A DNA stretch of 32,000 bases from assembly GCA_903832735.1 (NCBI GenBank), contig CAILCO010000065.1, positions 1,350 through 33,349 of the forward strand, given 5' to 3'. Position 1 is the stretch's first letter; each line of letters begins with the position of its first letter. Of the stretch, positions 1 through 32,000 are shown piece by piece. The notes beneath the pieces were generated by a model, which worked only from the letters and a program-made list of their open reading frames with translations, made no database searches and was not told the origin of the DNA. This stretch comes from an uncultured Sterolibacterium sp. (GTDB lineage: Bacteria > Pseudomonadota > Gammaproteobacteria > Burkholderiales > Rhodocyclaceae). Position numbers and translations under genes: made by a program.

Positions 1-1
1 G

Positions 2-1576
2 GTCAACAAGCCGGTCGCCAATCCCATCCACGCCTTGATTGCCGCCGGGCAGGCCCAGGGTAGCCTGCGCTACACCGCCGTCACCGACGGCGTCGATCGC
101 TTGTTCGCCTTCAGACGTGTGCCCGACTATCCGTTCTACTTCACCGTCGGCCTGGCCACGGCTGACTTCTTCGCCGACTGGCGACGCCAGGCGACGATCG
201 CCTCCGTGGTCGCCCTGTTCACCCTGATCCTGTTTTCCGGCCTGCTCTTCAACCTGTCGCGCGCCCGCATCCGGGAAGCCGAAAATGCCCGACGCATCGA
301 AGAGCGGGAGCTTGAATTCCGCAACCACAGCAGAAAGACAGAAGAGGAACTGCGCGAAGCGGTGAACGCCGCCGAGGTGGCGAATCTGGCGAAATCGGCT
401 TTCCTCGCCGGCATGTCGCACGAGATCCGCACGCCCCTGAATGGCGTGCTCGGCATGGCGCAGGTACTGCTGATGCCCGGGACCACGGAGCAGGAGCGGC
501 TGGAGTGCGCCCGGACCATCCTCAATTCCGGCCAGACCCTGCTCTCCATCCTCAACGACATCCTCGACCTGTCGAAGGTCGAGGCGGGCAAGTTGGAGTT
601 GCTGCCGTCCGCTTTCGATCCGCGCCAGTGCCTCAGGGAGATGGCCGCGCTGTTCGCCGAGGCGGCCCACGCCAAGGGGCTTTCGCTTGAGGCCGAGTGG
701 CTGGGTGTCGTTGGCAGCCGCTACCGGGCCGACGCCATCCGCGTCGGGCAGATGTTGGCCAATCTGGTGAACAACGCGATCAAATTCACCCAACAGGGCT
801 ACATCCACGTGGCCGCCCGCGAGGTCGAGCAGAATGGCAATGTCGCGCTGCTCGAGTTCGCCGTCAGGGACAGCGGCATCGGAATTTCGCCCGACCAGCA
901 ATCGCGCCTGTTCCAGCCTTTCTCCCAGGTTGACGATTCGGATACCCGGCAATTCGGCGGCACGGGTCTCGGGCTTTCTATCGTCCGTCGCCTGGCTCAG
1001 TTGATGGGCGGCGATGTCGGCATAGAAAGCGAGGCCGGGCGCGGCTCGACGTTCTGGTTCACCCTCAGTGCCGAGATCCTGGAAGCCGCCGACGACAGCA
1101 TCGAGCATCAGGCCCGCGTCGAGCCCGGGCGGCCGATTGCAAGCGGCGGCGGACGGTCGAAGCGGATCCTGGTGGTCGAGGACAATCCGATCAACCGGAA
1201 GGTGGTCGAGACCTTGCTGAGGAAGCTGGAGATTCAATCCGAGAGCGTCGCCAACGGTCAGGAGGCGGTGGCGGCGATCAGCGGCGGTCTGGTACCCGAC
1301 CTGATCTTCATGGACTGCCAGATGCCGGTCATGGACGGCTATGAGGCGACGCGGCAGATTCGCCGCTGGGAAAGGGCCACGCCCGGCGCGCACCTGCCCA
1401 TCATCGCCCTGACCGCCGGAGCATATGCCGAAGACCGCGAGCGCTGCCTCGCGGCGGGCATGGATGACTTCCTGGCCAAACCCATCGTCAAGGACAAACT
1501 GCTGGAGATGATAGCCCGCTGGCTGCCCGAGCCGGAAACGGCGCAACATCGGCCAACGCAGGACAGCGCTGGATAA
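2..1576 (+). CDS. Hybrid sensor histidine kinase / response regulator, 5'-partial (frame is open to the window edge; the listed TTG at 35 is not the true start)
   Basis: Periplasmic segment and a TM helix (IASVVALFTLILFSGLLFNL). H-box SHEIRTPLNGVLGM, N-box NLVNNAIKFT, G-boxes DSGIGI and GGTGLGLSIV. C-terminal receiver: ILVVEDNPINRKV, FMDCQMPVMDG, FLAKP. Confidence 0.9.
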   Translation, partial: VNKPVANPIHALIAAGQAQGSLRYTAVTDGVDRLFAFRRVPDYPFYFTVGLATADFFADWRRQATIASVVALFTLILFSGLLFNLSRARIREAENARRIEERELEFRNHSRKTEEELREAVNAAEVANLAKSAFLAGMSHEIRTPLNGVLGMAQVLLMPGTTEQERLECARTILNSGQTLLSILNDILDLSKVEAGKLELLPSAFDPRQCLREMAALFAEAAHAKGLSLEAEWLGVVGSRYRADAIRVGQMLANLVNNAIKFTQQGYIHVAAREVEQNGNVALLEFAVRDSGIGISPDQQSRLFQPFSQVDDSDTRQFGGTGLGLSIVRRLAQLMGGDVGIESEAGRGSTFWFTLSAEILEAADDSIEHQARVEPGRPIASGGGRSKRILVVEDNPINRKVVETLLRKLEIQSESVANGQEAVAAISGGLVPDLIFMDCQMPVMDGYEATRQIRRWERATPGAHLPIIALTAGAYAEDRERCLAAGMDDFLAKPIVKDKLLEMIARWLPEPETAQHRPTQDSAG

Positions 1577-1628
1577 GCCGGTCGCTGCAGCTGCTGGCTG
1601 CGAAGTCAATATTTTAGGGAAACACCCG

Positions 1629-2612
1629 ATGGCCCATTTCTTCAAGCAATTCCTGTTCGCCGCGCTGCTGGCCATCCTGTCGGGCATTGCCGGCGGCGCA
1701 TCTGCCGCCGACGATTATCCCAACCGCACCATCACCATCGTCGTGGCCTATTCGCCGGGCGGCCAGGGCGACGTCTTCGCCCGTCTGGTGGCGCGCCGGC
1801 TGACCGCCACGCTGAAGCAGGCGGTGGTGGTCGACAACAAGCCGGGTGCGACCGGCGCGATCGGCGCGCGCGCCGTCGCCTCGGCCAAGGCCGACGGCTA
1901 TACGCTGCTGCTCGGCCAGACCGGCGAAATAGTGGTCAATGCCTTCGTCTCGCCCGGCCTGAATTACAACGCGCTGAAGGAACTGCGCCCGGTCGTCCTG
2001 GTCGGCGAGTCTCCCCTGGTCCTGGTCGCACCGCTCAATGCGCCGTTCAATACGCCGCAGGAACTGATCCGGGCCGACAAGGCGCATCCGGGTTCGGTCA
2101 ACTACGCTTCCTCGGGTGTGGCCACACCGGGCCATCTGGCGGCCGCGGCGCTGGCGCTCGGGGCGAAGATGGACATGGTCCATGTCCCCTACAAGGGCGC
2201 GGCACCGGCCCTGGCCGACGTGCTCGCCGGTCATGTCCAGATGCTCTTTTCCAGCGCCGCGGCGGCTGTTCCCCAGATCCAGGGGAAACGGCTTAAGGCC
2301 ATCGCGGTGTCCACGCTCGAGCGTATCGCAACCCTGCCGAATATCCCGACGATCGCCGAAACCGTGCTGCCGGGATTCAACTACACGCTCTGGGGCGGAC
2401 TGTTCGCGCCGGCCGCCACGCCGGATGCCATCGTCATTCGCCTGAACAAGGAAGTGAATCTTCTGCTCTCGGAGCCGGCCTTCCGCGCCGAACTGGTCAA
2501 GGACGGCGTGATGCTGCGCAACAATACGCCGGCCGAGTTCGGCGAGTTCGTCCGCCAGGAAGCGCTGAAATACGAACGCTTGGTCAAGGAATCCGGGATC
2601 AAGGGCGAGTGA
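1629..2612 (+). CDS. Bug-family (TctC-like) tripartite tricarboxylate transporter substrate-binding protein
   Basis: Signal peptide MAHFFKQFLFAALLAILSGIAGGASA, then the typical Bug N-terminus DYPNRTITIVVAYSPGGQGD; about 325 aa; motif NYASSGVATPGHLAA; AGGGA RBS upstream. Confidence 0.9.
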   Translation: MAHFFKQFLFAALLAILSGIAGGASAADDYPNRTITIVVAYSPGGQGDVFARLVARRLTATLKQAVVVDNKPGATGAIGARAVASAKADGYTLLLGQTGEIVVNAFVSPGLNYNALKELRPVVLVGESPLVLVAPLNAPFNTPQELIRADKAHPGSVNYASSGVATPGHLAAAALALGAKMDMVHVPYKGAAPALADVLAGHVQMLFSSAAAAVPQIQGKRLKAIAVSTLERIATLPNIPTIAETVLPGFNYTLWGGLFAPAATPDAIVIRLNKEVNLLLSEPAFRAELVKDGVMLRNNTPAEFGEFVRQEALKYERLVKESGIKGE

Positions 2613-2662
2613 ATTCCAAAGATCATGTGTGAAGAATTATTTTCATTTCGATACGGAGCAGC

Positions 2663-3733
2663 ATGAAGATCATAGTCTTGCCGGGCGACGGCATCGGGCC
2701 GGAAACGATGGCCGCCACCGTGGCCGTGTTGCAGGCCGCGTCGGCGCGTTTCGGCTTGGCGCTGGAGCTCACGCACGATGTTGCCGGTCATGAGAGCCTG
2801 CGCCGCCATGGCGCCACGGTGACGGCGGAACTGCTGGAGAAGGTGCGCCGCGCCGACGGCCTGATGCTCGGACCGATGTCCACCTACGAGTTCAAGGACG
2901 AAGCGAAGGGGGAAATCAATCCGTCGAAATTCTTCCGCAAGAGTCTCGACCTGTTCGCCAATGTCCGTCCGGCGCGCACCTATCCGGGCATACCGGCCCG
3001 CCTGGCGGGGGCCGGAAGCTTCGACCTGGTAGTCGTTCGGGAGAATACCGAGGGCTTCTATTCCGACCGCAATGTCGAGTCCGGCGGCAGCGAGATGCTC
3101 ATCACGCCCGACGTGGTGATCTCCTTGCGCCGGATCACGCGGCTTTGCTGCGAGCGCATCGCGCGAACGGCCTTCGACCTGGCGATGACCCGGCGCCGCC
3201 ATGTCACCATCGTGCATAAGGCGAACGTCCTGAAGATCGGCGACGGCATGTTCATCGACATCTGCCATGCCGTGGCCCGCGATTATCCGGAGGTTGTGGT
3301 CGACGATTTCATCGTCGATGCGATGATGGCCCATGTAGTGCGCGATCCGGGCCGCTTCGACGTGATCGTCACGACCAACATGTTCGGCGACATTCTCTCG
3401 GATCTGACCGCCGAACTGTCGGGCAGCTTAGGCCTGGGCGGTTCGCTCAATTCCGCCGCGGACCATGCGATGGGCCAGGCGGCACACGGCTCGGCGCCGG
3501 ACATCGCGGGACAGGACAGCGCCAATCCGTTTTCCCTGATCCTCTCGGCCGGCATGTTGCTCGGCTGGTTTGGCCAACGTCACGGCAAGGCTCAATTTCT
3601 CGCTGCCCGGAGGGCATTGGAAGGCGCCGTCGCCGAGGCCATCGCCGCGGGAGAGGCTACCCGCGACGTCGGCGGCCGCCTCGGCACGCGCGCCGCCGGG
3701 CAGGCGCTGGCGCAACGGCTTGCCCGGGGCTGA
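2663..3733 (+). CDS. Isocitrate/isopropylmalate dehydrogenase family oxidative decarboxylase (tartrate/D-malate/3-isopropylmalate dehydrogenase-like)
   Basis: N-terminus MKIIVLPGDGIGPE, VRENTEGFYS, TTNMFGDILSDL, GSAPDIAGQ: hallmark motifs of the beta-decarboxylating dehydrogenase family. GGAG RBS. Confidence 0.88.
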   Translation: MKIIVLPGDGIGPETMAATVAVLQAASARFGLALELTHDVAGHESLRRHGATVTAELLEKVRRADGLMLGPMSTYEFKDEAKGEINPSKFFRKSLDLFANVRPARTYPGIPARLAGAGSFDLVVVRENTEGFYSDRNVESGGSEMLITPDVVISLRRITRLCCERIARTAFDLAMTRRRHVTIVHKANVLKIGDGMFIDICHAVARDYPEVVVDDFIVDAMMAHVVRDPGRFDVIVTTNMFGDILSDLTAELSGSLGLGGSLNSAADHAMGQAAHGSAPDIAGQDSANPFSLILSAGMLLGWFGQRHGKAQFLAARRALEGAVAEAIAAGEATRDVGGRLGTRAAGQALAQRLARG

Positions 3734-3739
3734 ATCGAC

Positions 3740-4819
3740 TTACGTGCGCAGGTTCGGCAGGATCCGCAGCGCGTTGTCGCGCTCGATCAGCTTCAATTCG
3801 GGCGCGGTGAAGATGCCGGCCAGCCCTTTCACATGCTCCTCGGAAGTGCGATAGGGATAATCGGTGCCGAAGAGAATCTGCGAGGTTGCGACCATACGGC
3901 TCAATGCCGCCATGTTGATCGGATTGGCGACCTGGGCGGTGTCGTAATAGAAGCGCCTGATCTCGGCCATCACGCTCTCGCCGGTGAAACCTCTGGCCTT
4001 GAACGAGGGCAATGACACCACCCAGGTGGTGAACCGGTCGGAGATCGCGGAGAGGGTGCCGCCGCCGTGTGAGAAGATGAAGTTGATGTCGCGGTACTTG
4101 GCCGAAGTGCCGGAGAAGATCAGGCTGGCGATGGTCCGGGCGGTATCGGTGGCCCACTCGATCACTCCCGTCGGCACACCGACGGAAAGGTTCACGCAAC
4201 AGGCCGGTTCGTTGGGATGGGTGTAGGCGGTGGCGCGGCGCCGGTTGAGTTCCTCCATCACCGGCGCGAAGGCCTTGTCGCCGAGAAACTTGTCGCCGTA
4301 GCTGGTCATGAAAGCAACCCCGTCGCATTTCAGCACGTCGAAGGCGTAGGCGATTTCCTTCAGCGTCTCGTCCACATGCGGCATCGGCAGCAGCGCGAAC
4401 ATGCCGAAGCGACCGGGATGATCCTGGGTGAGGGTGCGGGCATAGTCGTTCGAGGCGCGGGCGACGTCGGCCGCCTCTTTCGGGCCGAGGAAGCCCACCG
4501 CCGGCAGGGTTGGCGAGGTGATGGCGGTGGCCACGCCGGCGCGGTCCATGTCGTCGAGCGAACGCTGCAGCGTCCAGTTGTTCACCGGCGGCGAGTCGAG
4601 CTTGGCCTTCTTCAGCGCGGCGACCCAGACCGGCGGGGAGATGTGGTGGTGCACGTCGATGCGGTGGGGCCGGACCAGGTCCGCGGCCAATACCGGACCG
4701 CTGGCCGCGAGTGTAGCCACGGTGCCCACGGCGCCCGCCGCACCGATGGCGCTCATGGCGCCGAGAAATCCGCGCCGGCCGGTGTTGGTGCCCGGATGAC
4801 AATCGCAATTCAGATGCAT
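3740..4819 (-). CDS. Amidohydrolase_2 (ACMSD/PF04909-like) metal-dependent hydrolase/decarboxylase with a twin-arginine (Tat) signal peptide
   Basis: N-terminus GRRGFLGAMSAIGAAGAVGTVATLAASGPVLAAD (RRxFL Tat motif plus h-region). Metal ligand motifs DVHHH, SHGGG, GTDYPY. Confidence 0.85.
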   Translation of the reverse strand: MHLNCDCHPGTNTGRRGFLGAMSAIGAAGAVGTVATLAASGPVLAADLVRPHRIDVHHHISPPVWVAALKKAKLDSPPVNNWTLQRSLDDMDRAGVATAITSPTLPAVGFLGPKEAADVARASNDYARTLTQDHPGRFGMFALLPMPHVDETLKEIAYAFDVLKCDGVAFMTSYGDKFLGDKAFAPVMEELNRRRATAYTHPNEPACCVNLSVGVPTGVIEWATDTARTIASLIFSGTSAKYRDINFIFSHGGGTLSAISDRFTTWVVSLPSFKARGFTGESVMAEIRRFYYDTAQVANPINMAALSRMVATSQILFGTDYPYRTSEEHVKGLAGIFTAPELKLIERDNALRILPNLRT

Positions 4820-4996
4820 GCTGTTACCCCTCCGATGTTGGTAAGAAATCCCTTAGGCGCGCCGTCTGCAGGCTTCTTCGGCCAGGCTCCGGCGCAGCGC
4901 GCAGCTTACTATAGTGGCTTTGGATTTGGAGTATATTGTGCGCCTGGCAAATTTCCTTGTGCCCGAACAACCGAACAATTTCATGGGATGAACAAT

Positions 4997-6079
4997 ATGT
5001 CGCTGCTCTTTTCCGCAACCCGGCTGGGTTCTCTGACGCTGCAGAATCGTCTGGTCATGGCGCCGATGACGCGCAATCGTTCCATCGGCAATCTGCCCAA
5101 CGATTCCGTGGTGCAGTATTACGCGCAACGGGCCAGCGCGGGTCTGATCATCACGGAAGGTACCTCGCCTGCAGCCAATGGTCTGGGTTACGCGCGGATC
5201 CCCGGGATTTTCTCCGCGGCGCAAGTGGCCGAATGGAAGCGCGTAACCGATGCCGTGCACGCCAAGGGCGCGAAGATTTTCATGCAGTTCATGCATTGTG
5301 GGCGCATTGGTCATCCGCTCAATCTGCCGGCCGGGGCTCGCCTTCTGGGACCTTCGGCGATCGCTGCCGCAGGGCAGATCCACACCGATGCCGAGGGGAT
5401 GAAGGCCCACCCCGTTCCCGAGGCCATGACCGAGGCGGATCTCAAGTCGACCAAAGAGGAATTTGTCCAGGCGGCTAAGAATACCCTGGCGGCCGGCTTC
5501 GACGGCGTCGAACTGCACGGCGCGAATGGCTACCTGCTCGAACAGTTCATCCGTCCGAACTCGAACCAGCGCACCGATCAGTATGGCGGTCCGATCGAGA
5601 ACCGGGCGCGCTTTGTCCTCGAGGTGGTCGATGCGGTGATCGCGGCGATCGGCCGCGACAAGGTAGGTATCCGGCTGTCGCCTTCAGGCGTGTTCAACGA
5701 TATGGCGCCCCTAGCCCTGGACGCGATGGAGGCGGACTACACCTATCTTGCGGAACAATTGAATGCCCGTGGGGTGCTCTACATCCACCTGGTCGACCAT
5801 TCGGCCATGGGCGCGCCGCCGGTACCCGAGTCATTGCGGGCAAAGCTTCGGAGTGTGTTCAAGGGAGCCTTGATCTTTGTCGGCAACTACGACGCCGCCC
5901 GGGCCGAGAGCGATCTGGCCGCGGGCAAGTGCGACCTGATCGCCGTGGGTCGTCAGTTCCTCGCCAACCCGGATCTGCCGGCCCGCTGGAAAGCCGGCGC
6001 GGCGCTGAATGCGCCGGACTTTTCGACTTTCTATGCGGCTGGAGAGAAGGGCTATACCGACTATCCGGCGCTGGGATAA
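4997..6079 (+). CDS. Old Yellow Enzyme family NADH:flavin oxidoreductase / alkene reductase (NemA-like)
   Basis: MSLLFSATRLGSLTLQNRLVMAPMTRNRS, ITEGT, HCGR, ELHGANGYLLEQFIRPNSNQRTDQYGG, VGRQFLANPDLP. An alternative in-frame ATG lies at 4988. The 620-aa track ORF from 4217 is an upstream extension antisense to the previous gene. Confidence 0.88.
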   Translation: MSLLFSATRLGSLTLQNRLVMAPMTRNRSIGNLPNDSVVQYYAQRASAGLIITEGTSPAANGLGYARIPGIFSAAQVAEWKRVTDAVHAKGAKIFMQFMHCGRIGHPLNLPAGARLLGPSAIAAAGQIHTDAEGMKAHPVPEAMTEADLKSTKEEFVQAAKNTLAAGFDGVELHGANGYLLEQFIRPNSNQRTDQYGGPIENRARFVLEVVDAVIAAIGRDKVGIRLSPSGVFNDMAPLALDAMEADYTYLAEQLNARGVLYIHLVDHSAMGAPPVPESLRAKLRSVFKGALIFVGNYDAARAESDLAAGKCDLIAVGRQFLANPDLPARWKAGAALNAPDFSTFYAAGEKGYTDYPALG

Positions 6080-6089
6080 TCCTACACAC

Positions 6090-6116
6090 CTGACAGCCGG
6101 TCCTGCCGGCTGTCAG
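6090..6116. terminator. Perfect 11-bp inverted repeat between convergent genes (possible bidirectional terminator)
   Basis: CTGACAGCCGG-tcctg-CCGGCTGTCAG lies between the OYE stop (6079) and the Bug stop (6113-6115) and overlaps the latter. There is no clear U-tract. Confidence 0.4.
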
Positions 6117-7075
6117 TCCATGGTCTTGATGTTGCTAGCCTTGGCCACCGCGCTCCAGCGCGCGATGTCCGAGGCGATTATCTTGGCGAATTCCTCGGAG
6201 GTCGATCCCGCCGGGGTGACATTGATCGAGTTCATGCGCTCCTGCATCTCCGGCAGTCTGACGATGCGCTGGACTTCGCCCTCGAGTTTCTTGACGATCG
6301 CCGGCGGCGTTCCCGCCGGTGCGAGCAGTCCGCCCCAATACTGGATTTCCAGGTCGGAATAGCCGATCTCGGTCATTGTCGGTACGTTCGGCATCGAACT
6401 TAACCGGCCGTGCGAAGTGACCGCCAGGGCGCGCAATTTGCCGCCCGCGAGCAGGGCGGCGGCCGGGCCGGTGTCGGCCATGGCCAGGAGTACGTCGCCC
6501 CCGAGGATCGCGGTGATCGCCTCGTTGCTGCCCTTGTACTGTATGAATTCGGCCTGGGTACCGGTCTTGATCTTGAACAGTTCGGATGCGAACTGGAAGG
6601 CCGGGCCCGAGCCGGAATAGTTGGACTTGTCCGGATGGGCCTTCATGTAGGCGACCAGTTCCTTCACGTTCTGGAAGGGCTGCGCCGGATTGACCACCAG
6701 GACCAGCGGGAAGGTCGCGATCATCGAGATCGGCGCGAAATCGCGCTGCGGCGAATATGGCAGCTTGGTGTAGAGAATCGGGTTGAATACCAGGTTACCG
6801 GTGGGCGAGAGCAGCAGGGTGTAGCCGTCGGCGGGCGCCTTGGCGACGAAGCTGGTGGCGATGATCCCGGCGGCCCCGGCTTTGTTCTCGACGATCACCG
6901 GCTGACCCAGGCTCTGCGACAGTCTCTGGCCGACCAGTCGTGCCAGGGTGTCCATGCCGCCGCCGGCAGCTTGTCCGACGATGATATGGATAGGCTTGTT
7001 CGGATAGCTTTGAGCCATTGCCGGCGGGGCTGCGATGCAGACCAAGGCGAGCGCGGCGAGGATGCGAAAGCGCAT
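6113..7075 (-). CDS. Bug-family (TctC-like) tripartite tricarboxylate transporter substrate-binding protein
   Basis: MRFRILAALALVCIAAPPAMA signal peptide, then SYPNKPIHIIVGQAAGGGMD. AGGAG lies 6 nt upstream of the ATG at 7075; the track start at 7108 has no RBS. Confidence 0.88.
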   Translation of the reverse strand: MRFRILAALALVCIAAPPAMAQSYPNKPIHIIVGQAAGGGMDTLARLVGQRLSQSLGQPVIVENKAGAAGIIATSFVAKAPADGYTLLLSPTGNLVFNPILYTKLPYSPQRDFAPISMIATFPLVLVVNPAQPFQNVKELVAYMKAHPDKSNYSGSGPAFQFASELFKIKTGTQAEFIQYKGSNEAITAILGGDVLLAMADTGPAAALLAGGKLRALAVTSHGRLSSMPNVPTMTEIGYSDLEIQYWGGLLAPAGTPPAIVKKLEGEVQRIVRLPEMQERMNSINVTPAGSTSEEFAKIIASDIARWSAVAKASNIKTMD

Positions 7076-7284
7076 AACGACTCCTAGAGGGTGTTCTCGA
7101 TTGAGCAATGATCATCCGGCTCGGATGGTACCGCGCCGTCCCGGCTTTGTCGAAGTCGGGCAAGGTCTGCAACTGGAGTCACCCCTTTCATTGGGGCGAG
7201 ACAGGGAATTCGACGAGCGCCGCACGCCGCCTGTCGAGCGACGCAGCGTAGCGGAGGCTCCGGGGCTGGGGGGAAGGTAGTTGG

Positions 7285-7313
7285 AAAAAAGGCAACCGTA
7301 TCTGGTTGCCTTT
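7285..7313 (-). terminator. Rho-independent terminator of the small minus-strand gene
   Basis: Minus-strand reading: AAAGGCAACC-agatac-GGTTGCCTTTTTT, a 10-bp stem followed by a T-run, about 35 nt after the stop at 7348. Confidence 0.6.
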
Positions 7314-7347
7314 CTGGACGGCTGTTATCAACAGGAAACTGCTGGTC

Positions 7348-7599
7348 TTAGTACCAACGGCTACGCGCGTATTGCAAATTTTCAACGCGCCGCTCGAGAT
7401 CCGCATTGTCGGTCGCTTGCGCCAGGTAGGCTTCGTCAAAGTTGATAGGACGGAGGTATTCAACCAAATCCTGGCCGTTGACCGGCCAGTCGTTGCGCGC
7501 CGCATGCATCCAGTCGGCAATGCGGCCCATGACGGTCGTGAACAAACGGGGCACCGGAGCGCCCGGGTATAGGTCGGGGGAGTTGAACGGGGTGGCCAT
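7348..7599 (-). CDS. Small hypothetical protein (83 aa) with a DUF3563-like C-terminal motif
   Basis: ATG at 7599 is preceded by AAGGA (revcomp of tcctt at 7606-7610). Product is MATPFNSPDLYPG...EAYLAQATDNADLERRVENLQYARSRWY. It has its own terminator. The motif assignment is from memory of Burkholderiales DUF3563 proteins. Confidence 0.6.
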   Translation of the reverse strand: MATPFNSPDLYPGAPVPRLFTTVMGRIADWMHAARNDWPVNGQDLVEYLRPINFDEAYLAQATDNADLERRVENLQYARSRWY

Positions 7600-7629
7600 G
7601 ATCGTTCCTTTTCTCAATAAACTGGCTTC

Positions 7630-7658
7630 ACTATATTGAGAATTGCTGCAATGCACAA
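7630..7658 (-). promoter_or_regulatory. Putative sigma70 promoter for the small gene
   Basis: Minus strand: TTGTGC (7658-7653), 17 nt spacer, TATAGT (7635-7630), about 30 nt upstream of the ATG and inside the AT-rich patch. Confidence 0.3.
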
Positions 7659-7881
7659 ATGATAATTTTACAGCCACACATTAGCTTTGATCATGCATGT
7701 AACTTAAACCATTAACTAGATAAGTCTTATTAATAATTGATAGACAATAATAAACAATAGCGTTCGTAGCAATTTTACTCCTCTTGCTTTGTCTCGACGG
7801 GAAAATCATGCTGTCCTATTGACCATGCTTCCGGGTACGGAGGAACATCCGGATAGACCAGACCAATGGGGGACGAGGTGG

Positions 7882-8180
7882 TGGTGCCGGGGACGGGAAT
7901 CGAACCCGTATGGCTTGCGCCGAGGGATTTTCGTCACACTACGGCTTTCGCCGCCAGCTCCCGCTGTTCGTGCGCTGGACTATGCCTTCACCATGGCGCC
8001 GCGCGCTTTAGGTGCTCCCCGTCTAGTCTCTACACCTTCCCCTTGCAGGGCTTGGCTCGGCATTGCCTCTGCGGTATCGCGAGGGGTTTCACCGAATTTG
8101 AGGAGATTCACGCAGGCGCTTTCGCCGCCTGGTGCTCAATTGTCTAAGTCCCTTGTGTCTACCAATTTCACCACCCCGGC
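7882..8180 (-). tRNA. tRNA-Leu(UAA) gene interrupted by a group I intron (exon 1 8180-8146, exon 2 7931-7882)
   Basis: Minus-strand exon 1 is GCCGGGGTGGTGAAATTGGTAGACACAAGGGACTT. Exon 2 is AAAATCCCTCGGCGCAAGCCATACGGGTTCGATTCCCGTCCCCGGCACCA. Joined, they give an 85-nt cloverleaf. Acceptor GCCGGGG/CCCCGGC; D-arm GTG-AAATTGGTAGA-CAC; anticodon stem AGGGA/TCCCT; loop CU-UAA-AA. Long variable arm GGC-GCAA-GCC; T-arm ACGGG-TTCGATT-CCCGT; discriminator A and an encoded CCA. Confidence 0.9.
7932..8145 (-). ncRNA. Group I intron (IC3-like, 214 nt, no ORF) between U34 and A35 of the tRNA-Leu anticodon
   Basis: The intron follows a U, which can pair as U-G with an internal guide GAG (intron nt 9-11). 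It ends in G at 7932 (omega-G). Conserved core elements: P CAAATTCGGTGAAACC, Q GGCAATGCCGAGCCAAGC, R GAAGGTGTAGAGACTAGACGG, S GGCATAGTCCAGCGC. Pairings UUCGG/CCGAG (P4) and GACUA/UAGUC (P7). Two GAAA-capped hairpins: CAGGCGGCGAAAGCGCCTG and CGGCGAAAGCCG. The core is nearly identical to what I recall of the Azoarcus tRNA-Ile and Anabaena tRNA-Leu introns. Confidence 0.88.
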
Positions 8181-8192
8181 AGGGGAATCGGT

Positions 8193-8198
8193 ATTCTA
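8193..8198 (-). promoter_or_regulatory. Putative -10 element (TAGAAT) of the tRNA-Leu promoter
   Basis: Minus strand: TAGAAT lies 12 nt upstream of tRNA position 1. No convincing -35 was found. Confidence 0.35.
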
Positions 8199-8428
8199 CA
8201 GGCGCGCGTAAATCGTGCGTAATATTCAGCGCAAAATTGCGTAACGCATCTCGCGCAGCCGGTTTCGCTCTCTGGCCCCGAAAAGGGCCGAAATCGGGGC
8301 CAGGATCGATTTCCGATTGTTGCTGAGGTCTCGGTATGGACGGACCCAGCAAAGCGTCACAGAGGCTCGGCAACAGCCCGCGAAAGCCGTTTTGGCTTTC
8401 AGGAAAGCAAACGAGAGGGAGGGCAACG

Positions 8429-8944
8429 ATGACCAAGAGCAAGTTCCGCGCGGCTGGCGTGGCGATCCTGGGCGGGGCGGCGCTCCTTGTCTGTAGCGCC
8501 GGGGAGGCGCAAGGCACCGGCCCGTTCACTCGGGTCGACAGCCAGCCGCTAGAAGAAACCTGGGTGAACGCCGGTTTCTACTCCTATCATTTCCAGCGCG
8601 ACAAGGGCCTCAACGACAGCAATCCCGGCCTCGGTGTCGAATACCGCAGCTCCACGGTCACGGCGGTCACCGCGGGACGGTTTTACAACAGCGACCGGCG
8701 CTATTCGAATTACGCCGGGATTTATTATCAGCCCTTCGCCATTGGCAGCGTGCGCCTGGGCGCCGTGCTCGGCGGCTTCAACGGCTACCCCCGGATGCGC
8801 GACGGCGGCTGGTTCCTGGCCGCGATACCGGTCGCCAGCCTGGAATATCAGCGCTTCGGCATCAACCTGGGCTTCGTGCCGAGCTATCAGGACCGGCTCT
8901 ATGGTGCGCTATCGGTCCAGCTGAGACTGAAGGTTTTTGATTGA
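8429..8944 (+). CDS. Small outer-membrane beta-barrel protein, PagP-like (possible lipid A palmitoyltransferase)
   Basis: GAGAGGGAGGG RBS; signal peptide MTKSKFRAAGVAILGGAALLVCSAGEAQG; about 170 aa. Alternating beta-strand pattern ending in an aromatic residue (LRLKVFD). YSYHFQRD and FYNSDRRYSNYAGIYY resemble the PagP WHARF...FKDSWNKWEPIAGYGW segments. The family call is tentative. Confidence 0.7.
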   Translation: MTKSKFRAAGVAILGGAALLVCSAGEAQGTGPFTRVDSQPLEETWVNAGFYSYHFQRDKGLNDSNPGLGVEYRSSTVTAVTAGRFYNSDRRYSNYAGIYYQPFAIGSVRLGAVLGGFNGYPRMRDGGWFLAAIPVASLEYQRFGINLGFVPSYQDRLYGALSVQLRLKVFD

Positions 8945-8948
8945 ATAG

Positions 8949-9431
8949 TCATCCCAGGACGATTTCGTCGCGGTGCCCGAATCCGGCCGAGTTATCGATG
9001 AAGTAGAGGCGTTGCGGGACCACCTTGTACCAGCGCACCTTGGCCATGGCCTTGACGATCGCCGCCGGCGCCTGTGCCAATTTGCCGACGACCGGGTACT
9101 TCTGCCCGTAGAGCAGACGCGCCTGTTTCTCTTCCGCACCGGCGATTTCGCTGGCTATGCCTTCTAGCTGCACGCCCTTGATCTGCGGCCAGTCGGCGTA
9201 GTCCTCCTGGATGGTCACGGCCACGCGAGCGTCCGCCGACAGGTTGCGGCAATGGCGGCTCGCGGGCGACGACAGGAAATACAGCGTATGGCCGTCATGG
9301 ACGTAGAACACCGCCGCCGCCCAGACGCCCTCGGCCCCGACGCTGGCCAGCGTGGCGACGTGATGATGGCTCAGGTAGGCGGCCACCCGCGATGGCAGAT
9401 CGGCCCCGGGCTGGCTGGTTATCGCAGTCAT
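8949..9431 (-). CDS. Pyridoxamine 5'-phosphate oxidase-like (split-barrel FMN-binding) family protein
   Basis: MTAITSQ...HHVATLASVGAEGVWAAAVFYVHDGHTLYFLSSPASRHCRNL...VAVTIQ: typical PNPOx-like fold signature. Lies 19 nt downstream of the preceding gene. Confidence 0.8.
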   Translation of the reverse strand: MTAITSQPGADLPSRVAAYLSHHHVATLASVGAEGVWAAAVFYVHDGHTLYFLSSPASRHCRNLSADARVAVTIQEDYADWPQIKGVQLEGIASEIAGAEEKQARLLYGQKYPVVGKLAQAPAAIVKAMAKVRWYKVVPQRLYFIDNSAGFGHRDEIVLG

Positions 9432-9450
9432 GGAAATCGCCGCCGCGTTC

Positions 9451-10557
9451 TTAGAGCAGGAAGCTAGCGCCGGCCAAGGCCGCGGCACCAACGGCCAAGC
9501 CTAGCAGCAGGGCGATGAGCACCTGTCGCCAAAGGCCGCCGGCCGGTTTCTCCTCCCGGGCACTGCGCTCATCGATTTCGGGCGCCATGAACTGCGGCAC
9601 CGGAAAGCCGGGGCTGGCCGGCCGATTTGCCGCAGGCTGCGGCGCAGAGGCGGAGCGGGAAGATGGCTGAACTGCCGGCTGAACTGCCGTCTCCGGCGCG
9701 AGCGGCGGCGTTGCGGCAGGCGGCGCGGGGAGCAGGCTGGCGACCATTTCGCCGGCTATCGCCGCACTAACGAAGCGGGCGTTACGGTGATAGGCGGTGA
9801 GCAGGCAGAAGTCGCAGAGTCGGTTGATGGTCAGGGGGTTGCCGTGCGCGGTGGCATGGATGATGGCCATGCTCTCGGAGGGAAACAGCGCATCGGATCC
9901 TCCGGCGACGCGCAGACGATGGCGGATATAGGCATCGCTATCCGCCTGGTCGAGATTTCGCAGTTGCAGCGTCAGACCGGCTCTTCGTTGCAGCGCCTGC
10001 AGGGCGGGCGCATCCAGCCGCTCCGCGAGCTTGCCCTTGGCGTCCTGGCCGAGCTGGCTGAACAGGACGATCTGGATCAGCTGCCGCTCGGCCGTCGCGA
10101 TTCCGGCGATCTGCGCCAAGCCTTCCAGGGTACTGCTGGGCAGTAGATGCGCCTCGTCGATCACCAAGACCACCCGCCGTCCGATATGGTCGAGCTCGAT
10201 CAGTCTGTCCCTCAGTGCGGCGATGATCTCCGCTTCGCGCAGGGGCGTATCCGTCGCTGCCGTTTCGGTGATCAGGATGGCGTGGCGGATCGCCTCCAGG
10301 ATTTCTTCATGCGAGCTCCACGGATTGCTGATCTCGACCACGATGTGGCTATCGATCAGGCTGGCCTTCAAGGCCTGGGCCAGCGTCGTCTTGCCGGTGC
10401 CGACGTCGCCGGTGATGAGTATCGTTCCCCGGCCCTCCAGTACTCCTTCGAGCAAGCCAGCCATGGCCTCGCGGTTGCCCTCGCCGGCGAAAAAGAACAG
10501 CGGGTCCGGGGTGTTGCGAAAGGGCGCGCGTTCAAGGCGGAAATGACTTAGGTACAT
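9451..10557 (-). CDS. ExeA/GspA-like AAA ATPase with a Pro/Ala-rich linker and a C-terminal transmembrane anchor
   Basis: MYLSHFRLERAPFRNTPDPLFFF (ExeA-type N-terminus), Walker A GDVGTGKTT, Walker B VVLVIDEAH. PAPPAATPPLAPETAVQPAVQP linker and a terminal helix VLIALLLGLAVGAAALAGASFLL. Confidence 0.85.
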   Translation of the reverse strand: MYLSHFRLERAPFRNTPDPLFFFAGEGNREAMAGLLEGVLEGRGTILITGDVGTGKTTLAQALKASLIDSHIVVEISNPWSSHEEILEAIRHAILITETAATDTPLREAEIIAALRDRLIELDHIGRRVVLVIDEAHLLPSSTLEGLAQIAGIATAERQLIQIVLFSQLGQDAKGKLAERLDAPALQALQRRAGLTLQLRNLDQADSDAYIRHRLRVAGGSDALFPSESMAIIHATAHGNPLTINRLCDFCLLTAYHRNARFVSAAIAGEMVASLLPAPPAATPPLAPETAVQPAVQPSSRSASAPQPAANRPASPGFPVPQFMAPEIDERSAREEKPAGGLWRQVLIALLLGLAVGAAALAGASFLL

Positions 10558-10714
10558 GTGACCTCAGCAATAAATGATGGCGGCGCAATCCGTTGCAAGA
10601 CCCGATTGTATATTTTGTCTGTCAGTTAAAATCGCCGCCATGTGAGATTAATTCGATTGTCCCTCTGCTGATAAGACCCCATAATTCGCCCTCCCTGCTC
10701 TGCTGGAGAGACTC

Positions 10715-11038
10715 ATGATCCATGAATTCAAGACCTACCGCGCGGCCCCCGGCAAGATAGCCGCCCTGATCAAGCGCTTCGAACAGACCACGATGCCGAT
10801 CTTCGCCCGCCTGGGAATCGAAGTGCTGCATTGCTGGACCAGCACCGCCGAGCCCGACGCGTTTTTCTACATGGTCCGCTTCGCCTCGGCAGAAGCCGGC
10901 AAGGATGCCTGGGCCGCGTTCGGAGCCGATGCCGAATGGAAGGCTGCCAAAGCCGCGAGCGAAACCGAGGGCCCGCTCTTGGCCTCCCAGACCACGGTTT
11001 ATCTGCAGCCCACTGCCTTTTCGCCGTTCTCTTCGTAA
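10715..11038 (+). CDS. NIPSNAP family protein (first gene of the operon)
   Basis: 107 aa: MIHEFKTYRAAPGKIAALIKRFEQTTMPIFARLGIEVLHCW...FFYMVRFAS, a dimeric alpha-beta barrel NIPSNAP pattern. GGAGAG RBS. Confidence 0.85.
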   Translation: MIHEFKTYRAAPGKIAALIKRFEQTTMPIFARLGIEVLHCWTSTAEPDAFFYMVRFASAEAGKDAWAAFGADAEWKAAKAASETEGPLLASQTTVYLQPTAFSPFSS

Positions 11039-11042
11039 TTCC

Positions 11043-11921
11043 ATGAAAGCGGCTCCCTTCGAGTATGTGCGCGCCGAGTCGCTGGATCATGCCTGCCAGA
11101 TGCTGGTGCAGCATGGCGACGAAGCCAAACTGATCGCCGGCGGCCAGAGCCTGGTGCCGATGCTGGCGATGCGCCTCCTGGCGCCCGCCTGGCTGGTCGA
11201 TATTCACGGCCTGTCCGAATTGCAGCAGATCGCCATCGCCGAGGATCAACTGGTGATCGGCGCGGCGGTGCGTCAGTGCGTGGCCGACGCCGATCCCCGG
11301 CTGAACAGCGCGGTCCCGCTGTTGTCGCGTGCGCTGCACTGGGTTGGCCATGCCGCCACGCGCAATCGCGGCACCGTCGGCGGCAGTCTGGCGCATGCCG
11401 ATCCATCGGCCGAACTGGCACTTTCCGCCGCCTTGCTCGAGGCGACCCTGACCCTTCGGAGCGAGCGGGGCTCGCGGCAGGTCGCGGCCGGCGATTTTCT
11501 GATCGGTCCGATGATGACCTGTCTGGAAGCGGACGAATGCCTGCTCGAGGTACGCTTTCCGATCTGGCAGGAGGCGAGGACAGGCAGCGCTTTCGAAGAA
11601 ATCAGCGCGCGTCATGGCGACTTCGCCATCGTCTCGGCCGCGGCCCAAGTCGGCGTCGATCAGACCGGGCGGTGCACGCGGGCGGCGCTGGCGATCGGCG
11701 GCGCCGGTCCCTCGGCACTGGCCTTCAACGATCTGGCCCGGCGCTTGGTCGGCACGCGACTCGAAGACGGCCTGCTGCGCGATCTGGCGCAACAAGTCGC
11801 GGCCAAGGTCGAGCCGACCAGCGACCTGCAGGCCAGCGCGGCCTACCGCCACCATCTTGCCGGCGTGCTCGCCGAACGAGCGCTCCTGGGCGCGAAACGA
11901 GACGCCGGGCTGTCCTCCTGA
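11043..11921 (+). CDS. Molybdenum hydroxylase FAD-binding medium subunit (CoxM/XdhB-like)
   Basis: MKAAPFEYVRAESLDHACQMLVQHGDEAKLIAGGQSLVPMLAMRL, ATRNRGTVGGSLAHADPSAE, AYRHHLAGVL. The start is 4 nt after the NIPSNAP stop. Confidence 0.9.
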   Translation: MKAAPFEYVRAESLDHACQMLVQHGDEAKLIAGGQSLVPMLAMRLLAPAWLVDIHGLSELQQIAIAEDQLVIGAAVRQCVADADPRLNSAVPLLSRALHWVGHAATRNRGTVGGSLAHADPSAELALSAALLEATLTLRSERGSRQVAAGDFLIGPMMTCLEADECLLEVRFPIWQEARTGSAFEEISARHGDFAIVSAAAQVGVDQTGRCTRAALAIGGAGPSALAFNDLARRLVGTRLEDGLLRDLAQQVAAKVEPTSDLQASAAYRHHLAGVLAERALLGAKRDAGLSS

Positions 11922-11931
11922 GAGATTACTC

Positions 11932-12417
11932 ATGACTGAAAAAACCATCCTGGTCAGCCTGGAAGTCAATGGCAAGCCGGTCTCCGCCCGCGTCCCGGCG
12001 CGCACCACGCTGGTCGACTTCCTGCGCGACGAATTGCGCCTGACCGGCACCCATGTAGGCTGCGAGCACGGCACCTGCGGCGCCTGCACGGTGATGCTGG
12101 ACGGCGAGCCGATCCGCTCCTGCCTGGTCTTCGCGGTGCAGTTGGAGGGGCAAAGGATCACCACCGTCGAAGGCCTGACCAAACCCGACGGCAGCCTCTC
12201 CATCCTCCAGGACAGCTTTGCCGAGGCGCATGCCCAGCAGTGCGGCTACTGCACGCCGGGCATGCTGATCAGCGCGCAGTCCCTGCTGAACAACAACCCC
12301 CAGCCCAGCGACGACGAGATTCGCGTGGCGATCTCCAGCAACCTGTGCCGGTGTACCGGCTATCAGCAGATCGTCAATGCCGTCGGCATGGCCGCCGAAC
12401 GCATGGCCAAGGAGTAG
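11932..12417 (+). CDS. Molybdenum hydroxylase (2Fe-2S)-binding small subunit (CoxS-like)
   Basis: GCEHGTCGACTV and QCGYCTPGM...CRCTGY: the two [2Fe-2S] cysteine clusters of the xanthine dehydrogenase family small subunit. Confidence 0.92.
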   Translation: MTEKTILVSLEVNGKPVSARVPARTTLVDFLRDELRLTGTHVGCEHGTCGACTVMLDGEPIRSCLVFAVQLEGQRITTVEGLTKPDGSLSILQDSFAEAHAQQCGYCTPGMLISAQSLLNNNPQPSDDEIRVAISSNLCRCTGYQQIVNAVGMAAERMAKE

Positions 12418-12421
12418 CGAG

Positions 12422-14815
12422 ATGGAGCAGGCCTTCAAGTACATCGGCGCCAAGCGGCGCACCAAGGAGGCGCCGCGGTTCCTCACCGGATCGGGGCGTT
12501 TCGTCGCGGACATCCATCTGCCCGGGATGAAGCATGTGGCGATCGTCGCTTCACCCCATCCCAGCGCCAGGATCATCTCGATCAACACCGAGGCAGCCAG
12601 GGCCATGCCGGGCGTGCGCTATATTCTCGACGGCGAGGAGTTCTGCGCCCATACCGATACCCTCTATGTCGGCGTCGATGCGCCGAAACTCAAGCGTTAC
12701 GCGCTGGCCCGCGATGTAGTGCGCTATTCCGGCGAGTGGGTGGTGGCGGTGGTCGCCGACAGCCGCGCCCAGGCCGAGGATGCCGCCGAACTGGTCGAGG
12801 TCGAATACCAGGCCACGCCGCATGTCATCGATCCCGAACTGTCGTTGCGCGATGATGCGCCGCTGATCCATCCCGAGCACGGCAGCAACCAGCTGTACCA
12901 CCGCAAGTTCGTCTGGGGCCCGGTCGAGGCGGCTTTTCGCGAAGCCGAGGAGCGGGTGTCGTTCCGCGTCACCTGGGGCCGCAGTTCGACGGTGCCGATC
13001 GAGACCTTCGGCGTGCTCGCCCAGTGGCACGAAGCCGATCAGTTGCTCGACGTCTGGGCCTCGATCCAGATGCCCAAGTATCCCGACCAGCTGGCGCGCG
13101 CGCTGCGCCTGCCGGGCAATGCCGTGCGCGTCCATTACGACGTCGATGTCGGCGGCAGCTTCGGCCTGAAGCGCGGCATCAAGCATACCGTGCTGGTCTC
13201 CTATCTGGCGCGCAAGGTCGGCGCGCCAGTGCGTTTCATCGAGGACCGCCTGGAGAACATGCGCGGCGGCGACATGCACGGGCCGGACCGCTTCTTCGAT
13301 GTCGAGGTCGCCTTCAACCGCGACGGCATCATCAAGGGCTTGCGCATCCGCGCCGTCGATGACGTCGGCGCCTATGCCGGCCGCTCGCCGCTGCAACTGG
13401 GCAAGCCGGTCAGCGCGATCTGCGGTCCGTACCAGATCCATGCGATCGAATACGAACCGACTTCGGTGATGACCAACAAGACACCGCAGGAGGCGGTGCG
13501 CGGCTTCGGCCAGGCACCGACCAACCTGGCGCTGGAACGCACCATGGATCACGTGGCGCGGCACCTGGGCATGGACCCGATTGAGCTGCGACGCAAGAAT
13601 TTCATCCGCAAGGATCAGTTCCCCTACCTGATCCCCAGCGGCTCGACCTACGACTCCGGCGACTACCATACGGTACTCGACAAAGCCCTGGCTGCGATCG
13701 ATTATCCCGAACTGCTGCGCCAACGCGACAGCCTGCGCGCCGCGGGCGCGCTGGCCGGCATCGGCATCTCGACCTGTCTCGAACCGAGCGGCGGCAACTC
13801 GGCTTTCGAACCGCTGTTCAATGCCAAGAACGACACCACGACCTGGATGGACTCCTGCCTGGTGCGGGTCGATCTCTCCGGCGCGATCACCGGCGTGATG
13901 GGCACTTCCAGCGCCGGCCAGGGCCATGAAACGCTGGTGGCCACGGTGTTGGGCGAAGTGCTCGAGCGCGAGCCGGACAAGATCCGCGTGGTCCATGCCG
14001 ATTCCCTGAATGCCCTGCCGTCGAACAGCCCGGTCGGCAGCCGCATGGCGATCATGCTGGGCGGCGCCGCGGCCGGTGCCGCCCGCAAGCTCAAGGCGAC
14101 GCTGATCCGGCTGGCCGCGCACAACCTCGGTTGTGCCATCGACGACATCGAATACGCCGATGGCAATACCTCTGTCCGCGGCAATCCAGAGAGGGGGCTT
14201 AGCTGGGACAAACTGGTCGAGATCGCCCACCGCAAATTCCATCTGCTGCCGCCCGAAATGGAGCCCGGTCTGCAAGCCAGCTTCGTCTGGGAAGTGCCGA
14301 CCGGCGGCGGCTTGCCGACCGAGGATGGGCGCATCCAGATCTACCCTTGCTATTCCTTCGAGGCACATGTGCTACTGATCAAGATCGATGCCGACACCGG
14401 CCGGCCGAAGATCCTGAAATATCTCTGCGGCCACGATTGCGGCGTGATGATCAACCCGGACGTGGTCCACGGCATGACCTACGGCGGCATCGCCCACGGC
14501 ATCGGCGCCGCGCTCTACGAGAAGTTCGCCTACACCGAGGAAGGAGAACTGGCCAGCGGCACCCTGATGGATTATCTGATTCCGAGTTCGATGGAAGTGC
14601 CGGAATTGCATATCGTCGATCACTGCACGCCGTCGCCCCTGACCACCTTCGGCCAGAAGGGCTCGGGCGAGTCCGGCTATCTCGGTTCCGCCGCCGCCAT
14701 CTGCAACGCGGTCAATGACGCGCTCGCGCCGCGGGGAAAATCGATCGAGACCTTGCCGATGAGCAACCTGGCCATCTGGAACACGCTCCACGCCACCCTA
14801 TCCGCTACCCGCTAG
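12422..14815 (+). CDS. Molybdopterin-binding large subunit of a xanthine dehydrogenase/CoxL-family hydroxylase (not a true CO dehydrogenase)
   Basis: 797 aa: KRRTKEAPRFLTGSGRFVADI, VGGSFGLK, QEAVRGFGQAPT, GQGHETL, GSGESGY. The CODH form-I loop VAYRCSFR is absent; AVRGFGQ appears to occupy the equivalent position. Confidence 0.92.
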   Translation: MEQAFKYIGAKRRTKEAPRFLTGSGRFVADIHLPGMKHVAIVASPHPSARIISINTEAARAMPGVRYILDGEEFCAHTDTLYVGVDAPKLKRYALARDVVRYSGEWVVAVVADSRAQAEDAAELVEVEYQATPHVIDPELSLRDDAPLIHPEHGSNQLYHRKFVWGPVEAAFREAEERVSFRVTWGRSSTVPIETFGVLAQWHEADQLLDVWASIQMPKYPDQLARALRLPGNAVRVHYDVDVGGSFGLKRGIKHTVLVSYLARKVGAPVRFIEDRLENMRGGDMHGPDRFFDVEVAFNRDGIIKGLRIRAVDDVGAYAGRSPLQLGKPVSAICGPYQIHAIEYEPTSVMTNKTPQEAVRGFGQAPTNLALERTMDHVARHLGMDPIELRRKNFIRKDQFPYLIPSGSTYDSGDYHTVLDKALAAIDYPELLRQRDSLRAAGALAGIGISTCLEPSGGNSAFEPLFNAKNDTTTWMDSCLVRVDLSGAITGVMGTSSAGQGHETLVATVLGEVLEREPDKIRVVHADSLNALPSNSPVGSRMAIMLGGAAAGAARKLKATLIRLAAHNLGCAIDDIEYADGNTSVRGNPERGLSWDKLVEIAHRKFHLLPPEMEPGLQASFVWEVPTGGGLPTEDGRIQIYPCYSFEAHVLLIKIDADTGRPKILKYLCGHDCGVMINPDVVHGMTYGGIAHGIGAALYEKFAYTEEGELASGTLMDYLIPSSMEVPELHIVDHCTPSPLTTFGQKGSGESGYLGSAAAICNAVNDALAPRGKSIETLPMSNLAIWNTLHATLSATR

Positions 14816-14826
14816 AGAGAGAGAAG

Positions 14827-15864
14827 ATGAAAAACCTGATCATCGATATTCATGCCCACTATCTGCCCAAGCTGTTGATCGAGCGTTTCGACGCGCATGC
14901 CGCGGACTTTCCCGGCGTCGGGCTGACCAAGAACGACAAGGGCGTGATCCTGAAGTTTCCCGGCGCCGAGCCGACCCGGCCGATTTCGCCGAAGCTTTCC
15001 GACCTGGCCGAGCGCAAGTCGTGGATGCAGCAAAATGGCATCGACCATCAGCTGGTCGGCGGCTGGCTCGACAGTTTCGGCTACGAACTGCCCGCCGCCG
15101 AAGGCCTGGCCTGGAGCCGTTACATCAACGAGTGCATGTGGCAGGGTCTGGCCGACGAGCCGCGGTTCACGCCGCTGGCCACCGTGCCGCTGCAGGACGG
15201 CAAACTCGCCGCGGAAGTGCTCGAGGAAGCCATGGAGCGCGGTTTCGGTGGGATCATGATCGGCACCTTGCCGAAGGGGCAGGGCGGCAATCTCGACGAT
15301 GCCGCGCTCGATCCTTTCTGGGAAAAGGCCTCCGAATTGAAGGCCGCCGTGGTTCTGCACCCGATGTTCATCTGCGGCGAGCCGAGGCTCGCCGACTACG
15401 ATCTGGTCAATGCCATCGGCCGCCTGGCCGACACCTCGATCGCGGTGTCGCGCCTGCTCTTCTCCGGCCATATCCTCAAGTACTCGGGCATGAAGCTGGT
15501 CCTCTGCCACGGCGGCGCCGCCTTGCCCCTGGCGCTCGGCCGGCTGATCCGCAACCACGGCATCGCCCACGGCAAATATTCCGATCCGCGCAAGAACTTC
15601 GAGGCGATGTTCTTCGACTCCTGCGTTTTCGATCCGGATGCGCTCGATTTCCTCGTCAAGAAGACCGGCAACGGCCGGGTCATGATGGGCTCGGACAGCC
15701 CCTTCCCGATCGGCGATCCGGCGCCGCAGAAGGTGGTCATGGAGTGCAGCCTGGACCAGGCTGAGCGCATCGCGATACTCACCGAGACGGCGCAAAAGGT
15801 GTTCACCCTGCGTCACGATGTCTGCTGCCAGCCGATCGCCGGCGCGGCCGCCGGGAAAGCATGA
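14827..15864 (+). CDS. Amidohydrolase_2 / ACMSD-family non-oxidative decarboxylase
   Basis: MKNLIIDIHAHYLP (HxH), VLHP, LCHGGAALP, MMGSDSPFP: the ligand pattern of the ACMSD/LigW/gamma-resorcylate decarboxylase superfamily. The stop overlaps the next start (ATGA at 15861-15864). Confidence 0.9.
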   Translation: MKNLIIDIHAHYLPKLLIERFDAHAADFPGVGLTKNDKGVILKFPGAEPTRPISPKLSDLAERKSWMQQNGIDHQLVGGWLDSFGYELPAAEGLAWSRYINECMWQGLADEPRFTPLATVPLQDGKLAAEVLEEAMERGFGGIMIGTLPKGQGGNLDDAALDPFWEKASELKAAVVLHPMFICGEPRLADYDLVNAIGRLADTSIAVSRLLFSGHILKYSGMKLVLCHGGAALPLALGRLIRNHGIAHGKYSDPRKNFEAMFFDSCVFDPDALDFLVKKTGNGRVMMGSDSPFPIGDPAPQKVVMECSLDQAERIAILTETAQKVFTLRHDVCCQPIAGAAAGKA

Positions 15865-17492
15865 GCGAGGCCACGCACCGCTATCCCGACCTGCACCAGC
15901 ATCTCGACGAGTTGGCGCGGCGCGGCCGCTTGCAGGTCATCGATCGTGCCATCGACAAGGATGCCGAACTGCATCCGCTGGTGCGCTGGCAGTTCGTTGG
16001 CGGCATGGCCGAAGCCGAGCGCAAGGCCTTCCTGTTCACCAACATCGTCAATGCCCAGGGCCGCCGGTACAAGTTCCCGGTGGTCGTCGGCGCCCTGGCG
16101 GCGAACCGGGAAATCTATTCCGTCGGCATGGGTACGACGGTGGACAAGATCCAGGAGAAATGGGATCAGGCCATCGCCAATCCGATTCCGCCTCGCCTGG
16201 TCAGCCGGGCCGAGGCCGTCTGCCAGGAAGTGATTCATGAGGGCCTGGCCCTGCAGGGCGAGGGCAACGGCCTGGATATGCTGCCGATCCCGATTTCGAC
16301 GCCCGGCTTCGACAGCGCGCCGACCCTGACCGCGACCAATGTCATCACCTGCGACCCGGTCACCGGCGTGCAGAACATGGGCACCTACCGCTGCGCCCTG
16401 AAGGCGCCCGATCGTCTGGTGGTGCGCATGGCCACGAGAGTCGGCGGCGCCGGCGGCTACCTGCATTATCAGGCGTGGCAGGCGGCCGGCCACAAGACCA
16501 TGCCCTGCGCCATCGTCCTGGGTTGCCCGCCCTTCGTCGCCTTCATGGGCCCGCAGAAGCTGCCGATCGGGATGGACGAACTCGACGTCGCCGGCGGTCT
16601 GGCCGGCGAGCCTATAGAAGTGGTCATGGCGCACAGCGTCGCGCTGCGCGTGCCGGCGCAGGCCGAGATCGTGATCGAGGGACTGGTCGATCTGGAGATG
16701 CTCGAACCGGAAGCGCCGTTCGGGGAATCGCACGGCCACGTCGCCCTGGAAGAATTCAACCTGCCGATGAAGATCACGGCGATCACCCATCGCAAGCTGC
16801 CAGTGATTCCCTCGTACCTCAGCCAGGTGGCGCCCTCCGAATCCAGCGTGATCAAGCGCGTCGCTTACGAGCCGCTGTTCTTCGCACATCTGAAAACCTC
16901 CCTGGGCATTCGCGGCGTCAAGCGGGTATCGCTGCACGAGCCCTTGACCGGCCTGCTGCGCTTCACCATCATCACCTTCGAGCGGAACACGCCGCGCACC
17001 GAGATCTGGCGCGCGCTCTACGGCGCCGCGTTCTTCAAGGGCGATTGCGGCAAGATCTGCCTCGCGGTCAATGACGACATCGATCCGGACAATGCCGATG
17101 CGCTGTTCTGGGCGATGTCCTACCGGATGAATCCGGTCGATGACGTGCGCACCCTCGACCATCGCGGCCAAGGCCACGGACCGAAGCGGGAAGCCGAAGG
17201 CGAGGAGGATTCGACCCTGCTGATGGACGCCACGATGAAGGGCGACATGCCGCCGCTGGCCCTGCCGACCCGCGAGTACATGGAGCGCGCCCGGGTCCTC
17301 TGGGACGAGATGGGCTTGCCGGCGCTGCGTCCGCAGCCGCCGTGGTTCGGCTATTCGCTGGGCGACTGGCTGCCGCAATGGGATGCCGCGGCGAAGCGCG
17401 CCGCGACCGGCCACTATCTGGAAAATGGCCGCATCAGCCTTGCCGAGCAGCGCAACGACGTCAAGGCCGAATCGAAGTTTCGTCCCGCGTAG
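15861..17492 (+). CDS. UbiD-family (prenyl-FMN-dependent) decarboxylase, paralog 1 (543 aa)
   Basis: LHPLVRWQF, ISTPGFD, VQNMGTYR, EPEAPFGESHGH (compare UbiD EGPFGDHTGY), NDDIDPDNADALFWAM. ATGA overlap with the upstream gene. Confidence 0.92.
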   Translation: MSEATHRYPDLHQHLDELARRGRLQVIDRAIDKDAELHPLVRWQFVGGMAEAERKAFLFTNIVNAQGRRYKFPVVVGALAANREIYSVGMGTTVDKIQEKWDQAIANPIPPRLVSRAEAVCQEVIHEGLALQGEGNGLDMLPIPISTPGFDSAPTLTATNVITCDPVTGVQNMGTYRCALKAPDRLVVRMATRVGGAGGYLHYQAWQAAGHKTMPCAIVLGCPPFVAFMGPQKLPIGMDELDVAGGLAGEPIEVVMAHSVALRVPAQAEIVIEGLVDLEMLEPEAPFGESHGHVALEEFNLPMKITAITHRKLPVIPSYLSQVAPSESSVIKRVAYEPLFFAHLKTSLGIRGVKRVSLHEPLTGLLRFTIITFERNTPRTEIWRALYGAAFFKGDCGKICLAVNDDIDPDNADALFWAMSYRMNPVDDVRTLDHRGQGHGPKREAEGEEDSTLLMDATMKGDMPPLALPTREYMERARVLWDEMGLPALRPQPPWFGYSLGDWLPQWDAAAKRAATGHYLENGRISLAEQRNDVKAESKFRPA

Positions 17493-17521
17493 TTTCGTTC
17501 CGAACAGGCTAGAGAAAAAAT

Positions 17522-18118
17522 ATGGAAATCAATGGCGAACGGCTCATCGGCGCTGCGCAGAAAACCGTCTGGGAGGCGATCAACGATCCCGACATGCTGA
17601 AGCGCTGCATCCCAGGCTGCGAGAGCGTCGAGGGGGTCGATGAGACGCAGATGAAGGCCGTGGTGATGGCCAAGATCGGTCCGGTCCGGGCGCGCTTCAC
17701 CGGCCGCGTGAGCATGGCCGACGTCGTCGCGCCCGATTCCTGCACGCTGAATTTCGAGGGCACCGGCGGCCCGGCCGGCTTCGCCAAGGGCCAGGCCAAG
17801 GTGGCGTTGACTGCGCAGGGGCCGAGCGAAACCCTGCTGGTCTTTTCCGCCTCGGCCTCGGTCGGCGGCAAGCTCGGACAAATCGGTGCGCGGCTGATCG
17901 AGTCGGCGGCGCGGGCCATTTCCGACGAGTTCTTCAATCATCTGATGGCGCAACTGTCGCCCCAGGGTGCGGCCGCGGTAGCGGTCAGCGCCCCGGTCGA
18001 GCAGCCGCCTGAGGCGGGGGCGTCGCTGGCCGTGGATTGGAGCGCCTTGCTCGGTTCGCGCTGGGCCATCGGTCTGGGCTGCTTGGTGCTGGGATTCTTG
18101 GCTGGAAAGTTTATCTAG
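17522..18118 (+). CDS. CoxG-like SRPBCC protein with a C-terminal membrane anchor
   Basis: MEINGERLIGAAQKTVWEAINDPDMLKRCIPGCESVEGVDETQMKAVVMAKIGPVRARFTG: CoxG (carbon monoxide dehydrogenase subunit G) family. Terminal helix AIGLGCLVLGFLAGKFI. Confidence 0.85.
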   Translation: MEINGERLIGAAQKTVWEAINDPDMLKRCIPGCESVEGVDETQMKAVVMAKIGPVRARFTGRVSMADVVAPDSCTLNFEGTGGPAGFAKGQAKVALTAQGPSETLLVFSASASVGGKLGQIGARLIESAARAISDEFFNHLMAQLSPQGAAAVAVSAPVEQPPEAGASLAVDWSALLGSRWAIGLGCLVLGFLAGKFI

Positions 18119-18125
18119 GAACGCA

Positions 18126-18932
18126 ATGAACACTTCGACGACAAATCAGATTGCAGTGAACGGAATCACCGTCAGCTACGAGGTGGCAGGCTCGGGTCCC
18201 TGGTTGATCCTCAGTCACTCGCTGGGCTGCAGCAAAACGATGTGGCAGCCGCAATTCGCGGAACTGGCCAAGTCCTACCGGGTGCTCGCCTACGACACCC
18301 GCGGTCACGGCGCCAGCAGCGCGCCGCCGGGGCCATACACGCTGGACCTGCTGGCGCAGGACGTCCACGAGTTGTGCCTCGCCCTGGGCATCACCAAGTG
18401 CCATTTCGTCGGCCTGTCGATGGGTGGCATGATCGGCCAGACCGTGGCCCTGAATTATCCCGATCTGTTGTTGAGCCTGACCCTGGCCGACACCAGCAGC
18501 GCCTACGGGCCGGCGGCTTTGCCGTTCTGGCTGGGGCGGGCCCAGACCGCCCTGAGCCAGGGCATGGCGGCGCTGGTCGCGCCGTCCCTGGAGCGCTGGT
18601 TCACCGCGCCCTTCCGTGCCGCCCAGGCGGCGCTGATGGTGCAGGCCGGGCAATGGCTGCTGGACACACCGGCGGTCGGCTATGCCGCCTGCTGTCTGGC
18701 GATCGCACCGCTGGACACCACCGCGCGACTGCCGCAGATCACTGTGCCGGTGCTGGTGATCGTCGGCGCCGAGGATGCGGCGACGCCGCCTGCCGCGGCC
18801 GAACTCATCCATGCGCAAATCCCCGGTTCCCGGCTGCTCAAGCTTCCGTCTGCCGCGCATCTGTCCAGCGTCGAGCAGCCGGCGGCGTTCAATCGCGCCT
18901 TGCGGGAATTTCTGCAGAACGCCCCGGACTGA
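18126..18932 (+). CDS. Alpha/beta-fold hydrolase, 3-oxoadipate enol-lactonase (PcaD)-like
   Basis: LILSHSLGCS, YDTRGHGAS, nucleophile elbow GLSMGG, PVLVIVGAEDAATPP, AAHLSSVEQP. Confidence 0.88.
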   Translation: MNTSTTNQIAVNGITVSYEVAGSGPWLILSHSLGCSKTMWQPQFAELAKSYRVLAYDTRGHGASSAPPGPYTLDLLAQDVHELCLALGITKCHFVGLSMGGMIGQTVALNYPDLLLSLTLADTSSAYGPAALPFWLGRAQTALSQGMAALVAPSLERWFTAPFRAAQAALMVQAGQWLLDTPAVGYAACCLAIAPLDTTARLPQITVPVLVIVGAEDAATPPAAAELIHAQIPGSRLLKLPSAAHLSSVEQPAAFNRALREFLQNAPD

Positions 18933-18993
18933 AGCGTATCGCCGCCAAGGTCGCCAATAATCTCGGCGGCGGAGACGAACTTAAAGGAGCAAC

Positions 18994-20034
18994 ATGACTG
19001 GCTCATTATTGAGGAGATCCCTGTTCCTGGCGCTGGCCTGCCTGGCGCTGCAGGCCGCTGCGCAGGCGCCATCGGCGCTGCTCTATGACGGGGCCGACCG
19101 GAACGACAAGCTCGCCGCGGCGGCGGCCAAGGAAGCCACGCTGACGCTGTACACGGCATTCCGTCCGCAGGATCTGCCGGCCATACTCGGACCGTTCGAA
19201 AAGAAAACCGGCATCAAGGTCAAGGCCTGGCGTTCCGGCAGCAACAATGTGACGCAGCGGGTATTGACCGAGGCCGGCGGCAAGCGCTTCGAGGTCGATG
19301 CGATCATGATGCCGGCGCAGGAGATGGAGGCGGTGCGCCGCGAACAGATCCTTCAGCCGGTCTATTCGCCCTACCAGAAGGACCTGATGCCCGGTGCCTT
19401 GCCGGCCGATCACCAGTCGGCGACGGTGCTGATGAACGTCGTGGTCCAGGTCTACAACACCCGGCTGCTGAAGAAGCAGGATCTGCCCAGGAGCTATCAG
19501 GATCTGCTCGACCCGAAATGGAAGGGCAAGCTCGGCATCGAAGCCAAGGCCGAGGAATGGTACGCCGCGGTGGTGCTGGCGATGGGCGAGGAGAAGGGCG
19601 TCAGGATGTTCCGCGAGATGGTCGCGAAGAACGGTATCTCGGCGCGCCTGGGCGTCTCGCTGCTGAACAACCTGGTGGTCTCCGGCGAAGTGCCGCTGGC
19701 CCTGACCGTGTATATCGATCTGCCGGAAAAGGGCAAGCGCGAGGGCAAGCCGATCGACTGGTTCGGGCTCGACCCGGTGGTGGCGCACGGCTTCAATATC
19801 GCCCTGGCGCGGCGCGCGCCGCATCCGAATGCGGCGCTGTTGTTCTACGACTACATGCTCTCGCCCGAGACGCAGAAACTGCTGGCCTCGCTGCTCTATT
19901 ATCCGGCCAGCACCAAGGCGGCTTCGCAATATCCGGGGCTGCACCTCAAGGTCGTCGATCCGGTCTATGCCGTCGATAATGCCGAGAAGTGGATGAAGTC
20001 CTTCGACGATGCGGTGATCAAACAGGCCCGTTAG
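18994..20034 (+). CDS. Periplasmic ABC-type substrate-binding protein (family 1; Fe3+/polyamine-type fold) with no adjacent permease or ATPase
   Basis: AAGGAG RBS; signal peptide MTGSLLRRSLFLALACLALQAAAQA. LTLYTAFRPQDL...FEKKTGIKVK...WKGKLG is typical of FbpA/AfuA/PotD-like SBPs. Confidence 0.85.
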   Translation: MTGSLLRRSLFLALACLALQAAAQAPSALLYDGADRNDKLAAAAAKEATLTLYTAFRPQDLPAILGPFEKKTGIKVKAWRSGSNNVTQRVLTEAGGKRFEVDAIMMPAQEMEAVRREQILQPVYSPYQKDLMPGALPADHQSATVLMNVVVQVYNTRLLKKQDLPRSYQDLLDPKWKGKLGIEAKAEEWYAAVVLAMGEEKGVRMFREMVAKNGISARLGVSLLNNLVVSGEVPLALTVYIDLPEKGKREGKPIDWFGLDPVVAHGFNIALARRAPHPNAALLFYDYMLSPETQKLLASLLYYPASTKAASQYPGLHLKVVDPVYAVDNAEKWMKSFDDAVIKQAR

Positions 20035-20056
20035 AAAACCCGATACCGGAGTGAAC

Positions 20057-21829
20057 ATGAGCACCAGAAAATCTGCAGCGAAGAAAATACCGGCCGTTGC
20101 CTCGGTCTCGGCTGGAAAGAAATCCACCTCGCGCGGCTATCGCGATTTGCACGAGCATCTGGCCGAACTCGACCGTGCCGGCTTGCTGATCACAGTCGAT
20201 CGCGAGATCAACAAGGACACGGAAATGCATCCGCTGGTGCGCTGGCAATTCCGCGGCGGCATTGCCGAACCGGAGCGCAAGGCATTTCTGTTCACCAATG
20301 TGACCGACAGCAAGGGTCACAAGTACGACATCCCGGTGGTCGTGGGTGGCCTTGCGGCATCGCGGAAAATCTACAGCGTCGGCATGGATTGCGCGATTGC
20401 GGATATCGGCAAGAAATGGAGTCACGCCATTGCCCATCCGATCCTGCCCAATGTCGTGGACAGCGATGCCGCGCCCTGCCAGGAAATCGTCATCACCGGC
20501 AAGGAACTGCTCAAGCCGGGCAAGGGGCTGGACGGCATCCCGATTCCGATTTCGACGCCGGGTTGGGACAACGCGCCCTATACCACCTTGTCGCAATACA
20601 TCTCCAAGGATCCGGACAGCGGCATCCAGAACATGGGTGTCTATCGCGGCCAGGTCAAATCCCCGACGCGCCTGGGCATGAATCCCTCGCTGGAGAACCA
20701 GCCCGGTATCTACGCTCACTGGGAGAAGGCCAAGGCGCGCGGCGAGAAGCTGCCCGCCGCGGTGATCCTCGGCTGCCCACCCTGCGTGGCCTTCACCTCG
20801 GTGCAGAAATTGCCCGAGGACACCGATGAACTGCATGTCGCCGGCGGGCTGGCCGGGGCACCGATCAACGTGGTGAAGTGCAAGACCGTGGATCTCCTGG
20901 TGCCGGCCGATGCGGAAATCGTCATCGAAGGCTATATCAATACCGAATGGCTGGAACCGGAAGCGCCGTTCGGCGAATCCCACGGCCACGTGAACCTGCA
21001 GGAATTCAACGCCTACATGGAGATCACGGCGATCACACGGCGACGCGATGCGATCCTGACCTCGATCATTTCCCAGGTCACACCGTCGGAGTCCAGCCTG
21101 ATCAAGCGGGTCGCTCTGGAGCCGGTGTTCCTCAATCACTTGCAGCGGCAGTTGGGGATCAAGGGCGTGCTCAAGGTTTCGATGCACGAACCGCTGACCA
21201 ATCTGCGCAAGGTTCTGGTCGTGGTGCTCGCGCGCAAGGTGCCGCCGACCGAGGTCTGGCGCGCGCTCTATGGCGCGGCATCGCTGTTGCGCTCCGGCGG
21301 CAAGCTGGTGGTCGCGGTCAATGACGACATCGATCCCGACAATGCCGACGCGCTGCTCTGGGCGATGTGCTATCGCGCCAATTTCGCACTCGATCTGCAG
21401 ACCCTGAAGAACCGCGACCCCGGGCACGGCCCGCGCAGTCCGCGCAACAACGGCGTCGACGCCTCGCTGCTGATCGACGCCACGCTGAAGGACGACTTCC
21501 CGCCGATCGCCCTGCCGAAAAAGCAATTCATGGAAGACGCCAAGGCCATCTGGGAGGAACTGGGCCTGCCCAAGCTGAAACCCGAGGCGCCTTGGCACGG
21601 GTATTTGCTGGGCGACTGGAGCCCGCGCAACGAAGAGATGGCGCAACGGGCCGTGCGCGGCGATTACTTCATCACCGGCGAAGAAATCGCCCGGCAGCGG
21701 CGTAACGACGTGGCCATGAATACCGAGATCGATTCTCACGATGCCGTGCTCGGCGGCGGAAAAACGGCGAAAGCTTCGGCCGCGAAGAAAGCCGCGCGGG
21801 GCGCGAAGAAGCCGGGCAAAGCAAAGTAA
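20057..21829 (+). CDS. UbiD-family decarboxylase, paralog 2, with Lys/Ala-rich N- and C-terminal tails
   Basis: Same motifs as paralog 1 (MHPLVRWQF, ISTPGWD, IQNMGVYR, EPEAPFGESHGH, NDDIDPDNADALLWAM). Tails are MSTRKSAAKKIPAVASVSAGKKSTSRG and GGGKTAKASAAKKAARGAKKPGKAK. The ATG at 20057 has GGAG 6 nt upstream; the track start at 20051 is a GTG. Confidence 0.9.
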   Translation: MSTRKSAAKKIPAVASVSAGKKSTSRGYRDLHEHLAELDRAGLLITVDREINKDTEMHPLVRWQFRGGIAEPERKAFLFTNVTDSKGHKYDIPVVVGGLAASRKIYSVGMDCAIADIGKKWSHAIAHPILPNVVDSDAAPCQEIVITGKELLKPGKGLDGIPIPISTPGWDNAPYTTLSQYISKDPDSGIQNMGVYRGQVKSPTRLGMNPSLENQPGIYAHWEKAKARGEKLPAAVILGCPPCVAFTSVQKLPEDTDELHVAGGLAGAPINVVKCKTVDLLVPADAEIVIEGYINTEWLEPEAPFGESHGHVNLQEFNAYMEITAITRRRDAILTSIISQVTPSESSLIKRVALEPVFLNHLQRQLGIKGVLKVSMHEPLTNLRKVLVVVLARKVPPTEVWRALYGAASLLRSGGKLVVAVNDDIDPDNADALLWAMCYRANFALDLQTLKNRDPGHGPRSPRNNGVDASLLIDATLKDDFPPIALPKKQFMEDAKAIWEELGLPKLKPEAPWHGYLLGDWSPRNEEMAQRAVRGDYFITGEEIARQRRNDVAMNTEIDSHDAVLGGGKTAKASAAKKAARGAKKPGKAK

Positions 21830-21907
21830 TATGGAGCAGGTCGCCCTTCAGGGCGGTCATGATAAGCGCCAGAGAGGCGCCGGAGTTTAGGGGATAGGGG
21901 AGGCAAG

Positions 21908-23320
21908 ATGCAGGATAGCGCGACAGTGGGTGCCGGACAGGGCGGCGCGGCAGGCAAGTTGACGGCAGCCGCTTTGGTATTTCGACTGGAGAGCGTGCCT
22001 TTTTCCCGGTGGCACTCCAAGGCGCGAATCTTGATCGGCAGCGCGACCTTCTTCGATGCCTTCGACGCGCTGGCGCTGGCCTTCGTGTTGCCGGTGCTGA
22101 TCGGTCTGTGGAAGATCACGCCGGTACAGATCGGCTTCCTGATTGCCTCCAGCTATATCGGTCAACTGGTCGGCGCCCTGGTGTTCGGCTGGCTGGGCGG
22201 CAAATACGGGCGCATCAAGAGCATCACCGGGGCCGTCGCGATCATGTCGGTGATGTCGCTGGCCTGTGCCTGGTGCGGCAATCTGAACGCGCTCCTGGCC
22301 TGCCGTTTCATCCAGGGCATCGGCATCGGCGGCGAAATGCCGGTGGCCGCGGCCTACATCAGCGAGCTTTCCAAAGCCCAGGGACGGGGCAAATACTTCA
22401 TGCTCTACGAGATGCTGTTTCCGGTCGGTCTGATGGCGTCCGGCCAGGTCGGCGCCTGGCTGGTGCCGCAGATCGGCTGGACGATCATGTTCCTGATCGG
22501 CGGCGTCGCCGGTTGCCTGATCACCTTCTTCATCGTCCGCCTGCCCGAATCGCCACGCTGGCTGATCTCCAAGGGCCGCCTGAAGGAAGCCGACCAGGTG
22601 GTGCAGCAGATCGAGGCGAGCACCGCGAAGCGGGTCGTGCCCACGGTCGCGACCCAGGGCGCGCTCGATGCGGCAGCGGCCTTCGCCGTAGGCAATGCCA
22701 AGCAGCGGCAGGGCTGGCGTGAGCTGTTCTCGGGCTTTTATCGCAGCCGGACGCTGGTCGTCTGGGTGCTCTGGGCGGCCACTTATTTTGTCTCGAATAG
22801 TCTGAACAACTGGCTGCCGACGCTCTACAAAACGGTCTACCACCTCAATCTCCAGGATTCGCTGCGCGCGGCGTCGATGACCAACGTGGCGCAGGTGCTG
22901 ATGCTCCTGCTTTGCGCCTTCTGCATCGACCGGATCGGCCGGCGCAACTGGGTGGCGGCGTCTTTCGTGATCGGCGGCAGCCTGCTCGGCCTGCTCGGTT
23001 TCATGGGCGCGGGCAACGTCACCAGCGTGATGATCCTGGCGACGATCAGCTATGGCGTGATCGGCTCGACCGCCGCGGTGCTCTACTTATACACGCCGGA
23101 AATCTACCCGACGCGGGTCCGGGCGATCGGCACCGGCATCGCCACCTCATGGTTGCGCCTGGCCTCGGCGGTGGGACCGGCGATCGTCGGCATGTTGGTG
23201 CGCGACGAGGGCATCGATTCGGTGTTCATCATGTTTGCAGGCGTCAGTGTGGTCGGTGCGCTCGCCTCCTGTCTGATGATCGAGACCCGCCAGCGCAGCC
23301 TGGAGGAGATCGCGCCGTAA
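21908..23320 (+). CDS. MFS transporter (sugar-porter / aromatic-acid:H+ symporter-like)
   Basis: 12-TM pattern, GWLGGKYGRIKS (loop 2-3 motif), PESPRWL, YTPEIYPTRVRAIG. GGGGAGG RBS. Confidence 0.9.
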   Translation: MQDSATVGAGQGGAAGKLTAAALVFRLESVPFSRWHSKARILIGSATFFDAFDALALAFVLPVLIGLWKITPVQIGFLIASSYIGQLVGALVFGWLGGKYGRIKSITGAVAIMSVMSLACAWCGNLNALLACRFIQGIGIGGEMPVAAAYISELSKAQGRGKYFMLYEMLFPVGLMASGQVGAWLVPQIGWTIMFLIGGVAGCLITFFIVRLPESPRWLISKGRLKEADQVVQQIEASTAKRVVPTVATQGALDAAAAFAVGNAKQRQGWRELFSGFYRSRTLVVWVLWAATYFVSNSLNNWLPTLYKTVYHLNLQDSLRAASMTNVAQVLMLLLCAFCIDRIGRRNWVAASFVIGGSLLGLLGFMGAGNVTSVMILATISYGVIGSTAAVLYLYTPEIYPTRVRAIGTGIATSWLRLASAVGPAIVGMLVRDEGIDSVFIMFAGVSVVGALASCLMIETRQRSLEEIAP

Positions 23321-23330
23321 AGGCAGAGTG

Positions 23331-24251
23331 TTACGGGGAGGCCGGGCTAAGCAGCTGTTTGCAGGATTCCATCGTCGCGGCGCCTTCCTCTGCCAGCCAG
23401 TCGCAAAAGGCGTTGCGCGCCAGGTTGTTCTTGCTCGCCGGATCGACGTAGGCGTAGTAGGCGCGCGTTTGCACGCCCAGGCCGCCGAACGGGGTGCAGA
23501 GCCGCCCGGCGGCGATATCGTCGATGGCGAGAAAGTAGGGCATCAGGGCGATGCCCAGTCCGTCGATCGCCGCCTGCAGGGCAAAATACATCTGCTCGAA
23601 ATTGATCGTCGCCAGCGGCCTTACCTCGACAGCGCCCACCGCGGCAAGCCAGTCATGCCAACTGTAGGGCTCCGTCGAATAGTTGAGCAAGGTGTGCTGG
23701 GCGATGTCCGCAGGCGACAGCAGCAGATGCTTTTCCAGCAGGTCGGGATGACAAACGGGCAGTATGCTTTCGGTCAGGAAGAAGCGTGCGCTGGCGGGGT
23801 CGGGCGGTGTCGCCGCGCCCCTCAGGGCAATGTCGTATTCCTTGGTCGAGAAGTCCACCGGCGCCATCGAGGTCACCAGGCGCACCTTCAAGTCGAGATG
23901 CCGGCGTTGCAAGGTCGAGAATCTCGGGATCAGCCAACGCAGGGTGAAGGTCGGCGGCGCGCTGACCGTCAGCTCGATGCTGTTCTCGCGGGCGATATGC
24001 ATGGCCGCGACGGCGATCCTGTCGAGCGCGGCGCTGGCCTCGTCGAACATTTTCTTGCCCGCCGGGGTCAGCACCAGGTGTGCATTGATGCGGCGAAACA
24101 ACGCGACGCCGAGCCACTCTTCGAGGATCGCCACCTGCCGGCTGATGGCTCCGTGAGTGACATTCAGTTCCTGACCCGCCTTGGTGAAACTGACCAGTCT
24201 GGCGGCCGATTCAAATGCCCGAATCGAATTGAGCGGTGGAATTTTTCTCAT
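23331..24251 (-). CDS. LysR-family transcriptional regulator (GcvA-like)
   Basis: MRKIPPLNSIRAFESAARLVSFTKAGQELNVTHGAISRQVAILEEWLG: a winged-HTH followed by a LysR substrate-binding domain. Divergent from the ABC operon and convergent with the MFS gene. Confidence 0.9.
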   Translation of the reverse strand: MRKIPPLNSIRAFESAARLVSFTKAGQELNVTHGAISRQVAILEEWLGVALFRRINAHLVLTPAGKKMFDEASAALDRIAVAAMHIARENSIELTVSAPPTFTLRWLIPRFSTLQRRHLDLKVRLVTSMAPVDFSTKEYDIALRGAATPPDPASARFFLTESILPVCHPDLLEKHLLLSPADIAQHTLLNYSTEPYSWHDWLAAVGAVEVRPLATINFEQMYFALQAAIDGLGIALMPYFLAIDDIAAGRLCTPFGGLGVQTRAYYAYVDPASKNNLARNAFCDWLAEEGAATMESCKQLLSPASP

Positions 24252-24347
24252 GGAGATGTGATGAATTCTGACAGCCGCGAGAGTATATCTCACTAGGTCG
24301 GCATCCTGGCTCGGCTTATAATCCGGGCAAAATTCGAGGAGATGGCG

Positions 24348-25322
24348 ATGAGAAAAATTGTTTCCGGTCTGGTCTGTTCGCTGCTCCTGGCGATAGCGTC
24401 GACCCTGGCGCTGGCGCAGAACAACCCCAAGGTGGATATCGTCGTTTTCGGCCAGCCATCGCTGGGCGGTTTCCTGCAGCCGATCATCAAGGCGAGAAAG
24501 TTCGACGCCAAGAACGGCATCGAGATCAATTTCGTCGAACGCACCCCGGATGCCTATATCGCCCAGTTCAACTCGGGTGAATTCCAGGTTGGCGGCAGCG
24601 CCGCACTGCTCTCGATCGCCGTCGCCAGCAACCAGGGCGTCAAGGTCGCCTATCTGTTCAACCTGTTCGACTACTTCGGCGCGGTGGTCTCCGATCTTCC
24701 CGAGATCAAGACCCTAAAGGATCTGGAAGGCAGGCAACTGGTGGCCGCCTCGTCGACCACCAACTACGCGATGTTCAAGTGGCTGGCCATCAACGGCGGC
24801 GTGGATCTGGCGAAAGTGTCGGTGCAGAACACCGCCACTCCCGGCCTGATCGGCTACGCCCTGGCCAATCGCGCCGAGGCGATACAGATCTGGGAGCCGG
24901 CTTATTCCATCCTGATGGCGAAGAAGCCCACGCTTCATCCGCTGGATCTCGACCTGAAAAATCGCTGGAAGAAATTCGCCGGCACCGATAGCATTCCCTA
25001 TCTCGGCGTCGCTGCGCACCAGAGCTGGATCAAGGAAAATCCGCAGCTGGTCAGGAAGATGTACGCCACCTTCAAGGAAGCGGCGCAATGGATGCGCGCC
25101 AACCCGGCCGAGGCGTCGAAGCTGATCGCGACGGCGATCAAGGGCTCGGATCCGGAAGTGCTGCGCAAACTGATCGAGGACAACAGCCGCCTGGGCACCA
25201 ACGTCGCGCCGGCCGCCAAGCTGCGCAAGGGCATCGAGGCCGTCTATGCCGCCGGTCTGGCGAGCGGTTATCTGACCAAGGCGGTGGATAAATCGACGAT
25301 CTATGGAGAAAGTCTTGAATAG
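24348..25322 (+). CDS. NMT1/THI5-like (NitT/TauT family) ABC transporter substrate-binding protein
   Basis: Signal peptide MRKIVSGLVCSLLLAIASTLALA; about 320 aa; SsuA/TauA-like pattern. GAGGAG lies 6 nt upstream of the ATG at 24348. Confidence 0.85.
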   Translation: MRKIVSGLVCSLLLAIASTLALAQNNPKVDIVVFGQPSLGGFLQPIIKARKFDAKNGIEINFVERTPDAYIAQFNSGEFQVGGSAALLSIAVASNQGVKVAYLFNLFDYFGAVVSDLPEIKTLKDLEGRQLVAASSTTNYAMFKWLAINGGVDLAKVSVQNTATPGLIGYALANRAEAIQIWEPAYSILMAKKPTLHPLDLDLKNRWKKFAGTDSIPYLGVAAHQSWIKENPQLVRKMYATFKEAAQWMRANPAEASKLIATAIKGSDPEVLRKLIEDNSRLGTNVAPAAKLRKGIEAVYAAGLASGYLTKAVDKSTIYGESLE

Positions 25323-25349
25323 GCCTTGCCTCATCGTCGAGGAGTTTGC

Positions 25350-26105
25350 ATGCGTTTGAGAAAAGAGCCGATCATCTCCGGACTGGTGCTGATAGGGCTG
25401 TGGCAAGTGGCGTCGCTGTTTTTCCCGCCTTTTCTGTTTCCTTCGGTGCTGGCCATCGGCCGCGATCTGCTGGCGATCCTGACCCAGGGTGATCTGGTGG
25501 TCGGTGCCCTGGCAACCTCCGCGCGTATCCTGGGCGGCATGGCCGGGGCGTTCCTGGTGGGCGGTGCGATCGGTCTGTGGATGGGCCGGTCAACCACTTT
25601 CGAGCGCTACATCCACCCGCTGCTGATTTTCAATCAGGGCATCCCGGCCTTGTCCTGGGTGGTGATTTCCATCATCTGGTTCAAGTCCACCGAATTCCGC
25701 ATCTGGTTCATCATCCTGATGACCACCCTGCCAGCCTTCGCCTTCCAGATCCACGATTCCTACCGGGCGATTTCCAAGGATCTGATCGAGATGGCGATGT
25801 CGTTCCGGCCGAGCAAATGGGACATGGTCAGGACCCTGATCTGGCCGAGCATCCTGCCGGGCATCATGACCGCCTGGAAGGTCAATCTCGGCAATGTTTC
25901 GCGGGTCGTGGTGGTGGCCGAACTGGTCGGCGCCGGCATCGGCGTCGGTTACGAACTGCTGCAGCGTCAGCAATTGTTCGACATGGCCGGGGCCATCGCC
26001 TGGACCCTGGTGCTGGTGCTGTTCGTCGTCGTGACCCAAGGTTTGGTGACGCTCCTCGAGAGCCATTTTCTCCGCTACCGTCCGACCTCGGAGCGCCAGT
26101 TATGA
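25350..26105 (+). CDS. ABC transporter permease (NitT/TauT family, BPD_transp_1)
   Basis: Six hydrophobic segments and an EAA-like loop MAMSFRPSKWDMVRTLIWPSILPGI. The ATG at 25350 has GGAG upstream; the track start at 25326 is a TTG. Confidence 0.88.
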   Translation: MRLRKEPIISGLVLIGLWQVASLFFPPFLFPSVLAIGRDLLAILTQGDLVVGALATSARILGGMAGAFLVGGAIGLWMGRSTTFERYIHPLLIFNQGIPALSWVVISIIWFKSTEFRIWFIILMTTLPAFAFQIHDSYRAISKDLIEMAMSFRPSKWDMVRTLIWPSILPGIMTAWKVNLGNVSRVVVVAELVGAGIGVGYELLQRQQLFDMAGAIAWTLVLVLFVVVTQGLVTLLESHFLRYRPTSERQL

Positions 26106-26848
26106 GCGTGGTGAACTTCGCCGGCGTGTCGAAACGCTTCGAGGGCGAGAGCCAGGGCTACGCGGTCAAGGATCTGGACTTATCCATCGCCCCGGGGGAA
26201 CTGGTGGCCGTGGTCGGCAAGACCGGTTGCGGCAAATCGACCATGTTCAATCTGCTGATCGGGCTGATCGCGCCCAGCGCGGGCGAGATTCGCGTCCTGG
26301 GCTGCAATCCCTTTGCCGATTTCGATGCGCTGGCCGGCAAGATCAGCGTGGTCTTCCAGAATGACCGGCTGCTGCCCTGGCGCAGCGCCCTGGAGAATGT
26401 CGCCTATGGCCTGGAACTGCGCCATGTCGCCCGGGAGCGGCGCCTCGCCGTCGGCCGCGACTGGCTGAAACGGCTGGGGCTGGAAGCGCATCAGGACAAG
26501 TACCCGCATTCTCTTTCCGGCGGCATGCGGCAGCGGGTAAGCATTGCCCGGGCGTTCGCCACCGATCCTGAGATACTCCTCTGCGACGAGCCTTTCAGCG
26601 CCCTAGACGAACTCACCGGCGCCAGCCTGCGCAGCGAGTTCCGCCGCCTGGTGCAGGAGACCCACAAGACCGGCGTCTTCGTCACCCATTCGATACGCGA
26701 GGCCATGGACATCGGCGACCGTATCCTCGTCTTCTGTGCGCCCGGACATGTGGCCGCCGAGTTTTCGCTGCCGGCGTCCTTGCGCGAACTCGGCGAGGAG
26801 GGACTAAAGCAGCGAATCCTCGAGGTGATGGGCGGTACTGGCGCTTAG
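26102..26848 (+). CDS. ABC transporter ATP-binding protein
   Basis: Walker A GKTGCGKST, signature LSGGMRQRV, Walker B ILLCDEPFSALD, H-loop VTHS. ATGA overlap with the permease stop. Confidence 0.92.
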   Translation: MSVVNFAGVSKRFEGESQGYAVKDLDLSIAPGELVAVVGKTGCGKSTMFNLLIGLIAPSAGEIRVLGCNPFADFDALAGKISVVFQNDRLLPWRSALENVAYGLELRHVARERRLAVGRDWLKRLGLEAHQDKYPHSLSGGMRQRVSIARAFATDPEILLCDEPFSALDELTGASLRSEFRRLVQETHKTGVFVTHSIREAMDIGDRILVFCAPGHVAAEFSLPASLRELGEEGLKQRILEVMGGTGA

Positions 26849-26919
26849 GTGCCGTGCGAACTCGGCACGAGGGTCATGTCTGCAGCTGCGAACTGACTCG
26901 TGTCAAGCGCATGCAGGTA

Positions 26920-28791
26920 TCAGACGGCAAAGTGGCAGGCCTTCCAGACGTTCTCGATTTTTGTCAGCCGGGCATTACCCGGATCCTTGTCGCGGACGTA
27001 CTTCAGGTAAGCCTGCATCTGGATGCTGTGGCTGCGCTGCTCGTCGAGCGGAATCCTGATTCTGCCGTCGCGTACTTCTTCCGCGAGTTTGGCGATGGCG
27101 GTTGCCGCATTCAGGTAGATGAATACGCTCGGCGTCACGGTTGCCAGTTGCTGGAATTCCTTGACGGCTTCCTGCAGTTGCCCGTGCTTCGCCAGGTTGA
27201 TGGCGGCCTTGTTGAGTTCCTTGAGGCGCTGCGACGATTCCTCGGCCAGTTTCGCACCCATGGCCGAGAGGCCGGCGGAAAGTAGTGCCTTATTGACCCG
27301 CCCGGTCATCGACTCATTGCCGAAATGGTCGTTATAGAGGCTGCCGGCACAGGCCAGCGCCATGGCCTGGTCGCCCTGCTTCAAGGCGATGTTCATCAAG
27401 GCCATCGACTGTTCGGTATCGACGACGAGTCCTTTGCCCTGTGCCTGTTGATGGGCCAGGCTCATGCGGGCATAGGCCTGGGCCGCTCCCTGGGCATTGC
27501 CGGAAAGCGTCTCCGCGGCATAGCTGATCATGTGTCCGGCAAGGGCAAACCCCTGGTCGTCCTTGTGGTAGTCGCGCAGGTGCAGGTTGAGCGCATCGAG
27601 GCGCTCCTGAGCACCCTTCGAAGCCGAACTCATCAGCAGTCCGGCGTATCCGCAGAAATCTCCGGGCGTCAGGAACGAGGAGCCGCGGCCATGCTGATGC
27701 ATCAGGGCGTAGGCCTCGATCGCCGAGGAGGGATCGTTAGTCGCCTGAGCCACGCGCACGACTTCACGATGACGGTGCAGTGCTTTCGGATTTTTCTGCA
27801 GCACGGCCTTCAACACCTGCTTGCTGCTCTCCAGGTCGCCCTTGCGCTCGTGAACTTTGGCGATCACGTCGTGCGCCTTGAGGAAATCGGGACTGTCCTT
27901 GATCAGGGATTCCAGTATGTCTTGTGCTTCGTCGTGCCTGTCCATATGGAAGAAGGCCCGCCCCTTGCCCAGACGCGCCCAGGGCAGCCTGGGTCGCGAT
28001 TCCAGGATGTGCTCGTAGTGGCGATAGGCTTCCGCATATTGATCGAGTTGGAGCAGGCATTCGCCGGCTATCCGCTGGAAGTCGATGGCGTGCTGCTCGG
28101 ATTCGACGGCCTGCTTTTTCGCGATCACCAGCGCCTCGGCATAACGACCGGAGTCGAACAGCGTGGTCGCTACTTTAAGGACCAGCCGGCGATTCCATGC
28201 CCGTTCCAGACGTTCCATCAGGATGGCCGGGGTGATGGGCTTGATCAGGTAATCGTCTGGGGCCAGTTCCGCCGCAGAAAATACCTGGCCATAATTCCTT
28301 TCCCCGGTGATCATGATCCATAAGGTGGATTGAGGCAGCAGCTTGTTCCGGCGGACCTCTTCCAGCAGCATCTGTCCATCGCGGGTGTCGGAGAGGATGT
28401 AGTCGCAAAGCACGACATCGAAATCACCGCTGGACCTGATGCGGAACAATGCGTCATTATAGGATTCGGCCGTTGCGATCTTCTTGCCGCCCATTTCCGC
28501 GATGGTATTGCGCAACCATTTGCGCATCAGCGGAGAATCTTCCACGACGAGGTAGGAAAGATCCACATAGGGGCAGGGAGGAAGCGCCGTGGCCCGCTTG
28601 ATCAAATGCTTTACATCGCCATCCGGGGCTTGGGCATAGCCTGCTGCACTACCCTTGCCAGGCGGCGTCGGAATGTCGTCGTCATCGAGCATGGGTCGGA
28701 AATATTTCTTCTTTCTCGCTTTGGCCTGCTTGCCGTCTTCCGGATCGTCTTGAGGCAACTGCGGAGGCAACTGCGCCGCCCAATGCATCAC
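26920..28791 (-). CDS. Response regulator receiver domain fused to a long TPR-repeat region (no DNA-binding or enzymatic output domain recognised)
   Basis: REC motifs: LVVEDSPLMRKW, VVLCDYILSD (phospho-acceptor Asp), IMITG, YLIKP. About 400 aa of TPR-like helices follow (YAEAYRHYEHILESRP..., DEAQDILESLIKDSPDF...). The start is uncertain: GTG 28791, ATG 28788, no clear RBS. Confidence 0.8.
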   Translation of the reverse strand: MMHWAAQLPPQLPQDDPEDGKQAKARKKKYFRPMLDDDDIPTPPGKGSAAGYAQAPDGDVKHLIKRATALPPCPYVDLSYLVVEDSPLMRKWLRNTIAEMGGKKIATAESYNDALFRIRSSGDFDVVLCDYILSDTRDGQMLLEEVRRNKLLPQSTLWIMITGERNYGQVFSAAELAPDDYLIKPITPAILMERLERAWNRRLVLKVATTLFDSGRYAEALVIAKKQAVESEQHAIDFQRIAGECLLQLDQYAEAYRHYEHILESRPRLPWARLGKGRAFFHMDRHDEAQDILESLIKDSPDFLKAHDVIAKVHERKGDLESSKQVLKAVLQKNPKALHRHREVVRVAQATNDPSSAIEAYALMHQHGRGSSFLTPGDFCGYAGLLMSSASKGAQERLDALNLHLRDYHKDDQGFALAGHMISYAAETLSGNAQGAAQAYARMSLAHQQAQGKGLVVDTEQSMALMNIALKQGDQAMALACAGSLYNDHFGNESMTGRVNKALLSAGLSAMGAKLAEESSQRLKELNKAAINLAKHGQLQEAVKEFQQLATVTPSVFIYLNAATAIAKLAEEVRDGRIRIPLDEQRSHSIQMQAYLKYVRDKDPGNARLTKIENVWKACHFAV

Positions 28792-28860
28792 TCACTGCGG
28801 CAGCTACTGCGCTCCATGCACCACGGTATTTGGCTTGCGTCATGGACTTCGCCCATTATA

Positions 28861-31095
28861 TTACTTATACCATAAGTACCTGAGGCCGAGCCACGCGCCA
28901 CGCGGCGCGCCCGGGGCGACGAACTGCTCGGTGAGGATGTTGCCGCCGTCGAAGGTGTGCCCGGGTCCGTTGAAGTAGTTCTGGCCGAGGACGGCGAAAT
29001 TGGCATATTGCCTGTTGAACAGATTGTCGACGCGCGCGAATAGTTGCAGATTTTTGGCGAGCGTATAGATGGCATCCAGATTGACCAGGAAGTAGCCGGC
29101 GACCGTGCCGTTCCTATCCTGATTGTTTTCGTCGCCGCGGGCATAAATGGCGCTGCGCAACAGCAGGCTGGCCGCGATGTCCCAGTCCGGCGTCGCCGTG
29201 TAGTCCAGGCGCAACTTCAGACTGTTTTGCGGCAGGCCGGGCATCCGGTTGCCCGGCAGTACCTGGATGTCGCCGTTGCCATCGGCGCTCGAATTGCTCG
29301 CACTGCGTTCGCGGTAGGCCGTTAGATATCTTGCCTCGATGTGGCTATAGCTCAAGGTCGCGGCAAGCTTGTCCCGGACCGTCCGGGCGGAGAATTCCAG
29401 CCCCTGGCGGCGCGTAGCGCCGACGTTCTGGAAATAGCCGGTACTGCTGGCAGCGCCGCTGCTGCTGATGAATTGCAGATCGTCGGCCAGCGTGGTGCGG
29501 AACATCGCCGCGCTCCAGTTCGATGTGGCGCCCAACTTGCCGCGCGCACCGAACTCGGCGGTTTTGGCGATCACCGGTTTCAGTGGCGGATCGGCGATAA
29601 AGGCGTTGGGCAGAGAGCAGGGTGCGTTGGGGTCAGCGCAGGCGAGCTCGATCGCGGTGGGCGTGCGCATGCCTTGATTGTAGCCGCCGTAGGCGGTGAG
29701 TCCGGGGTGCGGATGGTAGCTCAGGCCGAGGCCGGGATTGATCCGCGAAAACTCATGCGTGCCGTTGAGCAAGGCTTGCAGGCCGGTCTGGTCGGCCATG
29801 CTCACCCGCGCCAGATTGTAACGAGCCGATACCGTGCCGGACCATCGCGGGTTCCAGGACAGGGTATCGGAAAAGAACAGGCCAAGGTTGCTGTTCACCG
29901 TCCTGGCATCGGTGACTAGCGCGTACGGGGCTATCCCGACGGTGTCGCGACGCGCCGTGAATTGCGCATCCTGGCTGAACTGGGTGAAACTCGCCTGGGC
30001 CAGATCGCCGCTGATGCCGATCGCCAGCTGATTGTCCATGGCGGCCAGCCTGCCCAGCCGGGACAATTGCAGGCTCATGCCGTAGCTGTCCTGCAGGACT
30101 GCGGCGCGGGCATTGCTGGCCTCGATGGCGCTATTGACGTCGCCGTTGACGTTGCTGCTGAGATTCCGGTTGCTGTAGTTGCGATAGTAGGCATTGCCAG
30201 ACAGTTGCACGGTTTCGCTGAAGAAATGACTGCCCGACAGGCTCCACAGGCTGGCCCGGTTTTGATTCTCGTCGGGAAAGGTGTAGGCCTGCCGGGGGTT
30301 GTCGAGAAACGAGCGCGGGATGGTCTGGGCACCATGCAGATCATTGTTCGCCGCAGTCAGACTCAACTCTACGCGGGTGTCGGAAATTCGATAGCCGATC
30401 TTGCCGAATAGTTGCCTGACCAGGCTGGGGTTGTGCTCGGCCCAGCCGCGCTCTGCCGAGTCGTTGGCGGTGACGAAGTAGTCCAGCTTGCCGGCCCGGC
30501 CGCCATGTTCCAGTTCCCAGGTCTTGCGCCCGAACGAGCCGCCGGATAGTTCCAACTGCCCGCCGGGATGGCTGCTGCCGCTCTTGGTGCTGATGGCGAT
30601 CGCGCCGCCCAGCGTATTCAGGCCGAAGACCGGGTTCGAGCCGGGAATGACCTGCAGGCCGGCAATCGCCGCTAGTGGCAGCAAGTCCCAGTTCACGACA
30701 TCGCCGAAGGGCTCGTTGATGCGCACCCCATCCTGGAATACCGACAGTCCCTGCGGCGTGCCGAGCAGCGGCGAAGCAGTGAAGCCTCGGTAACTGACGT
30801 CAGGCTGGTAGGGATTTCCCTGCGCCGCATTGACCGTCACGCTGCCCAGATTCTGCTCCAGATACTCGGTGATGTTGCCGGCATGCTGCCGTCCGATATC
30901 CATCCCTCTGACGCTCTGCAGGTTGCCGGCAATATCGCGCAGCGGCAGGCCGAGGCCGGGCAGCGGCAGGGCCCCTGTGACGACGATAGCGGGCAGTTCC
31001 TGGATGCCTCCGTTCGGCGGGTCGGCAGCCCGAACCTGCCCGGTCAGGATCAGCAGCAGGCAGGGCAACGCCAACGAACGAGACGAACGAATCAT
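28861..31095 (-). CDS. TonB-dependent outer-membrane receptor
   Basis: Signal peptide MIRSSRSLALPCLLLILTGQVRA. Plug motifs: LPAIVVTG, PDVSYRGF, VFQDGVRINEPFGDVVNWDL, GSNPVFGLNTLGGAI. A long beta-barrel ends in an aromatic-rich C-terminus, LGLRYLWYK. Confidence 0.9.
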   Translation of the reverse strand: MIRSSRSLALPCLLLILTGQVRAADPPNGGIQELPAIVVTGALPLPGLGLPLRDIAGNLQSVRGMDIGRQHAGNITEYLEQNLGSVTVNAAQGNPYQPDVSYRGFTASPLLGTPQGLSVFQDGVRINEPFGDVVNWDLLPLAAIAGLQVIPGSNPVFGLNTLGGAIAISTKSGSSHPGGQLELSGGSFGRKTWELEHGGRAGKLDYFVTANDSAERGWAEHNPSLVRQLFGKIGYRISDTRVELSLTAANNDLHGAQTIPRSFLDNPRQAYTFPDENQNRASLWSLSGSHFFSETVQLSGNAYYRNYSNRNLSSNVNGDVNSAIEASNARAAVLQDSYGMSLQLSRLGRLAAMDNQLAIGISGDLAQASFTQFSQDAQFTARRDTVGIAPYALVTDARTVNSNLGLFFSDTLSWNPRWSGTVSARYNLARVSMADQTGLQALLNGTHEFSRINPGLGLSYHPHPGLTAYGGYNQGMRTPTAIELACADPNAPCSLPNAFIADPPLKPVIAKTAEFGARGKLGATSNWSAAMFRTTLADDLQFISSSGAASSTGYFQNVGATRRQGLEFSARTVRDKLAATLSYSHIEARYLTAYRERSASNSSADGNGDIQVLPGNRMPGLPQNSLKLRLDYTATPDWDIAASLLLRSAIYARGDENNQDRNGTVAGYFLVNLDAIYTLAKNLQLFARVDNLFNRQYANFAVLGQNYFNGPGHTFDGGNILTEQFVAPGAPRGAWLGLRYLWYK

Positions 31096-31209
31096 TTGCT
31101 TTCCCGGGTGGAAAATAGCCTGCGGCGAAGTACCGAGACGTCATCGACCTGCAGCGTAGATTACCCTGAAGAATCTCTTTACAAGGCGGCCCGTTTGGGG
31201 GGATGATCC

Positions 31210-31239
31210 GCCGGCATCGAATCGATTCGCTAGGCCGGC
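31210..31239. promoter_or_regulatory. Imperfect 30-bp palindrome in the divergent TBDR / PQQ-dehydrogenase intergenic region
   Basis: GCCGGC-at-CGAATCGATTCG-ctag-GCCGGC: a perfect 12-bp palindrome (31218-31229) flanked by two self-complementary GCCGGC hexamers. Confidence 0.3.
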
Positions 31240-31324
31240 ATTATACAAAGACCAAGAGCCGACGGATCAGCGACAGGATGGGACGGCCCATACCTGTTTG
31301 GCGATACTTCAGGGGGAGGGGACC

Positions 31325-32000
31325 ATGACCAAGTTCAGGCAGGCGTTCGCCGCGCTTTCGTTGACGGCATTGTTGGCCGGCGGCGCTCTGGCGCAAACCG
31401 CTGCGGATCTCAGGAACGATCAAAACACGCCGGAGGACGTGCTGGTCTACGGCATGGGCTATGCCGGGCAGCGCTACAGTCCGCTGACCAGAATCAACAA
31501 GGGCAACGTCAAGAAGCTGGTCCCGATGTGGTCCTATGCGATCACCGACAATCGCGGCGCCGAGGCTTTCCCGGTGATCAAGGACGGCGTGATCTATACG
31601 ACATCGCACAACGCCACGATGGCGGTCGATGCCATGACCGGCAAACAGATCTGGCGCACCAATCACGAGTATCCGCCGGAGACACTGCGCGTCGTCTGCT
31701 GCGGCATCGTGAACCGCGGCGTCGCCATCTACGAGGGCAAGATCATCCGCGCCGTGCTCGACAATCACATCGTCGCGATGGATGCCAAGACCGGCAAGGA
31801 GATCTGGAACACCGCCTCGCCCGAGCCTGCGACCATCGCCAACGGTTATTCGATGACCAGCGCGCCGTTGATCGTCAACGGCGTGGTCATCGTCGGCGTC
31901 GCCGGCGCGGAATACAGCCATCGCGGTTTCGTCGAAGCCTACGACGTGAATACCGGCAAGCAGCTGTGGCGCTTGTATACGATACCGGCCGCAGGCGAGC
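31325..32000 (+). CDS. PQQ-dependent alcohol/methanol dehydrogenase (quinoprotein, MxaF/XoxF/ExaA family), 3'-partial. Not in the ORF track because it runs off the window.
   Basis: My translation from the ATG at 31325 (GGGGAGGGG RBS): MTKFRQAFAALSLTALLAGGALAQTAADLRNDQNTPEDVLVYGMGYAGQRYSPL...VVCCGIVNRGVAIYEGK...VGVAGAEYSHRGFVEAYDVNTGKQLWRLY. It has a signal peptide, the vicinal Cys-Cys pair typical of these quinoproteins, and propeller W-motifs. Confidence 0.9.
   Translation, partial: MTKFRQAFAALSLTALLAGGALAQTAADLRNDQNTPEDVLVYGMGYAGQRYSPLTRINKGNVKKLVPMWSYAITDNRGAEAFPVIKDGVIYTTSHNATMAVDAMTGKQIWRTNHEYPPETLRVVCCGIVNRGVAIYEGKIIRAVLDNHIVAMDAKTGKEIWNTASPEPATIANGYSMTSAPLIVNGVVIVGVAGAEYSHRGFVEAYDVNTGKQLWRLYTIPAAGE

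Follow-up and report, generated by a model that had tools for sequence, protein, structure and literature searches.

A tRNA-Leu(UAA) gene split at U34/A35 by a compact IC3-type group I intron in the genome of an uncultured bacterium

The window, a 32,000-nt stretch of DNA analysed at its full length, very probably carries a functional tRNA-Leu(UAA) gene, which belongs to an uncultured bacterium, probably one of the Comamonadaceae, and is split at U34/A35 by a 214-nt, ORF-less IC3-type group I intron. Judged by sequence comparison, the insert is a genuine IC3-type group I intron at this site of the tRNA, and it is a further member of a known and widespread family, found mostly in Proteobacteria, within which it is not special; its expression and splicing activity are what we infer. 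A sequence-only reading of the same DNA had proposed an ORF-less group I intron at this position in a GC-rich genome, and the proposal held: the genome has 63% GC and the intron 61%, and the organism is probably betaproteobacterial.

Gene structure, model scores and fold

The tRNA gene lies on the minus strand, where 8180-8146 and 7931-7882 join into an 85-nt tRNA-Leu(UAA) with an encoded CCA and the intron between U34 and A35, exactly as had been read from the letters. The 5′ exon (8146-8180, minus strand; 35 nt; GCCGGGGTGGTGAAATTGGTAGACACAAGGGACTT), delimited by ARAGORN -i, the call on the joined exons and direct sequence reading, comprises the 5′ strand of the acceptor stem, the D arm, the 5′ strand of the anticodon stem, and C32, U33 and U34. 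The 3′ exon (7882-7931, minus strand; 50 nt), delimited by ARAGORN, supplies A35 and A36, the 3′ strand of the anticodon stem, a long variable arm, the T arm, the 3′ strand of the acceptor stem, the discriminator A and CCA. Joining creates a tRNA whose anticodon loop is 7 nt long (CUUAAAA) and which has a long variable arm and discriminator A. The insert, expected to start after a U and to end in G, was located at 8145-7932 (feature 7932-8145, minus strand; 214 nt); it opens with AGACAA, its A directly after U34, and closes with GACG, whose terminal G (omega-G) is at 7932. ARAGORN with intron detection called a tRNA-Leu(taa) whose anticodon loop is interrupted by a 214-nt intron, and the joined exons alone were called as an 85-nt tRNA-Leu(taa), whereas default ARAGORN, with no intron detection, returned zero tRNAs across the whole window. 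A promoter and terminator scan called none on the minus strand of the tRNA gene; by eye, a TAGAAT hexamer is present at 8198-8193, 12 nt upstream of the mature 5′ end.

At gathering thresholds, Rfam gave no match anywhere in the window. When 7780-8280 (501 nt) was searched with an E-value threshold, the intron matched Intron_gpI (RF00028) over its full length (model 1-253 of 253) with 45.7 bits and an E-value of 1.5e-10, which is highly significant though short of the curated gathering cut-off of 50 bits. According to the survey by Williams, the Rfam seed was without bacterial sequences and the survey's own threshold was set much lower (Williams, 2020, bioRxiv 10.1101/2020.01.27.920355). A covariance model of the family (R1), built from 44 other trnL(UAA) introns with that of the window left out, scored 182.5 bits (E 4e-51, positions 1-215 of 215), and the trnL intron was its sole match in 32 kb on both strands. 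The value of the finding is mostly practical, in that neither default tRNA finders nor Rfam at the curated threshold detects the split gene. tRNAscan-SE is stated not to handle group I introns (PMC8450103), and such genomes would therefore appear to be without tRNA-Leu(UAA) in routine annotation.

The secondary structure, P1 to P9, was drawn by hand on the intron sequence and counted on a MAFFT alignment of the window and 78 homologous introns (79 sequences). Standard pairs occupied 89.3% of cells, compared with 31.6-46.5% when the 3′ partners were slid by 1-3 columns; both-sided changes were seen in 43 of 68 pairs, and none of 500 shuffles reached the observed measures. P3, P4, P6, P7 and P8 were paired in 100% of the aligned sequences, so that the P3, P7 and P4-P6 pairings, singled out beforehand as the helices to check, can form. 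The columns CTTAG, GAGCCAAG and AAGGTGTAGAGACT were preset by the search pattern, and their invariance is thus no evidence. Minimum free energy (MFE) folding recovered P3, P4, P5, P6a and the P9 domain; however, the MFE of the intron was not better than that of shuffled sequence (z = -0.83), and the evidence for the fold is therefore comparative rather than thermodynamic.

All helices are given on the minus strand. In P1 (8135-8148), CUU of the exon and AG of the intron (8148-8144) pair with the guide UUGAG (8139-8135) around an ACAA loop, and U34 makes a U·G wobble at the 5′ splice site; over 77 distinct sequences 99.5% of P1 cells were paired in an alignment in which the CTTAG strand was fixed by the search pattern and the guide strand was free, and the wobble was present in 77/77. 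U precedes the intron (-1) and G closes it in each of the 83 family members delimited by ARAGORN. The P2 hairpin (8109-8134), capped by a GAAA tetraloop at 8123-8120, changes on both sides in 8 of its 10 pairs, and its paired fraction falls to 77% of cells because the MAFFT register slips midway along the stem. The 5′ strand of P3 (CUCCUC, 8100-8105) pairs with GGGGAG at 8020-8015 (3′ strand, 8015-8020), with 100% of cells paired and 5/6 pairs covarying in the 79-sequence count. P4 (8095-8090 with 8062-8057; 8057-8095 in all) encloses J4/5 and the P5 hairpin (8084-8066); P4 is 100% paired, and both P4 and P5 appear in the MFE fold. In the next element (8034-8056), counted on the same alignment, P6 (GCC/GGU) is 100% paired yet invariant, and P6a, a hairpin with a GCAA loop, is 94% paired with 4/4 pairs covarying. 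The 5′ strand of P7 (GACUA, 8024-8028), inside GUAGAGACUAGACGG (J6/7-P7), pairs with 7982-7978 in 100% of sequences, and this GACUA/UAGUC helix crosses P3 to form the P3/P7 pseudoknot. P8 (7989-8014), composed of CACC/GGUG and an inner GCGC/GCGC stem, is 100% paired with 3/4 pairs covarying, and is followed by J8/7 (AAGGCA) and the P7 3′ strand UAGUC (7978-7988), which fall in a 20-nt identity to the Azoarcus seed. The P9 domain (7935-7974) consists of P9 (CGCAC/GUGUG), P9a with a GGGA loop and P9b with a GAAA tetraloop (7949-7946); the whole domain was recovered in the MFE fold, and P9b is 96% paired with 4/5 pairs covarying. Every motif quoted in the sequence-only reading is present, namely the GAG guide, CAAATTCGGTGAAACC, GGCAATGCCGAGCCAAGC, GAAGGTGTAGAGACTAGACGG, GGCATAGTCCAGCGC and the two GAAA-capped hairpins.

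Predicted splicing and decoding

By the standard group I pathway, to each step of which the sequence conforms, the pre-tRNA would be transcribed and its intron would fold into P1-P9 with the P3/P7 pseudoknot, the internal guide UUGAG pairing with C32-U33-U34 and the first two intron bases so that the 5′ splice site is marked by the U·G wobble. A free guanosine would bind in P7 and attack after U34, the terminal G (7932) would then take the guanosine site, and the freed 3′-OH of U34 would attack after the terminal G, so that the ligated exons form the anticodon loop CUUAAAA. Once the first step is complete, the guide UU could pair with A35-A36 in a 2-bp P10, as read from the sequence, and normal end processing would yield a UUA-reading tRNA. 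Two core stretches, 21 nt in J6/7-P7 (GAAGGUGUAGAGACUAGACGG) and 20 nt across P8-J8/7-P7′ (AUGGUGAAGGCAUAGUCCAG), match the Azoarcus olearius tRNA-Ile intron seed at every position, and it is this identity of P7 and J8/7 to the Azoarcus ribozyme that suggests guanosine-dependent self-splicing.

The earlier view that decoding of both UUA and UUG would depend on splicing was too broad. UUG is also read by tRNA-Leu(CAA), so strict dependence would apply at most to UUA. Across 15 window ORFs, some of which may not be real genes, UUA is rare though in use, accounting for 6 of 676 leucine codons, and UUG accounts for 67.

It is very unlikely that the gene is a decaying, non-functional copy whose intron no longer splices while the functional tRNA comes from an intron-less trnL(UAA) at another place in the genome. 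The view of tRNA genes covers 32 kb of the genome only, and coexistence of the two forms does occur, as in the viral contig L271, where an intron-less trnL(UAA) occurs together with a split one; however, all core helices are intact, ARAGORN scores a normal tRNA-Leu with discriminator A and CCA, and the family model fits the intron over its full length. The split gene is also identical in five metagenome contigs from four assemblies (L001 and L005 coming from different samples of one project), and several metagenome assemblies in ENA, NCBI and Logan contain the organism of the window, on contigs of up to 123 kb (ENA ERZ18660293 scaffold_45). The 38-nt spliced junction GGTAGACACAAGGGACTTAAAATCCCTCGGCGCAAGCC is present exactly in more than 120 metagenome contigs (L126-L245), and no intron-less allele of the species of the window was seen in them. 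Their tRNAs otherwise differ by 3-23 bases, none being closer than 3 mismatches, and they have no flanks in common with the window; these contigs hold genes of other organisms. The part of the tRNA from the D stem to the variable arm is widely conserved in intron-less genes.

Distribution and lineage

Species-representative genomes were scanned with the pattern CTTAG..GAGCCAAG..AAGGTGTAGAGACT, which returned at least 119 loci. Of the 119 loci listed, ARAGORN -i called 78 as tRNA-Leu(UAA) interrupted at the same site, by introns 190-257 nt long that all follow a U (-1) and end in G, and 18 further listed loci became tRNA-Leu(UAA) after splice sites were placed by hand, so that split trnL(UAA) genes occur in at least 96 species of the representative set. 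Among the matches listed, most are Alphaproteobacteria by record title, including Sphingomonas, Sphingobium, Novosphingobium, Rhizobium, Ensifer, Bradyrhizobium, Devosia, Roseobacter, Asticcacaulis, Reyranella and Acetobacteraceae; cultured species are represented in Sphingomonas, Sphingobium, Rhizobium, Bradyrhizobium, Roseobacter, Reyranella and Asticcacaulis. The listed matches also include four Comamonadaceae (Rhodoferax, Polaromonas, Limnohabitans and one MAG), members of the Acidobacteriota, Bdellovibrionota, Bacteroidota and Verrucomicrobiota, and only five cyanobacterial records, none of them called as trnL(UAA); the scan pattern largely excludes cyanobacteria, since the R element of the Synechococcus seed reads GCAGAGACU. 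At 214 nt, the window intron falls in the middle of the length range of the matches listed.

A trnL(UAA) intron reportedly also occurs in a gamma-proteobacterium, as Vepritskiy et al. are said to have described in J Bacteriol in 2002. Williams (2020, bioRxiv 10.1101/2020.01.27.920355) gives 5292 group-I-split tRNA genes in ∼80,000 genomes and names Leu.3Ug as one of four classical types. With this classical type and the at least 96 species found here, the statement that such introns are only sporadic outside cyanobacteria and plastids, which the sequence-only reading had repeated, is out of date. Biologically, the window adds one more Comamonadaceae-type sequence to a large, already surveyed family, and the family (at least 96 species, 190-257 nt among the matches listed) is a good source of compact, GC-rich IC3 ribozymes. 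Sphingobium sp. AN641 has two split trnL(UAA) loci with differing introns on two contigs (L090, 3857-4081; L096, 2859-3078).

The closest introns among the matches listed were those of Rhodoferax (85% identity), Limnohabitans (79%), Polaromonas (78%) and a Comamonadaceae MAG (75%), and alphaproteobacterial-type introns among the same matches were 65-69% identical. Against seed sequences taken from the supplement of Williams (2020), identities were 71% for Ncf2.Leu.3Ug, 68% for Bba346.Leu.3Cg, 68% for Thr.3Ug, 66% for Arg.5Ug, 60% for Azoarcus Ile2 and 58% for Synechococcus Leu. In a neighbour-joining tree on 202 columns, the window and the four Comamonadaceae introns formed a clade in 99.5% of bootstraps; this clade was sister to the Leu.3Cg seed in 81%, joined the cyanobacterial sequence in 1% and never joined Azoarcus (0%), and the GC-rich Leu.3Ug seed Ncf2 fell among Sphingomonas and Sphingobium introns. 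A tree of ∼200 nt is weak for deep branches, and it was accordingly read only as placing one lineage within Comamonadaceae and as speaking against a recent cyanobacterial import. On these comparisons, the best explanation is that the intron belongs to a lineage common to Rhodoferax, Limnohabitans, Polaromonas and other Comamonadaceae, which would be a branch of the widespread trnL(UAA) intron family.

Relative to Leu.3Ug (seed Ncf2.Leu.3Ug), the tRNA, the site, the U at -1 and the G at the intron end are the same, and the P1-P9 layout, the GAAA-capped P2 and the GGCGGCGAAAGCCG hairpin in P9 are common to both. The window differs, however, in its short P1 loop, its longer P5, its CGCAC/GUGUG P9, the GCACC that stands where Leu.3Ug has GUGC after P1, and its J8/7, which reads GGCAUAGUCC as opposed to GGGAUAGUCC. 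From the alphaproteobacterial type as a whole, with 65-71% identity, it is set apart by its place in a Comamonadaceae sub-lineage.

The cyanobacterial and plastid trnL(UAA) intron, known from Anabaena, Synechococcus and chloroplasts (Xu et al., 1990, as cited in PMC3984707), has the same host tRNA, insertion site and IC3 fold, and a recent horizontal transfer from a cyanobacterium or plastid would account for the common U34/A35 site. Such a transfer is highly improbable, however, as the intron is 58% identical to the Synechococcus elongatus seed and 71% to the alphaproteobacterial-type Leu intron, and even proteobacterial introns in other tRNAs (66-68%) exceed the cyanobacterial value. Exact stretches in common with the Synechococcus elongatus seed do not exceed 14 nt, GC content is 61% in the window intron and 47% in the seed, and the R element reads GUAGAGACU in the window and GCAGAGACU in the seed. 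Grouping with the cyanobacterial sequence in 1% of bootstraps argues in the same direction, and the tight clade with introns of Comamonadaceae hosts fits inheritance within that family. By seed identities and by the tree, the intron is thus nearer to other proteobacterial tRNA introns than to the cyanobacterial trnL intron.

The Azoarcus tRNA-Ile(CAU) intron (seed Aol6.Ile2.5Ug), a ribozyme that serves as a structural model, likewise has an IC3 fold and a GAAA-capped P2, and the similarity in size noted at the outset was borne out, with 214 nt in the window and 208 nt, exon bases included, in the Azoarcus seed row of the Williams alignment. It interrupts a different tRNA at a different site (after position 36), however, is 60% identical overall, has a single GAAA hairpin as P9 where the window has a three-helix domain, and never grouped with the window clade (0% of bootstraps).

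Leu.3Cg introns of Proteobacteria number 72 cases in Williams (2020, bioRxiv 10.1101/2020.01.27.920355). The seed Bba346 starts CUC/AG, the slash marking the splice site, and its mature anticodon, read from the seed row, would be CAA. This intron is 68% identical to that of the window and has the GCCGAGCC P4′ strand (CUAAUGCCGAGCC) in common with it, but it belongs to a different tRNA-Leu isoacceptor and has C at -1, which makes a C-G pair at the splice site. The sister relation between the Comamonadaceae trnL(UAA) introns and Leu.3Cg hints at intron movement between tRNA-Leu isoacceptor genes. In a joint reading that we regard as very unlikely, guanosine-dependent splicing would gate the translation of the few UUA-containing genes, provided that the split gene is the sole UUA decoder, and, separately, the Leu.3Cg relation would record an intron jump between isoacceptor genes. 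Control through tRNA-Leu(UAA) is known from bldA of Streptomyces; the gating, if true, would be a ribozyme counterpart of it, and the jump, if true, would have left two closely related ribozymes as a natural U(-1)/C(-1) pair.

Overlapping ORFs, viral tRNA arrays and neighbouring genes

Three ORFs of 93-146 aa cross the tRNA gene, at 7789-8211 (+), 7866-8147 (+) and 8089-8529 (-). None of them has a Pfam match, including the two mechanical ORFs on the plus strand, and the gene calls of the source assemblies include none of the three, nor any other gene within the intron interval; these ORFs are best treated as spurious. The probability that this is an actively mobile homing intron is close to nil: bacterial group I introns are often mobile and related introns occur in phage tRNA arrays, but at 214 nt the intron is too short to hold an endonuclease gene, no gene was called in it, and the ORFs antisense to it are without a Pfam match. 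An endonuclease-bearing mobile intron was thus rejected on the evidence weighed above, as were a pseudogene and a recent cyanobacterial import.

Introns of the same kind as that of the window also interrupt some of the genes in tRNA arrays of IMG/VR viral contigs, at 112-6132 in L260 (IMGVR_UViG_3300034013_000942), 4008-9153 in L273, 87-1620 in L271 and 2125-2404 in L254. L260 holds 19 tRNA genes in 10 kb, three of them, Thr(GGU), Leu(UAA) and Met(CAU), split by introns of ∼200 nt, and L271 carries the intron-less and the split trnL(UAA) already mentioned. The bacterial trnL model scored at least 157 bits (mostly 170-198) on 33 of 39 viral contigs, whose GC content is 0.37-0.52. Phages could be carriers of trnL introns between hosts.

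The genes scanned up to ∼6 kb from the tRNA gene include no integrase or other mobile-element gene. The neighbouring genes include two TctC/Bug-family periplasmic receptors (1629-2612, plus strand; 6113-7108, minus strand), a small metabolic cluster between them (Iso_dh, amidohydrolase and an OYE-type flavin oxidoreductase) and a DUF3563 gene, and a 368-aa AAA_22/AAA_16 ATPase is encoded 1.3 kb upstream of the tRNA gene (9451-10557, minus strand). Three hints make the Comamonadaceae the probable family of the organism, namely the TctC/Bug receptors and DUF3563 among the neighbouring genes, the Comamonadaceae hosts of the intron clade, and the plasmid match of a neighbouring gene given below. 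When nine window proteins were searched by tblastn, no matching gene neighbourhood was found in any genome locus among the matches listed; the only match in the four Comamonadaceae loci listed was a TctC paralog with 37-41% identity in L035. In a tblastn search of one neighbouring gene against plasmids, the best match was to a Comamonadaceae bacterium (79%), followed by the next at 54%.

What the first reader, a model, noticed from the sequence alone, without database searches (positions are those of the whole stretch)
10715..23320. Eleven-gene, oxygenase-free operon: a CoxMSL-type molybdenum hydroxylase with three non-oxidative decarboxylases. Uncharacterised (hetero)aromatic polycarboxylate pathway?
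Seen directly:
- Eleven same-strand genes are separated by 4-78 nt, or overlap at ATGA (15861-15864).
- Their order is NIPSNAP, FAD subunit, 2Fe-2S subunit, Mo subunit, ACMSD-type amidohydrolase_2 decarboxylase, UbiD-1, CoxG, PcaD-like alpha/beta hydrolase, SBP, UbiD-2, MFS.
- No mono- or dioxygenase, CoA ligase or ring-cleavage enzyme is present.

Established knowledge:
- Mo hydroxylases insert water-derived OH next to ring N or into activated heteroaromatics (nicotinate, picolinate, quinolinate, furoyl-CoA).
- ACMSD-family enzymes decarboxylate ortho-hydroxy aromatic acids (3,6-dihydroxypicolinate, 5-carboxyvanillate, gamma-resorcylate).
- UbiD enzymes decarboxylate aromatic or heteroaromatic acids (furan-2,5-dicarboxylate, phthaloyl-CoA, pyrrole-2-carboxylate).

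Inference:
- This combination matches none of the clusters I know (pic, nic, qui, hmf, pht).
- It suggests an O2-independent upper pathway that hydroxylates and then strips several carboxyl groups from a polycarboxylated pyridine, furan or benzene substrate.
- The substrate is not deducible from sequence.
Basis: partly seen in the sequence, partly recalled or inferred. Interest (0 to 1): 0.65.

Follow-up and report, generated by a model that had tools for sequence, protein, structure and literature searches.

The report
Uncharacterised aromatic-acid breakdown operon, widely conserved
This is a real, tightly packed gene cluster for breaking down an unidentified carboxylated ring compound without classical oxygenases; its core enzyme pair recurs in many freshwater and soil bacteria, and I found no studied counterpart.

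Summary
Eleven same-strand genes (10715-23320) have the stated domains, order and spacing, and no canonical oxygenase or CoA ligase.

The unit is larger than reported. A convergent LysR gene and a divergent ABC importer (23331-26848) belong to it, because in sister genomes the importer genes sit inside the operon.

- Both UbiD paralogues (54% identical) keep the catalytic motifs.
- The amidohydrolase keeps the ACMSD metal, base and substrate-arginine residues.
- The Mo subunit lacks the CO-dehydrogenase loop.
- The hydrolase just passes the PcaD equivalog cut-off.

Across 80 related genomic loci the full order recurs in seven. The conserved core is only UbiD-1 plus CoxMSL: 36 of 45 well-flanked loci. 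UbiX follows UbiD-1 in 48 of 80 loci but is absent from this window.

The cluster is not orthologous to the hmf, lumazine, pic or dip clusters. However, hmf and lumazine already combine a Mo hydroxylase with a UbiD enzyme, so the logic has precedent.

Best reading: a LysR-regulated catabolic unit for a heteroaromatic di- or tricarboxylate. It would work by prFMN decarboxylation, water-derived hydroxylation, ACMSD-type decarboxylation and hydrolysis. The substrate is unknown.

It is a new variant of a known kind, of moderate interest.

The parts
10620..10660 (+). Conserved upstream operator-like element. The type-A consensus is TGTCAGTTAATCTCAC-N6-GTGAGATTAAT..GATTGT. The dyad lies at 10626-10651.
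   Evidence: Alignment of eight type-A upstream regions shows an invariant block. There is a single match in the window and 0 in 100 shuffles. A stricter 20-nt form of the dyad (ATCTCAC-N6-GTGAGAT, at most 2 mismatches) was found in only four of 94 sequences searched, all upstream of NIPSNAP in type-A loci (L002, L006, L009, L010); the window's own copy is too degenerate to pass that search. Binding by the LysR protein is inferred, not shown.
10657..10685 (+). Sigma-70-like promoter candidate (TTGTCC-17-CATAAT), 30 nt upstream of the first gene.
   Evidence: Consensus scan. This is weak evidence: 3 sites were found against 2.7 expected. The -10 region is partly conserved in the alignment.
10715..11038 (+). 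NIPSNAP-family protein (107 aa, dimeric alpha+beta-barrel clan). Role unknown. Candidate tautomerase/isomerase or accessory protein.
   Evidence: Pfam PF07978 2e-14. It is 71-90% identical and first in the operon in all seven type-A loci. Divergent NIPSNAP genes also lie near the cluster in L058 and L086.
11043..11921 (+). FAD subunit (CoxM type) of a three-subunit molybdenum hydroxylase.
   Evidence: PF00941 2e-43 and PF03450 6e-21. AGGQSL motif present. Gene call from the source contig.
11932..12417 (+). [2Fe-2S] subunit (CoxS type).
   Evidence: PF01799 1e-30 and PF00111. Both cysteine motifs are present: C-x4-C-x2-C and C-x2-C...C-x-C.
12422..14815 (+). Molybdopterin subunit (CoxL type, 797 aa). 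A hydroxylase, not a CO dehydrogenase.
   Evidence: Three Pfam domains. Best PDB match is quinoline 2-oxidoreductase 1t3q, 5e-118. The CODH NCBIfam models score 436-438 bits against cut-offs of 950-991. The active-site loop reads VGAYAGRS. By my recollection the form I CODH signature is AYxCSFR and form II AYRGAGR. The catalytic-Glu motif GSGESG is present.
14827..15864 (+). ACMSD-type amidohydrolase_2, a probable metal-dependent non-oxidative decarboxylase.
   Evidence: PF04909. Best PDB match is ACMSD, 3e-37. The alignment keeps equivalents of ACMSD H9, H11, R51, H177, H228, R239 and D294.
15861..17492 (+). UbiD-1, a prFMN-dependent decarboxylase (543 aa). It is the most conserved gene of the unit.
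   Evidence: PF01977 5e-46. N-x4-R, E-x-PFGE and DEL..AG motifs present. Best PDB matches are the HmfF proteins 6h6x and 6h6v, about 30% identity. It is 75-93% identical in 80 genomic loci.
17522..18118 (+). CoxG-like SRPBCC protein with a C-terminal hydrophobic helix. Probable membrane tether for the hydroxylase.
   Evidence: PF06240 8e-29. Residues 176-194 have a mean Kyte-Doolittle hydropathy of 1.7. The tethering role is inferred from my own knowledge of CoxG in CO dehydrogenase.
18126..18932 (+). PcaD-like alpha/beta hydrolase (enol-lactonase type).
   Evidence: TIGR02427 scores 257.5 bits against a cut-off of 255.85. PDB 2xua, a 3-oxoadipate enol-lactonase, matches at 7e-53. G-L-S-M-G nucleophile motif present.
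18994..20034 (+). Periplasmic solute-binding protein (SBP_bac_8 class, signal peptide). It travels with UbiD-2 in other lineages.
   Evidence: Pfam. Distant match to Fe3+-binding HitA/FbpA, 2e-14. It is adjacent to UbiD-2, or separated from it only by the ABC importer genes, in type-A and many type-B loci.
20057..21829 (+). UbiD-2, a paralogous prFMN-dependent decarboxylase (590 aa).
   Evidence: PF01977 2e-53. It is 54% identical to UbiD-1 with the same catalytic motifs. Orthologues of 72-91% identity occur in 18 of 80 loci.
21908..23320 (+). MFS transporter most similar to the aromatic acid:H+ symporter family.
   Evidence: Pfam Sugar_tr/MFS_1. TIGR00895 scores 227 bits, which is below its cut-off of 418.
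23331..24251 (-). LysR-type (GcvA-like) regulator, convergent with the MFS gene and divergent from the ABC importer.
   Evidence: PF00126 and PF03466. NF008352 scores 279 bits against a cut-off of 288. It is 74-82% identical at the same place in L001, L002, L006 and L009. Homologues of 45-56% identity lie next to UbiD-1 in type-B loci.
24348..26848 (+). NitT/TauT-type ABC importer: NMT1-like binding protein 24348-25322, permease 25350-26105, ATPase 26102-26848.
   Evidence: Pfam and NCBIfam. In L002, L009 and L010 these three genes sit inside the operon between SBP and UbiD-2, at 70-77% identity.

Best explanation
A LysR-controlled catabolic unit of 15 genes (10715-26848) for an unidentified carboxylated heteroaromatic acid, most likely a di- or tricarboxylate.

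Proposed steps:
1. Uptake by an aromatic-acid-type MFS carrier and a binding-protein-dependent ABC importer.
2. Removal of ring carboxyl groups by two paralogous prFMN-dependent UbiD decarboxylases. The prFMN would come from a UbiX encoded elsewhere in the genome.
3. Insertion of a water-derived hydroxyl by a CoxMSL-type molybdenum hydroxylase. It would be tethered to the membrane through CoxG and pass electrons to the respiratory chain.
4. Removal by the ACMSD-type metal decarboxylase of a carboxyl made labile by the new adjacent hydroxyl.
5. Processing of the oxo/lactone tautomer by the PcaD-type hydrolase, possibly helped by the NIPSNAP protein.

Shown here: gene content, intact catalytic motifs, operon packing and conserved synteny. 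Inferred: the order of steps, the electron route and the substrate class.

My rough split for the substrate:
- N-heteroaromatic, about 40%
- furan or other O-heterocycle, about 25%
- carbocyclic aromatic, about 15%
- other, about 20%
For: - Domains and packing.
- UbiD catalytic motifs are present in both paralogues.
- ACMSD metal, base and arginine residues are kept.
- CoxL has the catalytic Glu and lacks the CODH loop; it scores far below the CODH cut-offs.
- PcaD equivalog reached, and PDB 2xua matches at 7e-53.
- The MFS is nearest to the aromatic-acid symporters.
- The same gene order occurs in seven genomes. UbiD-1 lies next to a CoxL orthologue in 36 of 45 well-flanked loci.
- UbiX lies directly downstream of UbiD-1 in 48 of 80 loci, including type-A loci L002 and L003.
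- The ABC genes lie inside the operon in L002, L009 and L010.
- A conserved operator-like dyad lies upstream.
- A CoxMSL-hydrolase-ECH-CoxG module exists without UbiD on a Burkholderia plasmid. This fits UbiDs acting as feeders into a hydroxylase/hydrolase module.
Against: - No experimental datum exists for any member, and the substrate is unknown.
- No ubiX and no DUF4936 lie in the window.
- Accessory genes differ between lineages and identity patterns suggest module shuffling. The eleven genes may not serve one linear pathway.
- UbiD-1 orthologues (75%) also occur without CoxL, in quite different contexts.
- The solute-binding protein resembles Fe3+ binders only distantly.
- The PcaD score is barely above its cut-off.
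Confidence: 0.65

Rival explanations
1. A CoA-independent furan (or pyrrole/thiophene) carboxylate route that ends in a central metabolite.

Proposed steps:
1. The UbiDs trim a furan di- or tricarboxylate to 2-furoate.
2. The Mo hydroxylase makes 5-hydroxy-2-furoate.
3. This tautomerises, helped by NIPSNAP, to the 2-oxoglutarate enol-lactone.
4. The PcaD-type lactonase opens the lactone to 2-oxoglutarate.
For: - Both UbiDs have HmfF as their nearest solved relative.
- Genuine hmf clusters share the architecture CoxL/M/S, CoxG, ECH, UbiD and MFS or TctC.
- The hydrolase is a PcaD-type enol-lactonase.
- The mass balance closes on 2-oxoglutarate, which would explain why no downstream genes are present (inference).
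Against: - Identity to HmfF is only 30-33% and to HmfA only 36-38%, no better than to unrelated family members.
- The His that sets furan specificity in HmfF (H297 as numbered in PMC7976604; residue 296 by my count of the aligned chain) aligns to Ser in both UbiDs.
- The known furoyl hydroxylase acts on the CoA ester, and there is no CoA ligase here.
- The ACMSD-type enzyme and the second UbiD have no role unless the substrate is a tricarboxylate.
Confidence: 0.15
2. A pteridine/purine-type pathway related to the Cupriavidus LA-1 lumazine cluster. There a Mo dehydrogenase, an amidohydrolase_2 and a UbiD convert a hydroxylated N-heterocycle, via a ring-contracted carboxylate such as xanthine-8-carboxylate, to a purine.
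For: - The same three enzyme families occur in a characterised cluster.
- The NMT1/THI5-like binding protein belongs to a family that, by my own knowledge, binds pyrimidines and flavins.
- UbiD-1 orthologues (75%) lie beside GTP cyclohydrolase II, RibD_C, PTPS and creatininase-family genes in L065 and L076.
Against: - The window lacks a pterin deaminase, a CobW-like GTPase, a second amidohydrolase subunit, UbiX and nucleobase permeases.
- DHLI subunits are about 27 kDa with Asp235. The window's enzyme is 345 aa, is ACMSD-like, and its Asp is at 290.
- LuDH falls outside the COX group, whereas this CoxL scores best on CODH and Qor models.
- Gene order is M-S-L here, not L-S-M.
Confidence: 0.1
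3. A mosaic rather than one pathway. Two or more independent modules would be packed together and co-regulated, each acting on a different but related acid. The modules would be CoxMSL-Amido2, UbiD-1(-UbiX), and SBP-UbiD-2 with CoxG and the hydrolase.
For: - Type-B loci keep UbiD-1 at 80-86% identity but CoxL at only 62-69%.
- Type-C loci keep UbiD-1 at 75-78% but CoxL at 71-77%, with Amido2.
- SBP and UbiD-2 travel together.
- CoxMSL-hydrolase-ECH-CoxG occurs without any UbiD.
Against: - Seven genomes keep the whole order, with gaps of 4-78 nt, one overlap and a single conserved upstream operator.
- UbiD-1 and CoxMSL are adjacent in 36 of 45 loci.
Confidence: 0.15
4. The annotation-level reading: an aerobic CO dehydrogenase (CoxMSLG) next to ubiquinone-biosynthesis UbiD decarboxylases.
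For: Database names such as '4-hydroxy-3-polyprenylbenzoate decarboxylase' and 'carbon monoxide dehydrogenase' are attached to homologues.
Against: - The CODH models score less than half of their cut-offs, and the Cu-binding Cys loop is absent.
- The UbiD equivalog PRK10922 scores 102-141 bits against a cut-off of 788.
- The genes are embedded with transporters, a lactonase and an ACMSD-type enzyme.
Confidence: 0.02

Closest known systems
hmf furfural/HMF/furan-2,5-dicarboxylate clusters. I read the Geobacillus kaustophilus pHTA426 and Cupriavidus sp. KK10 clusters as examples of the Cupriavidus basilensis HMF14 type, on the basis of gene content and PDB 6h6x.
   Same: - A three-subunit XOR-family hydroxylase with a CoxG gene.
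- A UbiD decarboxylase, which is the nearest solved relative of both UbiDs here.
- UbiX and carboxylate transporters in sister loci.
- A hydroxylation-then-hydrolysis logic without oxygenases on the ring.
   Different: - No AMP-binding CoA ligase and no ECH in the window.
- Identities are only 30-33% for UbiD, 36-38% for CoxL and 30% for CoxG.
- The furan-specifying His of HmfF is Ser here.
- This cluster adds a second UbiD, an ACMSD-type decarboxylase, a PcaD-type lactonase and a NIPSNAP protein.
Lumazine/pterin 'cluster I' of Cupriavidus sp. LA-1 (PMC12391406)
   Same: It combines a Mo hydroxylase using water-derived oxygen, an amidohydrolase_2 enzyme and a prFMN UbiD decarboxylase, in a betaproteobacterium.
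   Different: - There the amidohydrolase is a two-subunit isomerase of about 27-kDa chains that needs a CobW-like GTPase.
- That cluster also has a pterin deaminase, UbiX, nucleobase permeases and L-S-M gene order.
- None of these features is present here.
N-heteroaromatic acid clusters pic (picolinate) and nic (nicotinate)
   Same: A Mo hydroxylase as the first ring-activating step. An ACMSD-type decarboxylase (PicC) acts on an ortho-hydroxy acid. An alpha/beta hydrolase acts late in the pathway. This is from my own knowledge together with the abstracts listed.
   Different: Those pathways need a flavin or multicomponent monooxygenase and a ring-cleaving dioxygenase, and they contain no UbiD. 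None of those oxygenases is present here.
Beta-ketoadipate pathway lactone module (CatC muconolactone isomerase plus PcaD enol-lactonase)
   Same: A PcaD-type hydrolase at equivalog score. A small protein of about 100 aa from the alpha+beta-barrel clan sits in the same operon. The fold analogy to CatC is my own inference.
   Different: There are no pcaB/C/I/J/F or cat genes. NIPSNAP is not a sequence relative of muconolactone isomerase, and this was not tested structurally.

Membership tests
UbiD family (prFMN-dependent reversible decarboxylases) | UbiD fold domains plus the catalytic E-R-E network and metal ligands (N-x4-R, E-x-PFGE, acidic residue in D-E-L) | tested here: met
   Pfam UbiD, UbiD_C and UbiD_N hits. 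The motifs are at N172/R177, E284..E289 and E240 in UbiD-1, and at the equivalent positions in UbiD-2.
UbiD family (prFMN-dependent reversible decarboxylases) | A partner flavin prenyltransferase UbiX | tested here: not met
   No UbiX was found in the 32-kb window by tblastn. It is present directly downstream of UbiD-1 in 48 of 80 related loci, including L002 and L003. The rest of this genome is not available.
HmfF-type furan-2,5-dicarboxylate decarboxylase / hmf cluster | Orthology to HmfF, including the furan-specifying His (H297 as numbered in PMC7976604) | tested here: not met
   30-33% identity to HmfF of Geobacillus and Cupriavidus. That His (H297 in PMC7976604; residue 296 by my count of the aligned chain) aligns to Ser in the 'PSESS' segment of both paralogues.
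HmfF-type furan-2,5-dicarboxylate decarboxylase / hmf cluster | Furoyl-CoA synthetase (AMP-binding) and an ECH-family hydrolase next to the Mo dehydrogenase | tested here: not met
   Neither family is in the window. Both are present in pHTA426. An ECH, but no ligase, occurs in type-B sister loci.
Lumazine cluster I (LuDH-DHLI-XCDC) | A two-subunit DHLI amidohydrolase_2 pair with a CobW-like GTPase, a pterin deaminase and nucleobase permeases | tested here: not met
   The window has a single 345-aa ACMSD-like amidohydrolase. It has no GTPase, no deaminase and no NCS permease (compared).
Lumazine cluster I (LuDH-DHLI-XCDC) | Sequence orthology of the UbiD to XCDC (LA1_0150) and of CoxL to LuDH (LA1_0145) | not testable with these tools
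   [quoted passage not shown] Indirectly, LuDH is reported to lie outside the COX group, whereas this CoxL scores best on CODH and Qor models.
Aerobic CO dehydrogenase (CoxMSL form I/II) | An active-site loop with the Cu-binding Cys (AYxCSFR), or the form II AYRGAGR loop, and an equivalog score | tested here: not met
   The loop reads VGAYAGRS. TIGR02416 scores 436 bits against 991, and NF040766 scores 438 against 950. The loop signatures are from my own knowledge.
XOR-family three-subunit molybdenum hydroxylase | FAD, 2x[2Fe-2S] and Moco subunits with a catalytic Glu | tested here: met
   All domains are present. The Cys motifs, AGGQSL and GSGESG are present.
ACMSD-type amidohydrolase_2 decarboxylases | HxH...H...D metal site, a catalytic His, and two substrate-binding Arg residues | tested here: met
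   H9/H11, R (in 'TRP'), H180, H228, R (in 'GRL') and D290 align to ACMSD H9, H11, R51, H177, H228, R239 and D294. The activity itself was not tested.
PcaD 3-oxoadipate enol-lactonase | An equivalog-level score and a Ser nucleophile | tested here: met
   TIGR02427 scores 257.5 bits against a cut-off of 255.85, so it passes only marginally. PDB 2xua matches at 7e-53. GLSMG motif present.
PcaD 3-oxoadipate enol-lactonase | The genomic context of the beta-ketoadipate pathway (pcaB/C/I/J/F) | tested here: not met
   No such genes are in the window or in the type-A loci.
dip (dipicolinate) cluster | A DipD monooxygenase, a GntR regulator DipR, and Moco independence | tested here: not met
   The pathway as described in PMC11472048 differs. 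Here the regulator is LysR-type, a Moco enzyme is present and there is no monooxygenase.

The most novel reading that the evidence does not exclude
The cluster encodes a complete, CoA-independent and oxygenase-free route. It would take an abundant natural five-membered (furan- or pyrrole-type) or other heteroaromatic polycarboxylate straight to a TCA-cycle intermediate. The steps would be prFMN decarboxylation, Mo-dependent hydroxylation, tautomerisation and enol-lactone hydrolysis. Its UbiD-1/CoxMSL core would mark a previously unrecognised sink for such acids in freshwater Betaproteobacteria such as Limnohabitans, Polaromonas and other Comamonadaceae.
Probability: 0.15. Interest if true: 0.75.

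Novelty: new variant of a known kind. Interest (0 to 1): 0.55.

Why it matters
UbiD-1 is unusually conserved: 75-93% identical across Beta- and Alphaproteobacteria. Together with its hydroxylase it occurs in many metagenome-assembled genomes from lakes, groundwater and soil. Yet neither the two UbiD paralogues nor the hydroxylase has a known substrate.

Identifying the substrate would:
- add a new specificity to the small set of characterised prFMN decarboxylases;
- define a new Mo-hydroxylase specificity;
- possibly explain how common freshwater bacteria consume a class of carboxyl-rich ring compounds without oxygenases.

One cultured strain, Oxalobacteraceae bacterium CAVE-383, carries the full operon. 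The question is therefore directly testable.

Tried and rejected
- **CO dehydrogenase or ubiquinone UbiD.** Rejected on equivalog scores and the active-site loop.
- **Orthology to hmf.** Rejected on 30-38% identities, the His-to-Ser change and the missing CoA ligase.
- **Orthology to the lumazine cluster.** Rejected on gene content; direct sequence comparison was impossible. Two plasmid loci I hoped were lumazine-type (Roseinatronobacter, Bosea) turned out to be unrelated UbiD contexts.
- **dip and pic clusters.** Rejected on enzyme types.
- **Literature.** Eight full-text searches found no paper on this cluster. The library excludes most subscription journals, so absence is not proof.
- **PNPOx/YhbP-like neighbour as a PhdC-type prFMN maturase.** No sequence link to PhdC in PDB. 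Left as a lead.
- **Ligand clues from the binding proteins.** Only distant Fe3+-binder matches for one, and none for the NMT1-type protein.
- **tRNA and Rfam scans.** Empty.
- **Terminator and promoter scans.** Near background, apart from the site upstream of the first gene.

Full report
**Observation**

The window holds eleven + strand genes at 10715-23320. Every gene starts with ATG, has no internal stop, and follows a purine-rich ribosome-binding stretch. Intergenic gaps are 4, 10, 4, 11, -4, 29, 7, 61, 22 and 78 nt. The -4 is the ATGA overlap at 15861-15864.

1. NIPSNAP
2. FAD subunit
3. 2Fe-2S subunit
4. Mo subunit
5. Amidohydro_2
6. UbiD
7. COXG
8. alpha/beta hydrolase
9. solute-binding protein
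10. UbiD
11. MFS transporter

No oxygenase, CoA ligase or ring-cleavage family was hit in the cluster or anywhere else in the 32 kb. The window has no tRNA or Rfam match. It is identical to part of a 68-kb ENA metagenome contig, whose gene calls I adopted for the start positions.

**The unit is larger than reported**

A GcvA-like LysR regulator lies at 23331-24251 on the minus strand. It is convergent with the MFS gene and divergent from a NitT/TauT-type ABC importer at 24348-26848. In three sister loci (L002, L009, L010) the importer's three genes lie inside the operon, between the binding protein and UbiD-2. The LysR gene keeps its place in L001, L002, L006 and L009. I therefore count 15 genes, 10715-26848.

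Upstream of the first gene, eight type-A loci share an invariant block built around an interrupted dyad. The consensus is TTAATCTCAC-N6-GTGAGATTAA (window 10626-10651, with 3 mismatches). It occurs once in the window and never in shuffles. A stricter 20-nt form of the dyad, allowing 2 mismatches, was found only upstream of NIPSNAP in four type-A loci; the window's own degenerate copy does not pass that search. A weak sigma-70-like site follows at 10657-10685. That the LysR protein binds this element is an inference.

**Are the enzymes intact, and what are they?**

*UbiD paralogues.* UbiD-1 and UbiD-2 are 54% identical. Both keep the N-x4-R, E-x-PFGE and D-E-L motifs that carry the catalytic Glu-Arg-Glu network and metal ligands of UbiD enzymes. 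Their nearest solved relatives are the two HmfF furan-2,5-dicarboxylate decarboxylases, 6h6v and 6h6x, at E 1e-35 to 1e-40 and about 30% identity. The His reported to set furan specificity in HmfF (H297 as numbered in PMC7976604; residue 296 by my count of the aligned chain) aligns to Ser in both paralogues.

*Mo subunit.* It scores best against quinoline 2-oxidoreductase and CO dehydrogenases. It reaches less than half of the CODH equivalog cut-offs. Its loop reads VGAYAGRS instead of the Cys-containing CODH signature, and it keeps the catalytic-Glu motif GSGESG. It is a hydroxylase of unknown specificity.

*Amidohydrolase.* It aligns end to end with ACMSD at 3e-37. It keeps the equivalents of H9, H11, H177 and D294 (metal), H228 (base), and R51 and R239 (substrate carboxylates). 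A decarboxylase function is therefore more likely than a hydratase or lactonase function.

*Hydrolase.* It just passes NCBI's PcaD equivalog model, 257.5 bits against 255.85. It matches the Burkholderia 3-oxoadipate enol-lactonase structure at 7e-53 and has a GLSMG nucleophile motif.

*CoxG.* It ends in a hydrophobic helix, consistent with tethering the hydroxylase to the membrane. That role is my own knowledge of CoxG.

*MFS carrier.* It is nearest to the aromatic acid:H+ symporter family, but below that family's cut-off.

**Comparative genomics**

A scan of one genome per species returned 214 loci encoding a UbiD-1 relative. The best 80 are 75-93% identical. They come mostly from metagenome-assembled genomes:

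- Betaproteobacteria: Limnohabitans, Polaromonas, other Comamonadaceae, Herbaspirillum, Herminiimonas, Sterolibacterium
- some Alphaproteobacteria
- one isolate, Oxalobacteraceae bacterium CAVE-383

The protein database holds more than 120 clusters (at 90% identity) that are at least 82% identical to UbiD-1.

I mapped all window proteins onto the 80 loci, with these results:

- The full order recurs in seven loci (type A).
- A CoxL orthologue (at least 55% identical) lies within 10 kb of UbiD-1 in 36 of the 45 loci that have at least 6 kb on both sides.
- UbiX lies directly downstream of UbiD-1 in 48 of 80 loci, and DUF4936 in 43.
- Amido2 occurs in 20 loci, UbiD-2 in 18, SBP in 20, and the type-A PcaD-like and NIPSNAP genes in 7.

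Three cluster types can be distinguished:

| Type | Example lineages | Arrangement |
|---|---|---|
| A | window, Oxalobacteraceae | full eleven-gene order |
| B | Limnohabitans and relatives | LysR divergent from UbiD-1-UbiX-DUF4936; opposite strand CoxM-S-L, a 35% hydrolase, an ECH-family protein, CoxG, SBP, UbiD-2 |
| C | other Betaproteobacteria | CoxMSL-Amido2 divergent from UbiD-1, with TctC receptors |

Further observations bear on how the modules relate:

- A Burkholderia plasmid carries CoxMSL (68%), a hydrolase, an ECH, CoxG and XdhC without any UbiD.
- More distant members of the same UbiD subfamily (50-60% identical), on rhizobial and Paraburkholderia replicons, also sit beside XOR-family hydroxylases and UbiX.
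- Identities are not congruent. Type B has the closer UbiD-1 and type C the closer CoxL, so the modules have been reshuffled.
- In the library clustered at 50% identity, full-length relatives fall off smoothly from 59% to about 31%. The subfamily has no sharply separated characterised neighbour.

**Mechanism**

*Shown:* gene content, intact catalytic residues, operon packing, and the conserved UbiD-1/CoxMSL/UbiX association.

*Inferred:* a carboxylated (hetero)aromatic acid is imported. It is decarboxylated by the prFMN enzymes and hydroxylated with water-derived oxygen, with electrons passing to the membrane. It is then decarboxylated again, next to the new hydroxyl, by the ACMSD-type enzyme. 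Finally the PcaD-type enzyme hydrolyses it. The order of steps is not established.

The UbiD-free hydroxylase module on the Burkholderia plasmid suggests that the UbiDs act as feeders. They would convert more highly carboxylated acids into the hydroxylase's substrate.

The window lacks ubiX, so prFMN must come from elsewhere in the genome. This is the model's most easily checked weakness.

**Substrate**

It cannot be deduced.

Points favouring an N-heteroaromatic acid:
- the usual chemistry of CoxL/Qor-type hydroxylases;
- the PicC and IDCase precedents for ACMSD-type enzymes;
- the lumazine precedent;
- the pterin/flavin-type neighbours of UbiD-1 orthologues in L065 and L076.

Points favouring a furan-type acid:
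- the HmfF affinity of both UbiDs;
- the architecture shared with hmf clusters, including CoxG;
- the enol-lactonase;
- the fact that furoate hydroxylation plus lactone hydrolysis gives 2-oxoglutarate, so no downstream genes would be needed.

Points against a furan-type acid:
- the His-to-Ser change;
- the missing CoA ligase.

**Comparison with known systems**

- hmf clusters are the closest in architecture, but they are distant in sequence and CoA-dependent.
- The Cupriavidus LA-1 lumazine cluster uses the same three enzyme families. It differs in amidohydrolase type and size, in accessory genes, in gene order and in hydroxylase group. A direct sequence comparison was not possible.
- The dip cluster is Moco-independent and monooxygenase-based.
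- The pic and nic clusters need oxygenases and have no UbiD.
- Eight literature searches found nothing on this cluster. The searchable library omits most subscription journals.

**Verdict**

This is an uncharacterised, widely distributed variant of the known 'Mo hydroxylase plus UbiD' type of heteroaromatic acid catabolism. It is not a categorically new system. Interest is 0.55.

Noticed in passing
L013:11656-12255, L084:11666-12583 and 48 of 80 related loci; absent from the window: ubiX lies directly downstream of UbiD-1 in most related loci. A small DUF4936 gene (94-102 aa) follows it in 43 of 80 loci. Type-A loci L002 and L003 carry ubiX between coxG and the hydrolase, but this window has lost both genes or never had them. 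DUF4936 may be an unrecognised UbiD/UbiX accessory protein.
   Followed up: partly
window 8949-9431 (-); L001:3070-3582; L071:7467-7934: A YhbP/PNPOx-like split-barrel gene lies just upstream of the operon here and in L001 (74% identical). A 39% homologue ends 2 nt before ubiX in L071, next to a UbiD-1 orthologue. It could be a flavin/prFMN accessory analogous to PhdC or YclD. No sequence link to PhdC was found in PDB.
   Followed up: partly
L076:4578-13927 and L065:4825-11665: In two Rhizobiales genomes a 75%-identical UbiD-1 orthologue lies with UbiX, GTP cyclohydrolase II, a creatininase-family protein and RibD_C, alongside a methyltransferase and a GT4 glycosyltransferase. There is also a PTPS gene (assayed in L065 only) and DUF2390 (assayed in L076 only). 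There is no CoxL. This looks like a pterin/flavin-type cluster of unknown purpose.
   Followed up: partly
window 1629-7108: A second carboxylate-type module lies upstream. It comprises a TctC receptor, an isocitrate/tartrate-dehydrogenase-family gene (2663-3733), an amidohydrolase_2 with a twin-arginine-like leader (3740-4819, minus strand), an Old Yellow Enzyme-type reductase and another TctC. Iso_dh homologues (38-43%) also sit beside UbiD-1/CoxMSL clusters in L061 and L062.
   Followed up: no
L081 (Neorhizobium plasmid) 17476-17973; L090 (Bosea plasmid) 11227-11745; L076:13400-13927: A TIGR02444 family protein lies next to ubiX in the two annotated plasmid loci, and a DUF2390 protein of similar size lies about 1.7 kb downstream of the UbiD-1 orthologue in L076; that these are the same family was not checked. 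It may be a further candidate accessory of UbiD/UbiX systems.
   Followed up: no
L088 (Burkholderia sp. PAMC 26561 plasmid) 12582-19823: A CoxM-S-L (68% CoxL), alpha/beta hydrolase, ECH, CoxG and XdhC module stands alone without any UbiD. It lies near a succinate-semialdehyde dehydrogenase and a GcvA-type regulator, in a cultured lichen isolate. This strain could be used to find the hydroxylase's substrate.
   Followed up: partly
window 18994-20034: The solute-binding protein that travels with UbiD-2 is distantly related to Fe3+-binding proteins (HitA/FbpA, E 2e-14). This raises the possibility that the transported species is a metal chelate of the acid.
   Followed up: no
window 7001-8000 and 7789-8944: GC content dips to 0.55 against about 0.64 elsewhere. 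The ORFs here have no Pfam match, apart from a faint DUF3563 hit in the source contig's gene calls. This may be an insertion or a regulatory spacer between the two catabolic modules.
   Followed up: no
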